In this document: positions 1-64,000 of the stretch, in pieces
How positions within the stretch are numbered: position 1 is the first letter of the stretch
Layout: the number at the start of each line of letters is the position of its first letter
Assembly: GCA_050247355.1 (NCBI GenBank)
Contig: JBFWUK010000007.1
Span: 71,100-135,099, forward strand
Reading direction: 5' to 3'
Source: Vicinamibacterales bacterium
GTDB lineage: Bacteria; Acidobacteriota; Vicinamibacteria; Vicinamibacterales; UBA2999
Length of the DNA: 64,000 nt
Translations under genes and position numbers: made by a program
Notes under the pieces: model-generated
Told to the model about the DNA's origin: nothing
Databases searched by the model: none
The model's input: the letters and a program-made list of their open reading frames with translations, nothing else

Positions 1-360
1 CTGGTGATGGCGATCTTCACCGAGCTGCAGCAGGTGCTGCTCAACTTCGCGATTAACGCCGAGCAGGCCATCGTCCACGGCGCCGGCGCGCGGCGGCAGA
101 TCGTGATTCGCACCGGCGATCGCGACGGCTGGGCCTGGCTCGAGGTGGAAGACTCCGGCGCCGGCGTGGCGCCCGAGGACGAGGCCAAGCTGTTTCAGCC
201 GTTCCACACCACCAAGCCGGTCGGCGAGGGCACTGGCCTTGGCCTGTCGGTCAGCTACGACATCATCCGCACCTACGGCGGCCGCATCGGCTATCGGCGC
301 GCGCCCGCCGGCGGCGCCGTCTTCTTCTTCGAACTGCCCATCGTCAAGGACGAGAGTTAA
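1..360 (+). CDS. Sensor histidine kinase, C-terminal HATPase_c fragment (5' end lies outside the window)
   Basis: The ORF is open to the window edge. It contains DSGAGV and GTGLGLSVSYDIIRTYGGRIGY, which are the G1/G2 ATP-lid boxes of the histidine kinase ATPase domain. Confidence 0.8.
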   Translation: MVMAIFTELQQVLLNFAINAEQAIVHGAGARRQIVIRTGDRDGWAWLEVEDSGAGVAPEDEAKLFQPFHTTKPVGEGTGLGLSVSYDIIRTYGGRIGYRRAPAGGAVFFFELPIVKDES

Positions 361-372
361 CTCTTCACTCCC

Positions 373-1572
373 ATGACCACCCGCCTCTACTACACCGAAC
401 CCTACCGCACCGAATTCGACGCGACCGTCACCGCCGTCGACGTCGTTGACGGCCGTCCCTGCGTCACGCTCGACCAGACGGCGTTCTATCCGACCTCGGG
501 AGGCCAGCCGTTCGACACCGGCACGCTCGGCGGCGCCGCGGTCAGCGACGTCATCGACCGCGAGGACGGCACCATCGCCCACGTCACGGCCGCGTCGTTG
601 CGGGTGGGCGAGGTCGTGCAGGGGGTCGTCGATTGGGCGCGCCGGTTCGACCACATGCAGCAGCACACCGGCCAGCACGTGCTGTCGGCGGCATTCGACC
701 GCCTGTTTGGCGTCCGCACCGAGAGCTTTCACATGGGCACCGTGTCGGCAACGATCGACCTGGCCCGGGAGGTCAGCGCGATCGAAGTGGCGAAGGCCGA
801 AGACGAGGCCAATCGCATTGTCTGGGAGGACCGCCCGGTCGCCATCCGTTTTGCGACCGCCGAAGAGGCGGCGGCGATGCCGCTTCGGAAAGAGCCGGCT
901 CGCACCGGGGCGCTGCGGTTGATCGAAGTCGAGGATTTCGACTTGTCCGCGTGCGGCGGCACGCATGTGGCGCGGACCGGCGCCATTGGCGTGATCGCCA
1001 TCGGTGGCTGGGAGAAGTTCCGCGGCGGTTCGCGGGTCGAGTTCCTGTGCGGCGGCCGTGCCCTCACGCGCTTCCGCATGTGGCGCGACTCCCTGGCGGC
1101 GACCCAGAAGTTCCTGTCCGTGGCGCCGGAGGAGATGGCGGCGGCCGTGGAGCGGATGCAGGCCGACAGCAAGGCCCGGCAGCGAACGTTGCGCGGGTTC
1201 CAGGAGAAGCTTGCGACTCACGAAGCTCACGCGCTACTGGAGAAGGCGACGCGGGCCGGCGAGCATCTCGTCCTGATCGAAACCCTTGACGGCTGGGATG
1301 CGCAGGGGCTGAAGGCCATTGCCGTGGCTGCCGCGGCCGCCCAGCCGAATGCCGTCGTCGCCCTCTTCTCGGCGGCGACTCCGGCACTGGTCGTGATCGC
1401 GCGCGGCAGTGCCGCAACGGCAGATGCCGGCGCGCTGCTCAAGGGACTAGTCGCCGAGTTCGGCGGCAAGGGCGGCGGCAAGCCCGACCTTGCGCAAGGC
1501 GGCGGGCTGGCGGGCTCGGCCGTGCAACTCAAGTCGGCCATCAGCACGCTGCTGGGTGTGCCAGCGGTATAA
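373..1572 (+). CDS. alaX: AlaX-L type alanyl-tRNA editing protein (AlaRS second additional domain plus DHHA1-like C-terminus)
   Basis: 399 aa. Carries HTGQHVLSAAF (HxxxH) and CGGTHV zinc/editing motifs. The glycine-rich GGKGGGKPDLAQGGG end is typical of the DHHA1 region. Confidence 0.8.
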   Translation: MTTRLYYTEPYRTEFDATVTAVDVVDGRPCVTLDQTAFYPTSGGQPFDTGTLGGAAVSDVIDREDGTIAHVTAASLRVGEVVQGVVDWARRFDHMQQHTGQHVLSAAFDRLFGVRTESFHMGTVSATIDLAREVSAIEVAKAEDEANRIVWEDRPVAIRFATAEEAAAMPLRKEPARTGALRLIEVEDFDLSACGGTHVARTGAIGVIAIGGWEKFRGGSRVEFLCGGRALTRFRMWRDSLAATQKFLSVAPEEMAAAVERMQADSKARQRTLRGFQEKLATHEAHALLEKATRAGEHLVLIETLDGWDAQGLKAIAVAAAAAQPNAVVALFSAATPALVVIARGSAATADAGALLKGLVAEFGGKGGGKPDLAQGGGLAGSAVQLKSAISTLLGVPAV

Positions 1573-1624
1573 TCGCCGCGCATTCGACCCGTAACGGGTG
1601 CTGCAACAATCCCGGAGGCAACTC

Positions 1625-3922
1625 ATGCACGCTTCTCCTGCCGTCGCGCGCCGCGCGGCCGCCGTCGTCGTCCTGATCGCCGTGTCGTCGTGGGGCAGCC
1701 TGACCGGGCCGTCGGCCCAGGCCCAGCAGGCCGCGCCGCGACCCATGACGTTCCTCGACATGCAGCAGCTGCGCCAGGCCTCCGCCCTGACGCCGAGCCC
1801 GGACGGCCAATGGCTGCTCTACACGCTGTCGTCGCCCGATTGGAAAGAAGCGAAGCGCCAGACCGACCTCTACCTGGTGTCGACGCAGCAGGGACTGCCG
1901 TCGACGAAGCAGCTGACTTTCACGAAGGAAAAGAACGAGACGAGGCCGGCGTGGTCGCGCGACGGCCGTTTCTTCGTGTTCCTGTCGAACCGCGAAGCGC
2001 CCGCCAACGCCGAGTCGCGCAACCAGTTGTACCTGATGCGCCCCGACGGCGGCGAGGCACGCCGCATCTCCGACACCAAGGAAGGGGTCGCCGATTTCGC
2101 GTTCAGCAAGGACGGGCGCTGGCTCGCTTACCGGACCGGCAAGTCAGGCGAGGAGCAGCTGTTCCGGCTGCCGGCCGGCGAGCTCGACACGGCGGTGGCC
2201 GAGCAGATCACGAAACATCCGACCGGCGTGGAGAGCTGGGAGTGGGCCCCGGACGGGCTGCGAATCTACTTCGTGACCCCGGACCAGATTGACGCCGACG
2301 AGAAGCTGCGGCGCGACAAGAAGTTCACCGTCAACATCCGCAATCCGGAAACGCCGGTCTCGAGCCTGTGGGCGCTCGACCTCGAACCGGGCACGACGAA
2401 GCGGCTCACCGACGGCGCCTATTCGGCCGATGACGTCAGGATCTCGAAGGACGGCAAGTGGGTCGGCTTCCGCGGCAAGTCGAAGGAGCGCTACAAGCGC
2501 GGCATCACGTCCGAGAACATCTACGCCGACCTTTACCTGCTAGAAGTAGCCACCGGCCATATCGAGCGGCTGACCGAGAACGCAGAAGTCGGCGAGAGCG
2601 CGCTCAGCTTCTCGCCCGACAGCCAGAAGGTCGCCTTTTCGGGTCCGGATGACCTGAAGACCTACGGCATGAGCAACGCCCGGGTCTACGTGCGCGCCGT
2701 CACGGAACGCGGGCAGCCGTTCCGCAAGCTTGGCGAGACCTTTGACGGCGACGTGTCGGTTGGTTTCTGGGCGAAGGACAGCAGCACCATTTACTTCAAC
2801 GAGGGCATCCGCGCCACCAACCAGATTGTCGCGCTCGACGTGCAGCGCAACACGGTGCGGCCGCTGACCGAGGAGAAGGCGAGCGTCGCGATCGAGCAGG
2901 ACCAGGACACCGGCGTGCTCCTGATCAACTACTCCGACGGCACGACCCCGGCGACCGTCTACACGGTGGGCGCCGTGGCCGACGCCAGCACCCGCTCGAC
3001 GTGGCGGCAGCTCACCGACCCCAATCCCCAGGTCCGCGGCTTCGCGCTGGGGCAGCAGGAAGAGATCGCCTGGAAGTCGAAGGACGGCACCATGGTGGGC
3101 GGCGTGCTCGTGAAGCCGGTGGGCTATCGGGCGGGCCAGCGTTATCCGCTGATCGTCGCCATCCACGGCGGTCCGGCGTCTGCCGACGTGCTGTCGTTCA
3201 ACGGCGGCTACGGTTCGCAGGTCTACGCCGGCGCCGGCTACGTCGTGCTGCGGCCGAACTACCGCGGGTCCACCAATTACGGCATCAAGCTCAAGACCGG
3301 CATCGTCGGCAACTACATGGCGCCCGGCTACGACGACATCATGGCGGGCGTCGATCACCTGATCGCGCAGGGCATTGCCGACCCCGATCGCATGGGGGCG
3401 CTCGGCTGGAGCGCCGGCGGCCACTGGTCCAACTGGATCCTGACCCACACCGATCGCTTCAAGGCGATCAGCACCGGCGCCGGCACCATGAACTGGATCT
3501 CGATGTACGCGCAGAGCGACGTGCAGCGCAACCGCCAGTACTACCTGGGCGACAAGCTGCCCTACGACGACTTCGACGCCTACTGGAACCAGTCGCCGCT
3601 GAAATACATCAAGAACGCCAGGACGCCGACCATGATCCACGTCGTCGAAGGCGATCCGCGGGTGCCGAGTCCGCAGTCGGTTGAACTGCACATGGCGCTC
3701 AAGCAGCTCGGCGTGACCACCGAGTTGTACATGTATCCCGGCAACACCCACGGCATTCCCGACCCGCGCAACCAGCTGGTGAAGTCGGTCAGCGAGATGG
3801 CCTGGATGGACTTCTACGTGCGAGGGATGGGACAGAAGTTCTCGTGGCGTGACGTGCTGAAGACCCTGGAAGACGAGGCTGCCGCACCAAAGGTGTTGAG
3901 CGAAGCCGGCGCCAAACGCTGA
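1625..3922 (+). CDS. S9 family serine peptidase (prolyl oligopeptidase / acylaminoacyl-peptidase type), secreted
   Basis: Signal-like N-terminus (AAVVVLIAV...AQAQQ), long propeller-like region, GWSAGG nucleophile elbow and C-terminal VVEGDPRVP and GNTHG. A GGAGG Shine-Dalgarno sits 6 nt before ATG 1625. The ORF-track start at 1598 is an in-frame upstream GTG. Confidence 0.85.
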   Translation: MHASPAVARRAAAVVVLIAVSSWGSLTGPSAQAQQAAPRPMTFLDMQQLRQASALTPSPDGQWLLYTLSSPDWKEAKRQTDLYLVSTQQGLPSTKQLTFTKEKNETRPAWSRDGRFFVFLSNREAPANAESRNQLYLMRPDGGEARRISDTKEGVADFAFSKDGRWLAYRTGKSGEEQLFRLPAGELDTAVAEQITKHPTGVESWEWAPDGLRIYFVTPDQIDADEKLRRDKKFTVNIRNPETPVSSLWALDLEPGTTKRLTDGAYSADDVRISKDGKWVGFRGKSKERYKRGITSENIYADLYLLEVATGHIERLTENAEVGESALSFSPDSQKVAFSGPDDLKTYGMSNARVYVRAVTERGQPFRKLGETFDGDVSVGFWAKDSSTIYFNEGIRATNQIVALDVQRNTVRPLTEEKASVAIEQDQDTGVLLINYSDGTTPATVYTVGAVADASTRSTWRQLTDPNPQVRGFALGQQEEIAWKSKDGTMVGGVLVKPVGYRAGQRYPLIVAIHGGPASADVLSFNGGYGSQVYAGAGYVVLRPNYRGSTNYGIKLKTGIVGNYMAPGYDDIMAGVDHLIAQGIADPDRMGALGWSAGGHWSNWILTHTDRFKAISTGAGTMNWISMYAQSDVQRNRQYYLGDKLPYDDFDAYWNQSPLKYIKNARTPTMIHVVEGDPRVPSPQSVELHMALKQLGVTTELYMYPGNTHGIPDPRNQLVKSVSEMAWMDFYVRGMGQKFSWRDVLKTLEDEAAAPKVLSEAGAKR

Positions 3923-3940
3923 CCGCGGAACTGATATCGT

Positions 3941-5470
3941 TTGGAGATGCAAGCTCTTCTCGAGAAGCTCCAGATTGAATCGCTGAACCCTGGCGCCTGT
4001 ACCGGCCCCGACGGCTGGATTGCCGAGCCCGACGGCCACAAGCTGACGTCGTTCAACCCCGCCACCGGCGAGGCCATTGCCGCGGTGATGCTGTGCAGCA
4101 CCGGTGCCTACGACCGCGTCGCCGCGGCCGCCACCGAGGCGTTTCGCGCCTGGCGCGAGGTGCCTGCGCCCAAGCGTGGCGAAGTCGTCCGCGACCTCGG
4201 CGAGGCGCTGCGCGAACTGAAGGAACCGCTGGGGGACCTCGTCTCGCTCGAGATGGGGAAGATCCGCGCCGAGGGTCACGGCGAAGTCCAGGAAATGATC
4301 GATATCTGCGAGTTCGCCACCGGGCTGTCGCGGCAGCTCTACGGCTTGACCATCGCGTCGGAACGGCCTGGCCACCGCATGATGGAACAGTGGCACCCGC
4401 TCGGGCCGGTTGGCGTGATCTCGGCGTTCAACTTCCCGGTGGCGGTGTGGTCATGGAACGCGGCGATCGCAGCCGTCTGCGGCGACACGGTGATCTGGAA
4501 GCCGGCGGAGCCGGCGCCGCTCACGGCCGTCGCCGTGCAACACATCGCCAACCGGGTAATGGCCGACCACGGCCTGACGGGTATTTTCACGCTCGCAGCC
4601 GGGTCCGGACGCATCGTCGGCGAAGCCATGCTGAACGACCCCCGGTTGCCGCTGGTGTCGTTCACCGGCTCGACGGCGATTGGGCGGCACGTCGCCGGCA
4701 CGGTTGCAGGACGCTTTGGCCGGACCATCCTCGAGCTGGGCGGCAACAACGCGATCATCGTCGCCGAGGATGCCAATCTCGAGATGGCCGTGCGCGCCAT
4801 CCTGTTCGGCGCGGTCGGCACGGCGGGGCAGCGCTGCACGTCAACCCGCCGCATCATCGCCCACAAGGCCATCTTGCCGGCCCTGACGGAGCGTCTGTTG
4901 AAGGCCTACTCGCAGGTGCGCATCGGCAACCCGCTTGAGACCGGCACGTTGATGGGACCCCTCGTCACCGCCAAGGCGCTGACCGACATGGACGCGGCCA
5001 TCACGCAAGCGGTGGCTGAAGGCGGCACAGTGCTGTGCGGCAACAAGCGCCGGCCCGATCTTGGACCGCAGTTCGTCGAGCCCACCATCATCCGGATGCC
5101 GGCTCAGTCCGCCGTTGTCCAGCAAGAGACGTTCGCGCCCATCCTCTACCTGCTTGAATACGAGCGGTTCGAGGATGCGCTGGCGATGCACAACGGCGTG
5201 CCGCAAGGCCTGTCGAGTGCCGTCTTTACCGAGAGCATGCGCCGAGCCGAGGAGTTCCTGTCACCGCGAGGCTCGGACTGCGGCATTGCCAATGTCAATA
5301 TCGGCACGTCAGGCGCCGAGATCGGCGGCGCCTTTGGTGGCGAGAAAGAAACCGGCGGCGGCCGCGAGTCGGGGTCCGACGCGTGGAAGGCCTACATGCG
5401 CCGGCAGACCAACACCGTGAACTGGTCCACGGCGCTGCCGCTGGCGCAGGGGATCACCTTCGGCGATTAG
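3941..5470 (+). CDS. Aldehyde dehydrogenase, ALDH7 (alpha-aminoadipic semialdehyde / piperideine-6-carboxylate dehydrogenase)-like
   Basis: 509 aa. Motifs include ELGGNNA and a catalytic Cys in GQRCTSTRR. The N-terminus and EMGKIRAEGHGEVQEMIDICEF resemble antiquitin-type ALDH7. An alternative ATG lies at 3947. Confidence 0.8.
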   Translation: MEMQALLEKLQIESLNPGACTGPDGWIAEPDGHKLTSFNPATGEAIAAVMLCSTGAYDRVAAAATEAFRAWREVPAPKRGEVVRDLGEALRELKEPLGDLVSLEMGKIRAEGHGEVQEMIDICEFATGLSRQLYGLTIASERPGHRMMEQWHPLGPVGVISAFNFPVAVWSWNAAIAAVCGDTVIWKPAEPAPLTAVAVQHIANRVMADHGLTGIFTLAAGSGRIVGEAMLNDPRLPLVSFTGSTAIGRHVAGTVAGRFGRTILELGGNNAIIVAEDANLEMAVRAILFGAVGTAGQRCTSTRRIIAHKAILPALTERLLKAYSQVRIGNPLETGTLMGPLVTAKALTDMDAAITQAVAEGGTVLCGNKRRPDLGPQFVEPTIIRMPAQSAVVQQETFAPILYLLEYERFEDALAMHNGVPQGLSSAVFTESMRRAEEFLSPRGSDCGIANVNIGTSGAEIGGAFGGEKETGGGRESGSDAWKAYMRRQTNTVNWSTALPLAQGITFGD

Positions 5471-5496
5471 CCGAAGGGAGCAAGCGCCAGGAGCGT

Positions 5497-6264
5497 CTAT
5501 TTCGGGGCCATTCGCAACGAGCCGTCCAGGCGAATCACCTCGCCATTCAGCATCTCGTTCTCGATGATGTGGCGCACCAGCGCCCCGTACTCGGCCGGTC
5601 GGCCCAGCCGCGATGGGAACGGCACCTGCTGTCCTAACGACACGCGGGCGGCCTCGGGCAGCGACGCCAGCAGCGGCGTGTCGAAGATGCCCGGTGCGAT
5701 CGTGACCACGCGAATGCCCAACTGCGCGAACTCGCGCGCGATTGGCAGCGTCATGCTGACGATGGCGCCCTTCGACGCGGCGTAGGCGGGCTGGCCGATC
5801 TGGCCGTCGTAGGCGGCAATCGACGCGGTGTTGACGATGACACCGCGCTCGCCGGTGCTGTCGGGTGTGTTCTGCGAGATGACGGCAGCGGCCAGGCGGA
5901 TCACGTTGAACGTGCCCACCGCGTTGATTCGCAGCGTCTTCTCGAACAGGTCGAGCGCGTGCGGGCCGTTGCGGCCCAGCACCTTGGCGGCCGGGCCAAT
6001 GCCGGCGGCATTGACGACGCCGTGGAGGCCGCCGAAGGCCGTCACCGCGAGCTGGACCGCGGCCTTGACCTGTTCTTCGCTGGTCACGTCGGCCTGCGCG
6101 AACTTCACATTGGCGCCGAGGGCCTGTTCAGCCGCCGCGCCGGTCTCGGCGTTGACATCAAGAAGGACGGCGTGTCCACCGCCGGCGAGAATTGCCTCGG
6201 CCGAGGCCCGGCCCAGGCCAGAGGCGCCGCCGGTGACAATGAAGGTCTTTCCGGAAATATTCAT
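5497..6264 (-). CDS. Short-chain dehydrogenase/reductase, 3-hydroxyacyl-CoA dehydrogenase type-2-like
   Basis: Only the last 255 codons of the 569-aa ORF look coding. It begins [18 protein letters not shown] (TGxxxGxG) and carries YAASK (YxxxK). The upstream 300 codons overlap the next gene on the antisense strand. Confidence 0.85.
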
Positions 6265-6330
6265 GAGGGCTCCAAACGGCCGCCCATAAAGGGCGGCCCT
6301 ACGAGATCGTAGCGTAGAATTGAAGGATTC

Positions 6331-7746
6331 ATGACCTCCTACGACAAGCACTACTACGACGGCGCCTGGCAGGCCTCGGCCGGCGCTGAAAGCATCCCCG
6401 TCATTTCGTCGGCGACCGAAGCGGAAGTCGCCCGCGTGCCGCGTGGCACCACTGGCGACGTGGATCAGGCCGTCAAGGCGGCGCGCCGCGGGTTCGAGGC
6501 CTGGAGCCGCGTGCCGGTTGAAGATCGCGCGCAGTGGCTCGAGAAGCTGGCGACTGCCATGAAGACGCGCGTGCCGCAACTGGCCGAGGCGATCTCGCAC
6601 GAGGTCGGCACCTCGCTCGGCTACGCCACCAAGGTCCAGGTCGAGTTCCCGATCATGATGATCGGCATGAACGCCAAGTTCCTGCGCGAGGCCAGGCTCG
6701 AGGAGGAACTGGGTAACTCCCTGATCATCAAGGAGCCCATCGGCGTCGTCGGCTGCATCACCCCGTGGAATTACCCGCTCCACCAGATCGTCTGCAAGAT
6801 CGCGCCGGCGCTCGCCGCCGGCTGCACGGTGGTGCTGAAGCCGGCGGAGATGGCGCCGCTCAGTGCCTTCATGCTGGCCGAGGCGGCGCACGAGATCGGC
6901 CTGCCGGCCGGCGTCCTCAATATCGTCTCCGGTTCCGGCCGCGTGGTGGGCGAGGCGATCGTTGCCCACCCGGATGTGGACATGGTGAGCTTCACCGGAT
7001 CGCTGCAGGCCGGCCGGCGCATTGCGTCGGTCGCCGGCGACGGCATCAAGAAGGTGTGTCTCGAACTTGGCGGCAAGTCGGCGTTCGTCGTCCTGGACGA
7101 TGCGCCGTTTGACAAGGCGATTGCCGCCGGCGTGAACAACTGCATGCAGAACTCTGGTCAGACCTGCTCGGCGTGGACGCGCATGCTGGTGCCGCGTTCG
7201 CGTCACGATGAAGCGGTGGAACTCGCCAAGGCGCAGCTCGCGAAGCTCACGCTCGGCGATCCGTTCGACAAGAACACCCGGCTGGGACCGCTGGCCTCTG
7301 CCGGTCAGCGCGACAGCGTGCTCGGCTTCATCGAGCAGGGCAAGAAAGAAGGCGCCACGCTGGTGGCTGGCGGCGGCCGGCCGGCCGAACTCGCAACCGG
7401 CTTCTACGTCGAGCCGACCATCTTCGCGAACGTCGATAACAAGATGGCGATCGCGCAGGAGGAGATCTTCGGACCCGTGCTGGCGATCATCCCGTACGAC
7501 ACCGAGGCCGACGCCGTCGCCATCGCCAACGACTCGCCGTACGGGTTGGCCGGCGGCGTATGGGCGGGCACTCCCGAGCGCGCCCTGAACGTGGCGAAGC
7601 AGTTGCGCACCGGCCAGGTCGACATCAACGGCGGCCGCTTCAACGCGCTGGCGCCGTTTGGCGGTTACAAGAAGTCGGGCATTGGCCGCGAGATTGGACC
7701 GCTCGCGCTCGAAGAGTTCTTTCAGTTGAAATCCATTCAGCGCTGA
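6331..7746 (+). CDS. NAD(P)-dependent aldehyde dehydrogenase
   Basis: 471 aa with FTGS, ELGGKSA and a catalytic Cys in [16 protein letters not shown] Shine-Dalgarno precedes the ATG. Confidence 0.85.
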
Positions 7747-7759
7747 CGGCAGACACGGA

Positions 7760-8386
7760 ATGTTCGCATTTCTTGCGGGAATCGCGGCGGGCCTGTTGCA
7801 TGTCGTCTCCGGGCCCGATCACCTGGCGGCGGTGGCGCCGCTGGCGTCGGATCGCGACCGCGGCCAGTGGCTGACGGGGCTGCAGTGGGGTATCGGTCAC
7901 ACCATGGGCGTGCTGCTGATCGCCGCCCTCCTCCTGTTGTTCAAGGAGCAACTGCCGCTTGACGCGGTGTCAGCCTACAGCGAGCGGATTGTCGGCGCCT
8001 CTCTGATCGTGATTGGCGCCTGGGGCTTGCGCCGTGCCTGGGTGCTGAAGTGCTCGAGTGCCGGGGTGCTGAGGTGCCAGGATGCTGAGGTCCACTCTCA
8101 CACCCACGCCGGTGCGTCGTTTTCGATGGGCACCATTCACGGCCTGGCCGGCAGCTCGCACTTGTTCGGCGTGCTCCCCGCCCTGGCCTTTCCATCGCGC
8201 GCCGCTTCGGTGTTGTATCTTGCCGGGTTTGGCCTGGGCGCCATTGCCGGCATGACGGCCTTTTCAGCGGCAGTTGGCCTGCTGTCTACGAAACTCGATC
8301 GCCGTTCACGCCGCTATAGCGGCGTGCTCTACGCTTCGTCTGCCATGGCGCTGGTGGTGGGCGGCGTCTGGCTGGTTGGGCAGTGA
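7760..8386 (+). CDS. Six-TM membrane protein with a duplicated His motif; putative Ni/Co-type metal transporter
   Basis: Each of two internal halves carries H-x3-G-x-[DS]-H-L ([10 protein letters not shown] and [10 protein letters not shown]). The central loop is Cys/His-rich ([22 protein letters not shown]). The functional assignment is tentative. Confidence 0.5.
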
Positions 8387-9522
8387 TGCCAAGCTTCAAC
8401 GCGGCGACCGCGGGCAAGCAGCTGCCGGGAGTCGTGGCAGCGTTCATCGTGATGCTGGCCGGCTTCTGGCTGGCCGATCTCATCGGCCAGGCCATTCTCT
8501 CGGCGCAGGGATTGACCGGGAGCAGCCCGGTGTCGGGCGTGCCGGTGGCCATCGTCCTGGGACTGTTGCTGCGCAATACCTTGCCGCTGCCGGCGTCCCT
8601 CTCGCCGGGCCTCAAGTTTGCGACCACGACGGTTCTTCGCGCGGGCATCGTGCTGGTCGGCATCCGGCTCAGCCTGTTCGATGTCCTGAAGCTGGGGCTT
8701 GCCGGCCTGCCGGTCGTGCTGGCCGCGATCACCACCGGCTTGCTGTTCGTGACGTGGATCAACAAGAAGCTCGGCTTGCCACCGCGGCTCGGCACGCTGG
8801 TCGCCGCCGGCACCAGCATCTGCGGCGTGACCGCGATTGTCTCGGTGGCGCCGGCGATCGAGGCCGATGAACGCGAAGTGGCGTACGCCGTAGCCAACGT
8901 CGTCGCGTTCGGGCTGTTCGGGATGCTGGTCTATCCCTATCTGGCGCATTCGCTGCTGACGTCGTCCGAAACCATCGGGCTGTTTCTCGGCACCGCCATT
9001 CACGACACCTCGCAGGTGGTCGGCGCCGCGCTGACCTACAAGCAGGTTTACGAGGATGATGTGGTGCTGCGGGTCGCAACGGTCACCAAGCTGACGCGCA
9101 ATATCTTCCTGGCCGCCGTTATCCCGTTGCTGACCTGGATGCACATCCGCTCGACCGAGGCGGCACTGGGCGGCGTGAAGACGAAGACCAGGTGGACCGC
9201 GCTGATCCCAGGCTTCGTGATTGGCTTCGTGGCGATGGCGGTGGTCCGCTCGGCGGGAGACGCCACGCTTGGATCCGGCGGCGCCGCCTTCGGGGTGTGG
9301 AGCGCGGACGCGTGGGCCTCGATCACCAAGCAACTCGGCGACTACTGGGCGTCGCAAGTCCTGCTGGGCACCGCGATGGCGGCCGTTGGCCTGAACACCA
9401 ACTTCGCGGTGTTCAAGGGCGTGGGCATGAAGCCGTTCGCGGTCGGCATGGCCGGCGCCCTTGCGGTTGGCTCAGTCGGAATGCTGATGGCCGTGATCTT
9501 CGGCCGCTTCGTGCATCTGTAA
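8386..9522 (+). CDS. YeiH/UPF0324 family membrane protein (putative sulfate exporter family)
   Basis: About 10 TM segments. The block CGVTAIVSVAPAIEADEREVAYAVANVVAFG is characteristic of this family. The start overlaps the upstream stop (GTGATG); GTG 8383 is an alternative. Confidence 0.8.
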   Translation: MPSFNAATAGKQLPGVVAAFIVMLAGFWLADLIGQAILSAQGLTGSSPVSGVPVAIVLGLLLRNTLPLPASLSPGLKFATTTVLRAGIVLVGIRLSLFDVLKLGLAGLPVVLAAITTGLLFVTWINKKLGLPPRLGTLVAAGTSICGVTAIVSVAPAIEADEREVAYAVANVVAFGLFGMLVYPYLAHSLLTSSETIGLFLGTAIHDTSQVVGAALTYKQVYEDDVVLRVATVTKLTRNIFLAAVIPLLTWMHIRSTEAALGGVKTKTRWTALIPGFVIGFVAMAVVRSAGDATLGSGGAAFGVWSADAWASITKQLGDYWASQVLLGTAMAAVGLNTNFAVFKGVGMKPFAVGMAGALAVGSVGMLMAVIFGRFVHL

Positions 9523-9525
9523 GAG

Positions 9526-9640
9526 TCAGCCGAGGACACCGAGGACACTGAGTAATTCCTTCTAAACGCGCGTGGGCTGGTTCGAAGCCAGGCCGCATTT
9601 TGAAGGACTGACTCTGAGTCCTTTGTTTCCTCTGTGGCCA
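9526..9640. repeat. Intergenic repeat element, copy A (GAGGACA-rich arms in inverted orientation around a core containing TTCGAAGCCAGGCCGC)
   Basis: The left arm GCCGAGGACACCGAGGACACTGAG (9529-9552) matches the right arm read in reverse complement, GGCCACAGAGGAAACAAAGGACTCTGAG (to 9639). The element fills the whole gap between two convergent stop codons. Related copies lie at 42942 and 52111. Confidence 0.7.
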
Positions 9641-9641
9641 G

Positions 9642-11273
9642 TTAGTCGGCGGCGATCGAATAGACCCGGCCGCTCGGGTCCTCGTGCACGAGGCGCAACT
9701 CCGGGAACTGCGCCAGTCGCGGTTCGACGATGGCCCACTCCTCTGGTGAATACAGCTCGCGGTGGACGACGACGTAGGTGACGCCGATCTCCCGCAGTTT
9801 CGCAATACTGGTCTCGTCAGGGAACCGCCGCATCTCCAGGTACAACTGATCGTGGAACGGCGCGCGGAAGCCGCTGTAGCCGTGCACCGTCTTCTGCCAG
9901 TGCAGCATCGAATGCAGCATGGTCATGGTCTGGAAGCGCTCGAACTGCCCTGAGTTGCGCGGATTCGGCAGCGGCACCTCGGCAACCACGAACGGCGCCG
10001 GCTGGGTCGCCAGCCAGCGATCCACCGCCGGGGCCGGCACGGAGTAGTCCACGCCCTGGAAGGGATAGGCGGAGAACTCGCCCAGCAGCATCACACCGAC
10101 GATCACACCGGCCGCTCGCTGCGACAGCGTCGTCAGGCGGCCGACGAGGCGCTCGAAACCGGCGCCCGCCAGCACCGCGAGACAGAGCATGGTGAGGATC
10201 ATGAAGCGCGACGGTGCGCGAATGAAGTTCATGCCCGGCCACGAATAGACCCAGGGCCAGAGGCTGAGCGGGCCGTCGATGAACAGCAGCACGCTAACCA
10301 CGGCGACAGTTCCGAAGTAGATCACGTGGCGCTGACGTTCCCGCCCGCCGCCGGGTAGAAACGCCAGCAGCGCCAGCAGCACCGGCAGAACGCCAGGGAA
10401 CAGGTAGGCATCGGCCAACTCGTGGAACTTGACCTCAGACAGCAGCGAGAGCATCCACTGGTGGACGTGCGAGGGCGACGCCAGGTAACTTTCGGGCGTG
10501 ACCGTCCAGTTCTCGAGCGATCGCCGGAGGCCCATCTCCTGCTGCACCCGGCGGTATGGCAGCACCATCAGGCCGACCGGAATCATCAGCAAGCCGCCCG
10601 TGACGCCGACGTCCCGCACCCGCTTCAGCAGCGCCAGCGGCTCGCCGAGCAGCAGCCGGTAGAGGGCCATCGCCAGGCCCGCTACGCCGAGGAAGATGGC
10701 GCCATGACCGCCGCACAGGACCTGCAGCACGCCGAAGGCAATCGCGATCCGGAGGTCGCGGGCGCGGCCGGTGTCGAAGTACGTGTGCAGGTAAGCGAGA
10801 GCGAACGGAATCCACTGCATGGCCACCAGGTGGATTTGGCTCATGCGGAAGAAGCGCGCCGGCGCGAACGCGAAGACCAGGCCGGCCACCACGCCGCCGA
10901 TTGGGCCGATCCCGACCCGCCGGGCCAGCAGGTAAGCCCCCAGCCCCGACAGCAGGCATGACGTCATGGCCACCAGATTCATGGCCAGCACCCCATCCCC
11001 GGTCGCCCAGATGATCGGGGCCGCAATCAGCGCGCTGCCAATCAGGTTCTCTGAATACGCCAGCGTGTTGGGCAGCGGGTAATAGATGTTGGCGTCGAAG
11101 ATGGCGAACGGGTTAGTGATGAAGGCGTGCGCGTCCCAGGCCAACGTCCAGATGAACAAGTGTGTGTCTGGCGCGTCGAGGAGCACGCGCGAAGCCGGGT
11201 GCAGCGACCATGGCGCCGCCATTGCCACCGTGAGCGCCGCAAACAGCAGCGTGAGCAGGACGGCGCGCTTCAC
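9642..11273 (-). CDS. Polytopic membrane protein, GT-C-like (ArnT/PMT-type glycosyltransferase fold suspected)
   Basis: 543 aa counted from the GTG that overlaps the dacB stop (GTGA). It has more than 10 hydrophobic segments followed by a soluble C-terminal domain. It is the last gene of the envelope operon. No diagnostic motif was recognised. Confidence 0.55.
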   Translation of the reverse strand: MKRAVLLTLLFAALTVAMAAPWSLHPASRVLLDAPDTHLFIWTLAWDAHAFITNPFAIFDANIYYPLPNTLAYSENLIGSALIAAPIIWATGDGVLAMNLVAMTSCLLSGLGAYLLARRVGIGPIGGVVAGLVFAFAPARFFRMSQIHLVAMQWIPFALAYLHTYFDTGRARDLRIAIAFGVLQVLCGGHGAIFLGVAGLAMALYRLLLGEPLALLKRVRDVGVTGGLLMIPVGLMVLPYRRVQQEMGLRRSLENWTVTPESYLASPSHVHQWMLSLLSEVKFHELADAYLFPGVLPVLLALLAFLPGGGRERQRHVIYFGTVAVVSVLLFIDGPLSLWPWVYSWPGMNFIRAPSRFMILTMLCLAVLAGAGFERLVGRLTTLSQRAAGVIVGVMLLGEFSAYPFQGVDYSVPAPAVDRWLATQPAPFVVAEVPLPNPRNSGQFERFQTMTMLHSMLHWQKTVHGYSGFRAPFHDQLYLEMRRFPDETSIAKLREIGVTYVVVHRELYSPEEWAIVEPRLAQFPELRLVHEDPSGRVYSIAAD

Positions 11274-12811
11274 GGCAGGAAGCTGGGGTGCTTGAACTCC
11301 ACGAGCTTGAGCAGCGCCCGGTCGATGGCGGCGTCGATCTCGCGCGCCGGCACGCGGAAGCCGTTGACCATGAAGGCGAATACCAGGGGCTCGCCCTCGG
11401 TAGTGACGATGTAACCGGCCAGGGAGCGGACCTGGGACATCGAACCGGTCTTGGCCCACACCCGGGCGGAACCCGGCGTGCCGACCAGGCGTTGGGCCAG
11501 GCTGCCGCTGACCCCGGCCACCGGCAACGAGGAGCGGAAAATCTCGGACAGCGCCGGGTTGAGCCAGGCGTACGTCAGGACGCTAATCAACGCATCCGGC
11601 GTGAGGTAGTCATAGCGCGACAGTCCCGAACCATCCCTGGCCAGGTAATAGTCGGTCGAGATGCCCCATGCGCGCAGCGTGTCGGTCAGCACCTTCAGGC
11701 CACCCTCGCTCGTCGCCGGTGCGCCCGCCGGCGACAGCGACCGGAGCAGCGTCTCGGCGTAGAGGTTGCGGCTCCACTTGTTGGTCACGTCGATGATTTC
11801 GAACAACGACGCCGATCGATCCTCCAGCAGCAGCGTGGCCTTCGACATGTCCGGCGGAAAGGGCAAGGCGTCGATGTCGGCCGGTTCGCCGCCGGTGACA
11901 ATGCCGTGGCGGAGCAGCGCCTCGCGCAGCGCGTTCACGTAGAACACGGTGGGATTGGGCACCGCGGCGGTTTCTCGCAGCGGCGCCGCCCCCAGTGCGA
12001 CCTGCCCACGCAGCTTCAGCACCGCCGTTCCGGGTTCGCGCTCGAGCGAGACACGGCTGATCTCGCCTGGGCCCGCCGTGACGACGTCGCGATCCAGGAT
12101 CAGCCCGCTGCCGGGCGGCGACACGGTGATGATGGCGAGGCTGCCGGGTTCCATGCCCGGGCCGATCGTCAGCTCCACCTGGTTCTCGTTGTATTGCAGC
12201 GCGCCGACCGGGGCGCCGTAGCCGAAGGCGAAATCGTCCCAGGCCCAGCCCAGGCCCCACCCGGGCTCGGCAAACGCATTGTCGTCGCCAATCAGCCGGC
12301 CATTGACCGCCTTCAGGCCGGCCGCGGCGAGTTGTCGTGCCCACTCGTCGAAGGCTCCCCACCGCAACTGGTGGCGGGGATTGATCGACGGGTCGCCGTT
12401 CGAGGCGACGATCAAGTCGCCCTCGAGGTGTCCGTCGGCGATCGGGCCGGTGGCGAACAGCTGCGTCTTGTAGCGATAGTCCCAGCCGAGCCGCTCGGCC
12501 GCCACCGCCGTGGTCAGCAGCTTCTGGTTCGAGGCCGGCACCTGCAGGCGGAACGAGTTGACGCTGTAGAGCGTCTCGCCACGCTTCAGTGAGTGCACCG
12601 CCACCGACCACAGGCCGTGATCGACGGTTCTTTCGGTGAAGATGGCCCGCAGGTCGCGCCGCAGCTGCTCGTGGTGATCGGGTTTACTGATGAGCTCGCT
12701 GAGGGTCGGCGGCTCTGGCGGCTCAGGCTTGCGAACCAGAGCGCAGGCGGGCAGGAGCAGGAGCACGGTTGCCGCCACCGCCGCGGCTGCAAACGTGCTC
12801 CGTTCCCTCAC
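11270..12811 (-). CDS. dacB: D-alanyl-D-alanine carboxypeptidase/endopeptidase, PBP4 (S13 family)
   Basis: Carries ASNQK (SxxK), SNG (SxN) and KTGS (KTG) in the order expected for PBP4. The N-terminus is lipoprotein-like (LLLLPACA). The GTG start overlaps the upstream stop (GTGA). The longer ORF-track start is Arg/Gly-rich and not credible. Confidence 0.85.
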   Translation of the reverse strand: MRERSTFAAAAVAATVLLLLPACALVRKPEPPEPPTLSELISKPDHHEQLRRDLRAIFTERTVDHGLWSVAVHSLKRGETLYSVNSFRLQVPASNQKLLTTAVAAERLGWDYRYKTQLFATGPIADGHLEGDLIVASNGDPSINPRHQLRWGAFDEWARQLAAAGLKAVNGRLIGDDNAFAEPGWGLGWAWDDFAFGYGAPVGALQYNENQVELTIGPGMEPGSLAIITVSPPGSGLILDRDVVTAGPGEISRVSLEREPGTAVLKLRGQVALGAAPLRETAAVPNPTVFYVNALREALLRHGIVTGGEPADIDALPFPPDMSKATLLLEDRSASLFEIIDVTNKWSRNLYAETLLRSLSPAGAPATSEGGLKVLTDTLRAWGISTDYYLARDGSGLSRYDYLTPDALISVLTYAWLNPALSEIFRSSLPVAGVSGSLAQRLVGTPGSARVWAKTGSMSQVRSLAGYIVTTEGEPLVFAFMVNGFRVPAREIDAAIDRALLKLVEFKHPSFLP

Positions 12812-14202
12812 TTCTTGTCGGCCCCTTCGGCGGCGGCCGGTGCCGGCGCCGGTGGCATGACTACCACGTCGAACGCCTGCATGGCCGCTTCCATCGACGC
12901 CTGGTCGATCTTCGCGACCACGGCTTCGCCGTCGCGCGAGCCGAACGCGGTGTCGCCGACCTGGCCAAACCGCACCCGCTCGAACTTGCCATCGTCGTAG
13001 CTGGCGCTCACGACCAGGGCGGGCTTGTCGAGGCCGGTCCTGGTCCGCGCAGCGACGAACGATTCGGCCTTGAGCGCCACCAGCTTGCTCAACAGGTCGG
13101 ACATGGCCACGGCGTCGGCGGTGTGCGAGGCACCGCCCACCCGCGTCACCTTCCACGACTCGCCGTCACCCGGCTTCTCGGGTGTCACCTTCTCGAACTC
13201 GTAGGTCTTGACGCCGCCGGGCGTGTCGAGCACCGCCCGCAGCCTGTCGACGTAGAAGGCACGCAGCTCGAACAGTTCCTTCTTGCGATAGTCGTCGAAC
13301 GGCTTGAGCAGGTCGGCCTGCAGCGTGGTGTCGACGGTGAACACCAGCGGCCGCGAGGCATCGCGCGCGTAGGTCTGTTCGTTCTCGGTCTTGCCGACCT
13401 CGAGCACGGTCTTGGCGCTGCCGGCGCCGACGGTAATGGTCATGACCGGCTGGTCGAGCCCGTACTTCGCCAGGTCGTTGCCCTCGCTCTCGAGCAGCTT
13501 CGACATGTTCGAGGTCGACAACCGCGTGAGCAGGCCTTCGACGGCGCTGTAATCGCTGCGCGACGCCACCGGCGCGGTGACCTGCCACTCGCTGCCGTTG
13601 CGCGTCAGCGTCATGGTGTTGCCGCCGCGGACGAGCGTAACGGCGTCGGCCTTCTCGCGATCGAACTTCAGGATCTTCTTGTCGCGCAGGTCGAACGGCG
13701 TGCGGTTGAAGTTGGTTTCCTGGAACGACGAGACCAGGAACACCGCCTTCTCACCGTTCTTCTGCGCGTAGATTTCGCCCTGCGTCGGGTTCTTTCGTCC
13801 CAGCTTCAGCGAACCGCTGACACCGGTGCCCTTGAACTCGACCACGATCGGCGGTTCGGCCAGGCCGAAGGGCGCCAGGTCGCCCGGGTTTTCGTCGAGC
13901 ACGCGGACCAGTTCGAGGTTGACCAGTGCCTGCGCCAGGCTGACCGCCTCGGCCGGATCGGCCTCGGTCTGCACCGGCTCGATCATCGTCCAGCCGCTGT
14001 CGGACTTGCGCAGCAGGCTCGTTTCGCCGTTGTAGGTCAGCTTGACCTCGTTGATGGCGTCGGCCTCCAGCGAGTAGACCTTCTCCTTGGCCGGGCCGCC
14101 GTCAATGCCCGGCTCGGGACGCTTCGAGTCGACGAAGTAGATGTAGCCGCCGAGCCCCGCCAGCACGACGACCAGGACCAGTGTGGATGTCAGGCCGCGC
14201 AT
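12808..14202 (-). CDS. DUF4340-like protein (accessory component of GldG-type ABC systems)
   Basis: 464 aa with an N-terminal TM anchor (LVLVVVLAGLGGYIYF) and a repetitive beta-rich body. It sits directly downstream of the GldG-like gene, which is the usual position for DUF4340 proteins. Confidence 0.65.
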   Translation of the reverse strand: MRGLTSTLVLVVVLAGLGGYIYFVDSKRPEPGIDGGPAKEKVYSLEADAINEVKLTYNGETSLLRKSDSGWTMIEPVQTEADPAEAVSLAQALVNLELVRVLDENPGDLAPFGLAEPPIVVEFKGTGVSGSLKLGRKNPTQGEIYAQKNGEKAVFLVSSFQETNFNRTPFDLRDKKILKFDREKADAVTLVRGGNTMTLTRNGSEWQVTAPVASRSDYSAVEGLLTRLSTSNMSKLLESEGNDLAKYGLDQPVMTITVGAGSAKTVLEVGKTENEQTYARDASRPLVFTVDTTLQADLLKPFDDYRKKELFELRAFYVDRLRAVLDTPGGVKTYEFEKVTPEKPGDGESWKVTRVGGASHTADAVAMSDLLSKLVALKAESFVAARTRTGLDKPALVVSASYDDGKFERVRFGQVGDTAFGSRDGEAVVAKIDQASMEAAMQAFDVVVMPPAPAPAAAEGADKK

Positions 14203-14209
14203 GGCCGGG

Positions 14210-15808
14210 TTACCTCCTCCGCCACCAGGTGTAAATTCCCGACGCGAAGACGATGCCGGGGATGATCAACAGGCTGAGCAGCATGATCCGCTGCTGCTGG
14301 TCGGCGGTCAGGGTAAGCCGCCGGTCTTCGGGCTCGCGGGCGCGAATGCCGATCAGGTCTTCGCGCTGGCCGAGCCAGTTCACGACGTTGACGAACAGGT
14401 CGCTGTTGCCGGGAATGCCGACGGCGAAGTTGGCCGCAAAGTCGGAGTCGCCGATGGCGGCAACGCGCGATTCGGGTTTCGGCGCGTCGGCCGGTGCCGC
14501 GCCGGCGTCGCCGGCCGGCGGGGCCGCGGCCTCGGCCGCGGGTGCCGAGGCGACGGCGCCGAGCGTGACCGGTCCCTGCTGGTCGCCCTGGTCGGCGTTG
14601 AGCGCGACCTGGCCTGACGACAACGACGACAGGCTCGTTTCCGCCCAGCTCTGCGGGCTGGTGCTGATGAACGGTTGTGCGACGCGGTTGTTGGCACCAC
14701 CCTCGATCGGCGTCATCGAACGCGCCATCGGGTATCCGGTCATCACCCGACCGAACCCGGTCGTGATGGCGTGCGCCGGGTAATCGACCACCACCGGCAG
14801 CGACGCGTCGTTGGTGCCGAGCACCTGGCCGAGGCCACTGGCGTCGATCACGAGATCGTTGCCCGCCCGGATGCCCCAGTCGGCGAGGAACTGCGTCAGC
14901 AGGGGTTGGGCCGGCGCGCCGGGCGTGGTCACCGGATCGAGCAGTACCAGCACTTTGCCGCCGCGCGCGACGTAGGCGTTCAGGGCGTCCATTTCGGGCT
15001 GAAAGAAGTCGGTGCTCGGGCCGGCAATCACCACTACGGCGGCATCGTCGGGCACGCTCTTCTGGGTGAGCAGGACCAGCGACTCGACCGTAAAGTTGTC
15101 GCGGGTGAGCGCCGCGCTCACCGTGCTGTAACCGGTGCGATCGGTCACGGCGGTGTCCTTTTCGCCGTGGCCCTGCGTGAAGTAGACCTTCCGCACCTGG
15201 CCGGTGGTCGCCTTGATCAAGCCATTGACCAGCGCCAGTTCCTCGCTGCTGGTCACTTTTTCGGTGCGGCCCTGGTACTCGATCAGGATGGTCGGCAGCT
15301 GGTCGATCTTGGCGGCGTCGGCGCGCAGCGGATCGCGGTCGGCATCGACGTACTCGGTGCTGACCTGGCTCGAGTGGTAGGCGAAGTTGTCGAGCCGGCT
15401 GCGGTGCATGGCGACGCGGTCGGCGCGTTCGAAGACCACGAACTTCACCGGCTGCTTCAGCTCGCTCAGGATCTTGATGGTCTGATCCGACAGGCTGTAG
15501 ACCTGGTTGGCGGTGAAGTCCCAGCGCTTGCTCTGCCGGGTCGCCAGGTAGTTGACGGCAATCAGGATGCCCAGGAAGACGACAATGCTGACGAGCGACA
15601 TGGTGCCGTAGCGGGCGCCGCGTCCCTTGTAGAAGTTGGCGACGTCGCGCCATTGGCCCGCCATGTAAAGCAGGACCGACGCGAGGCCGGCCCACGCCAG
15701 GTAGGTGGCGTACTGGTTCCACTCGGGCCGGAACATGCGCAGCGCCACCGCGCCGAACACGAGCACCGTGCCAATCCAGCCGATGATGCCGAAGATCTTG
15801 TTCGCCAT
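14210..15808 (-). CDS. GldG-like ABC transporter auxiliary protein
   Basis: 532 aa with N- and C-terminal TM segments flanking a large periplasmic domain. Its position after an ABC-2 permease and ATPase matches the GldA/GldF/GldG arrangement. Confidence 0.75.
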   Translation of the reverse strand: MANKIFGIIGWIGTVLVFGAVALRMFRPEWNQYATYLAWAGLASVLLYMAGQWRDVANFYKGRGARYGTMSLVSIVVFLGILIAVNYLATRQSKRWDFTANQVYSLSDQTIKILSELKQPVKFVVFERADRVAMHRSRLDNFAYHSSQVSTEYVDADRDPLRADAAKIDQLPTILIEYQGRTEKVTSSEELALVNGLIKATTGQVRKVYFTQGHGEKDTAVTDRTGYSTVSAALTRDNFTVESLVLLTQKSVPDDAAVVVIAGPSTDFFQPEMDALNAYVARGGKVLVLLDPVTTPGAPAQPLLTQFLADWGIRAGNDLVIDASGLGQVLGTNDASLPVVVDYPAHAITTGFGRVMTGYPMARSMTPIEGGANNRVAQPFISTSPQSWAETSLSSLSSGQVALNADQGDQQGPVTLGAVASAPAAEAAAPPAGDAGAAPADAPKPESRVAAIGDSDFAANFAVGIPGNSDLFVNVVNWLGQREDLIGIRAREPEDRRLTLTADQQQRIMLLSLLIIPGIVFASGIYTWWRRR

Positions 15809-15811
15809 GGT

Positions 15812-16576
15812 TTAGCCCCGCCACCTTTCGCTGTCGACCGACTTCATGGTGAGGAACAGGCCGAACGCGATGAAGCTCAGGTAGTAGACAACGTGCTTGG
15901 TGTCGATGATGCCCCTCGAGAAATCGTCGAAGTGCTCGGTGATCGACAGGTGCTGCATGATCGCCTGGCCGGTCGGGCCGACCGCGGCGCCCAGCCAGTT
16001 GATGATCCAGAGCAGCAGGAACACCGCGAAGGTGGCCATCGCGGCCACGATCTGGTTCTTGGTGAGGCTCGAGATGAACAGGCCCAGCGACAGGAAGCAG
16101 CCGCCCATCAGCAGCAGGCCGAGGTAGCCGGTGGCAATCGGCTTCCACTCGGGATTGCCGAACGCGAACAGCACCGCCATGTGAATCAGCGTCACGCTGA
16201 GCATGGCCCCATACAGCAGCATCGCGCCGAGGAACTTGCCGAGAATGATTTCGAGGTCGGTCAGCGGCGAGGTGAGCAGCAGCTCGATGGTGCCCGAGCG
16301 CTTCTCTTCGGAGTAGGTCCGCATGGTGATCAGCGGGAAGACCAGCAGCATGACCACCGTGGTGTTCATGAAGGTCGGGCCGATCAGCATCTGGTTGATG
16401 TTCATCGACTGCCCGGGGTTCATGCCGGCCTGCATGCTCTGCTGCTCGAAGAAGAACAGCGCGGCGTAGAAGAAGTAGCCGAACAGCAGCGCGAAGAAGC
16501 CGACCAGCACGTAGCCGATCGGCGAGGAGAAGTAGGCGTTCAGCTCGCGCTGGGCGATCGCGGTGATGTTACGCAC
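15812..16576 (-). CDS. ABC-2 type transporter permease (GldF-like)
   Basis: 254 aa with six hydrophobic segments. It overlaps the ATPase gene by 8 nt. Confidence 0.8.
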   Translation of the reverse strand: MRNITAIAQRELNAYFSSPIGYVLVGFFALLFGYFFYAALFFFEQQSMQAGMNPGQSMNINQMLIGPTFMNTTVVMLLVFPLITMRTYSEEKRSGTIELLLTSPLTDLEIILGKFLGAMLLYGAMLSVTLIHMAVLFAFGNPEWKPIATGYLGLLLMGGCFLSLGLFISSLTKNQIVAAMATFAVFLLLWIINWLGAAVGPTGQAIMQHLSITEHFDDFSRGIIDTKHVVYYLSFIAFGLFLTMKSVDSERWRG

Positions 16577-17570
16577 CGGCCACCTCCTCGCCTTCGCTGC
16601 CGGTGCGGGTCGAGGCCGCTTCGGCGGAGTCCGCGGTTGCGGATTCTTCCGTAGTCAGGCTGAGGAAGATGTCCTCGAGGCTGACGCGCACCGGGCGCAG
16701 CTCGAGCAGGCCCCAGCCGCCGCGCACGATGGTGGTGGCCAGCTCGCGGCGGACGTCGGCGCCCTGGTCGGTGTCGATCTCGAAGACCCCGGTGTCGTCC
16801 TTGTGGTCGGCGACGTGGACGCGCGCCACGCCGGCAATGCCCTGCAGCGCCCGCTGCATGTCGTCAATCGGACCCTGCGCCTGCAGGTACATCGTGACCG
16901 CGCCGCGCAGCCGCTCGGTCAGCGCATCGGGCGTGTCGATGGCCACCACCTTGCCCTTGTTGATGATCACGACCTTCTGGCAGGTCTGCGACACCTCGGG
17001 CAGGATGTGGGTGCTGAGCACGATGGTGTGATTGCCGGCGAGCTCGCGAATCAGCTGCCGCGTCTCGATGATTTGCTTGGGGTCGAGGCCCGCGGTTGGT
17101 TCGTCGAGGACCAGCACTTCAGGGTTGTGGATGAGCGCCTGGGCCAGGCCGACGCGCTGCTTGTAGCCCTTCGAGAGCTTGGCGCAGTGGCGGTTGGCCA
17201 TGTCGGCCACCCAGGTCCGCTTCATCACTTCGTCGACGCGGCCCTTGATGTCCTTGCGCACGCCCTTGATCTTGGCGACGAAGGTCAGGTACTCGCGGAC
17301 CGTCATGTCCGGATAGAGGGGCGGAGTCTCGGGCAGGTAGCCCGTCTTCCGCTTCGCCTCGATCGGCTGCGCGAACACATCATGACCGGCGACCGTGGCC
17401 GTGCCTTCACTGGCCGGCATGTAGCCGGTGATGATGCGCATGGTGGTGGTCTTGCCCGCGCCGTTTGGTCCGAGGAATCCGAGAATCTCTCCCGACTCCG
17501 CGCGGAAACTCACGTCGTCCACGGCCGTGAACGGACCGTAGCGTTTCGACAGATGCTGAACCTCGATCAC
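16569..17570 (-). CDS. ABC transporter ATP-binding protein (GldA-like)
   Basis: Walker A GPNGAGKTT, signature LSKGYKQR and Walker B LVLDEPTAGLD. The GTG start at 17570 has a GGAGA Shine-Dalgarno 7 nt upstream. Confidence 0.9.
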   Translation of the reverse strand: MIEVQHLSKRYGPFTAVDDVSFRAESGEILGFLGPNGAGKTTTMRIITGYMPASEGTATVAGHDVFAQPIEAKRKTGYLPETPPLYPDMTVREYLTFVAKIKGVRKDIKGRVDEVMKRTWVADMANRHCAKLSKGYKQRVGLAQALIHNPEVLVLDEPTAGLDPKQIIETRQLIRELAGNHTIVLSTHILPEVSQTCQKVVIINKGKVVAIDTPDALTERLRGAVTMYLQAQGPIDDMQRALQGIAGVARVHVADHKDDTGVFEIDTDQGADVRRELATTIVRGGWGLLELRPVRVSLEDIFLSLTTEESATADSAEAASTRTGSEGEEVAGA

Positions 17571-17702
17571 GAGAGGTCTCCGATGGTTGAAAACAGTGTA
17601 AGCTCTAGACCGGCCGCGAATTAGGCGCGTCCAGCCCCCCATCCTATTCGAACCGCCCGAGCGCGGCAAGCCGCGTCAGCCGGGTTATCGCATGAGAACC
17701 AC

Positions 17703-20195
17703 GTGAAGCGAATACTGCTCGCTACGGTCGTTCTTTTACTGCTCACGGGCACCGCCGGCTGGTGGTGGGCGCGCGGCTCCCTGCCCGCTTTGGACGGCCA
17801 ACTCCCCCTGGCCGGTCTGCGCGCCCCGGTCGAGGTGCTCATCGACCAGCACGGTGTGCCCACCGCGTATGCCCGCGATGCCGACGATGCGTGGTTCGCG
17901 GCGGGCGCGTTGCATGCCCGCGACCGGCTCTGGCAGATGGAGCTGTATCGCCGGGTCACCCTGGGGCGGCTGTCGGAGGTCATGGGGGAGTCCACCTTGG
18001 CCATCGATCAGCGGTTCTTGACCCTGGGCTTGAGGCGGGCTGCGGCCGAGGAATGGGCGCGGGCGACCCCCGCGGTACGGGATGCGCTCGAACGGTACGC
18101 GGCGGGAGTGAACGCCGTGGTGTCTACGCTCAGCGGCCGCCGCCGTCCCATCGAGTTCCAGCTGCTGGGAATCTCACCGGCGCCGTGGACACCGGAGGAT
18201 TCGTTGGCCGTCGGCCGATTGTTGGCGTGGAGGTTGGCCGAGAACCACCAGGCGGAGCTCGTCCGAGGCGCCGTTGCCGCGAAGCTGGGCGAGACCGCGG
18301 CGAGGGAATTGGCCGGCCGGTATCCAGCGGAAGGTCCCTCGATTTTGGGTGGCGCACTTCCCCAGGAGGCGGCGCTCGCGCCGCCGACCCCCACGCTGCC
18401 CGAAGGACCGCGCCCCACGAGCCGCGGAGCGGCGAGCCCTACCGAGGCCCGCAGGGCCGAGGCCTCCTGGCCGCCAGGCCTTGAATGGCTGCGTCCTGGC
18501 GTCAAACGCGGCAACAGCAACAGCTGGGTTGTCACCGGGCGGAAAACCGCGAGCGGCCGGCCGATTCTCGCCAACGACCCGCACTTGCCGATCGAGTTTC
18601 CAGCGGTCTGGTACGAGATGCACCTCGTTGCCGCCGGCCTCGACGTCACCGGGGTCACCGTCCCCGGCGTGCCGTTCGTGGTGCTGGGGCACAATGCGCG
18701 GGTCGGCTGGGGCATCACCAACACCAACGCTGACGTGCAGGACCTGGTCCTCGAGCGGATTGACGTCGGCCGCAAGCGCGCGTGGCATCGCGGCGAATGG
18801 GTCCCCATCGAGGTGACGCCGGCCGACATTCCCATCCGCGGTCATGACCAGCCGTACCCGTTTGAAGTCTGGACGACGGCCAATGGGCCGGTGTTTGCCG
18901 AGGCCGGCCTCGATTGGGACGCCCCGCCGTCGTGGTTGTCGCCCGCAGGCCGCGCCGCGGACGAGCGCACCGCTTATTCGATCCGCTGGAGCGCGGGCAG
19001 CGATCTGGCTGCGTCGTTCGAGGCCTTCAATCGCGCCGCCGACTGGGCGTCGTTTGTCGCCGCGGTCGAACTGTTTGCCGCGCCCTCGTCGAACCTCGTC
19101 TATGCCGACGTTGACGGCAACATCGGCTATGCCATGTCGGGTCGGTTGCCGTTGCGCGAGAGTGGCGACGGCAGCATGCCACTCGACGGAACGGGGAGTG
19201 GCGGCCGCTGGATCGGCACGGTGGCGCCCTCGACACTGCCGCGGGCGCTCAACCCGTCTGCCGGGTTCATCTCCTCGGCCAACAACGACGTCGACCGCCG
19301 GTTCCCCGGCCTGATCACCCGCGATTGGGCGGCGCCGTTTCGCGCCACGCGGCTGCAGCAGGTGCTGTCGCAGCCCGGGAGCGTCGAGCTGGACGGCATG
19401 CTGGCGCTGCAGAACGATCGACGGAGCCTGGCCGCCGACGCCGTGCTCGCCGGGATCGAGGGCGCACTCGCGACCGGCCGTGCCAACGCGACCGACGGGT
19501 CGGCCGTCGCCGTGTTGGAGCGGCTGGCCACATGGGACCGCGTCGTCGATGCGCGGCCCGTGGTGTCGTTGTACCAGGCATTTGAAGACGCCATGTGGCG
19601 GCGGACATTCATCGACGAGATGGACGAGCCCTTGTTCGACGCGTTTTACGAATGGGCCGGCGCCGAGCGGTTTGCCGGCCTCCACGTCGTGCTGGAGAAT
19701 CGGCAGTCGGCCTGGTTCGACGACATCACGACCGTCGACCGTCGTGAATCGCGCGACGAGATCATGCTGTTGGCGGCGCGAGACGCGGATGAGCGGCTGC
19801 AGGCCGATTACGGCGGCGACAGCCGGCGCGCATGGGACCAGATCCACGCCGCCCGCTTTGACCATCCGCTCGGCGCCGCGGCGTTTCCGCTGGCGTGGTT
19901 CTTCAACCGCGGCCCGTCGCCGATCGCCGGTGACGGCACAACGGTGATGCGCGTGAGCTGGAACCGCCGGGCACCGTTCGCGGCGTGGGAGTACCCGTCG
20001 TGGCGCCAGCTCCTGCACGCCGGCCAATGGGACGATTCGCGCGTGTCGATGCCGTCGGGCCAGTCAGGCCATCCGTTGAGCCCGCACTATTTCGACCAGA
20101 ACGAGACGTGGCGGTCGGGCGGCTACCGCCTGCAGCCGTTCTCGCGGGCTGCCGTGCAAGCTGCCTCCCGCCACCGCCTTTTGCTGGTGCCCTAA
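17703..20195 (+). CDS. Penicillin acylase family Ntn-hydrolase (possible acyl-homoserine-lactone acylase)
   Basis: 830 aa with a signal peptide. The GNSNSWVV motif marks the autoproteolytic site and the beta-subunit N-terminal Ser nucleophile. Confidence 0.85.
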   Translation: MKRILLATVVLLLLTGTAGWWWARGSLPALDGQLPLAGLRAPVEVLIDQHGVPTAYARDADDAWFAAGALHARDRLWQMELYRRVTLGRLSEVMGESTLAIDQRFLTLGLRRAAAEEWARATPAVRDALERYAAGVNAVVSTLSGRRRPIEFQLLGISPAPWTPEDSLAVGRLLAWRLAENHQAELVRGAVAAKLGETAARELAGRYPAEGPSILGGALPQEAALAPPTPTLPEGPRPTSRGAASPTEARRAEASWPPGLEWLRPGVKRGNSNSWVVTGRKTASGRPILANDPHLPIEFPAVWYEMHLVAAGLDVTGVTVPGVPFVVLGHNARVGWGITNTNADVQDLVLERIDVGRKRAWHRGEWVPIEVTPADIPIRGHDQPYPFEVWTTANGPVFAEAGLDWDAPPSWLSPAGRAADERTAYSIRWSAGSDLAASFEAFNRAADWASFVAAVELFAAPSSNLVYADVDGNIGYAMSGRLPLRESGDGSMPLDGTGSGGRWIGTVAPSTLPRALNPSAGFISSANNDVDRRFPGLITRDWAAPFRATRLQQVLSQPGSVELDGMLALQNDRRSLAADAVLAGIEGALATGRANATDGSAVAVLERLATWDRVVDARPVVSLYQAFEDAMWRRTFIDEMDEPLFDAFYEWAGAERFAGLHVVLENRQSAWFDDITTVDRRESRDEIMLLAARDADERLQADYGGDSRRAWDQIHAARFDHPLGAAAFPLAWFFNRGPSPIAGDGTTVMRVSWNRRAPFAAWEYPSWRQLLHAGQWDDSRVSMPSGQSGHPLSPHYFDQNETWRSGGYRLQPFSRAAVQAASRHRLLLVP

Positions 20196-20196
20196 T

Positions 20197-20327
20197 GGAT
20201 GATTGGGGCCAGGCCCCAAAATTCACCCGAAACTGGCGCGAAAATCGGCCCAACCTCCGGTTTCTCCGTCGGAAGGCGCCGCGGGTTCCACAAATCAGTG
20301 GATTTGGGGGCCTGGCCCCGATCATCC
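20197..20327. repeat. Long inverted repeat: 24/25-nt arms around an 82-nt spacer
   Basis: The left arm GGATGATTGGGGCCAGGCCCCAAA (20197-20220) is the reverse complement of TTTGGGGGCCTGGCCCCGATCATCC (20303-20327), apart from one substitution and one extra G. Confidence 0.75.
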
Positions 20328-20375
20328 CCCCGATCATCCCAGGATCCCCTGGCCCCCGATCATTCCGATCATCCA

Positions 20376-20404
20376 TTGACGGCGCCGTTGGGGGGCGGTA
20401 ATGT
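20376..20404 (+). promoter_or_regulatory. Putative sigma70-type promoter of the arsR-ATPase operon
   Basis: TTGACG (20376-20381), an exact 17-nt spacer, then TAATGT (20399-20404). The predicted transcription start falls inside the operator, about 10 nt before the ATG. Confidence 0.5.
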
Positions 20405-20421
20405 ATGAGCAATTGCTCATA
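20404..20421. promoter_or_regulatory. ArsR/SmtB-type operator: perfect 18-bp palindrome
   Basis: TATGAGCAATTGCTCATA is its own reverse complement. It abuts the -10 element and ends on the A of the arsR start codon. Confidence 0.7.
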
Positions 20422-20854
20422 TGTTCAATCGTGATGATGTTTGCGACCTCGTTCAAATCGACCTGGCGCGCGTTCGCGCGTTGCGCGGCCTGCTGACGGG
20501 GCCGGATGCGGTGCAGGCGCTGGCCAATACGTTCAGCGCCCTGGGCGACCCGACGCGCGTGCGCATCCTGGACGTGCTGTCGCACGGCGAACTGTGCGTG
20601 TGCGACCTGGCGGCGGTGCTCGGGCTGAGCCAGTCGGGCGTGTCGCATCAACTGCGGCTGCTGCGCGGCATGCGCCTGGTCCGCCCGCGCCGGGACGGCC
20701 GGGTGGTCTTCTACTCCCTCGACGACCAGCACATCATGGCGATCTTCCGGCAAACGTTGCAGCACGTGGAAGAGAGCGGGGATCAGGGATCGAGGACCAG
20801 GGAACAGGGATCGGGGAGCATGAAGGCCGGCAAACCGGCGCGAGGCCATCAGCG

Positions 20855-20858
<4 letters not shown>
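20421..20858 (+). CDS. ArsR/SmtB family metal-sensing transcriptional repressor
   Basis: ELCVCDLAAVLGLSQSGVSHQLRLLR provides the helix-turn-helix and a CVC metal-site motif. Confidence 0.9.
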
Positions 20859-22798
<1,940 letters not shown>

Positions 22799-22823
22799 GT
22801 CCGGCGGGACGACTGGTCCGCCT

Positions 22824-22956
22824 AAAGGCGGACGCCACATCGACGTACAGACCGGACGCCACATCGACGTAAAGGCCGGACGCGACATCGACGTAAAGGC
22901 TGACGCCACATCGATGTAAAGGCGGACGCGACATCGACGTAAAGGCGGACGCCACA
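22824..22956. repeat. Tandem repeat, about 5.7 copies of a 23-24-bp unit (consensus AAAGGCGGACGCCACATCGACGT)
   Basis: Units lie at 22824-46, 22847-70, 22871-94, 22895-917 and 22918-40, with a partial unit to 22956. Each has 1-4 substitutions or indels. The array sits between two convergent gene ends. Confidence 0.9.
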
Positions 22957-23012
22957 CATGACTTGCGGCACCACAGCGGCTGGTAGCGAACGGCTTTAGC
23001 CGGACCTGGCCC

Positions 23013-23732
23013 TCAGGTTTTCACCGACCGGAAGAAATGCGCGTTGACGAACTCGTCGATCGCCGCCTGGTCGGCGGCCTTCACGCTGGTGAACCGCATG
23101 CCCATGCCCGACCGTCCTTCACTCCAGCACACCACGCCCTCGGTCTCGAGCTCGCGCTTCGCTCCGGGCAGCGCGAACCGCACCTTCACGGCCGCGTCGC
23201 GCGACAGCGGCCCCGAGGTGCGAATCGCCATGCCGCCGCAACTCAGGTTGAGCGACAGCGCCGCGGCGATCGTGCCGGCGGCCCGGTACGACACCGGAAT
23301 GCCCATCACGACCCGCGGGCCGCTGCGCCGGTTGAAGTCGTCGGGAAACAGGTGCGGGGCGATCGACGGCAGGATGTGCTCCACCACGCTGTACTCGTTC
23401 AGGTAGCCGCCGACACCGAGTGCAGCCAGGTCGCGCACCTCCTCGCTGCTGGCCACCGTGCCGCTGAACACCAGGATCGGCAGGCGTCCCTGATCCAGCT
23501 TGCGGATGCCGCGCACCAGTTCGACGCCCGACGCGTGCGGCATGCGCAGATCCAGTACGATGAGGTCGAGGTGGTCGAGGTCGGCGTGCACCTGCGCCAG
23601 CAACTGGGCCACGCTCTTCACGACCAGCGCGCGGTGACCGGCGGCGTCGAGCGCGGCCTTGAACCGATCGCGCACGAACGGCGTATCGGAGGCGACGAGC
23701 ACGGTCTTGTGCTGTGAAGTGGGAACCGTCAT
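23013..23732 (-). CDS. Response-regulator receiver domain fused to a PilZ c-di-GMP-binding domain
   Basis: REC domain (LIVLDLRMP phospho-acceptor Asp region). PilZ motifs RRSGPR (RxxxR) and NLSCGG (D/NxSxxG). Confidence 0.85.
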   Translation of the reverse strand: MTVPTSQHKTVLVASDTPFVRDRFKAALDAAGHRALVVKSVAQLLAQVHADLDHLDLIVLDLRMPHASGVELVRGIRKLDQGRLPILVFSGTVASSEEVRDLAALGVGGYLNEYSVVEHILPSIAPHLFPDDFNRRSGPRVVMGIPVSYRAAGTIAAALSLNLSCGGMAIRTSGPLSRDAAVKVRFALPGAKRELETEGVVCWSEGRSGMGMRFTSVKAADQAAIDEFVNAHFFRSVKT

Positions 23733-23834
23733 ATCGCGCGCGGCGCGCGGCCAATTCGTTGCAGACTGTATCAGGTTCTCGCTATAATTTGCTGGACCGT
23801 CCGTTCACTTCAACGCCGCCAAGGAGCGCCGAGC

Positions 23835-24089
23835 ATGTCCGCGATTTGTCCCGAGTGTGATTCGCCCATTGATGTTGATGAGTTCGATGTTGACATCGGC
23901 GACGAGCTCACCTGCTCGGAGTGCGGGTCGTTCCTGCGGGTCGCCAGCGACTCGCCGCTGGAGTTCGAACTCGCCGACGAGGACGAACTCGACGAAGAAG
24001 AAGACGAGGAAGAGAAGGACGGCGAAGAAGAGGATGCCGACGACGACGACGAAGACGACGACGACGACGACAAGGACGACGACGAGTAG
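23835..24089 (+). CDS. LysW-like zinc-ribbon amino-group-carrier-type protein with a hyperacidic C-terminal tail
   Basis: An AAGGAG Shine-Dalgarno lies 8 nt upstream. The N-terminus CPEC-x17-CSEC followed by SPLEFELADE matches the LysW layout. The last 40 residues are almost all Asp/Glu and the protein ends in a C-terminal Glu (...KDDDE). Confidence 0.7.
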   Translation: MSAICPECDSPIDVDEFDVDIGDELTCSECGSFLRVASDSPLEFELADEDELDEEEDEEEKDGEEEDADDDDEDDDDDDKDDDE

Positions 24090-24909
24090 CGAACTCGCCG
24101 GCAAGGCCGCGCGCCTGCGCGAGATCCTGGCCGGCTGCGACTCGGTCCTGGTCGCCTTCAGTGGCGGCGTCGACAGTGCCTACCTCGCCATCGCCGCGTC
24201 ACAGGCGCTGGGGCCGCGGGCCCTGGCGGTGACCGCCGACAGCCCGAGCTATCCCGACACGCATCGTCAACTGGCGCTCGCGATCGCGCGCGATCACAAC
24301 CTGGCCCACGAGGTGATTCACACCGCCGAACTGGACCGCCCCGAGTACCGGGCCAACCCCGCGAACCGCTGTTACTTCTGCAAGGACGAACTCTACGGCC
24401 GCCTGAGCGAGGTGGCCCGCGCCCGCGGCCTGGCCGTGATCGTCGACGGCAACAACGCCGACGACCGCGGCGACTACCGGCCGGGCCGGCAGGCCGCCCG
24501 CGAGCACGGCGTACGCAGTCCACTCGACGAGGCCGGCCTGACCAAGGACGAGATTCGCGAGCTGTCGAAGCAGGCCGGCTTGAACAGCTGGGACGAACCG
24601 GCCTCGGCGTGCCTGTCGTCGCGCATTCCGTACGGCAGCGAAGTGACGGACGAGGCGCTGCGCCAAATCGAGCGGGCCGAGCAGGTGCTGCGCGATCTCG
24701 GGTTCCGCATCTTCCGCGTGCGCCACCACGACACGGTGGCCCGCCTCGAAATTGCCCGTACCGAGATGCCGCGCGCGCTCGAGCCGGCGGTCAACGCGCA
24801 ACTGGTCGAGTCGATCAAGGCGCTTGGTTATCAGTACGTGAGCCTCGATCTGCAGGGCTATCGGTTAGGCAGCCTGAACGAGGCGCTGCGCCTGCGCCCC
24901 GTCTCGTGA
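24034..24909 (+). CDS. larE: LarE-type PP-loop ATP pyrophosphatase (sulfur transferase family, TIGR00268-like)
   Basis: SGGVDS PP-loop, RCYFCK (CxxC) and SACLSSRIPYG (the LarE Cys position). Homology begins near residue ELAGKAARL (about 24093). The only in-frame canonical start is ATG 24034, inside the upstream gene, so the start is uncertain. Confidence 0.75.
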   Translation: MPTTTTKTTTTTTRTTTSSELAGKAARLREILAGCDSVLVAFSGGVDSAYLAIAASQALGPRALAVTADSPSYPDTHRQLALAIARDHNLAHEVIHTAELDRPEYRANPANRCYFCKDELYGRLSEVARARGLAVIVDGNNADDRGDYRPGRQAAREHGVRSPLDEAGLTKDEIRELSKQAGLNSWDEPASACLSSRIPYGSEVTDEALRQIERAEQVLRDLGFRIFRVRHHDTVARLEIARTEMPRALEPAVNAQLVESIKALGYQYVSLDLQGYRLGSLNEALRLRPVS

Positions 24910-27248
24910 CGGCGCCGCGCGCGCTGGCCGCGCTGGCGCTGGCGTTCGCGCTGGCCCACGTTCCGTTTCTCGCCCACTCCCTTGAAGACATCGACTCGGT
25001 GAACTTCGCGCTCGGCGTGCGCGACTTCGACGTCGCCGAGCACCGGCCGCACCCGCCGGGCTATCCGTTGTACATCGCCATTGGCAAGGTCGGCACCGCG
25101 GTGGCCGGCGCGCTGATGACCGGCGCACCGGCGTCAACGGTCGAGGCACGCGCCCTGGCCGGCGTGTCGCTGTTGGCGGGCCTGATGTCGATTGCCCTCC
25201 TCTATGGGGTGTTTGCGAGTCTTGGTTCCCGATCGCCGTCAACGTCGCCGCCGCGGGCCACGCTGCATCTCGAAGCCCTTGCCGCCACCGTCGTCACGGT
25301 GTCTTGCCCGCTGTTCTGGTATCTCGCCGCCAGGCCGATGAGCGACCTGCCGGGCCTGGCCGCCGCGCTGGCCGCGCAGGCCTGCCTGATGCTGGCGTGG
25401 TGGCGGCAAGGGCCGGGTCCGGACGGTGATCGGCGCCTGTCGCCGGCCCTGACGGCTGCCTCGGGCCGCATGATCGTGCTGGGCTCGCTGCTGGCGGCGC
25501 TCAGCATCGGCATGCGATCGCAAACCGTCTGGTTCACGCTGCCGCTGCTGGTCCTGGTGCTGCTCGATCGGGTCGGCCGCGGCGTCGCCGGCGCGATGAT
25601 TGGCGGCGGCATCATGTTCGTGGTGGGTGGCCTCGCCTGGGGCATCCCGTTGCTCGTGGCGAGCGGCGGACTCGGCCCCTACCTCGCCGCACTCGGCACC
25701 CAGGCCGGTGAAGACTTTGCCGGCGGCGAGATGTTGTACACGAATCCATCGCCGCGTGCGGTGGCGTTCGCGCTGATGCGCACGTTCATCGATCCATGGG
25801 ATTCGCCGGCCCTGGGCGTCGTCGTGCTCGCGTTGGCGGCGTTGGGAATCGTACGCCTTGCGATGCGCGATCGCCGCACGCTGGCGGCCATCGTGGCGAT
25901 GAGCGCCCCCTACCTGGTGTTCCACCTGGCGTTCCAGGACACGTCGTTCGTGAGATACGCGCTGCCGCTGGTGCCGCCGGTTGCCTTCCTGGCCATGCGC
26001 GGTGCCGCGGTGGCCGCCGACCGCGGCGTGGCGGCGACCGCGGGGGCTATCTCGCTGGCCTCCCTGTTGGTTGCCAGCCCGGTCCTGGCTGCGTATGGCA
26101 GCGAACCGAGTCCGACGGTCCGCGTGCTTGCGGCCATGAACGCCGCCACGCCGCCCGGCGCCGCACCAGCGCTGGCGATGCACCAGACGTTCAAGCGGCC
26201 GCTCGAGGCCGAGGAAATCGCGTTTGCCACCGTCCTCCCCTCGCCACCGCGGCTCGAGTGGCTGGAACTGGCGAAGTTCTGGCGCGATGGCCGAACTGAT
26301 CCGATCTGGTTCCTCGCCGATCCGCTGCGCAGCGATCTGGCCTTGATCGATCCGGCGAGCCGGGCCGACTTCACCGAGTTGCGATGGCCGCTGGTGGCGC
26401 GCCCTGCCTTCGGCGGCATGCGGCCGTCGGCGGTGCGGTGGTACCGCATGCCTGCACCCGGCTGGTATGCGGAGGAAGGGTGGTCGCTGACGCCGGAAAC
26501 GTCGGGCATGGCGGCCCTGATGGGCCGCGGCCCTCACCTGGGACCGATCACCGCGCAGCTACGCCGGCGGCCGGGCGCGGCCGCGGTCATGGTTGGCGGC
26601 CGCAACCTGGCCGGCCCCGGCGCTTCGGCCGCCCGCTTTACGCTGGCCATCGACGGGGTGACGCTGCAGCAGTGGGAGGCCGCGCCGGGTTTCTTCCTGC
26701 ACGTGTTCGACATCCCGGCCGGCCGCCTGATGGGCGACGGCGCCTTTGCGCGCCTGACGATTCAATCGAACCCCGTCTCTGGTACGGCTGAGGTTCGGAC
26801 GGCCATCGAGCAGTTCGATCTGCAGGGTCCTGACCGCCTGATGTGGGGCTACGGCGACGGATGGAACGAAGCCGAGTACAACAACGTGCTCGGGGTCTGG
26901 CGCTGGACCAGCGAGCGTGCAACGCTGCGCATTGCCGGGCCATCGCAGGACGTTCGCATCGCGTTGACCGTCGAGTCACCGCTTCGTTACTTCGAGGCTC
27001 CCGCCGCCGTCCGCGTGCGGGCCGGCGACCGCGAGATCGCGGCCACCACGCTTGCCGACACCGGCGCCTGGGCCTTCACGGTGCCCGCCGCGGCTCTCGC
27101 CGCGTCCGGCGGCATGGTGACCATCGAGACCGACCGCACGTTCGTGCCCGCCGAACGCGGCGGCGGCGCCGACAATCGGCGGCTGGGCTTGCGCATCCTG
27201 GCGATTGATGTCGCTAACTCGTTGACACCGGCGGAAGTGACCCGCTAA
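24906..27248 (+). CDS. DUF2723/TMEM260-like GT-C membrane protein (putative glycosyltransferase) with a large C-terminal soluble domain
   Basis: The GTG start overlaps the larE stop (GTGA). The HPPGYPLY motif follows the first TM segment. There are about 10 TM segments and then a 330-aa extracytoplasmic region. Confidence 0.7.
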   Translation: MTAPRALAALALAFALAHVPFLAHSLEDIDSVNFALGVRDFDVAEHRPHPPGYPLYIAIGKVGTAVAGALMTGAPASTVEARALAGVSLLAGLMSIALLYGVFASLGSRSPSTSPPRATLHLEALAATVVTVSCPLFWYLAARPMSDLPGLAAALAAQACLMLAWWRQGPGPDGDRRLSPALTAASGRMIVLGSLLAALSIGMRSQTVWFTLPLLVLVLLDRVGRGVAGAMIGGGIMFVVGGLAWGIPLLVASGGLGPYLAALGTQAGEDFAGGEMLYTNPSPRAVAFALMRTFIDPWDSPALGVVVLALAALGIVRLAMRDRRTLAAIVAMSAPYLVFHLAFQDTSFVRYALPLVPPVAFLAMRGAAVAADRGVAATAGAISLASLLVASPVLAAYGSEPSPTVRVLAAMNAATPPGAAPALAMHQTFKRPLEAEEIAFATVLPSPPRLEWLELAKFWRDGRTDPIWFLADPLRSDLALIDPASRADFTELRWPLVARPAFGGMRPSAVRWYRMPAPGWYAEEGWSLTPETSGMAALMGRGPHLGPITAQLRRRPGAAAVMVGGRNLAGPGASAARFTLAIDGVTLQQWEAAPGFFLHVFDIPAGRLMGDGAFARLTIQSNPVSGTAEVRTAIEQFDLQGPDRLMWGYGDGWNEAEYNNVLGVWRWTSERATLRIAGPSQDVRIALTVESPLRYFEAPAAVRVRAGDREIAATTLADTGAWAFTVPAAALAASGGMVTIETDRTFVPAERGGGADNRRLGLRILAIDVANSLTPAEVTR

Positions 27249-27407
27249 TCTGCGGGCACCAACTCAGTTGCCCCAGCAGACTTCGCGGAATGCATGGGAG
27301 ATCGGAAGTGGCCGTTCCCCAGGAACGGGCCAATGGATTCAGAGAGCGACCGTGGTGATCCGGTTTCGATTGCGCCGAACTCACCAGCGGTAGATCGAGG
27401 AGATCGA

Positions 27408-27989
27408 ATGACGATCAGTTTGCTTCGACGGACAGTAGGTGTGGCCACCGTTTGCGTGGTGCTGGGTCTGGGTGCCGCCGCTTGCGCGAAGAAAGCGCCG
27501 GCCCCCGCGCCGCCACCGCCGCCTCCTCCGGCGGCTCCGGCAACGCCGCCACCGCCACCTCCTCCACCGCCGCCGCCGGCGGCGCCGGCTCCGCGTCCGC
27601 TGACGGAAGACGAGCTGTTCGCGCAGAAGAGCCTGGACCAGCTCAACTCCGAGCGGCCGCTCGGCGACGTCTACTTCGACCTGGACGAGTCGTCGATCCG
27701 CGATGACGCCCGCGCCGCGCTCGCCACCAACGCCACCTGGCTGAAGCGCTGGACCAACACGCGCATCAGCATCGAAGGCCACTGCGACGAACGCGGCACT
27801 GCCGAATACAATCTCGGGCTCGGTGAACGCCGCGCCTCGGCGGTCAAGGCCTACCTGGTGGAACTGGGCGTGCCGGCCGATCGCGTGGTGATTGTCAGCA
27901 AGGGCAAGGAATCGCCCTTCTGCACCGAGTCGAATGAGGCGTGCTGGCAGCAGAACCGCCGCGGCCACTTCATCATCACGGCTAAGTAG
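27408..27989 (+). CDS. pal: Peptidoglycan-associated lipoprotein (OmpA-family C-terminal domain) with a polyproline linker
   Basis: GAGGAG Shine-Dalgarno and a lipobox-like LGAAAC. The linker APAPAPPPPPPPAAPATPPPPPPPPPPPAAPAP precedes the OmpA-like motif GHCDERGTAEYNLGLGERRA. Confidence 0.85.
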   Translation: MTISLLRRTVGVATVCVVLGLGAAACAKKAPAPAPPPPPPPAAPATPPPPPPPPPPPAAPAPRPLTEDELFAQKSLDQLNSERPLGDVYFDLDESSIRDDARAALATNATWLKRWTNTRISIEGHCDERGTAEYNLGLGERRASAVKAYLVELGVPADRVVIVSKGKESPFCTESNEACWQQNRRGHFIITAK

Positions 27990-28009
27990 GCTCCGGCTTC
28001 AGCCGGAGC
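27990..28009. terminator. Bidirectional hairpin between convergent pal and pyrF
   Basis: GCTCCGGC-TTCA-GCCGGAGC forms a perfect 8-bp stem starting 1 nt after the pal stop. There is no U-tract. Confidence 0.45.
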
Positions 28010-28021
28010 GTGCTCAGGAAG

Positions 28022-28723
28022 CTACAGCGAAGCGGCGATCTGCTCGGCCGCTTCGCGAGGATTGGGCGCTCCAGTGATGGGGCGCCCAATTACCAGGTAG
28101 GTCGATCCCGCCTGCATTGCTTCGGCCGGCGTCAGTGTCCTCGCCTGATCGTCCTTGCCCTGCTGATCAGCCGGGCGAATCCCCGGCGTCACAATCTGAA
28201 AGTCTGGACCGCATGCCGCGCGGATGGCCGCCGTCTCTTGCGGCGACGCCACCACACCGTCGAGTCCGCTGTCCCTCGCCAGGCGAGCGAGGTGCACCAC
28301 CTGATCGATCAGCGGCCGCGTGACGCCGACTTCCGCGAGGGCAGCCTCGGTCATGCTCGTCAACACGGTCACGCCAATGACCAGCGGGCGCGGCCGGCCC
28401 AGGGCGGCCGCCGCCGTGGTTGCCGCCTCCGCCGCCGCCTTCATCATCGCGCTGCCGCCCGACGCGTGGACGTTGACCATCCAGGCACCGGTGGCCACCG
28501 CCGACTCCACTGCGCCCGCCACGGTGTTGGGAATGTCGTGAAACTTCAGGTCGAGAAACACCCGGTCGCCGCGGCTGGTCAGCTCCTGCACCATCGCCGG
28601 CCCGGCCGCGGTGAACAACTGCTTGCCGATCTTGTAACCGCCGACGGCTCCCCGCAGCAGGTCGGCCAGCGCCACGGCCTTGGCGGCCGAATCGACATCG
28701 AGGGCAACGAGAATCGGGTTCAT
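28022..28723 (-). CDS. pyrF: Orotidine 5'-phosphate decarboxylase
   Basis: [15 protein letters not shown] and [13 protein letters not shown] motifs. Confidence 0.9.
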
Positions 28724-29676
28724 GCGTGGGTGGCTCTCGGGGGCGTCGGATCGAACGCGCCGATCAGGTCGCTGAGACGGGCGACGTGGTGCCGCGTCAT
28801 GTAGTCGGCGAGGCCGTCGAGCACCTTGGTCCAGACGAACGGGTCGACAAAATTCTGCGTTCCGATCTGCACCGCAGTGGCGCCGGCCAGCATGAACTCC
28901 AGCGCATCACGCGCATCGGTGATGCCGCCCATGCCAATTACGGGAATTTTCACCAGTTGGTAACACTCCCACACCATGCGAACGGCAATCGGGCGAATAG
29001 CCGGACCACTGAGGCCGCCCAGCACGTTGCTGATCTTCGGCCGCCGGGTCTCGACGTCGATCGCCATGGCCAGAAAGGTGTTCACCAGCGACACCGCGTC
29101 GGCGCCGGCGTCTTCCGCCGCCTTGGCGAACGACGCCACGTCGGTCACGTTCGGCGTCAGCTTCGGGATGACCGGCAGGGTGGTCGCCTTGCGCACGGCA
29201 CTGACCACGTCGAAGGTGCCGTGCAGGCTGCACCCGAACTGGATGCCGCCTTCCTTGATGTTGGGGCACGAGATGTTGAGTTCGATGGCGGCCACGCCCT
29301 CGGCATCGGACAGCACCTTGCACACCTCGACGTATTCATCGAGCGTGGTGCCGCAGACGTTGACGAAGGTGCGGGCGCCGCGCTCGCGCAGCAGCGGCAG
29401 CTTCTCCTTGACGAAGCGGTGCACGCCAATCCCCTGCAGGCCGATGGCGTTGATCATGCCGGCCGGCGTCTCGACAATCCGCGGTGGCGGGTGTCCCTGG
29501 CGCTCCTTCATGAAGAGCCCCTTCGAGACAATGCCGCCCAGCAGCGACAGGTCGACCACCTGGTCGTACTCGAGCCCGTAGCCGAAGCAGCCGCTGGCGG
29601 CAATCAGCGGGTTGGCCAGTGTGAGCGAGCCGATCGAGACCGAGAGATCAGGCGACGTCATTGACGGGCTATCCAT
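28720..29676 (-). CDS. pyrD: Dihydroorotate dehydrogenase, class 1B catalytic subunit
   Basis: 318 aa. NISCPN (catalytic Cys loop) and [24 protein letters not shown]. It lies next to a PyrK-type subunit and overlaps pyrF by 4 nt. Confidence 0.9.
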
Positions 29677-30492
29677 TCAGTCCCACACCAGTTCCGCGCC
29701 ATCGAAGACCGGGCCGCTGATGCAGGAACGCACGAGATTGGCTTCCTCGTTGCCGTGCTTCACGGGGACGACGCAGCTGTAGCAACCGCCGAGGCCGCAC
29801 CCCATGACGCGCTCGACTGACACCTGCGACGGCTGGTTGTAGCGCGCCGCCAGGGCGGCCACCGCGGCCAGCATGGGCTCGGGCCCGCAGGCGTAGACCA
29901 TGGCCGTGTCGCCGGCGCCGAGCGTCTTCAGGGCCTCTTCGAGCGGCAGCGTGACGCGTCCCTTGCTGCCGCGCGCGCCGTTCTCGGTCGACAGGACCAG
30001 CGTGACGCCGAGCCGTTCGAACAGATCCAGGTAGAACAGCTCTTCACCGGTCCGCGCCCCGTAGAACAGCGTCGTCTCGGTCCCGGCAGCCGCCAACGCC
30101 TCGGCCAGCGTCGCAAACGGCGCCAGGCCAACACCGCCGGCCACCATCCAGGCCCGGTCCGGGGGCGACACGGTCTTGAACGGCTGACCCAGGGGGCCGA
30201 GGCACGACACCACGTCGCCGGGTTCGAGATCGTAAAGCCGCCGCGTGCTGCGACCGGCGCGCTTGTTGAGGATGCTGATGCCGGTGATTGCGCCGCGCTC
30301 ATCGCGCAGCACTTCGAACACCGAGAACGGCCGGCGCAGCAACGGGTCGGTGACCCCGGCCGGTTTGACCATGACGAACTGGCCCGGCTGCGTTCGCGCG
30401 CCGACCTCGGGCGCGGCCAGGCTGAGGACGGAGTAGTCGCTCGACAATCGCGCGCTGGCGATCACTGTCGCGTCGACGTCGATTGGCGGCAT
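29677..30492 (-). CDS. pyrK: Dihydroorotate dehydrogenase electron-transfer subunit (FAD / [2Fe-2S])
   Basis: 271 aa from ATG 30492. It has a ferredoxin-reductase-like fold with an RPFSV FAD motif and a C-terminal Cys cluster (MGCGLGGCYSCV). Confidence 0.85.
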   Translation of the reverse strand: MPPIDVDATVIASARLSSDYSVLSLAAPEVGARTQPGQFVMVKPAGVTDPLLRRPFSVFEVLRDERGAITGISILNKRAGRSTRRLYDLEPGDVVSCLGPLGQPFKTVSPPDRAWMVAGGVGLAPFATLAEALAAAGTETTLFYGARTGEELFYLDLFERLGVTLVLSTENGARGSKGRVTLPLEEALKTLGAGDTAMVYACGPEPMLAAVAALAARYNQPSQVSVERVMGCGLGGCYSCVVPVKHGNEEANLVRSCISGPVFDGAELVWD

Positions 30493-30601
30493 CGATCGAG
30501 TATAGCAAGGCGGGTACAATGTCTGCGACCCGCGGCTCGTGACCGGGCGCGCCCGAAGGCGGGCGCCACGGCGACTCGACGGGCGCCCCATCGGTTCCCA
30601 C

Positions 30602-32359
30602 ATGCGCTATTTGCGGATGCTGTCCAACTCGGTGATCGCCGGTGGAGTCGCCTCCGGCTACTTGACCGCGCTCGTACTGCAGCTCAATCCGTCGGTGTCG
30701 CTCGATCCGGGCACGCTGCTGCCGCTGGCCCTGGTCATGGGCGTCGCCTACGGCGCCAACCTCGCGGTGCTGTTCTACGCCCTGATCGTGCTGCGCCAGA
30801 TTCTCGAGGTCGAAGTGCTGTCGCCCGGCTGGCTCAGCGTGCGCCTGCTGTCGTGGCTGTGCACGATGGCGGCCGGCGGCGGCGCGGCGCTGATGTGGCT
30901 GAACCTGCGCAGCTTCGGCGGCGTGCTCGATCCGATCACCCGCAGCCGCATGGGCCTGGGCGCCGGCATCGTCTCGGCCGCCGGCGTGGTGTTCCTGGGG
31001 ATTGCGCTGGCGCATCTCGGCCGCCGCGGCGGCCGCATGAGCGCGGGCCTGCTGTCGGCGACCATGCTGTTGTCGGTCGTGTTGCCGATTGCGGCGCGGG
31101 GCCCGGCCCGGCAGCCGCCGCTGCCCGCCCGTCCCTCCACTGCGGTGGCCGAACCCGAAGCGTCGCGGGCGCGGGCCAATGTGACGATGCTGATGTTCGA
31201 TGGCGCGACGCTCGACATGATCTCGCCGGCGGTGGCCGCCGGCCGGCTGCCGAACATCGGCCGCATTTTCGACCAGGGCGCTGTCCTGCACCTGGCGACC
31301 CTGCGGCCGACGCAGGCTGAACCGGTGTGGAGCGCGGTGGCAACCGGGCGCTTCCCCATGGCCAACGGCGTGCGGTCGGCGCAGGTCTACCGGGTCTTCG
31401 GCGGCGCGCCGATCCAACTGCTGCCCGACTACTGCCTGGCGCAGGCCCTGGTCAGCTTCGGCCTCCTGACCGCCGAGCCGCAAACGGCTGCCGACCTCAT
31501 CGCCCGTCCCATCTGGAACATCCTGAGCGACCACGGCGTCGGCGTCGGCGTGATTGGCTGGCCGTTGACCCAGCCGGCGCCGCCGGTGAACGGGTTCGTC
31601 GTCAGCGAAGCGTTCCACCGGCTGTCGGAAACCGAGATGGCGTTCGAGGGCGGCTCGGCGGTGTGGCCGCCGGAGTTGCTCGCCGACGTGCGGACCGCCC
31701 TGTTGCAGCCCGCCGATCCCGATCCTGTGGCGCTCGTCGCCAACATGGGCGCACCGCAACCGGTGAACGACTACGACGCGCGCCGCGATCCGACGCCGGT
31801 GGTCGGCGATCGCGTGCACCTCCAATTGCTGACCGCCCTGCAGGGTTCGGCGCCGCGCTTCCTGGCCGCCCGCTTCCCGGGCATCGATGCGGTCGGCCAC
31901 TTCTTTCTTCGCTACGCCGTGCCCTCGGCGTTCGGCGACGTGTCTGAAGACGAACGGCAGCGCTTTGGGCGCGTGCTGGACCAGTACTACGGCTTCATCG
32001 ACACACTGGTGGGACGCGAGATCGATCGGCTCGGTCCCGACGGCCTGCTGCTGGTCGTCTCGGCATTCGGCATGGAGCCGTTGACCCCGGGCAAGCGCGT
32101 GCTCGAGATGGTTGCCGGCAACCCGCGTATCAGCGGCACGCACGAACGCGCGCCAGACGGCTTCGTGCTGGCGTTTGGTCCGCCGGTGGCGGCCGGGCGG
32201 CCGCCGCGCGCCTCGGTCGTCGACCTGGCGCCGACGCTGCTGTACTTCTTGGGTCTGCCGGTGGGTCGCGACATGGACGGCTTTGCCCGCATCGACCTGT
32301 TCACGCCGGAGTTCACCAGCGACAAGCCGGTCACCTACATCCCGACATACGGCCGGTAG
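30602..32359 (+). CDS. Membrane-anchored alkaline-phosphatase-superfamily enzyme (type I phosphodiesterase / nucleotide pyrophosphatase-like)
   Basis: ATG 30602. About 6 N-terminal TM segments. MLMFDGATLDMI...EPVWSAVATG resembles the metal-site/nucleophile region of the family. Confidence 0.65.
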   Translation: MRYLRMLSNSVIAGGVASGYLTALVLQLNPSVSLDPGTLLPLALVMGVAYGANLAVLFYALIVLRQILEVEVLSPGWLSVRLLSWLCTMAAGGGAALMWLNLRSFGGVLDPITRSRMGLGAGIVSAAGVVFLGIALAHLGRRGGRMSAGLLSATMLLSVVLPIAARGPARQPPLPARPSTAVAEPEASRARANVTMLMFDGATLDMISPAVAAGRLPNIGRIFDQGAVLHLATLRPTQAEPVWSAVATGRFPMANGVRSAQVYRVFGGAPIQLLPDYCLAQALVSFGLLTAEPQTAADLIARPIWNILSDHGVGVGVIGWPLTQPAPPVNGFVVSEAFHRLSETEMAFEGGSAVWPPELLADVRTALLQPADPDPVALVANMGAPQPVNDYDARRDPTPVVGDRVHLQLLTALQGSAPRFLAARFPGIDAVGHFFLRYAVPSAFGDVSEDERQRFGRVLDQYYGFIDTLVGREIDRLGPDGLLLVVSAFGMEPLTPGKRVLEMVAGNPRISGTHERAPDGFVLAFGPPVAAGRPPRASVVDLAPTLLYFLGLPVGRDMDGFARIDLFTPEFTSDKPVTYIPTYGR

Positions 32360-32361
32360 TC

Positions 32362-33525
32362 ATGGACGAACAGCAACTGCTGTTGTGGCGGTGGAGCACC
32401 GCGGTGCAGGTGGCGTCGCTGGCCATGATGGCGTCGTTCTTCGCCGTCTTCGCGCGCGTCAACCCGCGGGCCGAGGTCGCCTGGTGGGCGCGGGCGTGGT
32501 TTGCCAACCTGCTCGCGCTGATCGTGACCTTGCTCTACTGGTACTTCCAGCCGGTGGCGCTCCGCTCCCTCGTCGGCCCGCTCTACCTGGCGTCGAAGAT
32601 GGCTTTCGTCCTGTTGATCGCGCAGGGCGCCTGGGTCATGACGCACCCCGGCGCGCGACTGTTGAGCAGCAGGGCGATTGCCTCGGCGGTGGCGGCCTAT
32701 GCGCTGTTCGGGTTGGTGTTCCTGCCCGGCGTGAACCTGATTGGCGTTGGCCAGCACCTGCCGATGGGGCTGATCTTCCTGGCCCTGGCCATCGTCTTGT
32801 TCGTCTCGCCGTCCGGGTCGCGATGGCTGGCCGCGGGTGTCGGCGTCCGCAGCGTGCTGGCGCTGGTCGAGAGTGCCGCCTACTACCTGCAACTGGCGCG
32901 GTCCGAGGGCGATGGCCTGCGCGCCAGTGCCGCGGCGTTTCTGTCGGCCAGTTCGTCGTTCGACACGGGCGCGGAGTGGCTGCTCGTGCTGGGCTCGGTC
33001 CTGGCCGTTTCGGAGCGCGGCCAGCGCGAGTTGGAGCTCGTGAACCGCGACCTGATGGCGGCGCAGGAGGGCCTGCGGCGGGTTGCCGACCGCGATCCCT
33101 TGACCACGCTGGGCAACCGGCGCGCCCTGCCGGAGATCTTCCGCGCCGTGCAGCCGCACGGCGCCATGCTGTTGTTCTTCGACTTGAACAGCTTCAAGGA
33201 GATCAACGATCGGCACGGTCACGCCGCCGGGGACGAATGCCTCAAGGCCTTCGCCACGGCGTTGCGCGAGTCGTTCCGGCCCGACGACCACGTGCTGCGC
33301 TACGGCGGCGACGAGTTCCTGGTGGTGGCGCCGGGCCTCGACCGCGCCGGCGCGCGCACCCGGGTCGAGGCGCTCAGCCGGCGCCGACGCGGTCACCTGC
33401 CGCATGAGGGTTTCACCTGTGGCTTCTCGGTAGGGATCGCCGAACTGACGCCGGGCGGCAACCCCGAGGCCGCGGTGCAGGCGGCCGATCGCGACATGTA
33501 TCTGGCGAAGGGGGCGGGGGCATGA
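32362..33525 (+). CDS. Diguanylate cyclase (GGDEF) with a multi-TM N-terminal sensor region
   Basis: RYGGDEF active site with an RPDD I-site (RxxD) 5 residues upstream. There are 6-7 TM segments at the N-terminus. Confidence 0.85.
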   Translation: MDEQQLLLWRWSTAVQVASLAMMASFFAVFARVNPRAEVAWWARAWFANLLALIVTLLYWYFQPVALRSLVGPLYLASKMAFVLLIAQGAWVMTHPGARLLSSRAIASAVAAYALFGLVFLPGVNLIGVGQHLPMGLIFLALAIVLFVSPSGSRWLAAGVGVRSVLALVESAAYYLQLARSEGDGLRASAAAFLSASSSFDTGAEWLLVLGSVLAVSERGQRELELVNRDLMAAQEGLRRVADRDPLTTLGNRRALPEIFRAVQPHGAMLLFFDLNSFKEINDRHGHAAGDECLKAFATALRESFRPDDHVLRYGGDEFLVVAPGLDRAGARTRVEALSRRRRGHLPHEGFTCGFSVGIAELTPGGNPEAAVQAADRDMYLAKGAGA

Positions 33526-34190
33526 TTGGCCTGGTTGGCGGGTTGGGCATTGGCGCTGGCGTTCACTACTACCGCGAACTTGCCGCGGCGCACGAGACCC
33601 TGGTCCGGCCGCTCGACCTGGTGCTCGTGCACGGGCAGGTGTCGCGGATCTTCCAGCACGCCGCCGCCGGCGACCATGCCGGCATGGCCGAATACCTGGC
33701 CGGCATCCTCGCGTCCATGCGCGCCGCCGGCGCGACCCTTGGCGTCATCCCGGCCGTGACGCCGCACCTCTGCATCGACCAACTCGAACGGCTGGCGCCG
33801 CTGCCGATCGTCAACTTGCTGGAAGCCGTGGCGGCTGAAGTCGAGCGGAGGCAACTGCGCCGGGTCGCCGTGTTCGGGACCCGTTTCGTGGTCGAGTCCG
33901 ATTTCCTCGGCCGGCTGCACCAGGTGGAAGTGGTACGCCCGTCGCCGGACGAGGTCACGCTGATCCACGACACCTATGTGCGAGTGGCCGCCGCCGGCCG
34001 CTCGACCGCAGGTGATCACGCCGCGCTGACGGCGGTGGCGAAGCGCTTGTGCGACGACGCCGGTGTCGACGCCGTGCTGCTGGCCGGCACCGATCTGTCA
34101 CTGGTGTTCGACCAGAGCAACACCGGGTTCCCGAATGTTGATTGCGCTGGAGTCCACATTCAAGCCATCATGCGTCGGCTCTCGGCCTGA
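33522..34190 (+). CDS. Asp/Glu/hydantoin racemase-fold protein
   Basis: MIGLVGGLG N-terminus and two pseudo-symmetric halves (VTPH... and LAGTDLS). The canonical catalytic Cys positions are not obviously conserved, so the activity is uncertain. ATGA overlap with the GGDEF gene. Confidence 0.65.
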   Translation: MIGLVGGLGIGAGVHYYRELAAAHETLVRPLDLVLVHGQVSRIFQHAAAGDHAGMAEYLAGILASMRAAGATLGVIPAVTPHLCIDQLERLAPLPIVNLLEAVAAEVERRQLRRVAVFGTRFVVESDFLGRLHQVEVVRPSPDEVTLIHDTYVRVAAAGRSTAGDHAALTAVAKRLCDDAGVDAVLLAGTDLSLVFDQSNTGFPNVDCAGVHIQAIMRRLSA

Positions 34191-34196
34191 GCGATC

Positions 34197-35162
34197 ATGC
34201 TCGTCAACTGCGTCGCCTACCACCGCGGTCAGAAGCTGTCTGACATCCCGTTGAGCGAGGTCCGTTCGCACCTCGAGCGGCCCGATTGTTTCGTCTGGGT
34301 CGCGCTCAAGGATCCGCAGCCGGGCGAACTGGCGTCACTGCAGGACGAGTTCGGGCTGCACGAGCTGGCCATCGAGGACGCGCAGAAGGGCCACCAGCGG
34401 CCCAAGATCGACGAGTACGGCGGATCGCTGTTCGTCGTCTTGCACCTGATTGAGCCGGCCGGCGCCGAGATGCAGCACGGCGAGGTCGCCATCTTCGTCG
34501 GCCCGCAGTACATCATCTCGGTGCGGCGTGACGCGCAGCTGGGGTTCACCGAAGTGCGGCGGCGCTGCGAGCAGGAGCCGGAACTGCTGCAGCACGGGCC
34601 GGCGTATGTCCTCTACGCGCTGATGGACACGGTCGTCGACCGTTACTTCCCGGTGCTCGACAGCCTGACCCAGGAGATCGAAGGCATCGAAGAACGGATC
34701 TTCGGCGGCCAGACGACGCGCGCGCAAATCGAGGAACTGTATTCGCTCAAGCGCAAGCTGATGACCCTGGATCACGCGACCGTGCCGCTGCTCGAGGTGG
34801 CCGGCAAGCTGCATGGCGGCCGGGTGCCGCCGATCTGCGCCGGGCTGCACGAATACTTCCGCGACGTCTACGATCACCTGCTGCGCCTCAAGCAGTCGAT
34901 CGACAGCCTGCGCGACATGGTGACCACCGCGATTTCGGTAAACCTCTCGCTCATCACGATTCAGGAGAACGAGGTGACCAAACGGCTGGCCGCGTACGCC
35001 GCGCTGGTGGCCGTACCGACCATGGTGGCCGGCGTCTACGGAATGAACTTCGCGAACATGCCGGAGCTGCGATGGGCGTACGGCTATCCGGCGGCGGTCG
35101 CCTCGATGGTCCTGATCGACGTTTATCTCGTCTATCGCTTCAAGAAGGCAAAGTGGATGTGA
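34197..35162 (+). CDS. corA: Magnesium/cobalt transporter CorA
   Basis: YGMNF (GMN) motif before the last TM segment. Typical 321-aa length. Confidence 0.9.
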   Translation: MLVNCVAYHRGQKLSDIPLSEVRSHLERPDCFVWVALKDPQPGELASLQDEFGLHELAIEDAQKGHQRPKIDEYGGSLFVVLHLIEPAGAEMQHGEVAIFVGPQYIISVRRDAQLGFTEVRRRCEQEPELLQHGPAYVLYALMDTVVDRYFPVLDSLTQEIEGIEERIFGGQTTRAQIEELYSLKRKLMTLDHATVPLLEVAGKLHGGRVPPICAGLHEYFRDVYDHLLRLKQSIDSLRDMVTTAISVNLSLITIQENEVTKRLAAYAALVAVPTMVAGVYGMNFANMPELRWAYGYPAAVASMVLIDVYLVYRFKKAKWM

Positions 35163-36577
35163 TCGGCGACGCGCTGTGCTTCACGCCCGCGCGCGAGCTG
35201 GCCGGCATGATCGCCGCCCGTAAGGTATCGGCGCGCGAGGTGATGTCGGCATTCCTCGGCCAGATTCGCCGCCTCAACCCCTCGTTGAACGCCATCGTCG
35301 CGCGGCTGGACGACGATTCGTGCCTGGCGTTGGCTGATGCCGCCGACCGCGAGCTGGCCGGCGGCGCCCGGGTCGGTCCGCTGCACGGCCTGCCGATTGC
35401 GTTCAAGGACCTCGAGTCGGCGATCGGCTTTCCGTGCACCAAGGGATCACCGGTCTTCAAGGACGTCATGCCGGCCGTTGACACGGTGATCGTCGAGCGA
35501 CTGCGGCGGGCGGGCGTTGTCCCGATCGGCAAGACCAACGTGCCGGAGTTCGGCATGGGGTCCCACACTTACAACAAGGTCTACGGCACCACCTACAATC
35601 CGTACGACCGCACCAAGAGCGCCGGCGGTTCGAGTGGCGGTGCCGGTGCCGCCCTGGCCGCCGGTTTGCTGCCGCTCGCCGACGGCGGCGACCTTGGCGG
35701 CTCCCTTCGCAATCCCGCCAACTTCAACAACATCGTGGCGTTGCGGCCAACCGTCGGTCTGGTGCCTGTTGCGCCGGCGCCGCTGCCGATGGTTGGTGTC
35801 TCGGTCAAGGGGCCGATGGCGCGTTCGGTGTCCGACGTGGCCTTCATGCTGAGCGTGATGGCCGGCGCCGACGGGCGGGATCCGCAGACCTACCCGTCGA
35901 CGCCATCTGACTTTCTCTCGCCGCTCGAGCGCGACTGGCGGGGCGTGCGCGTGGCGTGGTCACCCAATCTTGGCGGCCTGCCGCTCGATCCCCTGGTCAG
36001 GAGCGTGCTGGACCGGCAGCGCCAGGTGTTCACCGATCTTGGTTGCACGGTCGAGGACGCGACCCCGGACCTGAGTGACGCCGACGACGTTTTCCTGACC
36101 CTGCGGTCGTGGGCGAATTGGCACACCCATGGCCCGCTGCTGGCGTCGCACCGGGCGCAGATCAAGCCCGAAGCGATCTGGGACATCGAAGCCGGATCGC
36201 GTTTGACCGGCGAGGACGTGGCCATCGCCATTGCGAAGCACGCCGCGCTGCTCGAGCGGATGCGCGTGTTCCAGGTGAAGTACGAGTTCCTGGTGTGCGC
36301 GGTGAACCAGGTGCCGCCGTTCGCTGCCGGCCTCGACTGGCCGAAGTCGATTGACGGCGTGACGATGGCCAACTACGTGGCGTGGATGAAGTCTGCCTAC
36401 TGGATCTCGACCACCTGCCGCCCCGCGATTTCGGTGCCGGCCGGCTTCACGCCGGAGGGCCTGCCGGTCGGGATCCAGATCGTTGGCCGCCATCGTGACG
36501 ACCTGGGCGTGTTGCGGCTAGGATTTGCGTTCGAGCAAGCGACGGGAGTGGGGAAGCGACGACCAGAAGGAGCATAG
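35153..36577 (+). CDS. Amidase-signature family amidase
   Basis: GGSSGG in SAGGSSGGAGAALAAG and the upstream GKTN Lys region. The GTG start lies at 35153, or at 35159 overlapping the corA stop. Confidence 0.85.
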   Translation: MDVIGDALCFTPARELAGMIAARKVSAREVMSAFLGQIRRLNPSLNAIVARLDDDSCLALADAADRELAGGARVGPLHGLPIAFKDLESAIGFPCTKGSPVFKDVMPAVDTVIVERLRRAGVVPIGKTNVPEFGMGSHTYNKVYGTTYNPYDRTKSAGGSSGGAGAALAAGLLPLADGGDLGGSLRNPANFNNIVALRPTVGLVPVAPAPLPMVGVSVKGPMARSVSDVAFMLSVMAGADGRDPQTYPSTPSDFLSPLERDWRGVRVAWSPNLGGLPLDPLVRSVLDRQRQVFTDLGCTVEDATPDLSDADDVFLTLRSWANWHTHGPLLASHRAQIKPEAIWDIEAGSRLTGEDVAIAIAKHAALLERMRVFQVKYEFLVCAVNQVPPFAAGLDWPKSIDGVTMANYVAWMKSAYWISTTCRPAISVPAGFTPEGLPVGIQIVGRHRDDLGVLRLGFAFEQATGVGKRRPEGA

Positions 36578-36579
36578 CA

Positions 36580-39033
36580 ATGGACGGGTTCCTGCTCGAC
36601 GTACGAAGCGCCTGGCGAGCCGCCATGCGCCGGCCGGCGCTGACGGCGCTGACGATCGTGACCCTGGTGTTGGGCATCGGCGCCAATACCGCCATCTTCG
36701 CCGTCGCCCGCGGTGTGCTGCTGCGCCCGCTGCCATACGAGGATCCCGACTCGTTGGCCATGATCTGGCGCAACGGCGCGACCTCCACCGATCCGCGAGG
36801 GATTGGCACCCCCGAAATGTTGCGCGAGTACCGCGCCCGTGCCTCCGCCTTCACCGACATCGCGGCCGTCGAACTGTGGCGCGGCAACCTGTCGGCCCAG
36901 GTCGACCTGGCTGGCGCTGACGGCGCCGAGCGCTTGCGTGGGTCGCTTGCGACACCTAACTTCTTCTCATTGCTCGGCGTGAACGCGGCTCTGGGCCGAA
37001 CCTTTGCCGAGAACGACGAGGCCCGCGTGGTTGTGCTCAGCGACGCTCTGTGGCGCCGGCGCTTCGGCGCCGATCCGACGATTGTCGGCAGGAGCATCGA
37101 CCTGGTCGGCCGGCGCGAGCGCCGTCGGGAACCTCACCAGGTGATCGGCGTCCTGCCGCCGCGCTTCCGCTTCACCTACCCTGAGGACACGGAAGTGTGG
37201 CTGCCGCTGTCGTGGCGGGACGTTGACGGTGCAACCGGCCAGGCGCTCCTGTATCACTTCGTCGCCCGGCTGAAACCTGGCATCGGGATTGAAGCCGCGA
37301 ATGCCGACCTGTCGGCGGTGGCGGCCGCCATGCACGTCGACCTGCCGAAGGGCGGCTACGACCGGATGTGGCTGTGGACCGAGCCGGTTCACGAATGGTC
37401 GGTTGGTCGCGTCCGGCCGGCGGTGAAGCTGATCGGCGGCGTCACACTATTGCTGCTGGTGATCGCAAGCCTCAACGTGGCCAGCCTGCTGCTGGCACAA
37501 ACCGCGGCGAGACGGCGTGAGCTCGCGCTGCAGCGGGCGCTGGGCGCGTCGCGCGGCCGGCTGGTGCGTCAGCTGCTCACCGAGTCGGCGCTGTTCACGG
37601 TACTCGCGGCTGCTACGGCGGTAGTGGTGGTGCTTGGCCTCCAGCAACTACTGCGCGCCATCCTGCCGCCGTCGATGCCGCGGATTGACGAAATTGGTGT
37701 CGATGCCGCCACGGTGGCATGGACCACCGGAGTTGGTGCGGTCACGCTGTTACTGGCCGGGTTGCTGCCAGGCTGGCGCGGCACTCGGGTCGATCCAAAC
37801 GCCGAACTGGGCGTCGGCGGCCGCTCCGCCAGCGGCGGCCGGGCGGCCGCCCGAATGCGGCAGGGTTTGACGATGCTTCAGATCGGCGCCGCTTCCGTGT
37901 TGTTGATCGGCGGGAGCTTGCTGCTGCAGAGCCTGTGGAATCTCCAGCGGGTGGACCTGGGCTTCGACGGTACTTCGGTCCTGACTCAGGAGATTCGCCT
38001 GCTGGGGCCGCAGTATCGGGACGAGGCCAGGCGAACGGCGTTTCACGATTCAGTAATCCAGAGAGTCCGCGGCATTGCCGGCGTGCGTGAAGCCGCCACG
38101 ACCTCGGCCATTCCACTGCGCGGCACCGACTACCGCGAGGCGATCCTCGTGCCGGGCACGACCGAGCGCGTGATCGCCAACCGCCGGCACGTTGATCCGT
38201 CGTACTTCGAGGTCATGCGGATTCCGCTGATCGAGGGCCGCTTGCTGACTGCTGCCGATCGCGCCGGCGCAGCCCAGGTGGCTGTGGTGTCGCAGGCACT
38301 GGCGCGCGCGATGTTTCCCGGCGGTTCTGCCCTGGGGCAGCACTTGCCTTACCGGCGGCTCGCCACCACCGGGCCTCCGCGGCTGGTGCCTGAATCCATA
38401 GAGATTGTCGGCGTCGTCGCCGACGTGCGGGCGCTGCGAGTGGAAGACGCCGGAGGACCCGCGTACTACGTGCCTCAAGCCCAGCGGTCGACGGACTTGC
38501 TGTGCCTCGTGATCCGCACCGAGGCCGGAGCCGATCACGTCGCCGCCGCGGTGCGCGCCGCGATTCGCGATGTCGACCCAAACCAGCCGGTCGGGCCCGC
38601 CACCACCGTCGGCGAGGTGATTGCCCTGACCTTCGCCGACCGTCGCTTCTACGCGATTGCGACGCTGGCGTTTGCCGGCATCGCTCTGCTGCTGACGGTT
38701 GCCGGTCTCTACGGCATCATGGCCATTTCGGCGGCCGAACGCATCCGCGAACTGGGTATTCGCGTCGCCCTTGGCGCCACTCGCCGCGGCCTGGTGCTGT
38801 TGCTCCTGCGCCAGGGCATTGCGCCCGTGCTGGCCGGGGTCGCGTTGGGCGGGTTGGCGGCGGCCTGGGCGGTGCGGTTCCTGACGGCGTATCTGTTCGG
38901 CGTCGCGCAGGTGGGGCCGCAGGTCTATCTGGCTGTCGCCCTGCTGGTCGGAGTCGGCGGTCTGGCAGCGTGTTTACTGCCCGCCCGCGGTGCGTCGATG
39001 GCCGATCCGATGGAGGCGCTGCGAAGCGAATAA
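36580..39033 (+). CDS. ADOP-family duplicated FtsX/MacB-type orphan permease
   Basis: 817 aa with two MacB periplasmic plus FtsX 4-TM modules in one chain. No adjacent ABC ATPase. This architecture is typical of Acidobacteria. Confidence 0.85.
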   Translation: MDGFLLDVRSAWRAAMRRPALTALTIVTLVLGIGANTAIFAVARGVLLRPLPYEDPDSLAMIWRNGATSTDPRGIGTPEMLREYRARASAFTDIAAVELWRGNLSAQVDLAGADGAERLRGSLATPNFFSLLGVNAALGRTFAENDEARVVVLSDALWRRRFGADPTIVGRSIDLVGRRERRREPHQVIGVLPPRFRFTYPEDTEVWLPLSWRDVDGATGQALLYHFVARLKPGIGIEAANADLSAVAAAMHVDLPKGGYDRMWLWTEPVHEWSVGRVRPAVKLIGGVTLLLLVIASLNVASLLLAQTAARRRELALQRALGASRGRLVRQLLTESALFTVLAAATAVVVVLGLQQLLRAILPPSMPRIDEIGVDAATVAWTTGVGAVTLLLAGLLPGWRGTRVDPNAELGVGGRSASGGRAAARMRQGLTMLQIGAASVLLIGGSLLLQSLWNLQRVDLGFDGTSVLTQEIRLLGPQYRDEARRTAFHDSVIQRVRGIAGVREAATTSAIPLRGTDYREAILVPGTTERVIANRRHVDPSYFEVMRIPLIEGRLLTAADRAGAAQVAVVSQALARAMFPGGSALGQHLPYRRLATTGPPRLVPESIEIVGVVADVRALRVEDAGGPAYYVPQAQRSTDLLCLVIRTEAGADHVAAAVRAAIRDVDPNQPVGPATTVGEVIALTFADRRFYAIATLAFAGIALLLTVAGLYGIMAISAAERIRELGIRVALGATRRGLVLLLLRQGIAPVLAGVALGGLAAAWAVRFLTAYLFGVAQVGPQVYLAVALLVGVGGLAACLLPARGASMADPMEALRSE

Positions 39034-39098
39034 CGCCGCCGCGTCGCCCACCGAAGCGCGGTGATATAATTCTACCCAACCGCGGAGGACCCTCCGCA

Positions 39099-39132
39099 CT
39101 CTTTAAACGCGGACCTGCGAGTTCGCAAAGAG
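39099..39132 (+). promoter_or_regulatory. PyrR-binding-type RNA hairpin sequestering the pyrR Shine-Dalgarno
   Basis: CUCUUU-AAAC-[GCGGAC-CUGCGA-GUUCGC]-AAAGAG. The hexaloop follows CNGNGA, as in the B. subtilis CAGAGA binding loop. The 3' arm of the lower stem is the Shine-Dalgarno AAAGAGG, 5 nt from ATG 39139. A second covarying copy lies at 58239. Confidence 0.6.
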
Positions 39133-39138
39133 GTGCAT

Positions 39139-39675
39139 ATGCCAGTCGTCATGGATGCCGAGCGCATCTCGCGCGCGCTCACCCGCATCGCCCACGAAAT
39201 CATCGAGCACAATCGCGGCCTGTCGTCGATCGCGCTGGTCGGCGTGCGCAGCCGCGGCGTGCCCATCGCCCAGCGGATTGCCCGCGACGTCCTCCAGATC
39301 ACGAAGGAAGAAGTCGCGGTCGGCGCCCTCGACATCACGCTCTACCGCGACGACCTGATGGGCGCCTCGGTCGGCATCTCGCCGGTGGTGCGCAAGACCG
39401 AGATTCCGTTCTCGATCGACGGCCGCACCATCGTGCTGGTGGACGACGTGCTCTACACCGGCCGGACGACGCGGGCGGCGCTGGATGCGCTGACCGACTT
39501 CGGCCGTCCGAAGTCGATTCAACTGGTGGTGCTGGTCGACCGTGGCCACCGCGAACTGCCGATCAAGGCCGACTACGTCGGCAAGAACGTGCCGACCTCC
39601 AGGCAGGAGAGCGTGCAGGTCCACCTGCAGGAGCTCGACGGGGTGGACGAAGTGCTGCTGCAGGCGAAGGAGTAG
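39139..39675 (+). CDS. pyrR: Bifunctional pyrimidine operon regulator / uracil phosphoribosyltransferase PyrR
   Basis: [24 protein letters not shown] motif and typical 178-aa length. It lies directly upstream of pyrB. Confidence 0.9.
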
Positions 39676-39678
39676 GCC

Positions 39679-40650
39679 ATGGACGTGACCCAGACGCCGC
39701 CGCTCACCGCCCTCAGGCAGAAGCACCTGCTCGGCATTGCCGACCTCAGCCCGGAAGAGATTGTCCTCGTGCTCGACACCGCCGAGGCGATGAAGGAAGT
39801 CGGGCAGCGCACCATCAAGAAGGTGCCGACGCTGCGCGGCCGCACCGTCATCAACCTGTTCTTCGAGCCGAGCACCCGCACGCGCACGTCGTTCGAGATT
39901 GCCGAGAAGCGCCTCAGCGCCGACACGCTCAACGTCGCGATTGCCTCGTCCAGCGTCGTGAAGGGCGAGACCCTGGTCGATACCGCGATGAACCTCGAGG
40001 CGATGGCGCCGAGCATGATCGTGCTGCGCCACGCCTCGTCCGGCGCCTGCCACCTGCTGTCGCGCATCTGCAAGGCCGCCATCGTCAACGCCGGCGACGG
40101 CATGCACGAGCACCCGACGCAGGCCCTGCTCGACGCGTTCACCATCCGCGAACGAAAGAAAAAGATCGCCGGCCTCAAGATCGCCATCGTCGGCGACCTG
40201 CTGCACAGCCGGGTGTTGCGGTCGAACCTGCTGCTGCTGACCAAACTGGGCGCCGAGGTGTGGGCGTGCGCGCCGGCCACGCTGATTCCGCCGGGCCTGC
40301 CGCAAATGGGCGTCAGGGTCACGACCCGGGTGGACGAAGCGGTCGAAGGCGCCGACGTCATCATGATGCTGCGCATCCAGCTGGAGCGCATGCAGGGCGC
40401 CTATTTCCCGTCGCAGCGTGAGTACTTCCGGACCTTTGGCATGACCGAAGCCCGGGTGGCGCGGGCGAAGCCCGACGCCATCATCATGCATCCCGGGCCG
40501 ATCAACCGCGGCGTCGAGATCGCCTCGGAAGTCGCCGATGGCGCCTCTTCGGTCATCCTCGACCAGGTCGCCAACGGGGTCGCGGTGAGGATGGCGGTGC
40601 TGTACCTGCTGGCCGGCGGCGGCGACGGCGACTCCGCCCGGGCCGATTGA
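39679..40650 (+). CDS. pyrB: Aspartate carbamoyltransferase catalytic subunit
   Basis: STRTR carbamoyl-phosphate motif ([11 protein letters not shown]), HPTQ and HPGP motifs. Confidence 0.92.
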
Positions 40651-40710
40651 CAGCCCTTCACGCCGCCCGTACGATGGTAGCTTGTCATTCCGCCTCGCCA
40701 GGTTGCAGTC

Positions 40711-41361
40711 ATGATCCGCTGGTTTCGCTCGCGCGTTAGCACTTTGCTCAATCTCGTTCGTCACCGGGCGCCGGTTCGCCGCGTCGCCACCGCACAATTG
40801 CCAACCGAGTTCGGGGAGTTCACCATTCACGTCTTCGAGAACGGGATGGGGGGCGGCACCCACGTGGCCATGGTGCGGGGCGAAATCGGCGACGGCGAGA
40901 ACGTGCTGGCCCGCGTCCATTCGTCGTGCCTGACCGGCGACATCTTCCATTCCTCGCGCTGCGACTGCGGCGAGCAGTTGCACGCGGCGCTGCAGCGAAT
41001 CTCGGACGAGGGCCGCGGCGTGCTGCTGTATCTCAACCAGGAGGGCAGGGGCATCGGGCTGGCGAACAAGATCCGCGCCTACGCCCTGCAGGAAGCCGGC
41101 TGCGACACGGTCGAAGCCAATGCCCGCCTGGGCTTTCCGGCCGACCTGCGCGATTACCGCGCCGCCATTCGCATGCTGCAGGATCTCGGCGTGCGGTCGA
41201 CGCGGCTGATGAGCAACAACCCGCGCAAGCTGGCGGGCATCACCGGTGAAGGCCTGTCGGTGAGCGAACGCCTGCCGATCGAGATCCTGGCCAACGCCTC
41301 GAACGAACGCTACCTCAAGACCAAGAAAGACAAGCTGGGCCACCTGCTGTCGTCGGTGTAG
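40711..41361 (+). CDS. ribA: GTP cyclohydrolase II (stand-alone, no RibB domain)
   Basis: VHSSCLTGDIFHSSRCDCGEQL zinc/Cys motif and NQEGRGIGLANK. The N-terminal 20 residues may be an over-extension. Confidence 0.85.
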   Translation: MIRWFRSRVSTLLNLVRHRAPVRRVATAQLPTEFGEFTIHVFENGMGGGTHVAMVRGEIGDGENVLARVHSSCLTGDIFHSSRCDCGEQLHAALQRISDEGRGVLLYLNQEGRGIGLANKIRAYALQEAGCDTVEANARLGFPADLRDYRAAIRMLQDLGVRSTRLMSNNPRKLAGITGEGLSVSERLPIEILANASNERYLKTKKDKLGHLLSSV

Positions 41362-41364
41362 CCG

Positions 41365-42924
41365 GTGTTCGCCGCTGCCGCCCTGCTGCTGCTGAACGCG
41401 TCGCTCACGTTCGGCAACGTGTGGCCGACACCGAAGATCCGCTGGGAGACGGCGCTGTCCGTGGAGCTGGCGGTGTGCGTGCTGCTGCTGGTGGTGGCGC
41501 ACCAACGGGCCGAGCGTCTTGCCCGCCGCGTGCTGCCTGCCTTGTGGGTGCTGCTGGTCGCCGGCCACTATCTCGACGTCACCGCCCCGGGGCTCTACGG
41601 CCGCGACTTCAACCTCTATTGGGACTCCCGGCACCTGGGCAACGTCACGGCCATGCTGGCGCGCGTGGTGCCCGCCTGGCAGATCGCGGCTGCGGCGGCC
41701 GGCTTCGTCGTCATCATCGCCGTCGTCTACCTGCTGTCGCGGCTGGCACTGCGGCACCTTGCCGCGGCGGTGCAACATCGCCGCCCACGCTTCGCGCTCG
41801 GCGCGATGGCGGCGCTCGTCGTCGCGCTGTTCGCCGCGCAGTCGTTCGTGCCGTTCGCGCGGCCGGCGTTTGCTGATCCGGCGGCTGGCGCCTATCTGCG
41901 CCAGGCCCGCTACGTCGTGGCGATGGCCGGCCCCGGCGGCGCGGTGCCGGCCCTGGGCGACAGCCCTGATTTTGCCGCCGACCTGGGCGGCCTCGACGGC
42001 GCGGATGTCGTGCTCGTGTTCCTGGAGTCGTACGGCGCCGTCACGTTCGACGACCCGGTGTTTGCCGAATCGCTGGCCGCGAGCCGGCGCAACCTCGCCG
42101 GCGCGGTGAGCGCTGCGGGCCGCGAACTGGTCTCCGCGTATGTCGAGTCGCCGACCTTCGGCGCATCATCGTGGCTCGCCCACCTCAGCCTGCTCTCGGG
42201 CGTGAAGGTGGCCGATCAGTACGCCTACACGTCGTTGATGGCCTCGTCGCGCGACACGCTGGTGAAGGCGTTCAGGCGCGGCGGCTATCGGTCGGTGGCG
42301 CTGATGCCGGGCATGCGGCAACCGTGGCCTGAAGGCGCCTTCTATGGCTTCGACGTGATTTACGGCCGCGACCTGCTCGCCTACAAGGGTCCTGAGTTCG
42401 GCTGGTGGGGGATTCCCGATCAGTTCGCGCTGGCCCGGCTGGACGAACTCGAGCGCACCGCCGCGCCACGCGCGCCGCTGTTTGCGGTGTTTCCCACCAG
42501 CATGTCGCACACGCCGTTCGGCCCGGTGCCGCCCTTTCTTCCCGAGTGGTCACGGGCGCTGCACAGTGACGGCTACCGTCCAGAGGATGTGGCAAGTGCC
42601 CCGGCGCCGGACCTGACCAATCTCTCGCCGAGCTACCTGCGGGCCATCGGCTACACCTACGACACGCTGGCCGGCTACATTCGCGCGCACGCCGGCGAGA
42701 ACCTGGTGATGGTGGTAATCGGCGATCACCAGCCGCCCGCCGCGGTCAGCGGCCGCACCGCTGTGCGCGATGTGCCGGTCCACGTGATCGCCAGCCGGTC
42801 CGGAATACTTCGACATCTGCAGTCGAACGGCTTTCGTTCAGGTGTCGAGCCCGAGCGGCCGGTGGCCGGCGAGATGCACGCGCTGGTGCCGATACTGCTC
42901 GGCGCCTTCAGCGCGCGCGATTAG
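41365..42924 (+). CDS. Membrane-anchored sulfatase/LtaS-like (alkaline phosphatase superfamily) protein
   Basis: 5 N-terminal TM segments followed by VLVFLESYGAV and SPTFGASSW, which are LtaS/sulfatase-like metal-site and nucleophile regions. The GTG start is 3 nt after the ribA stop. Confidence 0.55.
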   Translation: MFAAAALLLLNASLTFGNVWPTPKIRWETALSVELAVCVLLLVVAHQRAERLARRVLPALWVLLVAGHYLDVTAPGLYGRDFNLYWDSRHLGNVTAMLARVVPAWQIAAAAAGFVVIIAVVYLLSRLALRHLAAAVQHRRPRFALGAMAALVVALFAAQSFVPFARPAFADPAAGAYLRQARYVVAMAGPGGAVPALGDSPDFAADLGGLDGADVVLVFLESYGAVTFDDPVFAESLAASRRNLAGAVSAAGRELVSAYVESPTFGASSWLAHLSLLSGVKVADQYAYTSLMASSRDTLVKAFRRGGYRSVALMPGMRQPWPEGAFYGFDVIYGRDLLAYKGPEFGWWGIPDQFALARLDELERTAAPRAPLFAVFPTSMSHTPFGPVPPFLPEWSRALHSDGYRPEDVASAPAPDLTNLSPSYLRAIGYTYDTLAGYIRAHAGENLVMVVIGDHQPPAAVSGRTAVRDVPVHVIASRSGILRHLQSNGFRSGVEPERPVAGEMHALVPILLGAFSARD

Positions 42925-42941
42925 CGCCTGTCCACGGACGA

Positions 42942-43110
42942 GGCTACAGAGGACACAGAGAGTTAATTCTGCAAACTGGCTGTCAGCCCTTGCAATGCGA
43001 TTGGAAGCGGACTCGCGTCAGCGTGTTCTTACGTCTCCATCACCGTGCCGCCGAACCGCGCAGATTGCGCTGACCGGCGCGCGCAGTTTGAGGATTCGAA
43101 GCCAGGCCGC
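42942..43110. repeat. Intergenic repeat element, copy B (partial)
   Basis: GGCTACAGAGGACACAGAGAGTTAATTC (42942-42969) matches the copy A left arm plus GAGTAATTCC. The 16-mer TTCGAAGCCAGGCCGC (43095-43110) is identical to 9581-9596. Confidence 0.6.
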
Positions 43111-43158
43111 CTGATCTAACCCATCCTCCGAATCGGCAGGATCTGAGCGCAGCGGTCA

Positions 43159-43178
43159 GGCGGCGATGGCTCGCCGCC
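43159..43178 (-). terminator. Hairpin downstream of the hybrid kinase gene
   Basis: GGCGGCGA-TGGC-TCGCCGCC forms a perfect 8-bp stem 8 nt after the stop codon. There is no U-tract. Confidence 0.35.
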
Positions 43179-43186
43179 AGAGGCCC

Positions 43187-46100
43187 TCAGGCATCCAGGC
43201 AACGTCGAACAGTCTCGAGGACTTTGGAAGGCGCGGACGGCTTTTGAATGAAGTTCTGTCCCTCCTGCAAGGAAATCTCCCGGCCGGCGATCTCTGCGCT
43301 GTAGCCACTAGTGAAGACGACTTTTAACCCCGGTTTGGACGCCATAAGCTGAGTGGCCAATTCGCGGCCGCTCACGCCGCCCGGCATGACGAGATCCGTC
43401 AGCAGCAGGTGGATGTCCTTTCGATGCTGTTCCCACACCTTTAGGGCTTCGACCCCATCCGAGGCTTCGACGACCTGGTAGCCGGCTCGTTCCAGGACAA
43501 CCCGGGTCAGCATGCGGACGAGCGGCTCATCTTCCACGACCAGAATCGTTTCTGTTCCGCCGGCCGGCCTGGACTGCGTCGCCAGCGCGGCGATCTGGGG
43601 CGCCGCCGTTCTCGCTGGAAGCAGAACCCTGAAAGTGGCTCCCTGCCCAGGTTCACTCTCCACCTGCAGCAAACCACTGTGCTGCTTGACGATGCCGAAG
43701 ACGGTGGCCAATCCAAGTCCCGTGCCCTTGCCCGCCTCCTTGGTGGTGAAGAACGGCTCGAAGATTCGCGGCAACACGTCGCTCGGAATACCGGTGCCGG
43801 AGTCGCTTACGCTCAGCGCCACGTAGTCGCCCGGCGCGACTTCCTGGTGGAGCCGCCCGAGCCTCTCGTCGACGACTTGCTGGGAGGTCGTAATGATCAG
43901 TCGTCCGCCGCCAGGCATGGCATCCCGGGCATTGACAGCCAAGTTCATGAGCACCTGATCGATCATTCCGGCATCCGCGTACGTGATCAACGGGCTCGGG
44001 TGCAGATCCAACTGCAACCGCACATCCTCCCCAAGGATGCGCTGAAGCAGCTTGGCCAGGCTCGTGACGACTTCGTTGAGATCCAAATCACGCGGCTGCA
44101 TGACTTGCTTCCGGCTGAAGAGCAGCAGCTGCCGGGTGAGATTGGCGGCGCGTTCGGCGGATGCTCGGATTTGCTGTAAACCCTCATGGATCTCTGGCGG
44201 CACACGGTCGGCCGTTTCGGAGAGTTCGGCCTGCATCATCATCACGGTGAGAATGTTGTTGAAGTCGTGCGCCACCCCGCCGGCCAGCTGACCGATGGCC
44301 TCCATCTTCTGCGACTGACGGAACTGATCCTCCAGTTGGCGGCGGTCGGTGATGTCTTCCGCAGTCCCGACGATGCGGATGACCTCGCCCGTGCTGCCGC
44401 GCACCGGAAAGGCGCGGTCCTTGATCCAGCGCACGGCGCCGTCGGGCCGCACGATCCGGTAGGTTTCGTCGTAGTGGCCGATCGACTGCCTGGTTTCAGC
44501 GGCGTGCATGATTCTCGCGCGGTCGTCGGGGTGAATCGCCTCGAGCCAGGTGTGCGGGGACTCGTGGAGGCTGGCGCATGTGCGGCCCCAGATGGTCTCG
44601 TAGGCCGGGCTGACGTACAGCATCTCGCGCTTGGCCGGGTCGGTAATCCAGAAGACTTCCTGGATGTTCTCCGCCAATTCCCTGAAGCGAGTCTCGCTTT
44701 CGCGCAACTGCTGCTCGTAGCGCAGACGTTCGGCCTCCCGCTCATGGACTTCCAGCGCGAAGCCGATGTCCAGGGCCAGTTCATCCAGCAGGCGAAGTTC
44801 ATCAGCGTCAAAGAAGTCCGGCTCATCGGCGTACAGATTAAATGTGCCAATGACGGTGCCCCGGACTTTCAGCGGCAGCGACACCATCGAGCGGTAGCCG
44901 CGTTGCCACGCAGCCTCGCGCCAGGGGGCGGCGCGCTGGTCACGCGCGATGTCGTTGCAGATGCCGTGCTGGCCGGTGCGCAAGGCCTGCGCCGTGAAGG
45001 CGCAATCGCCCCCGTGTTGGTGCGTGCCGACAAGCGCGAGCAGAATCTTCAGTGTGTCGTCCGTCGCGCCGGCATGCGAGGTGATTTGCAACCGTCCGTC
45101 GGCCGAATCCACCAAGCCGATCCACGCCATGAGGAATCGGCCCTTCTCGACGGCGATCCCGCAGGCTGCCGTGAGCATCGCCCGGGGGTCTTTCTCGCGC
45201 ACGATATTCTGATTGATGTCGCTCAAGACCGCATAGACGCGGTTCAACTGGCGGATGTGTACCTCGTCCCGCTTCCGCTGGGTAATGTCCTGCACCGTGC
45301 CGTAGAGTCCCCGCACTTTGCCGTCGTCGCTCAGGTGCGGCACCGCCCTTGCGTGCACGTGCACCCGCCGGCCGTCCGGATGAATGGCCACCAGTTCGTA
45401 CTCCTGGGCTTCGCCCGTCCCGATCGCCCGGTTGACCTGATCAGTCATCAACGCGACGGAGGCCGGATCGTAAATCGTGGCGTTTTCTTCGTAGCTGCGC
45501 GGCGGCCCGAGCAGCGGATCACGCCCAAGTATTTTGAACACTTGCGGTGACCAGGTGATGTCCTGAGTGGCAAAATCCCACTCCCAGTCTCCCATCTGTC
45601 CGATGTCCTGCGCGACAGTCAAGCGCTCAATCGCGCGCGCAGCAGCCTGCTCCGCCAGCACGCGCCCGGTGATGACTTCGGTGAAAATAATGATCCCGCC
45701 GATGTCCCCCTGCGCCGTGTGCCACGGTCGGATTTCCCACCGCACCCAGTCTGTGGTGCCGTCGGCCCGGGGGAACTCATCCGCGTCGCAACGCTCGACC
45801 GCCCCTGCGAGACACCGCCGGTGGATGTCCTTCCAACGCTCCGGGACTTCCGGAAACACGTCATAGTGGCTGACGCCGATGATGTCCCGTTCGCCCAGGT
45901 TGTAGTCGGTGAGACAGCGACGGCTCACCACGAGGTACCGCATGTCGCGGTCGAGCATGGCCAGCGCCGCCGGGCTGTGCTCGATGAAGAGTCGGAGCAC
46001 CTGAGCATTTTCGAGCAGCGCCGCCTCCGCCGCCTTGCGCTCAGTAATATCCACAAACGTGACGGCGCATTGCCCCGCCGCTGGCTGGTAGGCAGAGATG

Positions 46101-47275
46101 GAGTAATACGTGCCGAGACGCTCCGAACGCTGCTCAAACTGCCGGGGCACTCCGGTCAGCGCCACCTGCGCGAACGTGCCTATCCAGTCGGCGTCGTCAT
46201 CTTCGATCCCTGGCAACACGTGTGTCAGGCGTTTGCCGATCACCTCCTGTGGATTCAGACCCGTCGTCACGGCAAATCCGTGATTGGCCGCGAGGATGAC
46301 AAGGTCGATCGGCGCGCCTCGATCGTCCTGCACGACCTCGAACAACTCGAAGCCGCCGGCCATGTTCTCAAAGAGCGACCGGTACCGTTTCTCGGACTCA
46401 ACGATCTTCTGTCCCGCCTGCTTGTGCTCGGTGATATCAACGAACGTGCTCACCGCGTGCGGTTCGCCCCGTAACTCCACCACCGCCGTGCTCATCAGGA
46501 CCTCGCGGGTCTCTCCGCCTCGTGTCCGGAGCGTGAGTCCCTCGCCTTGCGCGCGGCCATCCTTCCCCAACTGCGATCGCACGCGCGCCGCGTCAGCCTC
46601 CTCAACGAGGGCCAGGTCGCCGGTGGTCCGGCCAACAATGTCCTTCAGCTCCCAGCCGGTGATGGTCGAGAACGCGGCATTGGCATCCGTGAACGTTCGG
46701 TCACCGAGGCGATTGATGGCGAGGCCGACCGGACACGTGCTGAACACCCTGAACAACCGCGCTTCCTCCTCGGCGAGCGCGCGCGCGTGGCGGCGCAACT
46801 CCAGTTGCGCCATCACCTGCCGGCCCAGCACGCGTAGCGCGTCCTGCTGCGCCGTGGTCAACTCGCGCGCCACACGGTCGATGACGCACAACGTGCCGAG
46901 CGCCGCCCCATCAGGTGTGACCAGGGGCGCGCCGGCATAAAAACGGATGCGGGGATCGTCCGTGACGAGAGGATTGTCCGCGAAGCGTTCATCGCAAGTG
47001 GCATCTGGGACGATGAACAGGTCCGACTGAAGAATGCCATGCGCGCAAAACGACACGTCGCGCGGTGTTTCGGTGACGGTCAGGCCGACTTTGGACTTGA
47101 ACCATTGCCGGTGCTCGTCAATTAGCGAAATCATGGCGATCGGCGCGCCGCAGATGTGCGCGGCGAGGGCGGTCAGGTCATCCAGCGCTTGCTCTGGCGC
47201 CGTGTCGAGCACTTCGTAGCGACTGAGTCGCTGCAAGCGCTCGGCCTCGTTGGACGGGTGAAGGGGCGGCCGCAT
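43187..47275 (-). CDS. Hybrid sensor histidine kinase (GAF, multiple PAS, GAF, PAS, HisKA, HATPase_c, REC)
   Basis: 1362 aa. GAF-like N-terminus (FCAHGIL...RFYAGAPL), repeated PAS-like blocks, H-box GGVAHDFNNIL, G-boxes GTGLGLATV, and a C-terminal receiver (LVVEDE...LLLTDLVMPG). Confidence 0.9.
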   Translation of the reverse strand: MRPPLHPSNEAERLQRLSRYEVLDTAPEQALDDLTALAAHICGAPIAMISLIDEHRQWFKSKVGLTVTETPRDVSFCAHGILQSDLFIVPDATCDERFADNPLVTDDPRIRFYAGAPLVTPDGAALGTLCVIDRVARELTTAQQDALRVLGRQVMAQLELRRHARALAEEEARLFRVFSTCPVGLAINRLGDRTFTDANAAFSTITGWELKDIVGRTTGDLALVEEADAARVRSQLGKDGRAQGEGLTLRTRGGETREVLMSTAVVELRGEPHAVSTFVDITEHKQAGQKIVESEKRYRSLFENMAGGFELFEVVQDDRGAPIDLVILAANHGFAVTTGLNPQEVIGKRLTHVLPGIEDDDADWIGTFAQVALTGVPRQFEQRSERLGTYYSISAYQPAAGQCAVTFVDITERKAAEAALLENAQVLRLFIEHSPAALAMLDRDMRYLVVSRRCLTDYNLGERDIIGVSHYDVFPEVPERWKDIHRRCLAGAVERCDADEFPRADGTTDWVRWEIRPWHTAQGDIGGIIIFTEVITGRVLAEQAAARAIERLTVAQDIGQMGDWEWDFATQDITWSPQVFKILGRDPLLGPPRSYEENATIYDPASVALMTDQVNRAIGTGEAQEYELVAIHPDGRRVHVHARAVPHLSDDGKVRGLYGTVQDITQRKRDEVHIRQLNRVYAVLSDINQNIVREKDPRAMLTAACGIAVEKGRFLMAWIGLVDSADGRLQITSHAGATDDTLKILLALVGTHQHGGDCAFTAQALRTGQHGICNDIARDQRAAPWREAAWQRGYRSMVSLPLKVRGTVIGTFNLYADEPDFFDADELRLLDELALDIGFALEVHEREAERLRYEQQLRESETRFRELAENIQEVFWITDPAKREMLYVSPAYETIWGRTCASLHESPHTWLEAIHPDDRARIMHAAETRQSIGHYDETYRIVRPDGAVRWIKDRAFPVRGSTGEVIRIVGTAEDITDRRQLEDQFRQSQKMEAIGQLAGGVAHDFNNILTVMMMQAELSETADRVPPEIHEGLQQIRASAERAANLTRQLLLFSRKQVMQPRDLDLNEVVTSLAKLLQRILGEDVRLQLDLHPSPLITYADAGMIDQVLMNLAVNARDAMPGGGRLIITTSQQVVDERLGRLHQEVAPGDYVALSVSDSGTGIPSDVLPRIFEPFFTTKEAGKGTGLGLATVFGIVKQHSGLLQVESEPGQGATFRVLLPARTAAPQIAALATQSRPAGGTETILVVEDEPLVRMLTRVVLERAGYQVVEASDGVEALKVWEQHRKDIHLLLTDLVMPGGVSGRELATQLMASKPGLKVVFTSGYSAEIAGREISLQEGQNFIQKPSAPSKVLETVRRCLDA

Positions 47276-47418
47276 TCGTGCCTGACCGTGTTATAGCCGA
47301 AGTGACGCTGGTCAGGTAGGAGGAAGTGGCCGAGTCTTCCATGAGCGAGATCCATCGGACGAGGGATAAGTGGTTCTCATGATGGGGCGAGGCTGACAGC
47401 GGCCAGCCGGCCCTCACG

Positions 47419-49119
47419 TCAACGCGGCTGGCCGAACAGACCGCCGAAGAAGTCGCCCTCGTTCCATGCCGGCCTGGCGGATTGCTCCGCGACCTGCCAT
47501 CCCGTCAGGAAGTTGATCCTGGCATGGTCCGCTCCGGCCTCGAAGTCGAAGGCCTGCGACATGTCGTCGTTCGGCTTGTGGTACACGTCGCGGCGGTAGG
47601 CGGCGTTGATGGCGCTGCCGTCGCGGGCGTCACCGGTCTCGAATCCGCTCTTGATGAACAGCGACGGCACGCCCTGTCGCACGAAACTGTAGTGATCGCT
47701 GCGGATGAACAGCACCTGCTCGGGGATGGGATCCTCGCCAATGGCCATGCCCAGCTTTCTGGCGGCGCGGTTCACCGGCGTGGAGAGCGTGGAGTGCTGG
47801 GCGCCGTACGGCACGATGTCCTTCAGCGGATGGAACAGGAACGGCATGTCCAGCGTCAGGTCGGCGACAATGCCGCCGGCGGGCACGGTGGGGTTGCGCG
47901 CGAAGTAGTCCGAGCCGAGCAGGCCGCGCTCTTCGGCGGTGACAAACAGGAACAGGACCGATCGCTTCGGCGCCGCCGGCAGTGCCTTGAAAGCACGGGC
48001 CAGCTCCAGCACGATGGCCACGCCCGAGGCGTTGTCGTGCGCGCCGTTGTAGATGTCGTCGCCGTTCATCGCCACCCCGCGGCCAAAATGATCGACGTGC
48101 GCGATGTAGACGACGTGTTCGTTCTTCAGCGACGGGTCGGTGCCTTCGAGACGCGCCACCACGTTGGCACTGTCCAGGCTGGTGTGGGTTGACCTGGTCG
48201 TGATCGACACGCGTGTGGCAAGGTCGAATGCCTGGGGCTCGCTCTTCGCCGCCGCTGCGAACACCGCGGCCGCGGGCTTCGAGGCGCCGTCAAAGATCGC
48301 CGCGACGCCCGAGTGGTTGAGCGAGACCGAGCCGCGCAGGGCCGGATCGCCGCGATTGGGTTGTCCCTTCGCGTCGAGCCACGCGTAGTTGCCCTGTGCG
48401 CCGGTGGCGACGCTGACATCCCAGCGGAAGCGCGGGTCGTCCGGCGAGGTGAAGCTGATCGTGCCGACGGCGCCGCGCTTGACGGCCTCCGCGTCCTTGA
48501 CGGCGCCCGACGAGTAATACGCGCGCTCGTTGCTCGGCAGTTTCGCCGGGGCGCCGCTGAGATATGCGACCACCTTGCCCTTTACGTCCACGCCGGCGGC
48601 GTAGTCGTCATATCCCTGCGCCGGCGCGCTCACGCCGTAGCCGACGAACACCACGGGCGCATCTGCGAGGCTGACGTCTTCGCGCAACTGGTCCGCCGCC
48701 AGCAGATAGTCCTTGCCGTAGGCCAGGGTCTTCGTGGCGCCCTTGGACGTCACTGCGAACGAGCTTGCCTTCTGCACGATGACGCTGTTCCTGAGCGGCA
48801 CGCGCTGGCGGAAGCTGCCGTTTTCTCCGGACGGAGAGAGGCCGCCAGCGGTGAGCGTCTGTTCCACGTATTGCAGCGCGCGTTCATACCCGGCGCTGCC
48901 GAGCCCGCGGCCTTCCATTTCGTCGCGCGCGAGCACGGTCATGTGCTGCTTGATCCGGTCGGCGCTGATCGCTTCGAGCGCGGCGTCGATGGCGGGCGTG
49001 TCGATCGACACGGTTTCCTCAGTTGCCGGCGCCGGCGCTGCCGGTGCGCCTCCGCACGCAGCAAGCAGCCCACCCAACGCGATGCCCAGGAATCCATGTC
49101 GTCCGATACGCCGGCTCAT
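47419..49119 (-). CDS. M28 family metallopeptidase with PA domain, lipoprotein
   Basis: LLAACGG lipobox. Zn-ligand regions HVDHFG, GAHDNASG, AEERGLLGS and SDHYSF. Confidence 0.85.
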   Translation of the reverse strand: MSRRIGRHGFLGIALGGLLAACGGAPAAPAPATEETVSIDTPAIDAALEAISADRIKQHMTVLARDEMEGRGLGSAGYERALQYVEQTLTAGGLSPSGENGSFRQRVPLRNSVIVQKASSFAVTSKGATKTLAYGKDYLLAADQLREDVSLADAPVVFVGYGVSAPAQGYDDYAAGVDVKGKVVAYLSGAPAKLPSNERAYYSSGAVKDAEAVKRGAVGTISFTSPDDPRFRWDVSVATGAQGNYAWLDAKGQPNRGDPALRGSVSLNHSGVAAIFDGASKPAAAVFAAAAKSEPQAFDLATRVSITTRSTHTSLDSANVVARLEGTDPSLKNEHVVYIAHVDHFGRGVAMNGDDIYNGAHDNASGVAIVLELARAFKALPAAPKRSVLFLFVTAEERGLLGSDYFARNPTVPAGGIVADLTLDMPFLFHPLKDIVPYGAQHSTLSTPVNRAARKLGMAIGEDPIPEQVLFIRSDHYSFVRQGVPSLFIKSGFETGDARDGSAINAAYRRDVYHKPNDDMSQAFDFEAGADHARINFLTGWQVAEQSARPAWNEGDFFGGLFGQPR

Positions 49120-49842
49120 ATGTGTCGCCCTCCAATGGCTGGAGAAGGATAGCAGGTGCGGGCCTTGGGCGAGCCAGTCGATCGCAGGTTCAGGGCGCCG
49201 CGATCGTCAGCCGAGGGTCGGCGCGGCCCGCCGAGCTTGGCCACCGCTTCGGCGCGTGACTGCACCTGCAGCGTCTCGTAGATGCGGCGAACGTGGGCCC
49301 GGACGGTGTTGATGCTCACGCCGAGTTCGTCGGCGACTCCTTGTACATCAGCCCGCGGCTGAGCGCGGCCAGCACCTCGCGTTCGCGCTCGGTCAGGGCC
49401 TGTACTTCCGGCGCTTCTCGCCGCGGCGAGAAGTACTGCACCAGCTTGCGGGCGATGGCGCTCGAGATCGGCGAGCGCCGGCACACACCTCGCGCACGGC
49501 GTCGAGCACTTCGCCGCCGGTAGCTTCCTTCAGGACGTAACCGGTGGCGCCCGCCTTGAGGGACTCGAACACGGTCTCGCTGTCGCCCAGGGCCGTCAGC
49601 ATCACCACCTGCACCGAGGGCAACACGTTCTTGAGCTGCCGGACGCACTCGATGCCCGTCATTCCCGGCAGGTTGATGTCCATCAATACGGCGTCCGGCG
49701 CGAGGCCGGGAAGGTGCGCCATCGCCTCCTCGCCCGAACTGTACGCGCCGACGAGCCCTATCTCCGGATCGCCGGCCACGAGGGCGCCGTACTCCGCCCG
49801 CAGGCGGGGATCGTCTTCAACCAGGGCGAGGCGAATTGGCAT
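49116..49842 (-). pseudogene. NarL/LuxR-family response regulator disrupted by two 1-nt frameshifts
   Basis: REC domain in frame 1 (MPIRLALVEDD...LMDINLPGM...REVCAG). The linker and first HTH half sit in frame 2 (SPISSAIARKLVQYF...LTEREREVLAALSRGLMYKE). The HTH recognition helix sits in frame 3 (VADELGVSINTVRAHVRRIYETLQV). The frame switches occur near 49476 and 49347, both in short G/C runs. Confidence 0.7.
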
Positions 49843-49872
49843 GGTCAGTTAGTCCGGCGGGTCGGTGGTGCG

Positions 49873-52057
49873 CTATCGCATGGGCATGCGAAAGCGCACG
49901 GTGGTGCCTCGCCCTGGCACGGTCTCGATGGCCGCGCTGCCGCCGACCGCGGCCAGCCGGTCGCGCATGTTGGCCAGCCCGTGGCCGGCCGCCTGTTCCG
50001 GATCGAAGCCGCTGCCATCATCGGCAAAGGTCACCTCGAGGGCGCCGTCGCTCACGGTCAGGCCGATCTTGAGCGCGGACCCGCGGGCATGCTTCACGGC
50101 GTTGTTGACTGCCTCCTTGATGCCCAGGAACACGTGCCGCCGTGCTGTCGCCTCCAGCAGGTACGGCGCAATGGTGGCAGGTGCGTCGATGCGGCACCGG
50201 AGGCCGGCTGCGCGCGCGTGCCGCTCGGCGAAGCGGATCACATAGCTGACCAGCCCCTCCAGCGTGTCGTTGGTCGCGCTGACCGACCACACCAACTCGT
50301 CCATCGTCCGGGCCGTTTCGGCGGGCCGTGGTCGATAGCTCCGCGCGGGTCCCGGAGTCGGCGCTGCGATCGGCCAGCAGCGCCAGATACGTCAGCCGGG
50401 TGCCGATGTCGTCGTGCAGATCGCGCGCGATGCGCGAGCGTTCGCTGGCCAGTGCGTGCTCGCGTTCGAGCTCGGCCACCCTGGCGCGCGCGCCGCAGCG
50501 ACGCGCTGCGCACGACCACGCCAGTGACCACGAGCAGCAGCGTGAGGGCGGCCGCCTGCACCGTCCGCCGTTGCCACCACAACGGCGCCACCGTCAGCCG
50601 CAGGCGCGCCGGTGCGGGACTCCACAGGCCGTCGTTGTTGGCGGCCAGGACTTCGAGCGTGTACGCGTCCGGCGGCAGGTTGGTGTAGAAGACCGAGCGC
50701 CGGCCAATCGCCTCGTGCCAGTTGGCGTCGAAGCCGGCAAGCCGGTAGCGAAACCGCACCCGATCCGGCGCCAGCAGGCTGAAGGCCGTGTAGGCGATCT
50801 CCACGCCGCGGGTGCCCGCCGGTACCGGCACTTCGCCCGCGACGGGTTGTCTCACCTCGACCTCGTCGAGCGTGACGTGCTCGATGGCCACTGCCGGCGG
50901 GACCTGATTGAGCGGCAGCGTCGCCGGGTCGATCACGGCAATGCCATCGAGCGTGGAGAACCACAGCCGGCCCTGTCGATCGCGCAGGCCGGACGGGTCG
51001 AACCCGCCACCCGACCCTTCGAGTGACCACAGGCCGTCGGCCTTGCCGAGTACGATGGGATCGAGGGTCGAGGCCTCGCCGCGCGCGACGGCCTCCACGT
51101 TCTCCCGCAACAGTCGCGAGATGCCGCGCGAGCTGGCCACTCAGAGGTTGGCGTCGAGGTCCTCGATCATCAGCGCGATGACGGGATCGGGCAGTCCGTG
51201 CCGGACCCCGAAGTGTTCGTACCGGCCGGTGCGGCGGCGGAACAATCCCCGGTTGGCGGTGCCAATCCACAAGTCCCCGCGCGAGTCGATGTTCAGCGAA
51301 GACACGAGACTCGTCGGCAACCCCTCTTCCGGGCCGACATTGCGGAAGCGCCCCTCGTCGAGCAGAAACAGGCCGTTGGCATTGGAGCCTAGCCAGAGCC
51401 GCCCATTGGCGTCCTGCGCGAAGCTGACGACGCGTCCAGGCGGCAGGCCATGCGCGGGTCCGAACGTCTCGAGACGGCCGTCGCGCTGGCGATGGGTGTT
51501 GGCCGTGTCGGCGCCAATCCAGATGGCGCCGTCACGGTCCTCGAAGATCGCGGTCACGATCGACGAGCTGAGGCCCTCGCGCTCGCCGAAGTGCCGCAGC
51601 TGTCCGTCGCGCCAGGCATACAGCCCGGCCCGGTCGACGCCGAACCACAGCGTGCCGTCCGAAGCAGCCGGCACCGAGACGCCGCATTCAACGCGCGCGA
51701 TCTGCGGCAGGCGCGGTTGAAACCGTCCATCGGGTCCCAGCATCGAGAGCGGCGCACACCGGCCGCCGGCCCAAATCGTTCCCGCCGCGTCCTGGACGAT
51801 CGAGGTGATGACGCGCGACGACAGTCCGTGCTCCAGGCCGAGCATGGTCACCCGGGTCTTGCGCAGCCGGACCAGGCCCCCGCCGTCGGTGCCCAGCCAC
51901 AGGCTGCCACTTCGTCTTCGTGCATCCGAACCACGGGGGTTGGCGGCAGGCCGAACGCAGCACCGAACGTGGTGCGTGTTGCGCCGTCATAGCGCACCAC
52001 GCCGCCTCCGGTCGCGCGGTTCGCCCACACCGCTCCGTCTCGGGCGCGATAGAGCAC
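49873..52057 (-). pseudogene. NarX-type sensor kinase (Reg_prop repeats, Y_Y_Y, TM, HisKA_3, HATPase_c) disrupted by an in-frame stop and at least three frameshifts, and N-terminally truncated
   Basis: The domain pieces are spread over several ORFs and frames:
- 51848-52057 and 51141-51851: propeller repeats.
- 50238-51140: Y_Y_Y domain plus TM segment.
- 50018-50479: ERSRIARDLHDD H-box.
- 49873-50304: HATPase domain.
A TGA at 51141-51143 interrupts ...DLDANL*VASSRG... Confidence 0.7.
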
Positions 52058-52110
52058 GGATGGCGCTCCCGGTTCACAGCGGGCGCCTAGGCTTCGTACT
52101 GGCTAACACG

Positions 52111-52155
52111 CAATTTGAAAAGGACTGGCTTGGTGTCCTCTCTGTCCTCTGTGGC
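52111..52155. repeat. Intergenic repeat element, copy C (one arm only)
   Basis: CAATTTGAAAAGGACTGGCTTGGTGTCCTCTCTGTCCTCTGTGGC aligns with the copy A right half (CATTTTGAAGGACTGACTCTGAGTCCTTTGTTTCCTCTGTGGCC). It ends on the stop codon of the adjacent minus-strand gene. Confidence 0.65.
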
Positions 52156-52841
52156 TAATCTCCGTCACCTCGCCACAACCGCCTCACGTCGATCGCAAAC
52201 GACCATGCGAGCGTCGCGAGCGTAACGGCAGCGATGACCGAACTGGCGGGAGGTGGAACAGCGGGAGCAAGCGCCAGCGCGAGGCCGGCGAACTGCGCAA
52301 CCGCGACAGCCTTACCCCGAAACGTCGGTGACAACGGACCGGCGAGCCAGGGCATGACCCATCCAGCCGCGACGAACACATAGCGCATCAACCCGCAGGC
52401 CAGCACCCAGACGCCGGCCTTGTCGTGCCGCCACACGAACAGCGACAACACGAGAATCAGGAAAGCATCGACCTCGACGTCGAATCGCGCGCCGAACGCG
52501 CTGGCCAGGCCGGTCCGCCGCGCGAGCCAGCCGTCGAGACCGTCCAGTGCGGCAAGGACGACGGTGGCGGCCACCACTGCCCGTGCGTTGGCCGCGGCCG
52601 GTGGCTCCGCGAGCAGTGCGGCCACCAGCGCCAGCAGTGCGGCGCGGACCATCGTGACGTGGTTGGCCGCTCCGAACTGCGCGAAGGGGTGATGCGAACG
52701 GGCGGTGGACGCGACGATTGCCATCATCGTGGCGAAGATAGCCGTCGCCGCCCAAGGGTATCCGGAGGACGCCTGCAGGGACGGCCCGATCGCCAGTGCC
52801 ATACCCGCCACGCCGGCGATACCCAGACCGCCTGCGACCAA
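52155..52841 (-). CDS. CDP-alcohol phosphatidyltransferase family protein
   Basis: LDGLDGWLARRTGLASAFGARFDVEVD matches DG-x2-AR-x8-G-x3-D-x3-D. It has 5-6 TM segments. The start is uncertain (TTG 52841, GTG 52811 or ATG 52802). The upstream part of the 318-aa ORF is not credible. Confidence 0.8.
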   Translation of the reverse strand: MVAGGLGIAGVAGMALAIGPSLQASSGYPWAATAIFATMMAIVASTARSHHPFAQFGAANHVTMVRAALLALVAALLAEPPAAANARAVVAATVVLAALDGLDGWLARRTGLASAFGARFDVEVDAFLILVLSLFVWRHDKAGVWVLACGLMRYVFVAAGWVMPWLAGPLSPTFRGKAVAVAQFAGLALALAPAVPPPASSVIAAVTLATLAWSFAIDVRRLWRGDGD

Positions 52842-52929
52842 GACCTGCGCGCGAATAGGCAAGGGCGCATTGTAACTGGGACAGAATAGAGACCCGGGTC
52901 GGGAGTCGGGAGTCGGACCGCAGAGAGCA

Positions 52930-53952
52930 ATGAACAGAGAAGCTAGCGCGTTTTGGGTGGCTGAGCCCGGACGCGGCGAGATCAGGAACGAAGAGCTGCG
53001 TGCCCCGGCGGGCGACGAAGTGGTGGTGCGCGCCTTGTACAGCGGCATCAGCCGCGGCACCGAAGCTCTGGTCTTCGCCGGCCGCGTCCCGCAAAGCGAG
53101 TGGGCGCGCATGCGCGCACCGTTCCAGGAGGGCGAGTTTCCTGCCCCGGTGAAGTATGGCTACTCGCTGGCAGGTGTCGTCGAGCACGGCGCCGACGAAC
53201 TGCTGGGCCGTCACGTCTTCGTCTTGCATCCTCACCAGACCCGGTTCGTGGTGCCGGCGGCCGCCGTGACCGTGCTGCCCGACGGAGTTCTACCCGAACG
53301 GGCCGTGCTGGCCGCGAACCTCGAGACCGCGCTCAACGGCATCTGGGACGCCCGGCCGCACGTCGGCGATCGCATCGCCGTGATCGGCGGCGGCACGGTT
53401 GGCATGCTAACGGCGTGGCTGGCCAGCCGGCTCCCAGAGTGTGTCGTCGTACTGGTCGACACCAACCCGCAACGCGAGATCGTGGCGCGCGCGTTGGGCG
53501 TGCCGTTTACCACTCCGGAGCACGCCGCCGGCGAGGCGGACGTCGTGATTCACGCCAGCGGTTCGCCATCAGGGCTCGAACTGGCCCTCAGCCTGGCGGC
53601 GCTCGAAGCCACGATTGTCGAAATGAGCTGGTTCGGCGATCAAGTCGTGCCCCTGCCGCTGGGCGGCGCGTTTCACTCGAAACGGCTGACCCTCGCCTCG
53701 TCGCAGGTCGGCCGTATTGCCCCGGCCCAGCGGGCGAGGTGGGATTATCGCCGGCGCATGCAGTTGGCGCTGGCCATGCTTCGCGATCCGGCGCTGGATG
53801 CCGTGATCACCGGCGAGAGTCCGTTCGACACGCTGCCCGAGGTGATGGCCGGCCTCGCGAACGCGGCGGGCGACGTGCTGTGCCATCGCATTCGCTACTC
53901 CCACCCCACCGCGCAGAGTCCGCGCGGCGGGGACCCCGGGGGGCTTGGCTAA
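52930..53952 (+). CDS. Medium-chain (zinc-type) dehydrogenase/reductase family protein, BchC-like
   Basis: 340 aa. YSGISRGTE...[12 protein letters not shown] in the GroES-like domain and a Rossmann GGGTVGML motif. Confidence 0.8.
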
Positions 53953-54038
53953 ACAACACTGTGACTGGCGAGGCCGAGCCACCTCTCGCCGGCCCAAGGC
54001 GAGCGCTAGTCATTCGCAACGATAGAAGGAGAACTTCG

Positions 54039-54449
54039 ATGTACTACGTGACGGTGCGCGACCACATCATGATCGCGCACAGCTTCAAGGGCGATGTGTT
54101 CGGTCCTGCCCAGCGCCTGCACGGCGCTACCTACGTGGTGGACGCCGAGTTTCGCCGCCCCGACCTCGACGCCGACGGCATTGTCGTGGACATCGGCCGC
54201 GCCGGCGACGCGCTGAAGAAGGTGCTGGCCGATTTGAATTTCCGTAATCTGGATGAGGTGCCGGAGTTCAAGGGCCGGAACACCACGACCGAGTTCATCG
54301 CCCGTGTCGTGTTCGACCGATTGGTGGCCGCGATCCAGCGAGGCGACCTGGGACCCGGTGCCGCTGCCGTGGAGAGCATGCGCATCACCCTGCAGGAATC
54401 ACACGTCGCGTCGGCCGCCTACGAAGGCCGCGTCGGCGGCCAGGCCTGA
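54039..54449 (+). CDS. 6-pyruvoyl-tetrahydropterin synthase / QueD-fold protein with a degenerate active site
   Basis: 136 aa with an AAGGAG Shine-Dalgarno. IMIAHSF and RLHGATYVV align with my recollection of E. coli QueD (FEAAHRL and CGRLHGHSF). On that alignment the catalytic Cys and the third His are both Ala here. Confidence 0.7.
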
Positions 54450-54451
54450 CC

Positions 54452-55507
54452 ATGCCGTCGGCGGCGTTCGTGGTGCCTGGTCCGATCGACACCAGGACGG
54501 GCGGTTCGATCTACGACCGCCGCATGGCCGAGGGCCTGGCTCGCCTCGGCTGGCACATCACCGTCGTCGAACTCGAAGGCGCGTTTCCGCAGCCGGCCGT
54601 CGCCGATGTCGAACGAGCCGCTGCGGCGCTTGCCTCGATCGCGGCCGGGACGCTGGTGGTCGTCGATGGCCTCGCGCTCAGTGCAATGCCCGAGGTGATC
54701 GAACACGAGGCCGCGCGGCTGCGCGTTGTCGCGCTCGTTCATCTGCCGCTGGCCGCTGATGTCGGATTCGACGCCGGCACGCGCGCGAAGCTGGCGAAGG
54801 GCGAGGAGCGGGCTCTTGCTGCTTCCGCGCTCATCGTGGTCACCGGTTCGACGACAATTGGTTTGCTGGAGCAGTACGCGCTGGAAAAGGGACGGATGGT
54901 CGTGGTCGAACCCGGGACCGACCCGGCACCGCTGGCGGGCGGTTCCAGAGGCCCGGGTGTGCATCTGCTCTGCGTCGCGACCGTGAACGCCGGGAAGGGT
55001 CACGACGTGCTGTTCTCGGCGGTGGCCGCGGTGCCGAATCGGGACTGGCGCCTGACCTGCGCCGGCAGCCTCACGCGCGATACCGCAGCCGCCGACCGTA
55101 TTCGCCTCATGGCGGAACAACTGGGAATCAACGACCGCCTGACGCTCGCCGGCGAACAGGATAGCGCGGCCCTTGCCGGCTGCTACGCCGCCGCCGACGT
55201 GTTCGTGCTGGCCACCCGGCGCGAGACCTACGGCATGGCAGTGGCCGAGGCGCTGGCCCACGGGCTGCCGGTCGTCAGCACTACGACCGGCGCGATTCCC
55301 GATCTCGTCGGCAACGACGCTGGCATCCTGGTGCCGCCCGGAGACGCCGCGGCGCTGACCCGGGCGCTGTCACGAGTCATCGGTGATGCCGGCCATCGCG
55401 CTGGCTTGGCGGCCGGCGCCCGGCAGGTTCGCAATCGACTGCCAACCTGGGAACATGCCGCCGCGCGAATGAACGCCGCGCTCCAGAGCCTTGATGCCCA
55501 TGACTGA
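54452..55507 (+). CDS. GT-B fold glycosyltransferase (GT4-like)
   Basis: 351 aa with GGSIYDR near the N-terminus. The C-terminal RRETYGMAVAEALAHGLPVVST is an E-x7-E type motif region. The start is 2 nt after the upstream stop. Confidence 0.85.
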   Translation: MPSAAFVVPGPIDTRTGGSIYDRRMAEGLARLGWHITVVELEGAFPQPAVADVERAAAALASIAAGTLVVVDGLALSAMPEVIEHEAARLRVVALVHLPLAADVGFDAGTRAKLAKGEERALAASALIVVTGSTTIGLLEQYALEKGRMVVVEPGTDPAPLAGGSRGPGVHLLCVATVNAGKGHDVLFSAVAAVPNRDWRLTCAGSLTRDTAAADRIRLMAEQLGINDRLTLAGEQDSAALAGCYAAADVFVLATRRETYGMAVAEALAHGLPVVSTTTGAIPDLVGNDAGILVPPGDAAALTRALSRVIGDAGHRAGLAAGARQVRNRLPTWEHAAARMNAALQSLDAHD

Positions 55508-56366
55508 TTCACTTGCTGAGTGGCTTCGATTACGCGAGGCTGACGATTGGGAGGCGCGATCGCCGCGGCTGGTGCAGCAGGTGGTTGACGCGATCGGCCA
55601 GGTTGACACCTTGCACGTGCTGGACCTCGCCACCGGAACCGGCTCTAACGTTCGTTATCTTGCTGAACGCCTGCCGGGCCGCCAGCGATGGCTGGTGGCC
55701 GATCGCAGCCCTGACCTGTTGGCGCTGGTCACCGATCGCACCGCATCGTGGGCTGCGGCGCGCGGTTACCAATGCGAGGTTCGCGCGACCGGACTTCGCG
55801 TGCGCCACGACTCCCTGGATTGCGAGCTTGAGACGTTGCAACGGGATCTGCGGGTCCTCGACGCCGGGCTGTTCGCGGCGAGGCACCTCGTGACCGCCTC
55901 GGCGTTGCTGGACCTCGTGTCCGAATCGTGGCTGCGGTCGCTGGCCGCGCACTGTCGTGACGCCGGCGCCGCCGCGCTGTTTGCCCTCACCTACAACGGC
56001 GAGTCGTCCTGCTCGCCGGTCGAGCCCGAAGACGAACTGGTTCGCGAGTTGCTGAATCGGCATCAGCACACGGACAAGGGGCTGGGCGGCGTGGCCGCCG
56101 GACCGGATGCCGTGGCGTGCGCCGAACGCAGTTTCATCGAGGTGGGTTACGCGGTGCGAGTCGAGCCGACCGACTGGAACCTCGGCGCAGCCCAGGCCGA
56201 TATGCAGCGTTACCTGGTCGGCGACTGGGCACGCGCCGCCGCTGAACTGTCACCAGACCCACGCATCTCAAGCTGGCGCGATCGCCGGCTGGCCCACATC
56301 GACGCCGGGCGTTCCCGCATCGTCGTTCGCCATCACGACCTGGCCGCATGGCCCGTCAAGTCATGA
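55500..56366 (+). CDS. Class I SAM-dependent methyltransferase
   Basis: VLDLATGTGSNVRYLA (motif I). ATG 55500 overlaps the glycosyltransferase stop (ATGACTGA). In-frame alternatives lie at 55491 and 55494. Confidence 0.75.
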   Translation: MTDSLAEWLRLREADDWEARSPRLVQQVVDAIGQVDTLHVLDLATGTGSNVRYLAERLPGRQRWLVADRSPDLLALVTDRTASWAAARGYQCEVRATGLRVRHDSLDCELETLQRDLRVLDAGLFAARHLVTASALLDLVSESWLRSLAAHCRDAGAAALFALTYNGESSCSPVEPEDELVRELLNRHQHTDKGLGGVAAGPDAVACAERSFIEVGYAVRVEPTDWNLGAAQADMQRYLVGDWARAAAELSPDPRISSWRDRRLAHIDAGRSRIVVRHHDLAAWPVKS

Positions 56367-57235
56367 GCGAACGGCCGTCACCGCGCTTCGAGCCGGGCCA
56401 GGTGCGCGACTACTACGACCGCCACACGGCTGCCTTCGTTACGCACGGGCACGGTGCGGACGCCGGCGCGATCCATCGCGCGGTCTGGGGGCCGGGTGTG
56501 GGCGATCGCGCCCGGGCCATTCACTACGTCGATGAGCGAATCGCGGACGTCATTCGCGGCCTGGCTGAAGCGGACGGGCGTCCGCTTCACGTCGTGGATC
56601 TCGGCTGCGGGGTGGCAGGAAGCGGTTGCTACCTGGCGGCGCGCCTGCCGGTGCGTGTCACCGGGATCACGATTAGCCCCGTGCAAGCGCGGCTCGCACA
56701 GCTCCGCATTCGCGAGGCCGGTCTGACAGATCGCGTGGTCTGCATCGAAGGCGACTACAACGCATTGCCGGAGGCGGTCGGCGTGGCGGACGTCGCCTAC
56801 GCGATCGAGTCGTTTGTCCACGGGCCCACGCCCGACCGATTCTTCGCGCAGTGCCGGCGGTTGTTGAGACCTGGCGGTGTGCTGGTGATCTGCGACGACT
56901 TCCGCCGTCCCACCGCGGATCCTAGAGCCGCGGCCGCGATCGAGCGCTTCTGCCGCGGCTGGCACGTCAACGCGCTCTTGGATCAAGACGCCCTGGCGGC
57001 CCTGGCACGAGCCCACGGCTTCGACCACGACTCCGTCGTGGACCTGTCGCCCTACCTGGAACTGCGCCGCGTTCGCGATCGAGCGCTGAATGCGCTGCTG
57101 CCGCTGCTCAGGCTGCTGCCGGTCAACGCCAACCGGTTCGACTACATCGATGGTGGCGGCGCGCTGCAGGAATGCCTCGCGCAGGGATGGATCACGTACG
57201 AGTTGGTGACGTTCCGCGCAGCCAGGCAACCCTGA
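56363..57235 (+). CDS. Class I SAM-dependent methyltransferase (CFA-synthase / sterol-MT-like)
   Basis: VVDLGCGVAGSGCYLA (motif I) and LRPGGVLVICDDF (post-II). ATG 56363 overlaps the upstream stop (ATGA); ATG 56348 is an alternative. Confidence 0.8.
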   Translation: MSERPSPRFEPGQVRDYYDRHTAAFVTHGHGADAGAIHRAVWGPGVGDRARAIHYVDERIADVIRGLAEADGRPLHVVDLGCGVAGSGCYLAARLPVRVTGITISPVQARLAQLRIREAGLTDRVVCIEGDYNALPEAVGVADVAYAIESFVHGPTPDRFFAQCRRLLRPGGVLVICDDFRRPTADPRAAAAIERFCRGWHVNALLDQDALAALARAHGFDHDSVVDLSPYLELRRVRDRALNALLPLLRLLPVNANRFDYIDGGGALQECLAQGWITYELVTFRAARQP

Positions 57236-57243
57236 AGGGTTGC

Positions 57244-58209
57244 CTAGATCACTCGTGTGACGACCGGAGCACTGTCGGTCGCGCAATCGGTGTTGGCCTG
57301 CGAATCCAGCTCGCAATCGAACAGCACGTCGCCGCCCATTCGGAACACCCGGTAGCCGGGGCGCAGGCAGTCGCGTAACCGGGCCTGCGGCGCCAGGCGG
57401 ATGGCCGGGCGGCCGTTGCCAATCAAAACCGGCGCAATGGCCAGCTGCAGGCGGTCCAGCAGGTTGGCGGCAAGGAACGCCGAGACCGTGACACCGCCGC
57501 CTTCGACGAACACCCGCGCGCAGCCGCGCGCGCGCAGCAGTTCTGCCACTTCGGCCACGCCGGCGGGCCCCTCGGCCACTCCGACGACCGCCGCGCCGCC
57601 AATCTGGTCTTCGCCTGGTTCCAGCCGCGAACGTTCGCAGATGTACAGCGTTGCCGCCGCCCTGTCGGTGAACAGTTTGAAGGTGGGCGCCAGCCGGCGT
57701 CCTGGATCGAAGATCACGCGCAGCGGGTGCGGTCCGGTCACGTGGCGGGTCGTCAGCTGCGGATCGTCGGCCGCCACCGTACCGGCGCCGACCACGACGG
57801 CGTCGCACAGCGCGCGCATGCGATGCAAGTGGACGATGTTGCCCTCGCCGGTCACGAACTGCGAATCGCCGGTATGGGTCGCGATGAAACCGTCGAGACT
57901 CTGGCCCAGGTGTCCGATGGTGATTGGCCGCGAGGCCGTGGCGCCGCAAATGGGCAGGTAGAGATCGATCAGGTCCGCTAACGGACTGTCGGCCGGCAGG
58001 CGCGAGTGCCAGCCGGAGCCCGGCCGCCACTCCAGCACGGTATCGGCGGCTTCACCAGCGACCGGTTGCAGTGTTGAGCCAACGAGCGCGAACGACCCCG
58101 CCCGCCCGTCGTGCTCCAGGCCGCCAGCCATGGCGTTGGCTGCGAGCAGCAGGGGCCAGGCGGCGTCGGCGGCTAACGCCGCTGGCGAAGAAATGCTGTC
58201 TGGCGACAC
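57244..58209 (-). CDS. RibD C-terminal-domain (pyrimidine/pterin reductase, DHFR-like fold) protein with a 90-aa N-terminal extension
   Basis: HLGQSLDGFIATHTGDSQFVTG...LHRMRALCDAVVVGAGTVAADDPQLT...VFVEGGG is the RibD_C/DHFR-like pattern. GTG start. It is convergent with the methyltransferase operon across an 8-nt gap. Confidence 0.8.
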   Translation of the reverse strand: MSPDSISSPAALAADAAWPLLLAANAMAGGLEHDGRAGSFALVGSTLQPVAGEAADTVLEWRPGSGWHSRLPADSPLADLIDLYLPICGATASRPITIGHLGQSLDGFIATHTGDSQFVTGEGNIVHLHRMRALCDAVVVGAGTVAADDPQLTTRHVTGPHPLRVIFDPGRRLAPTFKLFTDRAAATLYICERSRLEPGEDQIGGAAVVGVAEGPAGVAEVAELLRARGCARVFVEGGGVTVSAFLAANLLDRLQLAIAPVLIGNGRPAIRLAPQARLRDCLRPGYRVFRMGGDVLFDCELDSQANTDCATDSAPVVTRVI

Positions 58210-58238
58210 CTCCCATCACTATGCCATACTCATCGAGT

Positions 58239-58271
58239 CTCTTTAACGCGGGTCCGCGAGCCCGAGAAGAG
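58239..58271 (+). promoter_or_regulatory. Second PyrR-binding-type RNA hairpin, sequestering the Shine-Dalgarno of the pyrC leader ORF
   Basis: CUCUUUAA-[CGGGU-CCGCGA-GCCCG]-AGAAGAG. It has the same lower stem and the same CNGNGA hexaloop as the 39099 copy. The upper stem differs by compensatory changes. The Shine-Dalgarno GAGG lies 5 nt before ATG 58278. Confidence 0.6.
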
Positions 58272-58277
58272 GTGTCC

Positions 58278-58337
58278 ATGACCACTTTCCTGCCACCCGG
58301 GCGGCGTACGCCGCACTTGCTCCCGACACACTTATGA
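58278..58337 (+). CDS. 19-codon leader ORF (MTTFLPPGRRTPHLLPTHL) translationally coupled to pyrC
   Basis: It is the only ORF with a Shine-Dalgarno in this leader. Its stop overlaps the pyrC start (ATGA), and pyrC itself has no recognisable Shine-Dalgarno. Confidence 0.45.
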   Translation: MTTFLPPGRRTPHLLPTHL

Positions 58338-59638
58338 AACGCTTGCTCAAGGGCGGCCGCGTCGTCGACCCGGCCAACGGACGCGACGGCATCTTCGACG
58401 TTCTGATCGACGGCGATCGCATTGCCGAGGTCGGCACCAACCTGAACGCCGACGCGGCAGAGGTCGTCAACATTCCGGCCGGGCTCGTGGTGTGTCCCGG
58501 GCTGATCGACATGCACGTGCACCTGCGCGAGCCTGGCCAGGAGCACAAGGAAACCGTCGCGACCGGCGTGGCCTCGGCTGTCGCCGGTGGCTTCACGGCG
58601 GTCGCGTGCATGCCCAACACGAAGCCGGTCAACGACAACGCCGGCGTCACCAAGCTGATTCTGCAGAAGGCCGCCGAGGCCAACCTGGCGCGGGTCTATC
58701 CCATTGGCGCCGTATCGCGCGGGCAGAAGGGCGAAGAGCTCGCCGACATCGCCGAGTTGAAGGAAGCGGGCTGCGTCGCGGTGACCGACGATGGATTGCC
58801 GGTGGCCACTGCGATCCTGGCGCGGCGCGCGCTCGAGTACACCAGCATGTTCAAGATGCCGGTGATCGAGCACTGCGAGGACCAGACGCTGAAAGGCGAC
58901 GGCGTCGCGCACGAAGGACCGGTTGCCGCATCGCTGGGGCTGCGCGGCATCCCGGGCGTCGCCGAAGCCATCACCGCCGGCCGCGACATCCTGCTGGCCG
59001 AAATGACCGGCGGCCACATCCATATCGCGCACATGAGCGCGTGGACCACCATCGAGGCGGTCCGTCAGGGCAAGAGCCGCGGCGTGAACGTCACCTGCGA
59101 GGTGTGCCCGCACCACTTCACGCTGACCGACGACATGCTGGCCGCGCCGGTGGCCTACGACACCAACACCAAGATGAACCCGCCGCTGCGCGAAGCGCGC
59201 GATCGCGATGCCATGATCGCCGGCATCGTCGACGGCACCGTGGACGTCATCTCCACCGACCATGCGCCGCATCACTACGACGAGAAGAACGTCGAGTTCG
59301 ACCGCGCGCCGTTCGGCATTGTCGGCCTCGAAACCGCGGTGCCGATCACGCTCGACAAGCTGGTGCACACGGGCCTGATCACGTTGTCGAGGATGGTGGA
59401 GTTGATGTCGGTGAACCCGGCCAGGATCCTGAACGTGCCAGGCGGCTCGCTTGCGCCCGGCGCGCCGGCCGACATCACCATTCTCGCACTCGAGTTGCCG
59501 GTGACCATCGACAAGACCAAGCTGGTGAGCAAGTCGAAGAACACCCCGTATCACGGCTGGTCGTTCAAGGGCGGTGTCGCGGCCACCATTGTCGGCGGCC
59601 GCACGGTTTACTCCAATCCCGCGGTGAAGCTGACCTGA
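58334..59638 (+). CDS. pyrC: Dihydroorotase (long, class I type)
   Basis: 434 aa. DMHVHLREPG (HxH metal site), the DDG region, and DHAPH near the C-terminus. Confidence 0.9.
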   Translation: MKRLLKGGRVVDPANGRDGIFDVLIDGDRIAEVGTNLNADAAEVVNIPAGLVVCPGLIDMHVHLREPGQEHKETVATGVASAVAGGFTAVACMPNTKPVNDNAGVTKLILQKAAEANLARVYPIGAVSRGQKGEELADIAELKEAGCVAVTDDGLPVATAILARRALEYTSMFKMPVIEHCEDQTLKGDGVAHEGPVAASLGLRGIPGVAEAITAGRDILLAEMTGGHIHIAHMSAWTTIEAVRQGKSRGVNVTCEVCPHHFTLTDDMLAAPVAYDTNTKMNPPLREARDRDAMIAGIVDGTVDVISTDHAPHHYDEKNVEFDRAPFGIVGLETAVPITLDKLVHTGLITLSRMVELMSVNPARILNVPGGSLAPGAPADITILALELPVTIDKTKLVSKSKNTPYHGWSFKGGVAATIVGGRTVYSNPAVKLT

Positions 59639-60261
59639 TGGCCACCAACGCTCGACACGATGAGATCCGCGCCAGGGCGCTCGAAGACATGCGCCGCTTC
59701 GAAGTGGTGATGGACGGCCACTTCGACTACGGCAACGGCTTCCACGGCAAGCTCTATCTGAATCCTCACAAGCTGCTGCAGTGGCCGGCCACGATCTGGC
59801 GGGTCGCGCAGGACCTGATCGACGTGATGCCGGCCGACTTCGCCGCGCAGGCCGAGGTGATTGCCGGCCCGGCCACCGGCGGCGCCATTCTCGCCCACAC
59901 CATCGCCGGCCTGCTCGACGGCCGCCGGCCCATGACGCATCCACCCTACTCGTTCGCGCCGTTCGGCGATCAGGAAGGCGAGCCGACGCTCAGCCCGTTC
60001 TACGCGAAGAGCATGAACGGCCGCCGCGTGTTGATCGTGGACGACGTGCGCAACACCGGGACGACGTTCAAGCGCTGCGCCGACCTGGTGGTCCAGGCTG
60101 GAGGCATCGTGATTGGCACGGTGCAGATTGTCGATCGCTGCGAAGCGTGCGTCAGCCTGGACGTGCCGAACGTGGCGCTGGTCGAGTACAAGGCGCCGCC
60201 GAACTACCCGGCGGCATCCTGCCCGATGTGCGCGTCGCAGGTGCCGATCACCAGCTTCTAG
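59638..60261 (+). CDS. pyrE: Type I phosphoribosyltransferase, probable orotate phosphoribosyltransferase
   Basis: VLIVDDVRNTGTT PRPP-binding motif. The TGATG overlap with pyrC supports a pyrimidine role. The assignment to orotate rests on context. Confidence 0.7.
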   Translation: MATNARHDEIRARALEDMRRFEVVMDGHFDYGNGFHGKLYLNPHKLLQWPATIWRVAQDLIDVMPADFAAQAEVIAGPATGGAILAHTIAGLLDGRRPMTHPPYSFAPFGDQEGEPTLSPFYAKSMNGRRVLIVDDVRNTGTTFKRCADLVVQAGGIVIGTVQIVDRCEACVSLDVPNVALVEYKAPPNYPAASCPMCASQVPITSF

Positions 60262-60265
60262 ACGC

Positions 60266-61108
60266 GTGGCAAGTCTTCGCGCTGCGCTCGACACGCTCTA
60301 CACCTCCTACAACGCCGATCGCGTGGTGACCGATCCGGTGTGGATCGTGCACCGCTACGACCGCCCTGACGACCGCGAGGTCGTCGCGTTCATCGCCGCC
60401 GCGCTGGCCTTCGGGCGGGTGCAAAGCGTGCTCAACTCGATCGACGGCATGCTTCAGGTGATGGGTCCCTCGCCGGCGGCATTCGTCCGGACCTTCGAGC
60501 CGGCCCGCGATCGCCGCAAGTTCGATCACCTGGTGCATCGCTGGACCAAGGGCATCGACATGGCGGCGCTGGTGTGGGTGATGCACCAGATGATCCGCGA
60601 CGGCGGCTCGATCGAGGGGTTCTTCACGACGGGCCTGGCCGCGGACGCGATCGACGTGGGCGAGGCGCTGCAGTCGTTCTCGACGCGGGCGCTGGCGCTG
60701 GATCAGAAGTCGGTCTACGGCCGCTCGAAACCCAAGCCCGGAGTCGCCTACTTCTTCTCGCGTCCTTCCTCTGGCGGCGCCTGTAAGCGGCTGAACCTGT
60801 TCCTGCGCTGGATGGTGCGGAAAGACGCGGTGGACCTCGGCGTGTGGACGCGTGTGCGTCCCGGCCAGCTGATCGTGCCGCTCGACACGCACGTCATTCG
60901 CGTCGGCCAGTGCCTGCGCCTGACGAAGCTCAAGAGCCCGGGTTGGCGCATGGCGGCAGACATCACCAGGTCCCTGCGCGCACTCGACCCGGCCGACCCG
61001 GTGAAGTTCGACTTTTCGATCTGCCACCTGGGCATGATGAATGCCTGCGGCTTCGGGAAGAAACAGCGCGACGGGCAGTGTCCATTGCGTGGATGTTGCC
61101 ACCCATAA
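60266..61108 (+). CDS. TIGR02757/DUF2400 family protein
   Basis: 280 aa from GTG 60266. DPVWIVHRY...VAFIAAALAFGRV...LFLRWMVR...VPLDTHV...FSICHLGM matches my recollection of this family. Confidence 0.75.
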   Translation: MASLRAALDTLYTSYNADRVVTDPVWIVHRYDRPDDREVVAFIAAALAFGRVQSVLNSIDGMLQVMGPSPAAFVRTFEPARDRRKFDHLVHRWTKGIDMAALVWVMHQMIRDGGSIEGFFTTGLAADAIDVGEALQSFSTRALALDQKSVYGRSKPKPGVAYFFSRPSSGGACKRLNLFLRWMVRKDAVDLGVWTRVRPGQLIVPLDTHVIRVGQCLRLTKLKSPGWRMAADITRSLRALDPADPVKFDFSICHLGMMNACGFGKKQRDGQCPLRGCCHP

Positions 61109-61162
61109 GTCACTTAATATCAAAGTATTGACAGGTAGTCTGTGTAATGTGCATATTGACTT

Positions 61163-61411
61163 ATGGCCACCAAGACCATCTCGTTGAAAGTAGAGGCATA
61201 TAACCGGCTCGCCGGCGCCCGCCGCTATCGCGACGAGTCGTTCAGCGAGGTGGTGATGCGGGCAACCTGGCCGGAAGACACCATTACCGGCAGGGCGCTT
61301 CTCGACTTGTTGGGCTCGCGGCGCGTGCATTTGCGCGCCGAGGAGTTGGACCGCCTCGACGAACTCAAGCAGAGCGAGTTGCCGCCCGAGGACAAATGGG
61401 CCGAGCGCTGA
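61163..61411 (+). CDS. vapB: VapB-type antitoxin (DUF217-like putative antitoxin family)
   Basis: MATKTISLKVEAYNRLAGARRYRDESFSEVVMR follows the KTISlxxEaYxxL...ESFSevi pattern. It overlaps the downstream PIN gene by 16 nt. Confidence 0.75.
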   Translation: MATKTISLKVEAYNRLAGARRYRDESFSEVVMRATWPEDTITGRALLDLLGSRRVHLRAEELDRLDELKQSELPPEDKWAER

Positions 61412-61794
61412 TTCTCGAGAGCACGTTCCTGATCGATCTCGAACGCGCGCACAAACGCGGCGCGCCCGGCGGGACGATCGCATTTCTCGAACAGAACCAG
61501 GACGCGCGGCTCTACCTTCCGTTCGTCGTCGCGGGCGAGATCGCGTCGGGCATCTCCATGCGCGATCGCGCGCGATGGGAGGCCTTCCTCGCGCCGTTCT
61601 ATGTGCTGCCGCCGACTCCCGAAGTGAGCTGGCAGTTCGGCCGCGCCTTCAGGCACCTGCGCGACAACGGCAACCTGATCGGCGCGAACGACCTCTGGAT
61701 CGCCGCCACCGGCCTCGCCTACGAGATGCCGGTCGTGACCCGAAACGTCGAGCACTTCAGGCGCGTGCCGGGTCTGGAGGTTGAAAGTTACTAG
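61396..61794 (+). CDS. vapC: PIN-domain toxin VapC
   Basis: N-terminal LILESTFLIDL, central acidic residues, NDLWIAATG and TRNVEHF motifs. The first acidic residue is Glu rather than the usual Asp. Confidence 0.8.
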   Translation: MGRALILESTFLIDLERAHKRGAPGGTIAFLEQNQDARLYLPFVVAGEIASGISMRDRARWEAFLAPFYVLPPTPEVSWQFGRAFRHLRDNGNLIGANDLWIAATGLAYEMPVVTRNVEHFRRVPGLEVESY

Positions 61795-64000
61795 TCGCGC
61801 CGCAGAGCCTCGGCTGGGCTGACACCCGCTGCCCGCTGAACCGGCACCAGGGTCGACCCGGCGGCCACGGCGACCACGATGGCCGCAGCAGCGACGATGG
61901 GCAGCGCACCAACCGGTCCCAGGTTCTCGACCCAGTTCCCCGCCAGCCGCTGTCCCCACATCGCGAGCGGGGTACCGACGATTAGTCCAACAGCGACGCA
62001 TCCCGCCGCGCTCTTCAAGACCATGCGCGTGATGTCGCCTCGCGTGGCGCCCAGGGCCATGCGGACGCCGATCTCGTTGATGCGGCGGTTCACCGCGAAA
62101 GCCAACAGGCCATAGAGCCCGATGCCCACGAGGATGGCCCCCAACGCGCCGAACAACCCGGACAAGGTGGCGGCCAGACGCTCCGGCACTATCGACGCGT
62201 TGACCTGATCGGACAGCGTCGTCACGCCGGCGACGGCCCCCGTCTTCAGTGCATCCGACACCACCCGCTGCACATCGCCGGCCACGGCAATGGGATCGAC
62301 GCTGGTGCGGAGCGACAAGCGATGCGATGACATCCGCGGTTCCTGGAACGGGTTCAAGTACACCGTGGGCGGCGCCTCCCGCCGCAGGTCGATGTACTTC
62401 GCATCGCCGACAACGCCGACAATCTCGAACGACCGCACCTCTCCGGTGGGTCTGCCGGTCAGGCTTTCGAGCGAGAGACGCTGCCCGATCGCGCTGCGGC
62501 CAGGGAAGTAATGCCTTTCAATCGCCTGGTTGACGATCGCCACCGGCGCGCGGCCCTGGTCGTCGAAACGAAAATCCCGCCCCGCGACCAGCGGCGTGGC
62601 GAAGGTCTCGAAGTAGCGCGGCGCGACCCAGTTCACCGAGGCGTACTCACGCGCCTCGGGCGCTTCGGGAAAGCCATCGACCGTGACGAAGCTTGCGGCG
62701 CCGGCGCCGTGAATGGGTGTTACCGCACTCAAGGTTGCCGAACTGACCCCCGGCACGCGCGCCAGCGTGGCTAGCAAGTCCTGATAAGGCTGAAACAGCT
62801 GGGCTCGTTCGTAGCCGCTATTGGCGGGATCCAGCGTCACGAGCAAGACCGCACTGCGATCGAAGCCGAGGCCGGTGTTGCGAAGGCTCGAGAGGTGTCC
62901 GATGAACAACCCCGACACGGTCAGCAGCACGAGAGACACGGCGACCTGCGCCATCACGAGCGACGTCCCAAACCTCATCCGCGATCGCGACGGCCCGGAC
63001 GTTCCTGACTCACGCATTACCGGGGCGGGTGGGGCCGCGACCGCTTGCCATGCCGGAACCAGACCAAACAGAAGGCCGGCCAGCAATGACACGCCGGCGG
63101 TGAACACCAGCACGCGTCCATCGAGTTGGGCATCGAGCTGGATTGGTCCAATGAGACCGACGAACCCGCGTCCCGAGGTGAGAATGCCGACGAGCACGTT
63201 CACGCTCGCATAAGCCAGCGCGACGCCCGCCACGCCTCCGGCCAGCGCCAGCAGCACCGACTCGGTTAACAACTGTCGCAGCAGGCGCAGTCGCGGAGCG
63301 CCCAGCGAGACCCGCACCGCCACCTCCCGCTGGCGCGCAGCCCCCCGGGCCATCAGCATGCCGGCAATGTTGCTGCAGGCGGCGAACAGCAGCAAGCCGA
63401 CCACCGCCATCAACACCAGCAACGGCCGGGCGAACCCGTCCCGCAGCATGGCGAGTCCAGTGGCGGCAGGTTCGACGTCGATCGTCAATGCGCCAAGGTT
63501 CGGCGCCCGTTTCAAAGCCTGCTCGACCCGCCAGCGGTCGAGCACCAGCATCTCGGCACGCGCCTGTTCGACCGACACACCCGGTTTGAGACGCGCCATC
63601 AGGGCGACGGGCAGCGCACCGGTCAGGCGTTGACTGGGCTGCTGGAACGCCGGCTCCACCGCGGCCGGTAACCACACCTGCGGTCGCGCCGCGATGTTCA
63701 CGCCGGTGAACTCGCGTGGCGTGATGCCGACGATGACCGCGGAGGTGGCGCCGATGGTGATCCGCTGCCCAACGGCCGCGGGGTCGCCGTTGAAGCGCGA
63801 CCGCCAGAAGGCCCAGCTGATGACCGCGACCGGCTCCGCGCCGGCTTGATCGTCGGCTGGAACGATTACTCGCCCCATCGCGGGTTGCACGCCGAGCGTC
63901 TCGAAGAACTTCCCGACGACATACTCACCATGGACCGGTGCGGACTCGAATGCCTGGCCGCCGACCGGCAGGCGGAAGGCCGACATCGCGATTAGGTCGG
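61791..64000 (-). CDS. ADOP-family duplicated FtsX/MacB-type permease (N-terminus probably beyond the window edge)
   Basis: Two FtsX 4-TM modules with MacB-like periplasmic domains, paralogous to 36580-39033. The ORF is open to the window end. Its stop overlaps the vapC stop (CTAG). Confidence 0.85.
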   Translation of the reverse strand, partial: DLIAMSAFRLPVGGQAFESAPVHGEYVVGKFFETLGVQPAMGRVIVPADDQAGAEPVAVISWAFWRSRFNGDPAAVGQRITIGATSAVIVGITPREFTGVNIAARPQVWLPAAVEPAFQQPSQRLTGALPVALMARLKPGVSVEQARAEMLVLDRWRVEQALKRAPNLGALTIDVEPAATGLAMLRDGFARPLLVLMAVVGLLLFAACSNIAGMLMARGAARQREVAVRVSLGAPRLRLLRQLLTESVLLALAGGVAGVALAYASVNVLVGILTSGRGFVGLIGPIQLDAQLDGRVLVFTAGVSLLAGLLFGLVPAWQAVAAPPAPVMRESGTSGPSRSRMRFGTSLVMAQVAVSLVLLTVSGLFIGHLSSLRNTGLGFDRSAVLLVTLDPANSGYERAQLFQPYQDLLATLARVPGVSSATLSAVTPIHGAGAASFVTVDGFPEAPEAREYASVNWVAPRYFETFATPLVAGRDFRFDDQGRAPVAIVNQAIERHYFPGRSAIGQRLSLESLTGRPTGEVRSFEIVGVVGDAKYIDLRREAPPTVYLNPFQEPRMSSHRLSLRTSVDPIAVAGDVQRVVSDALKTGAVAGVTTLSDQVNASIVPERLAATLSGLFGALGAILVGIGLYGLLAFAVNRRINEIGVRMALGATRGDITRMVLKSAAGCVAVGLIVGTPLAMWGQRLAGNWVENLGPVGALPIVAAAAIVVAVAAGSTLVPVQRAAGVSPAEALRRD

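Follow-up and report, generated by a model that had tools for sequence, protein, structure and literature searches.

Two RNA hairpins that share the architecture of PyrR binding loops were found in a 64,000-nucleotide stretch of DNA (herein called the window) from a Vicinamibacterales acidobacterium, where one is located upstream of pyrR and pyrB and the other precedes pyrC. In both copies, the 3′ arm of the hairpin enters a Shine-Dalgarno (SD) sequence that includes AAGAGGUG, and an AUG follows 5 nt past the GAGG and within 7 nt of the hairpin. Judging from the sequence features described below, we consider it probable that the two hairpins are PyrR operators, and that repression occurs when PyrR locks a structure that occludes the ribosome binding site (RBS). 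This kind of switch is already known, and it is documented here in soil Acidobacteria.

Genes and the split pyr operon

The genes that follow the two hairpins are listed below.

39139..39675, plus strand: pyrR, 178 aa (NF003549, 250 bits)
39679..40650, plus strand: pyrB, aspartate carbamoyltransferase (NF002032, 414 bits)
58334..59638, plus strand: pyrC, dihydroorotase (TIGR00857, 427 bits)
59638..60261, plus strand: a 207-aa phosphoribosyltransferase that is weakly pyrE-like (TIGR01367, 76 bits, below the cutoff of 150; PF00156)

Among solved structures, the PyrR protein of the window best matches that of Thermus thermophilus (1UFR, E 1e-64), and it also matches those of B. caldolyticus (1NON) and B. 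subtilis (1A3C). The alignments to the Thermus and Bacillus proteins are approximately full length (E 1e-64 and 1e-61, respectively). Of the residues that we take to contact RNA in the Bacillus protein, in what we presume to be its numbering, Thr18, Arg19, His22 and Arg141 are retained, while Arg27 is changed to His and Arg146 to Lys.

The start codon of pyrB is separated from the stop codon of pyrR by only 3 nt, and the final ~10 codons of pyrB are novel sequence contributed by a 17.7-kb insertion with its breakpoint at position 40619. This block splits an ancestral pyrR-pyrB-pyrC operon, and the second hairpin copy is located at its end. The 207-aa phosphoribosyltransferase gene follows pyrC in all relatives that were looked up, and is probably co-transcribed with it. 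Ten look-ups with exact proteins returned the window's own sequence (L161) and a single independent locus with the split arrangement (L162), whose detached pyrC also carries its own operator copy. In a scan of 80 metagenomic pyrC loci, no hairpin was found beside pyrC, which in most of them lies directly after pyrB. Given that the separation of pyrC from the operon was accompanied by a second operator, selection appears to hold pyrC under PyrR control, and thus the detachment provides a clean natural experiment on this control.

Architecture of the two hairpins

39082..39097, plus strand: extra 5′ stem-loop GCGGAG-GACC-CTCCGC, predicted to fold between the promoter and the PyrR-type hairpin
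39099..39132, plus strand: PyrR-type hairpin, copy 1 (61.1 bits, E 4e-16, with a model built without the window)
39127..39135, plus strand: SD AAAGAGGUG of pyrR, whose leading six bases (AAAGAG) also form the 3′ side of the lower stem
58239..58271, plus strand: PyrR-type hairpin, copy 2 (41.5 bits, E 3e-10, again with a model built without the window)
58267..58274, plus strand: SD AAGAGGUG of a leader ORF, assigned from sequence
58278..58337, plus strand: leader ORF of 19 codons (MTTFLPPGRRTPHLLPTHL, then stop), whose own TGA overlaps the pyrC ATG (ATGA)

Each copy consists of a lower stem (CUCUUU/AAAGAG), an AA(A)C internal loop on the 5′ side, an upper stem of 5-6 bp and a C-N-G-N-G-A hexaloop. 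In copy 1, the sequence CTCTTTAA begins at 39099, and the lower stem is formed by 39099-39104 with 39127-39132. The AAAC internal loop (39105-39108) is followed by an upper stem in which GCGGAC (39109-39114) pairs with GTTCGC (39121-39126) around the hexaloop CUGCGA (39115-39120), and AAAGAGGTG (39127-39135) precedes the pyrR ATG at 39139-39141. In copy 2, CTCTTTAA occupies 58239-58246, the lower stem is formed by 58239-58244 with 58266-58271, and the upper stem by CGGGU (58249-58253) with GCCCG (58260-58264) around the hexaloop CCGCGA (58254-58259). Here, AAGAGGTG (58267-58274) precedes an ATG at 58278-58280. The spacing of 5 nt between SD and ATG that was originally noted is present at both copies. 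The AUG after copy 2 is not the start codon of pyrC; it opens the 19-codon upstream ORF. There is no SD before the pyrC ATG.

With 24 C and 13 G, the leader ORF is C-rich; it also harbours a palindrome, GCGGCGTACGCCGC, at 58301-58314. Its ortholog in L162 has equal length, preserves the ATGA overlap and differs by four amino acids. In L162, the orthologous hairpin (44.4 bits) has C-G in place of U.G, and its loop reads CCGUGA. Given this single independent ortholog, support for copy 2 comes from two genomes and the model score. The SD is matched by an exactly complementary 8-nt sequence at 58205-58212, which was weighed as a possible anti-SD element; since this sequence precedes the predicted -10 box of copy 2, it is probably not transcribed.

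That the two leaders share one hairpin architecture, as first proposed from their letters, is borne out by the sequence, by the model scores and by RNAfold, which returned exactly the claimed hairpins (-16.1 kcal/mol and z -1.9 for copy 1; -12.7 kcal/mol and z about 0 for copy 2). By itself, the copy 2 hairpin is no more stable than shuffled sequence. With more flanking sequence included, the lowest-energy structure of copy 1 has the SD paired to coding sequence instead of within the lower stem, which contributes only about -3 kcal/mol. The lower stem is thus too weak to stop ribosomes alone, as one would expect if a protein has to lock it.

Conservation and covariation of the motif

For the pattern CTTTAA-N8-30-AAGAGG, 0.01 occurrences are expected in the window and two are present. 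A covariance model trained exclusively on other genomes yielded no further window match at E ≤ 1, and with the first model, run with filters off, the next best site in the window scored 10.4 bits. The pyrK-pyrD-pyrF genes, which were said to be free of the motif, are real genes on the minus strand (30603-28022) and, according to the model scan, carry no copy of it.

Outside the window, the hairpin was found upstream of pyrR in 77 of 80 related genome loci, and also in 44 independent metagenome contigs that had no part in building the model. Each of these 121 loci has a single match, which invariably precedes pyrR on the same strand. Structure statistics were computed for 110 distinct sequences, in which 98.5% and 97.4% of the cells are paired; sliding the partners lowers these values to 34-60%. 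Four to five pair types are seen at each of the upper-stem pairs 15-26 and 16-25, and both pairs covary in two separate sets; none of 500 shuffles reached the observed score, and the slid controls were far lower. The compensatory changes that had been deduced from only the two window copies are therefore matched by covariation on a much larger scale. G.U pairs are frequent, indicating that the structure belongs to RNA of plus-strand sense. An operator at the DNA level, in the form of an inverted repeat for a DNA-binding protein, was ruled out given that many of the maintained pairs are G.U.

The C-N-G-N-G-A loop, likewise named in the original prediction, is present in 105 of the 110 distinct sequences in the form of 12 different loops. 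The C, G, G and A of the hexaloop, its closing C-G pair and the UUUAA segment are invariant, whereas no such constraint is seen at the N positions or inside the stem. The lower stem, which contains part of the SD, is nearly invariant, the sole change being U-A to U.G at one pair. It therefore lends no compensatory support for pairing, and its conservation could reflect the SD and protein contacts rather than a helix. AAGAGG is invariant, and where the hairpin abuts pyrR the start codon follows 5-10 nt later, as is the case for the pyrR ATG in about 40 relatives.

We judge it highly improbable that the hairpin serves another protein or a small ligand, or is simply a structured SD region kept by descent. 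The window has no Rfam match, and the motif is mostly invariant in sequence, so that shared ancestry accounts for part of the conservation. However, it is precisely at the PyrR loop positions that the motif does not vary, in contrast to its freely changing N positions and stem interior, and the motif is linked exclusively to pyrR, or to pyrC once this gene is detached from pyrR.

Promoter and terminator context

39062..39070, plus strand: extended -10 box TGATATAAT, putative promoter of the pyrR-pyrB transcript (sequence and a family-wide box)
58222..58230, plus strand: extended -10-like box TGCCATACT, putative promoter of the pyrC unit, 8 nt upstream of copy 2 (family-wide geometry)

Of 117 distinct loci, 85 have a box of the form TGn plus TAnnnT before the hairpin, in 61 of them at a distance of 6-10 nt, and the box of the pyrC unit is identical in L162. 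Transcription in most loci is predicted to begin 0-3 nt away from the hairpin foot, where the mRNA thus likely has its 5′ end. The spacing is 26-29 nt in the clade to which the window belongs. In copy 1, the additional stem-loop occupies this interval, and in L001-L007, L009, L010, L013 and L081 its stem is invariant and its 4-nt loop variable. A degenerate second PyrR-like hairpin is found at the same position in L017, L020 and L025. The extra stem-loop may be the remnant of a duplicated PyrR hairpin, or it may stabilize the 5′ end of the mRNA.

The predicted start at the hairpin foot and the invariant stem of the extra element would also suit a mechanism in which PyrR binding, or the hairpin itself, chiefly alters decay that depends on the 5′ end rather than initiation. 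We regard this as very doubtful, since a stability element has no need for an invariant SD overlap or a fixed distance from SD to AUG. Moreover, a repressor bound at the 5′ end should shield the mRNA from decay, whereas feedback repression would call for the opposite effect.

No terminator-like site, defined as a hairpin with a T-run, was found after copy 1 or copy 2, in agreement with the original statement that no terminator/antiterminator pair follows. Attenuation of the Bacillus type, wherein PyrR occupies the hairpin as an anti-antiterminator and permits a downstream intrinsic terminator to form, has in its favour that it is the classical mechanism of the family and uses the same binding loop. 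Nevertheless, we give it almost no credence, given the missing T-run hairpins, an AUG that lies within 7 nt of the hairpin, and the failure of the terminator half of the Rfam PyrR model (RF00515) to align to anything. A promoter at the hairpin foot would also leave no space for alternative upstream structures or an attenuator. Translational repression, which was the mechanism put forward from the start, is favoured over attenuation because the 3′ arm lies within the SD, no terminator follows and no room exists upstream. This anatomy, including the -10 box at the hairpin foot, supports that proposal as far as sequence can.

Proposed mechanism

Under the RBS occlusion model, transcripts would start a few bases upstream of the hairpin, with the extra 16-nt stem-loop coming first at copy 1. 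PyrR would recognize a surface composed of the upper stem, the CNGNGA hexaloop and the AA(A)C internal loop on the 5′ side. The weak, AU-rich lower stem would pair CUCUUU with AAAGAG, which is the first half of the SD AAAGAGGUG. When UMP or UTP is abundant, PyrR would bind and lock the lower stem, and the locked stem together with the bulk of the protein would deny the 30S subunit access to the SD and to the AUG that lies 5 nt further on.

At copy 1, the predicted consequence is repression of pyrR and of the closely adjoining pyrB; since pyrR is encoded immediately after copy 1, this site would be autoregulatory. At copy 2, the blocked start would be that of the 19-codon leader ORF. Given that pyrC lacks an SD and that its AUG overlaps the leader stop codon (AUGA), translation of pyrC would depend entirely on ribosomes that had first translated the leader. 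The phosphoribosyltransferase gene downstream is probably subject to the same leader coupling.

Leader ORFs in relatives and a possible role for Rho

Leader ORFs also occur in 38 distant relatives, in which most stop 1-23 nt inside pyrR and 30 of the 38 are in frame 2. When these ORFs were compared with control frames, all three frames proved to be stop-poor because the leaders are rich in C. The case for leader translation in these relatives is therefore built on invariant spacing between SD and start and on frame preference, which suggest translation, and not on the openness of the ORFs. The mean (C-G)/(C+G) between hairpin and pyrR in the 38 relatives is +0.19, versus -0.014 +/- 0.105 for coding windows, and the leader ORF of the window reaches +0.30. 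The pyrR genes of relatives with a leader ORF have a strong SD of their own (GGAGG), which raises the question of how a block at the leader SD reaches the downstream gene.

One answer would be Rho polarity as the main output, mostly in versions with a leader ORF such as copy 2: PyrR would block initiation, untranslated C-rich RNA would load Rho, and transcription would stop. An excess of C over G is described as the hallmark of Rut sites (PMC13650167), and the skew of these leaders fits this description. In addition, a block at the leader SD would not directly silence a pyrR that has its own SD, and a terminator-like hairpin with a T-run occurs in just 3 of 34 leader-ORF loci. Even so, we consider Rho polarity distinctly unlikely as the main output, since 60 nt, the length of the leader ORF in the window, is little room for a Rut site, a leader is entirely lacking at copy 1, and C-richness that leaves every frame stop-poor may have other causes.

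Also unlikely is the speculation that the Vicinamibacterales PyrR hairpin is a portable cassette of extended -10, operator, SD and optional leader ORF. In versions with a leader ORF, including the pyrC unit, PyrR would stop translation of the leader rather than of the gene directly, and the C-rich, often tandem-repeated and structure-poor RNA would then recruit Rho. The result would be a protein-gated, Rho-dependent attenuator without an intrinsic terminator, possibly sensitive also to CTP and UTP supply during transcription of the pyrimidine-rich leader. The cassette, in this view, would have been recruited to restore control after the 17.7-kb insertion cut pyrC off from pyrR-pyrB.

Comparison with known PyrR systems

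The general context of a PyrR operator, namely a 5′ leader on the same strand as pyrimidine biosynthesis or salvage genes in a genome that encodes PyrR, is present here. A further general trait of such operators is binding by PyrR that UMP or UTP stimulates and GTP counteracts. The original prediction proposed a scan with the Rfam PyrR model, and this found nothing: RF00515 gave no window match at its gathering threshold (54 bits), nor at E ≤ 10 in 300-nt slices. Thus, of the two supports whose joint absence would count against the prediction, a model match and conservation in related genomes, the first is missing and the second is very strong. The only sub-threshold match (25.1 bits, E 0.079, gathering 54) was to the relative L025, which has the Bacillus-like loop CCAGAGAG. 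The binding-loop half of RF00515 aligns column for column with the L025 hairpin; its lower stem measures 7 bp and its upper stem 6 bp, the internal loop on the 5′ side reads UAAa and the hexaloop CaGaGA. Both window copies occupy the same columns. A purine-rich AAAG(A)G 3′ strand and a C-N-G-N-G-A hexaloop closed by C-G are common to RF00515 and the acidobacterial sites. In contrast, the Firmicutes attenuators (BL1-BL3 of Bacillus) that RF00515 represents continue into an antiterminator and terminator (model positions ~40-115), a portion that is unaligned in L025, and only in the acidobacterial sites does the 3′ strand of the lower stem double as an SD. RF00515 cannot detect these sites because the model requires the terminator half, and the 110 distinct sequences could seed an Rfam model confined to the binding loop.

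In B. subtilis, the PyrR consensus is ARUCCAGAGAGGYU, for which recognition determinants are described, and PyrR acts in the classical family mechanism as an anti-antiterminator with an intrinsic terminator downstream (PMC7430163). The hairpin loop in the window fits this consensus, and the architecture of the hairpin agrees with the recognition determinants. Identification of the hairpins as PyrR sites, as first proposed, thus draws on the RF00515 binding-loop architecture, the consensus fit, more than 120 pyrR loci and an adjacent bona fide PyrR. Acidobacteriota are not mentioned in a 2013 survey based on Rfam (PMC3766115). The sites described here would extend translational control by PyrR to a large and mostly uncultured order of soil and freshwater Acidobacteriota. 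To our knowledge, such control has been shown experimentally only in mycobacteria.

PyrR-dependent translational repression in M. smegmatis is named in the title of Fields and Switzer (2007, J Bacteriol 189:6236), as cited in PMC13328217. The sites in the window are like the mycobacterial one in that a binding loop lies over the RBS of the regulated ORF, no terminator is present and the operon starts with pyrR-pyrB. The mycobacterial leader reportedly carries a single PyrR binding loop over the RBS of the first gene, pyrR, with no terminator or antiterminator, and the operon is said to be autoregulated, to begin with pyrR-pyrB and to reside in a high-G+C host. The system described here differs in its phylum, in a hairpin that is apparently located at the extreme 5′ terminus of the mRNA, preceded by an extended -10 promoter, and in a second operator that would serve a detached pyrC through a leader ORF.

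In Thermus strain ZO5, Van de Casteele and colleagues (1997, J Bacteriol 179:3470) reportedly described a short leader ORF whose SD is covered by the PyrR box and which overlaps the beginning of the following gene, in a model said to rely on an intrinsic terminator inside the leader. Window copy 2, conserved in L162, and the leader-ORF loci of distant relatives resemble this arrangement, and copy 1 does not. Unlike in that model, no terminator follows copy 2 and none is conserved in the leaders of relatives. Furthermore, an SD is lacking for pyrC itself, and this suggests that the leader ORF and pyrC are coupled by simple termination and reinitiation.

Two hairpins preceding pyrimidine genes

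The PyrR-type hairpins upstream of pyrR-pyrB (copy 1) and pyrC (copy 2) have the coordinates and sequences given in the original prediction. Both hairpins lie among the following features.

30603-28022, minus strand: pyrK-pyrD-pyrF
39099-39104, plus strand: copy 1 lower stem, 5' strand, CUCUUU
39105-39108, plus strand: copy 1 unpaired AAAC
39109-39114 / 39121-39126, plus strand: copy 1 upper stem, GCGGAC / GUUCGC
39115-39120, plus strand: copy 1 loop, CUGCGA
39127-39132, plus strand: copy 1 lower stem, 3' strand, AAAGAG
to 39135, plus strand: copy 1 Shine-Dalgarno (SD) sequence AAAGAGGUG, continuing the 3' strand of the lower stem; AUG at 39139
39139-39675, plus strand: pyrR (NF003549, 250 bits)
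39679-40650, plus strand: pyrB, with ribA next
58239-58271, plus strand: copy 2 hairpin, CUCUUUAA(CG)-CGGGU-CCGCGA-GCCCG-A-GAAGAG
58267-58274, plus strand: copy 2 SD AAGAGGUG; AUG at 58278
58334-59638, plus strand: pyrC, followed by a gene for a weakly pyrE-like phosphoribosyltransferase

This pair of hairpins is real, far beyond chance. With a covariance model built without window sequences (R2), copy 1 reaches 61.1 bits (E 4e-16) and copy 2 reaches 41.5 bits (E 3e-10), and the window holds no further match at E <= 1; for our first covariance model, run with filters off, the next best window site has only 10.4 bits. Given that neither model shows a third site, the predicted absence of the motif from pyrK-pyrD-pyrF holds. 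The pattern CTTTAA-N8-30-AAGAGG occurs twice in the 64 kb against 0.01 expected, and both hairpins are the minimum-energy structures in RNAfold, as anticipated (copy 1, -16.1 kcal/mol, z -1.9; copy 2, -12.7 kcal/mol, z about 0). Over nearly its full length, the encoded PyrR matches solved PyrR structures from B. subtilis, B. caldolyticus and T. thermophilus (1UFR, E 1e-64 for the last). An ADOP permease gene and the 80 closest pyrR loci assign the window to the order Vicinamibacterales of the Acidobacteriota. A stretch identical to the window is also present in GCA_050186845.1.

Conservation and covariation

Of the 80 closest pyrR loci, all from genomes, 77 match a simple motif pattern no more than 300 nt upstream of pyrR, and the first covariance model, derived from the 62 hairpins aligned below, likewise detects a single site in each of 77. 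In 44 metagenome contigs, which were fetched via pyrC and excluded from model building, this model again detects a single site apiece, always 1.5-1.9 kb 5' of pyrC and before pyrR; in this set, the end of locus L103 holds an additional cut-off match.

When pairs were counted on the predicted structure in an alignment of 62 distinct hairpins, 98.5% of the cells formed pairs, versus 34-58% with the 3' partners slid, and the covariation score was reached by none of 500 shuffles. Upper-stem pair 15-26 occurs as GC, GU, AU and CG, and pair 16-25 as AU, CG, UG, UA and GC. Because the collecting pattern fixed the two ends only, this covariation is not a selection artefact. The same two pairs again covary in the metagenome set combined with the window and the sole independent copy 2 locus (L162), where 97.4% of cells are paired, and so the compensatory upper-stem changes proposed from the two copies are sustained. 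The lower stem is nearly invariant, and its pairing is therefore without compensatory support. Numerous G.U pairs are maintained, which indicates that the structure is selected in plus-strand RNA and led us to reject a DNA palindrome.

The predicted C-N-G-N-G-A loop is conserved in 105 of 110 distinct sequences, with 12 loop variants. A sub-family (L047, L050, L052, L058 and L070) carries a variant apex (GCGGU-ACGAGAG-ACCGC or ...GGGAUAU...) that misfits this consensus in the usual register, perhaps because the loop is shifted or has co-varied with the PyrR proteins of these organisms.

Relationship to the Rfam PyrR family

The proposed Rfam scan did not recover the hairpins: RF00515, which describes the PyrR binding loop together with an antiterminator and terminator, has no match in the window at its gathering score or at E <= 10. 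An ortholog whose loop is the Bacillus-like CCAGAGAG (L025) scores 25.1 bits (E 0.079), compared with a gathering score of 54. Its hairpin, CUCUUU-AAUc-GCGGAC-CAGAGA-GUCCGC-AAAGAG, aligns column for column with the RF00515 consensus auCCUUuUAAa-ucAGUC-CaGaGA-GGCUga-aAAGGau (a 7-bp lower stem, 5' internal loop, 6-bp upper stem and hexaloop), and nothing in L025 aligns to positions 40-115, the antiterminator and terminator. The invariant positions of the hairpin coincide exactly with the PyrR-loop recognition positions. By score, the hairpin is not a member of RF00515, and the attenuator is absent. We conclude from these alignments that it appears to be a PyrR binding loop minus the attenuator half, which would work like the family yet misses the membership threshold for an understandable reason. 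No report of such a hairpin in Acidobacteria was found in the literature, and the phylum goes unmentioned in an Rfam-based survey (PMC3766115).

Evidence for the proposed translational control

As predicted, no terminator-like site was found after either copy, and the AUG lies 6-7 nt 3' of the last paired base. The best-supported interpretation is an SD-containing PyrR operator that would repress translation. The lower stem contributes only about -3 kcal/mol on top of the upper stem (-10.7 vs -7.9; -10.6 vs -7.6), and in longer contexts other weak pairings compete with it. It would block ribosomes only once bound protein locks the stem, a logic that Fields and Switzer reportedly described in 2007 for M. 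smegmatis.

Of 117 distinct loci, 85 have an extended -10 box (TGnTAnnnT) ahead of the hairpin, 61 of them at 6-10 nt, and many of the others carry TATAAT or TATACT at an equal distance but lack the TG. This spacing suggests that the mRNA probably starts at the hairpin foot, which would leave no room for competing upstream structures. The copy 2 box (TGCCATACT) is 8 nt upstream of its hairpin, and the copy 1 box (TGATATAAT) is at 28 nt because its clade inserted a 16-nt stem-loop (39082-39097, GCGGAG-GACC-CTCCGC).

In the closest relatives, the stem of this inserted element is invariant and its 4-nt loop varies freely. It may be a tandem-duplication remnant, given that a degenerate second PyrR-like hairpin occupies the same slot in L017, L020 and L025, or it may be a 5' stabiliser. 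At copy 2, the SD region GAGGTGTC (58270-58277) has a perfect reverse complement nearby, GACACCTC (58205-58212), which is kept in L162; since this segment precedes the predicted -10 box, it could serve as an anti-SD only given a second, upstream promoter.

Origin and leader ORF of copy 2

Nearly all relatives have a pyrR-pyrB-pyrC operon, in which pyrB overlaps the pyrC start, followed by phosphoribosyltransferase and DUF2400 genes. Because window homology to this arrangement ends at 40619 and restarts exactly at 58334, a 17.7-kb block (40620-58333) was inserted into this ancestral operon between pyrB and pyrC. It carries ribA, more genes, a RibD_C gene (minus strand, 57244-58209), the predicted promoter, the hairpin and a leader ORF. 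Its two ends each have a riboflavin gene, which suggests that a rib cluster was transplanted. The pyrB-ribA junction is common to four genome loci (L004, L005, L010 and L013). As a result of the insertion, pyrB ends in a new C-terminal tail, GDGDSARAD.

The AUG at 58278, out of frame with pyrC, begins an ORF of 19 codons, and the UGA of this ORF (58335-58337) overlaps with the pyrC AUG (58334-58336). The pyrC AUG has no SD, and no start is possible before 58334 in the pyrC-containing ORF. For these reasons pyrC is most likely translated via termination-reinitiation, so that its control by PyrR would be indirect. The leader ORF would replace the pyrB 3' end in this coupling. In L162, where pyrC is 95% identical and RibD_C and pyrC are arranged as in the window, the leader ORF keeps its length and AUGA overlap with four amino-acid changes, and the hairpin (44.4 bits with R2) differs by U.G to C-G and a CCGUGA loop.

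Within the leader ORF is a perfect 14-nt G+C palindrome (GCGGCGTACGCCGC, 58301-58314), whose stem is kept and loop changed in L162; with no T-run after it, a classical terminator is ruled out. Elsewhere, an ADOP-family duplicated permease (36580-39033, within 36577-39056) separates an amidase gene from pyrR and is a second insertion, adjoining the operator, since the amidase is immediately 5' of pyrR in L163 and other close relatives. Gene calls on the window's own sequence (L161) place a small VapB-like antitoxin and PIN-domain toxin pair at about 61163-61794, 3' of the pyrC unit.

Leader ORFs in distant relatives and known systems

In 38 loci the hairpin is 26-150 nt upstream of pyrR. An SD and start codon still follow it, opening ORFs of 12-52 codons, most of which end 1-23 nt inside pyrR (usually with TGA within pyrR codons 4-5), and pyrR is preceded by a second SD (GGAGG). 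Openness of these ORFs is uninformative because all three frames are stop-poor. The leaders of distant relatives are rich in C and poor in G (skew +0.19 vs -0.014 +/- 0.105 in coding windows; +0.30 for the window leader ORF), which is compatible with a secondary possibility, namely that Rho loads on the leader when it is untranslated.

Such composition is seen in the L036-L079 leaders of distant Vicinamibacterales (e.g. L052 2885-3013, L076 2903-3007, L073 2930-3013 and L066 2861-3013), often with short tandem repeats that differ between genomes (CCCGAGT, CCCGATTA, CCTCGAAT). A Rut-like role is possible for them; every one has a uORF, usually ending just inside pyrR.

The layout of the 38 loci recalls the Thermus ZO5 leader, although a hairpin plus T-run is present in just 3 of 34 leaders. 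The copy 2 arrangement is similar to that of the Thermus leader ORF, and the hairpin itself would be equivalent in kind to the PyrR translational operator of the M. smegmatis type.

Follow-up and report, generated by a model that had tools for sequence, protein, structure and literature searches.

Described leaders closest to the pyrC locus

The PyrR attenuation of Bacillus subtilis relies on antiterminator and terminator hairpins and on a binding stem-loop with the consensus CUUU-UAA...GUCC-N-G-N-GAGG...AAGG. A different mode was reportedly found in Mycobacterium smegmatis by Fields and Switzer in 2007, where the PyrR-binding stem-loop is said to overlap the ribosome-binding site and to cause translational repression with no terminator involved. 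For the pyr operon of Thermus strain ZO5, Van de Casteele et al. are said to have proposed in 1997 a PyrR-controlled leader peptide. In that model a short leader ORF reportedly lies just past the PyrR site, and the translating ribosome, not an antiterminator, decides the outcome. A relay through an upstream reading frame (uORF) is also known from Mycobacterium tuberculosis, where a B12 riboswitch controls the ribosome-binding site of the uPPE2 uORF upstream of ppe2 (Kipkorir et al. 2024, PMC11260477). There, uORF and gene overlap as AUGA and ppe2 has no Shine-Dalgarno; mutants of the uORF Shine-Dalgarno, start and stop demonstrated termination-reinitiation, and Rho, which was also tested, did not account for the reliance of ppe2 on the uORF (PMC11260477).

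Here we analysed a stretch of 64,000 nucleotides from a Vicinamibacterales bacterium, called the window throughout, in which a 19-codon uORF lies between a PyrR-binding-type hairpin and pyrC. Like ppe2, pyrC has no Shine-Dalgarno and shares a four-nucleotide AUGA overlap with an out-of-frame uORF, which here is known from sequence. The sensor of ppe2 is a metabolite-binding riboswitch, whereas here it is predicted to be a PyrR-bound hairpin, in a different pathway and phylum. The regulator family is that of B. subtilis PyrR, but the window pyrC leader has no antiterminator or terminator hairpins. Unlike the hairpin reported for M. smegmatis, the one before pyrC occludes the site of the uORF instead of that of a pyr gene, and pyrC would be reached via the AUGA only. 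The short ORF immediately after the PyrR site resembles the Thermus proposal. In contrast to the latter, the window pyrC leader has no intrinsic terminator, no U tract follows its 5-bp inner hairpin, the uORF reaches the next gene and overlaps its start, and the target is a detached pyrC-pyrE pair instead of a pyrR-led operon. An initial sequence-only reading of this DNA had considered the arrangement undescribed for pyr genes. Given the leader peptide reportedly proposed for Thermus in 1997 and the ppe2 relay, this was overstated: the proposed pyrC relay is a variant of regulatory designs already described, not new in kind.

Anatomy of the pyrC leader

The leader and the genes it belongs to comprise the following features:

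39097-39134, + strand: first PyrR hairpin, whose Shine-Dalgarno directly serves pyrR (ATG 39139)
39139-39675, + strand: pyrR (NCBIfam PyrR equivalog, 250 bits against a cut-off of 138)
39679-40650, + strand: pyrB (Pfam OTCace)
58203-58230, + strand: probable promoter, GCGACA and CATACT with a 16-nt spacer, the putative -10 being at 58225-58230
58238-58272, + strand: PyrR-binding-type hairpin, lower stem UCUCUUU/GAAGAGG, upper stem CGGGU/GCCCG, loop CCGCGA
58267-58272, + strand: Shine-Dalgarno AAGAGG, wholly paired in the hairpin 3' arm, 5 nt upstream of the uORF ATG at 58278
58278-58337, + strand: uORF of 19 codons, MTTFLPPGRRTPHLLPTHL, with the stop TGA at 58335-58337 overlapping the pyrC ATG as ATGA
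58301-58314, + strand: inner hairpin GCGGC-GUAC-GCCGC, starting 23 nt past the uORF AUG (-9.8 kcal/mol)
58315-58333, + strand: G-poor, CA-rich tract ACUUGCUCCCGACACACUU upstream of pyrC, without a Shine-Dalgarno
58334-59638, + strand: pyrC, dihydroorotase of 434 aa with the N-terminus MKRLLKGGRVVDP (Pfam Amidohydro_1 and DHOase)
59638-60261, + strand: probable pyrE, orotate phosphoribosyltransferase-like (Pfam Pribosyltran), its start overlapping the pyrC stop as TGATG
60266-61108, + strand: DUF2400 gene, the last conserved cluster member (Pfam PF09674, 2.9e-68), probably starting at a GTG

The window PyrC matched NCBIfam TIGR00857 with 427 bits (cut-off 279), while the best NCBIfam match of the window pyrE, pyrE_Therm, reached 76 bits and lies under its cut-off of 150. 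The order pyrC-pyrE-DUF2400 is common to relatives. A consensus promoter scan of the pyrC leader detected no promoter there. A -10-like hexamer (CATACT, TATACT or TATAAT) is kept 7-12 nt 5' of the hairpin in all pyrC-type leaders, and from its position in the window transcription would start at about 58236-58238.

The sequence-only reading had assigned the Shine-Dalgarno buried in the hairpin to the uORF, not to pyrC, and had held that pyrC has none of its own. Both points agree with our results. The hairpin folds at -12.2 kcal/mol, AAGAGG is placed in its 3' arm, and the Shine-Dalgarno-to-AUG geometry of the uORF is that of the window pyrR leader (39097-39141). The anti-Shine-Dalgarno duplex before the uORF has -7.1 kcal/mol, identical to that before pyrR, versus +0.4 kcal/mol before pyrC, which places it near the 95th percentile among random 18-mers drawn from the window. 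A Shine-Dalgarno before pyrC was found in none of the relatives with a pyrC-type leader. The pyrC start lies 56 nt beyond the uORF ATG and in a different frame. An alternative start, which the earlier reading had named as evidence that would count against it, did not emerge: pyrC has no upstream in-frame start, and among about 78 relatives whose upstream region is available, most have ATG, GTG or TTG in the same column, followed by a conserved MKRLLKGG. The predicted ATGA junction is likewise in place (TGA 58335-58337 on ATG 58334). Because the second pyrC codon encodes lysine (AAR) in most relatives, a TGA in the uORF frame is usually present anyway, and the uORF-specific part of the overlap is the phase of the uORF.

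The inner hairpin also exists, one base from where it had been placed (about 58300-58313). It is directly followed by ACUUGCUCCC, which has no U tract, and a terminator scan of 58050-58500 found no terminator-like site, so an intrinsic attenuator of the Bacillus or Thermus type is rejected for the window pyrC. The leader is less well folded than 196 of 200 shuffles; its whole-leader minimum-free-energy fold gave a diffuse ensemble and no convincing alternative to the two hairpins. The motif ACACAC within the CA-rich tract is kept in relatives. On this unusually unstructured CA-rich leader, ribosomes may also start pyrC without a Shine-Dalgarno and without involvement of the uORF.

We propose, with a probability of roughly 0.6, that a PyrR-gated uORF relays pyrimidine repression to pyrC, mainly by termination-reinitiation. 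At the 5' end of the pyrC-pyrE(-DUF2400) transcript would stand a PyrR-binding hairpin, its 3' arm providing the Shine-Dalgarno of the uORF. When pyrimidine nucleotides are plentiful, PyrR would bind and lock the hairpin, by analogy with its translational repression in Mycobacterium, so that no ribosome starts the uORF. Since pyrC lacks a Shine-Dalgarno and its AUG overlaps the uORF stop, it would mainly be read by ribosomes that finish the uORF and then reinitiate, as the anatomy and conservation of the leader suggest, with pyrE probably following through its own TGATG overlap with pyrC. The uORF peptide would have no role; the probable targets of selection are the start context, the phase, the C-rich and G-poor composition and the small hairpin 23 nt in. 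A second layer is likely, in which the untranslated C-rich leader is open to Rho, or pausing occurs at the inner hairpin, so that transcription, too, would drop once the uORF is no longer translated.

The pyrC hairpin belongs to the pyrR-leader family

For a covariance model we used 44 pyrR-leader hairpins from relatives, leaving out the pyrC-type ones. The model had two significant matches in the 64-kb window, namely its own pyrR leader (57.9 bits) and 58237-58273 (34.0 bits, E = 5e-8), and the next best match in the window had an E-value of 0.45. Four pairs of the family structure show compensatory changes, which none of 500 shuffles reached, and 96.8% of the cells are paired. In 89 loci, each with a single hairpin, the hairpins precede pyrR or pyrC and no other gene. 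By sequence and structure, the pyrC-leader hairpin is a member of the pyrR-leader family, and binding of PyrR with UMP or UTP is predicted.

The Rfam model of the PyrR site, RF00515, has a gathering threshold of 54 bits, at which it matched neither the window nor any of 12 related loci; the pyrC hairpin gave no match even at E ≤ 10. Below the threshold, the window pyrR hairpin aligned with 18.3 bits, and the best relative (L020) with 31.1 bits over model positions 1-45. These sub-threshold alignments, which concern pyrR leaders only, place the hairpin on model positions 1-45. The features of the RF00515 binding stem-loop are present, with a lower stem CUUU/AAG, a UAA bulge and an upper stem closing a C-N-G-N-G-A loop. 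The context agrees as well: the genome encodes PyrR, and pyrimidine genes carry the hairpin in their 5' leader.

uORFs in the pyrR leaders of Vicinamibacteria

The design of hairpin, uORF and overlap recurs beyond pyrC. A uORF in one common phase, mostly with its stop at +10 or +13 of pyrR, is present in 38 of 39 extended Vicinamibacteria pyrR leaders; these uORFs are 11-53 codons long. Among 22 distinct spacer lengths (26-149 nt), 21 equal 2 modulo 3 (p = 1.4e-9), and the uORF frame contains one stop, versus 26 and 10 in the other two frames (p = 6e-6). The direct design, with the Shine-Dalgarno of the regulated cistron inside the hairpin as reported for M. smegmatis, was found in 25 of 66 pyrR leaders of relatives, in the pyrR leader of the window and before pyrC in one relative (L009); the uORF is thus not required for PyrR control. 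Most extended pyrR leaders retain a GGAGG or GAGGT before pyrR, so reinitiation alone is not what the family generally relies on. We also considered whether the pyrC uORF derives from a pyrR-leader uORF such as that of L015, and rejected this, as the two share no significant similarity (z < 2) and have only the hairpin position in common.

These leaders bear on an alternative in which the uORF controls transcription only. Ribosomes on the uORF would cover a C-rich leader on which Rho can load, or would break up or release the pause at the inner hairpin; a block by PyrR would then stop transcription before or within pyrC, and pyrC would start independently on the CA-rich tract. The C-G skew of the window uORF, +0.37, is in the top 0.5% of window segments, and uORFs of the extended pyrR leaders have a mean skew of +0.24 versus -0.01 in adjacent coding sequence (p = 8e-8), with a C-rich, G-poor composition in 39 of 41. 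A bias of C over G is described as the hallmark of Rut sites, and M. tuberculosis pyrR contains a putative one (PMC13650167). Two further observations favour a transcriptional role: the extended pyrR leaders retain a Shine-Dalgarno of their own, and of the 15 with a hairpin of -8 kcal/mol or stronger, 13 carry it between +18 and +29. The outgroups L080 and L077 show a Thermus-like form with a run of seven U inside the uORF, after a stem that the scan called terminator-like in L080 and that was read by eye only in L077. Against this, the window leader (58050-58500) has neither a U tract nor a terminator-like site, transcriptional control needs neither the exact ATGA junction nor the missing pyrC Shine-Dalgarno, and Rho did not explain the ppe2 precedent (PMC11260477). 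We regard it as unlikely to be the whole explanation, and it is compatible with the PyrR-gated reinitiation relay instead of excluding it.

Conservation of the leader among pyrC-type relatives

Six of seven complete and intact pyrC-type leaders (the window, L002, L083, L084, L085 and L086) have the ATGA junction and a uORF of 19-20 codons, with an in-frame 3-nt insertion in L002. The junction is also kept in L087, which falls outside the count as its pyrC runs off the contig end, so that the AUGA of the uPPE2-ppe2 type extends to L002 and L083-L087. In the seventh leader, L005, the spacer is 1 nt shorter and the uORF runs on to a TAA located 17 nt inside pyrC; in pyrB-pyrC relatives, for example L007, this is where pyrB stops. 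Because pyrC-type leaders are closely related, they amount to only about three independent tests of phase. Comparison of related leaders, as the sequence-only reading had suggested, showed that length and phase of the uORF are kept and its peptide is not: variable columns at the three codon positions number 12, 13 and 11 in the uORF, without third-position bias, versus 7, 2 and 11 in pyrC. By this measure, the uORF peptide is unconstrained in sequence.

A further alternative is that the leader is an evolutionary leftover: a module of PyrR hairpin, Shine-Dalgarno and ATG landed before pyrC after the operon was split, the uORF is translated but irrelevant, or PyrR control is weak or absent, and pyrC starts without a Shine-Dalgarno. 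The free evolution of the peptide fits this, as does L009, which shares 85% PyrC identity and has no uORF, with hairpin and Shine-Dalgarno directly on the pyrC start. Loss of the uORF in a close relative, which the earlier reading would have counted against itself, is thus real; the uORF can be dispensed with, which does not mean that it is idle where present. In L081 and L082 the pyrC ATG is replaced by ATA and PyrC matches only residues 1-17 and 1-248, respectively. We treated these truncated copies as pseudogenes and did not count them as evidence of non-AUG reinitiation. Both still have their leader and uORF undamaged, which means that an intact leader by itself does not prove function. 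In a neighbour-joining tree, lineages with and without a separate pyrC leader were interspersed, which would also suit a leftover, in a clade that is shallow and poorly resolved. On the other side, 7 of 40 hairpin columns are variable versus 36 of 54 in the uORF, the phase survives an in-frame insertion, where the length differs by one base a stop lies close by, and phase is conserved in parallel in pyrR leaders (p ~1e-9). The inner hairpin points the same way, with 1 of 10 stem columns variable versus all four loop columns and 31 of 40 columns in the rest of the uORF. We consider a leftover improbable, and less likely than a purely transcriptional role.

That the peptide itself tunes pyrC expression, as a functional micropeptide or by Pro-Pro-Gly stalling, is very unlikely. 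The sequence-only reading had pointed to the Pro-Pro-Gly motif, which occurs in the window uORF and in no relative, where PLG, PLE, PSG, SPG or PPA is found instead; we rejected such stalling for lack of conservation. The Arg and Pro codons of the inner stem are conserved, which a sensor peptide would explain, but they coincide exactly with the stem, third positions included, while loop codons change amino acid freely and substitutions are even across codon positions. An assembly frameshift hiding a PyrC N-terminal extension that starts at 58278, suggested only by the proximity of the two ATGs, is effectively refuted, since six independent contigs show the same out-of-frame arrangement and the PyrC N-terminus MKRLLKGG begins at one and the same column in most relatives, many of which have it right at the end of pyrB.

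Origin of the leader and implications

In relatives, pyrR, pyrB, pyrC and pyrE are contiguous, whereas pyrR-pyrB of the window lies 17.7 kb upstream of pyrC. Judged by this gene order, the window pyrR-pyrB pair is the other half of an ancestral pyrR-pyrB-pyrC-pyrE operon. In relatives such as L007 the pyrB stop, read in frame, lies 17 nt inside pyrC, and pyrC is probably translationally coupled to pyrB. The likely origin of the window leader is that about 17.7 kb came between pyrB and pyrC, after which the uORF would have replaced pyrB as the feeder cistron, under its own PyrR site. We rejected the neighbour-joining tree for dating the split, as it gives no choice between a single and multiple origin.

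More tentatively, and somewhat short of an even chance, Vicinamibacteria may possess a widespread and undescribed class of PyrR-gated leader ORFs, selected only for phase, C-rich and G-poor composition and an optional hairpin 18-29 nt past the AUG. Such leaders would pass on control by reinitiation and Rho shielding, switch freely with the direct Mycobacterium-type form, and would have been re-used to recapture pyrC-pyrE after the operon split. If so, the leader peptide reportedly proposed for Thermus in 1997 would no longer be an oddity but would mark one extreme of a broad and evolving family.

The PyrR-gated relay before pyrC would be a natural case of an RNA-binding repressor that acts on a decoy reading frame instead of the controlled gene. 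It would link three separate ideas, PyrR translational repression, the Thermus leader-peptide model and the riboswitch-uORF relay, and the comparative evidence for uORF translation is unusually clean, with 21 of 22 distinct spacer lengths in one phase. It would also offer a route by which a gene severed from its operon regains regulation, a short feeder ORF replacing the coupled upstream cistron. As the Rfam PyrR model misses such sites and gene callers miss such uORFs, pyrimidine regulons in Acidobacteriota are probably under-annotated.

The pyrC leader and its gene context

The regulated ribosome-binding site ahead of pyrC is, as predicted from pairing energies and folding, that of a 19-codon upstream ORF (uORF), and pyrC appears to have no ribosome-binding site of its own. 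The features concerned, all on the + strand, are:

39139-39675, +, pyrR
39679-40650, +, pyrB
58238-58272, +, upstream hairpin (fold -12.2 kcal/mol)
58267-58272, +, Shine-Dalgarno AAGAGG, all bases paired in the 3' arm of the hairpin, 5 nt before the ATG at 58278
58278-58337, +, uORF, translated MTTFLPPGRRTPHLLPTHL and a stop
58301-58314, +, inner hairpin GCGGC-GUAC-GCCGC, beginning +23 nt from the uORF AUG
58334-59638, +, pyrC, start ATG 58334, protein beginning MKRLLKGGRVVDP...
59638-60261, +, pyrE-like phosphoribosyltransferase gene, starting on the pyrC stop (TGATG) and followed by a DUF2400 gene

Because the pyrC ATG lies at 58334 and the uORF ends at 58337, stop and start share an ATGA. 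Pairing with the anti-Shine-Dalgarno reaches -7.1 kcal/mol before the uORF, the same value as for pyrR, and +0.4 kcal/mol before pyrC, which puts that site with the 5-6% of window 18-mers that least resemble a Shine-Dalgarno. Sequence, fold and these energies bear out the uORF, the hairpin-held Shine-Dalgarno and the ATGA junction described in the sequence-only reading. With a C-G skew, (C-G)/(C+G), of +0.37, the uORF ranks within the highest 0.5% of window segments. A longer same-frame ORF in the ORF list, 57924-58337, ends with the uORF; we rejected it as a mechanical extension that crosses a probable promoter and a divergent gene.

The comparison set comprised 80 related loci fetched with PyrC (53-91% identity; mostly Vicinamibacterales or Acidobacteriota), in which the usual order is pyrR-pyrB-pyrC-pyrE-DUF2400. 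The operon is split in the window lineage. pyrR and pyrB lie 17.7 kb upstream of pyrC in the window (67% G+C), and in the related locus L009 the gap between pyrB and pyrC is about 2.7 kb. In L001, L003, L004, L007-L008, L010-L020 and many other loci, pyrB runs 17 nt into pyrC around position 3001; in the loci read in frame, L007 for example, it ends at the TAA within pyrC codons 5-6 (CTT AAG). Most relatives have CTTAAG at this point. Codons 5-6 are CTC AAG in the window, L002 and L009 and TTC AAG in L084, the TAA being missing because pyrC is detached from pyrB. In L005 pyrC is detached too, yet the TAA is kept.

The separating stretch (40651-58200, about 17.7 kb), where relatives have nothing, includes genes for GTP cyclohydrolase II (40711-41361), a PAS/GAF hybrid histidine kinase (43187-47275, -, 1362 aa), a sulfatase-like protein, a 6-pyruvoyl-tetrahydropterin-synthase-domain protein, a glycosyltransferase and two methyltransferases, and a RibD_C gene that diverges from pyrC. 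The pyr regions are flanked by two large permease genes of the duplicated MacB_PCD/FtsX type (36580-39033, +; 61791-63986, -), a kind typical of Acidobacteriota. Downstream of the DUF2400 gene, two small overlapping ORFs of 82 and 132 aa (61163-61794, +) could, judging by their translations, encode an antitoxin and a partner PIN-domain toxin.

The pyrC-leader hairpin belongs to the pyrR-leader family

The Rfam RF00515 threshold was reached nowhere in the window or in the 12 related loci searched. Sub-threshold alignments to the binding stem-loop were obtained for the L020 hairpin (31.1 bits, E = 0.004) and the window pyrR leader hairpin (18.3 bits), and RF00515 gave no match to the pyrC-leader hairpin. 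In an alignment of 44 pyrR-leader hairpins, 96.8% of cells were paired and four pairs had compensatory changes, values equalled in 0 of 500 shuffles. A covariance model built from these 44, with pyrC-type sequences excluded, found two significant sites in the window: the pyrR leader, itself in the training set (57.9 bits), and 58237-58273 (34.0 bits, E = 5 × 10−8). The next best match had E = 0.45. Over 89 loci, each had one hairpin site, invariably before pyrR or pyrC. By family membership, not by Rfam, the pyrC-leader hairpin is a PyrR site, with binding predicted.

Relatives conserve the phase of the uORF

Among the 80 species genomes, the hairpin precedes pyrC only in L002, L005 and L009; searching metagenomes for the hairpin pattern contributed L081-L089. 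A uORF ending in ATGA is kept in L002 and L083-L087, with 19 codons in L083-L087 and 20 in L002, which has an in-frame 3-nt insertion. L087 is left out of the complete-leader count because a contig end cuts its pyrC. In L005 the spacer is one base shorter and the uORF stops at the TAA of CTTAAG, 17 nt into pyrC, just where pyrB stops in L007 and similar relatives. The metagenome contigs L081 (206-353) and L082 (386-1226, minus strand) have an intact leader and uORF and ATA where the pyrC ATG is expected. They look like decaying copies and are not counted, since their pyrC breaks off after 17 or 248 codons.

Variable columns at codon positions 1/2/3 numbered 12/13/11 in the uORF versus 7/2/11 in pyrC. 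The PyrR hairpin varied in 7 of 40 columns; within the uORF, the inner stem varied in 1 of 10, its loop in 4 of 4 and the remainder in 31 of 40. Junction and length are thus kept and the peptide is not, which indicates that uORF phase, rather than peptide, is under selection. The stalling earlier attributed to a Pro-Pro-Gly motif gains no support, as the motif occurs in the window uORF only. Absence of the uORF from close relatives had been named as grounds for abandoning the relay: L009 has none, its hairpin, Shine-Dalgarno and ATG belonging directly to pyrC, so the uORF is not indispensable.

No relative with a pyrC-type uORF leader has a Shine-Dalgarno before pyrC, and all have a CA-rich ACACAC tract there. 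Every pyrC-type leader has a -10-like hexamer 7-12 nt ahead of the hairpin, which probably places the hairpin at the mRNA 5' end. RNAalifold, run on nine leaders, paired GUGU (58272-58275, between Shine-Dalgarno and uORF AUG) with ACAC (58326-58329, 5 nt before the pyrC AUG); this weak predicted 4-bp helix, with a single compensatory change in L005 and a single break in L084, is too short to call. Taken together, the comparison indicates that the pyrC-leader arrangement is real and conserved.

uORFs are common in pyrR leaders

A hairpin could be recognised in 66 pyrR leaders: 25 are direct, with hairpin, Shine-Dalgarno and pyrR start in succession as in the window, and 41 are extended. In about 60% of Vicinamibacteria pyrR leaders (L007-L075, at about 1300-1560 in each locus), a uORF of 11-53 codons, invariably in one phase, separates the PyrR hairpin from pyrR. 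A start codon lies at the usual Shine-Dalgarno distance in 38 of 39 extended Vicinamibacteria leaders; L033 has no obvious one, and for L059 and L063 a GTG start was chosen to fit the phase. The frame opened by that start stays open into pyrR in most cases: counted from the first base of the pyrR start codon, the majority of the stops end 10 or 13 nt downstream (exceptions: one at +16, one TAATG overlap, one abutting the start). Spacer length was 2 mod 3 in 21 of 22 distinct lengths (26-149 nt; p = 1.4 × 10−9), and extended leaders had 1 stop in the uORF frame versus 26 and 10 in the other frames (p = 6 × 10−6).

These uORFs share no sequence similarity with each other or with the window uORF. 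Their composition is rich in C and poor in G (mean (C-G)/(C+G) +0.24 versus -0.01 in adjacent coding sequence; p = 8 × 10−8). Fifteen leaders have an inner hairpin of -8 kcal/mol or lower, and in 13 of them it begins between 18 and 29 nt from the uORF AUG, a position spanning about ten unrelated sequences. In contrast to the pyrC leaders, GGAGG or GAGGT is retained before pyrR in most of the extended pyrR leaders. Close relatives alternate between forms (L039 direct, L046 extended; L044 direct, L024 extended). Several long uORFs (L023, L029, L036, L043, L074) consist of short C-rich tandem-like repeats with phase still kept, such as repeated ACCCGATT in L029 and three CGTCCGCGTGAGCGGACG-like hairpins in L023.

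Two outgroup leaders run from a PyrR hairpin through a uORF of 28-35 codons to a pyrR that has a separate Shine-Dalgarno. L080 (candidate division B38, 1378-1525) has a stem and seven U inside the uORF that scanned as terminator-like; in L077 (Geoalkalibacter, 1321-1490), a seven-U run lies inside the uORF, the preceding stem being read only by eye.

Precedents and a proposed relay

In Mycobacterium smegmatis, PyrR reportedly represses translation, and the direct leader form matches this system. For Thermus ZO5, an attenuator was reportedly proposed in 1997 in which a leader peptide encoded after the PyrR site, when translated, keeps the terminator from forming; L080 resembles this attenuator, L077 less clearly. 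A demonstrated relay is that of the B12 riboswitch, uPPE2 and ppe2 in M. tuberculosis (PMC11260477): the uORF is regulated, the gene after it lacks a Shine-Dalgarno, the two overlap at AUGA and expression is by termination-reinitiation. The earlier statement that such an arrangement had not been described for pyr genes was therefore too strong, given the Thermus proposal and the ppe2 relay.

The main inference of the sequence-only reading, that PyrR control of pyrC is relayed through the uORF, gains support from the comparison of leaders. PyrR with UMP or UTP would stabilise the hairpin and block uORF initiation. Otherwise, ribosomes terminating at UGA would reinitiate on the overlapping AUG and translate pyrC, and pyrE translation would follow through its own overlap with pyrC. 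The C-rich leader and inner hairpin suggest that control may have a second layer: a leader left untranslated would be exposed to Rho or pausing. A putative Rut site has been reported in M. tuberculosis pyrR (PMC13650167).

With M. smegmatis, Thermus ZO5 and uPPE2-ppe2 as precedents, the window element would be a new combination of known parts: a protein-gated uORF relay, for a detached pyrC-pyrE unit, without a terminator. In evolutionary terms, the uORF may have taken the place of pyrB as feeder cistron for an already coupled pyrC start.
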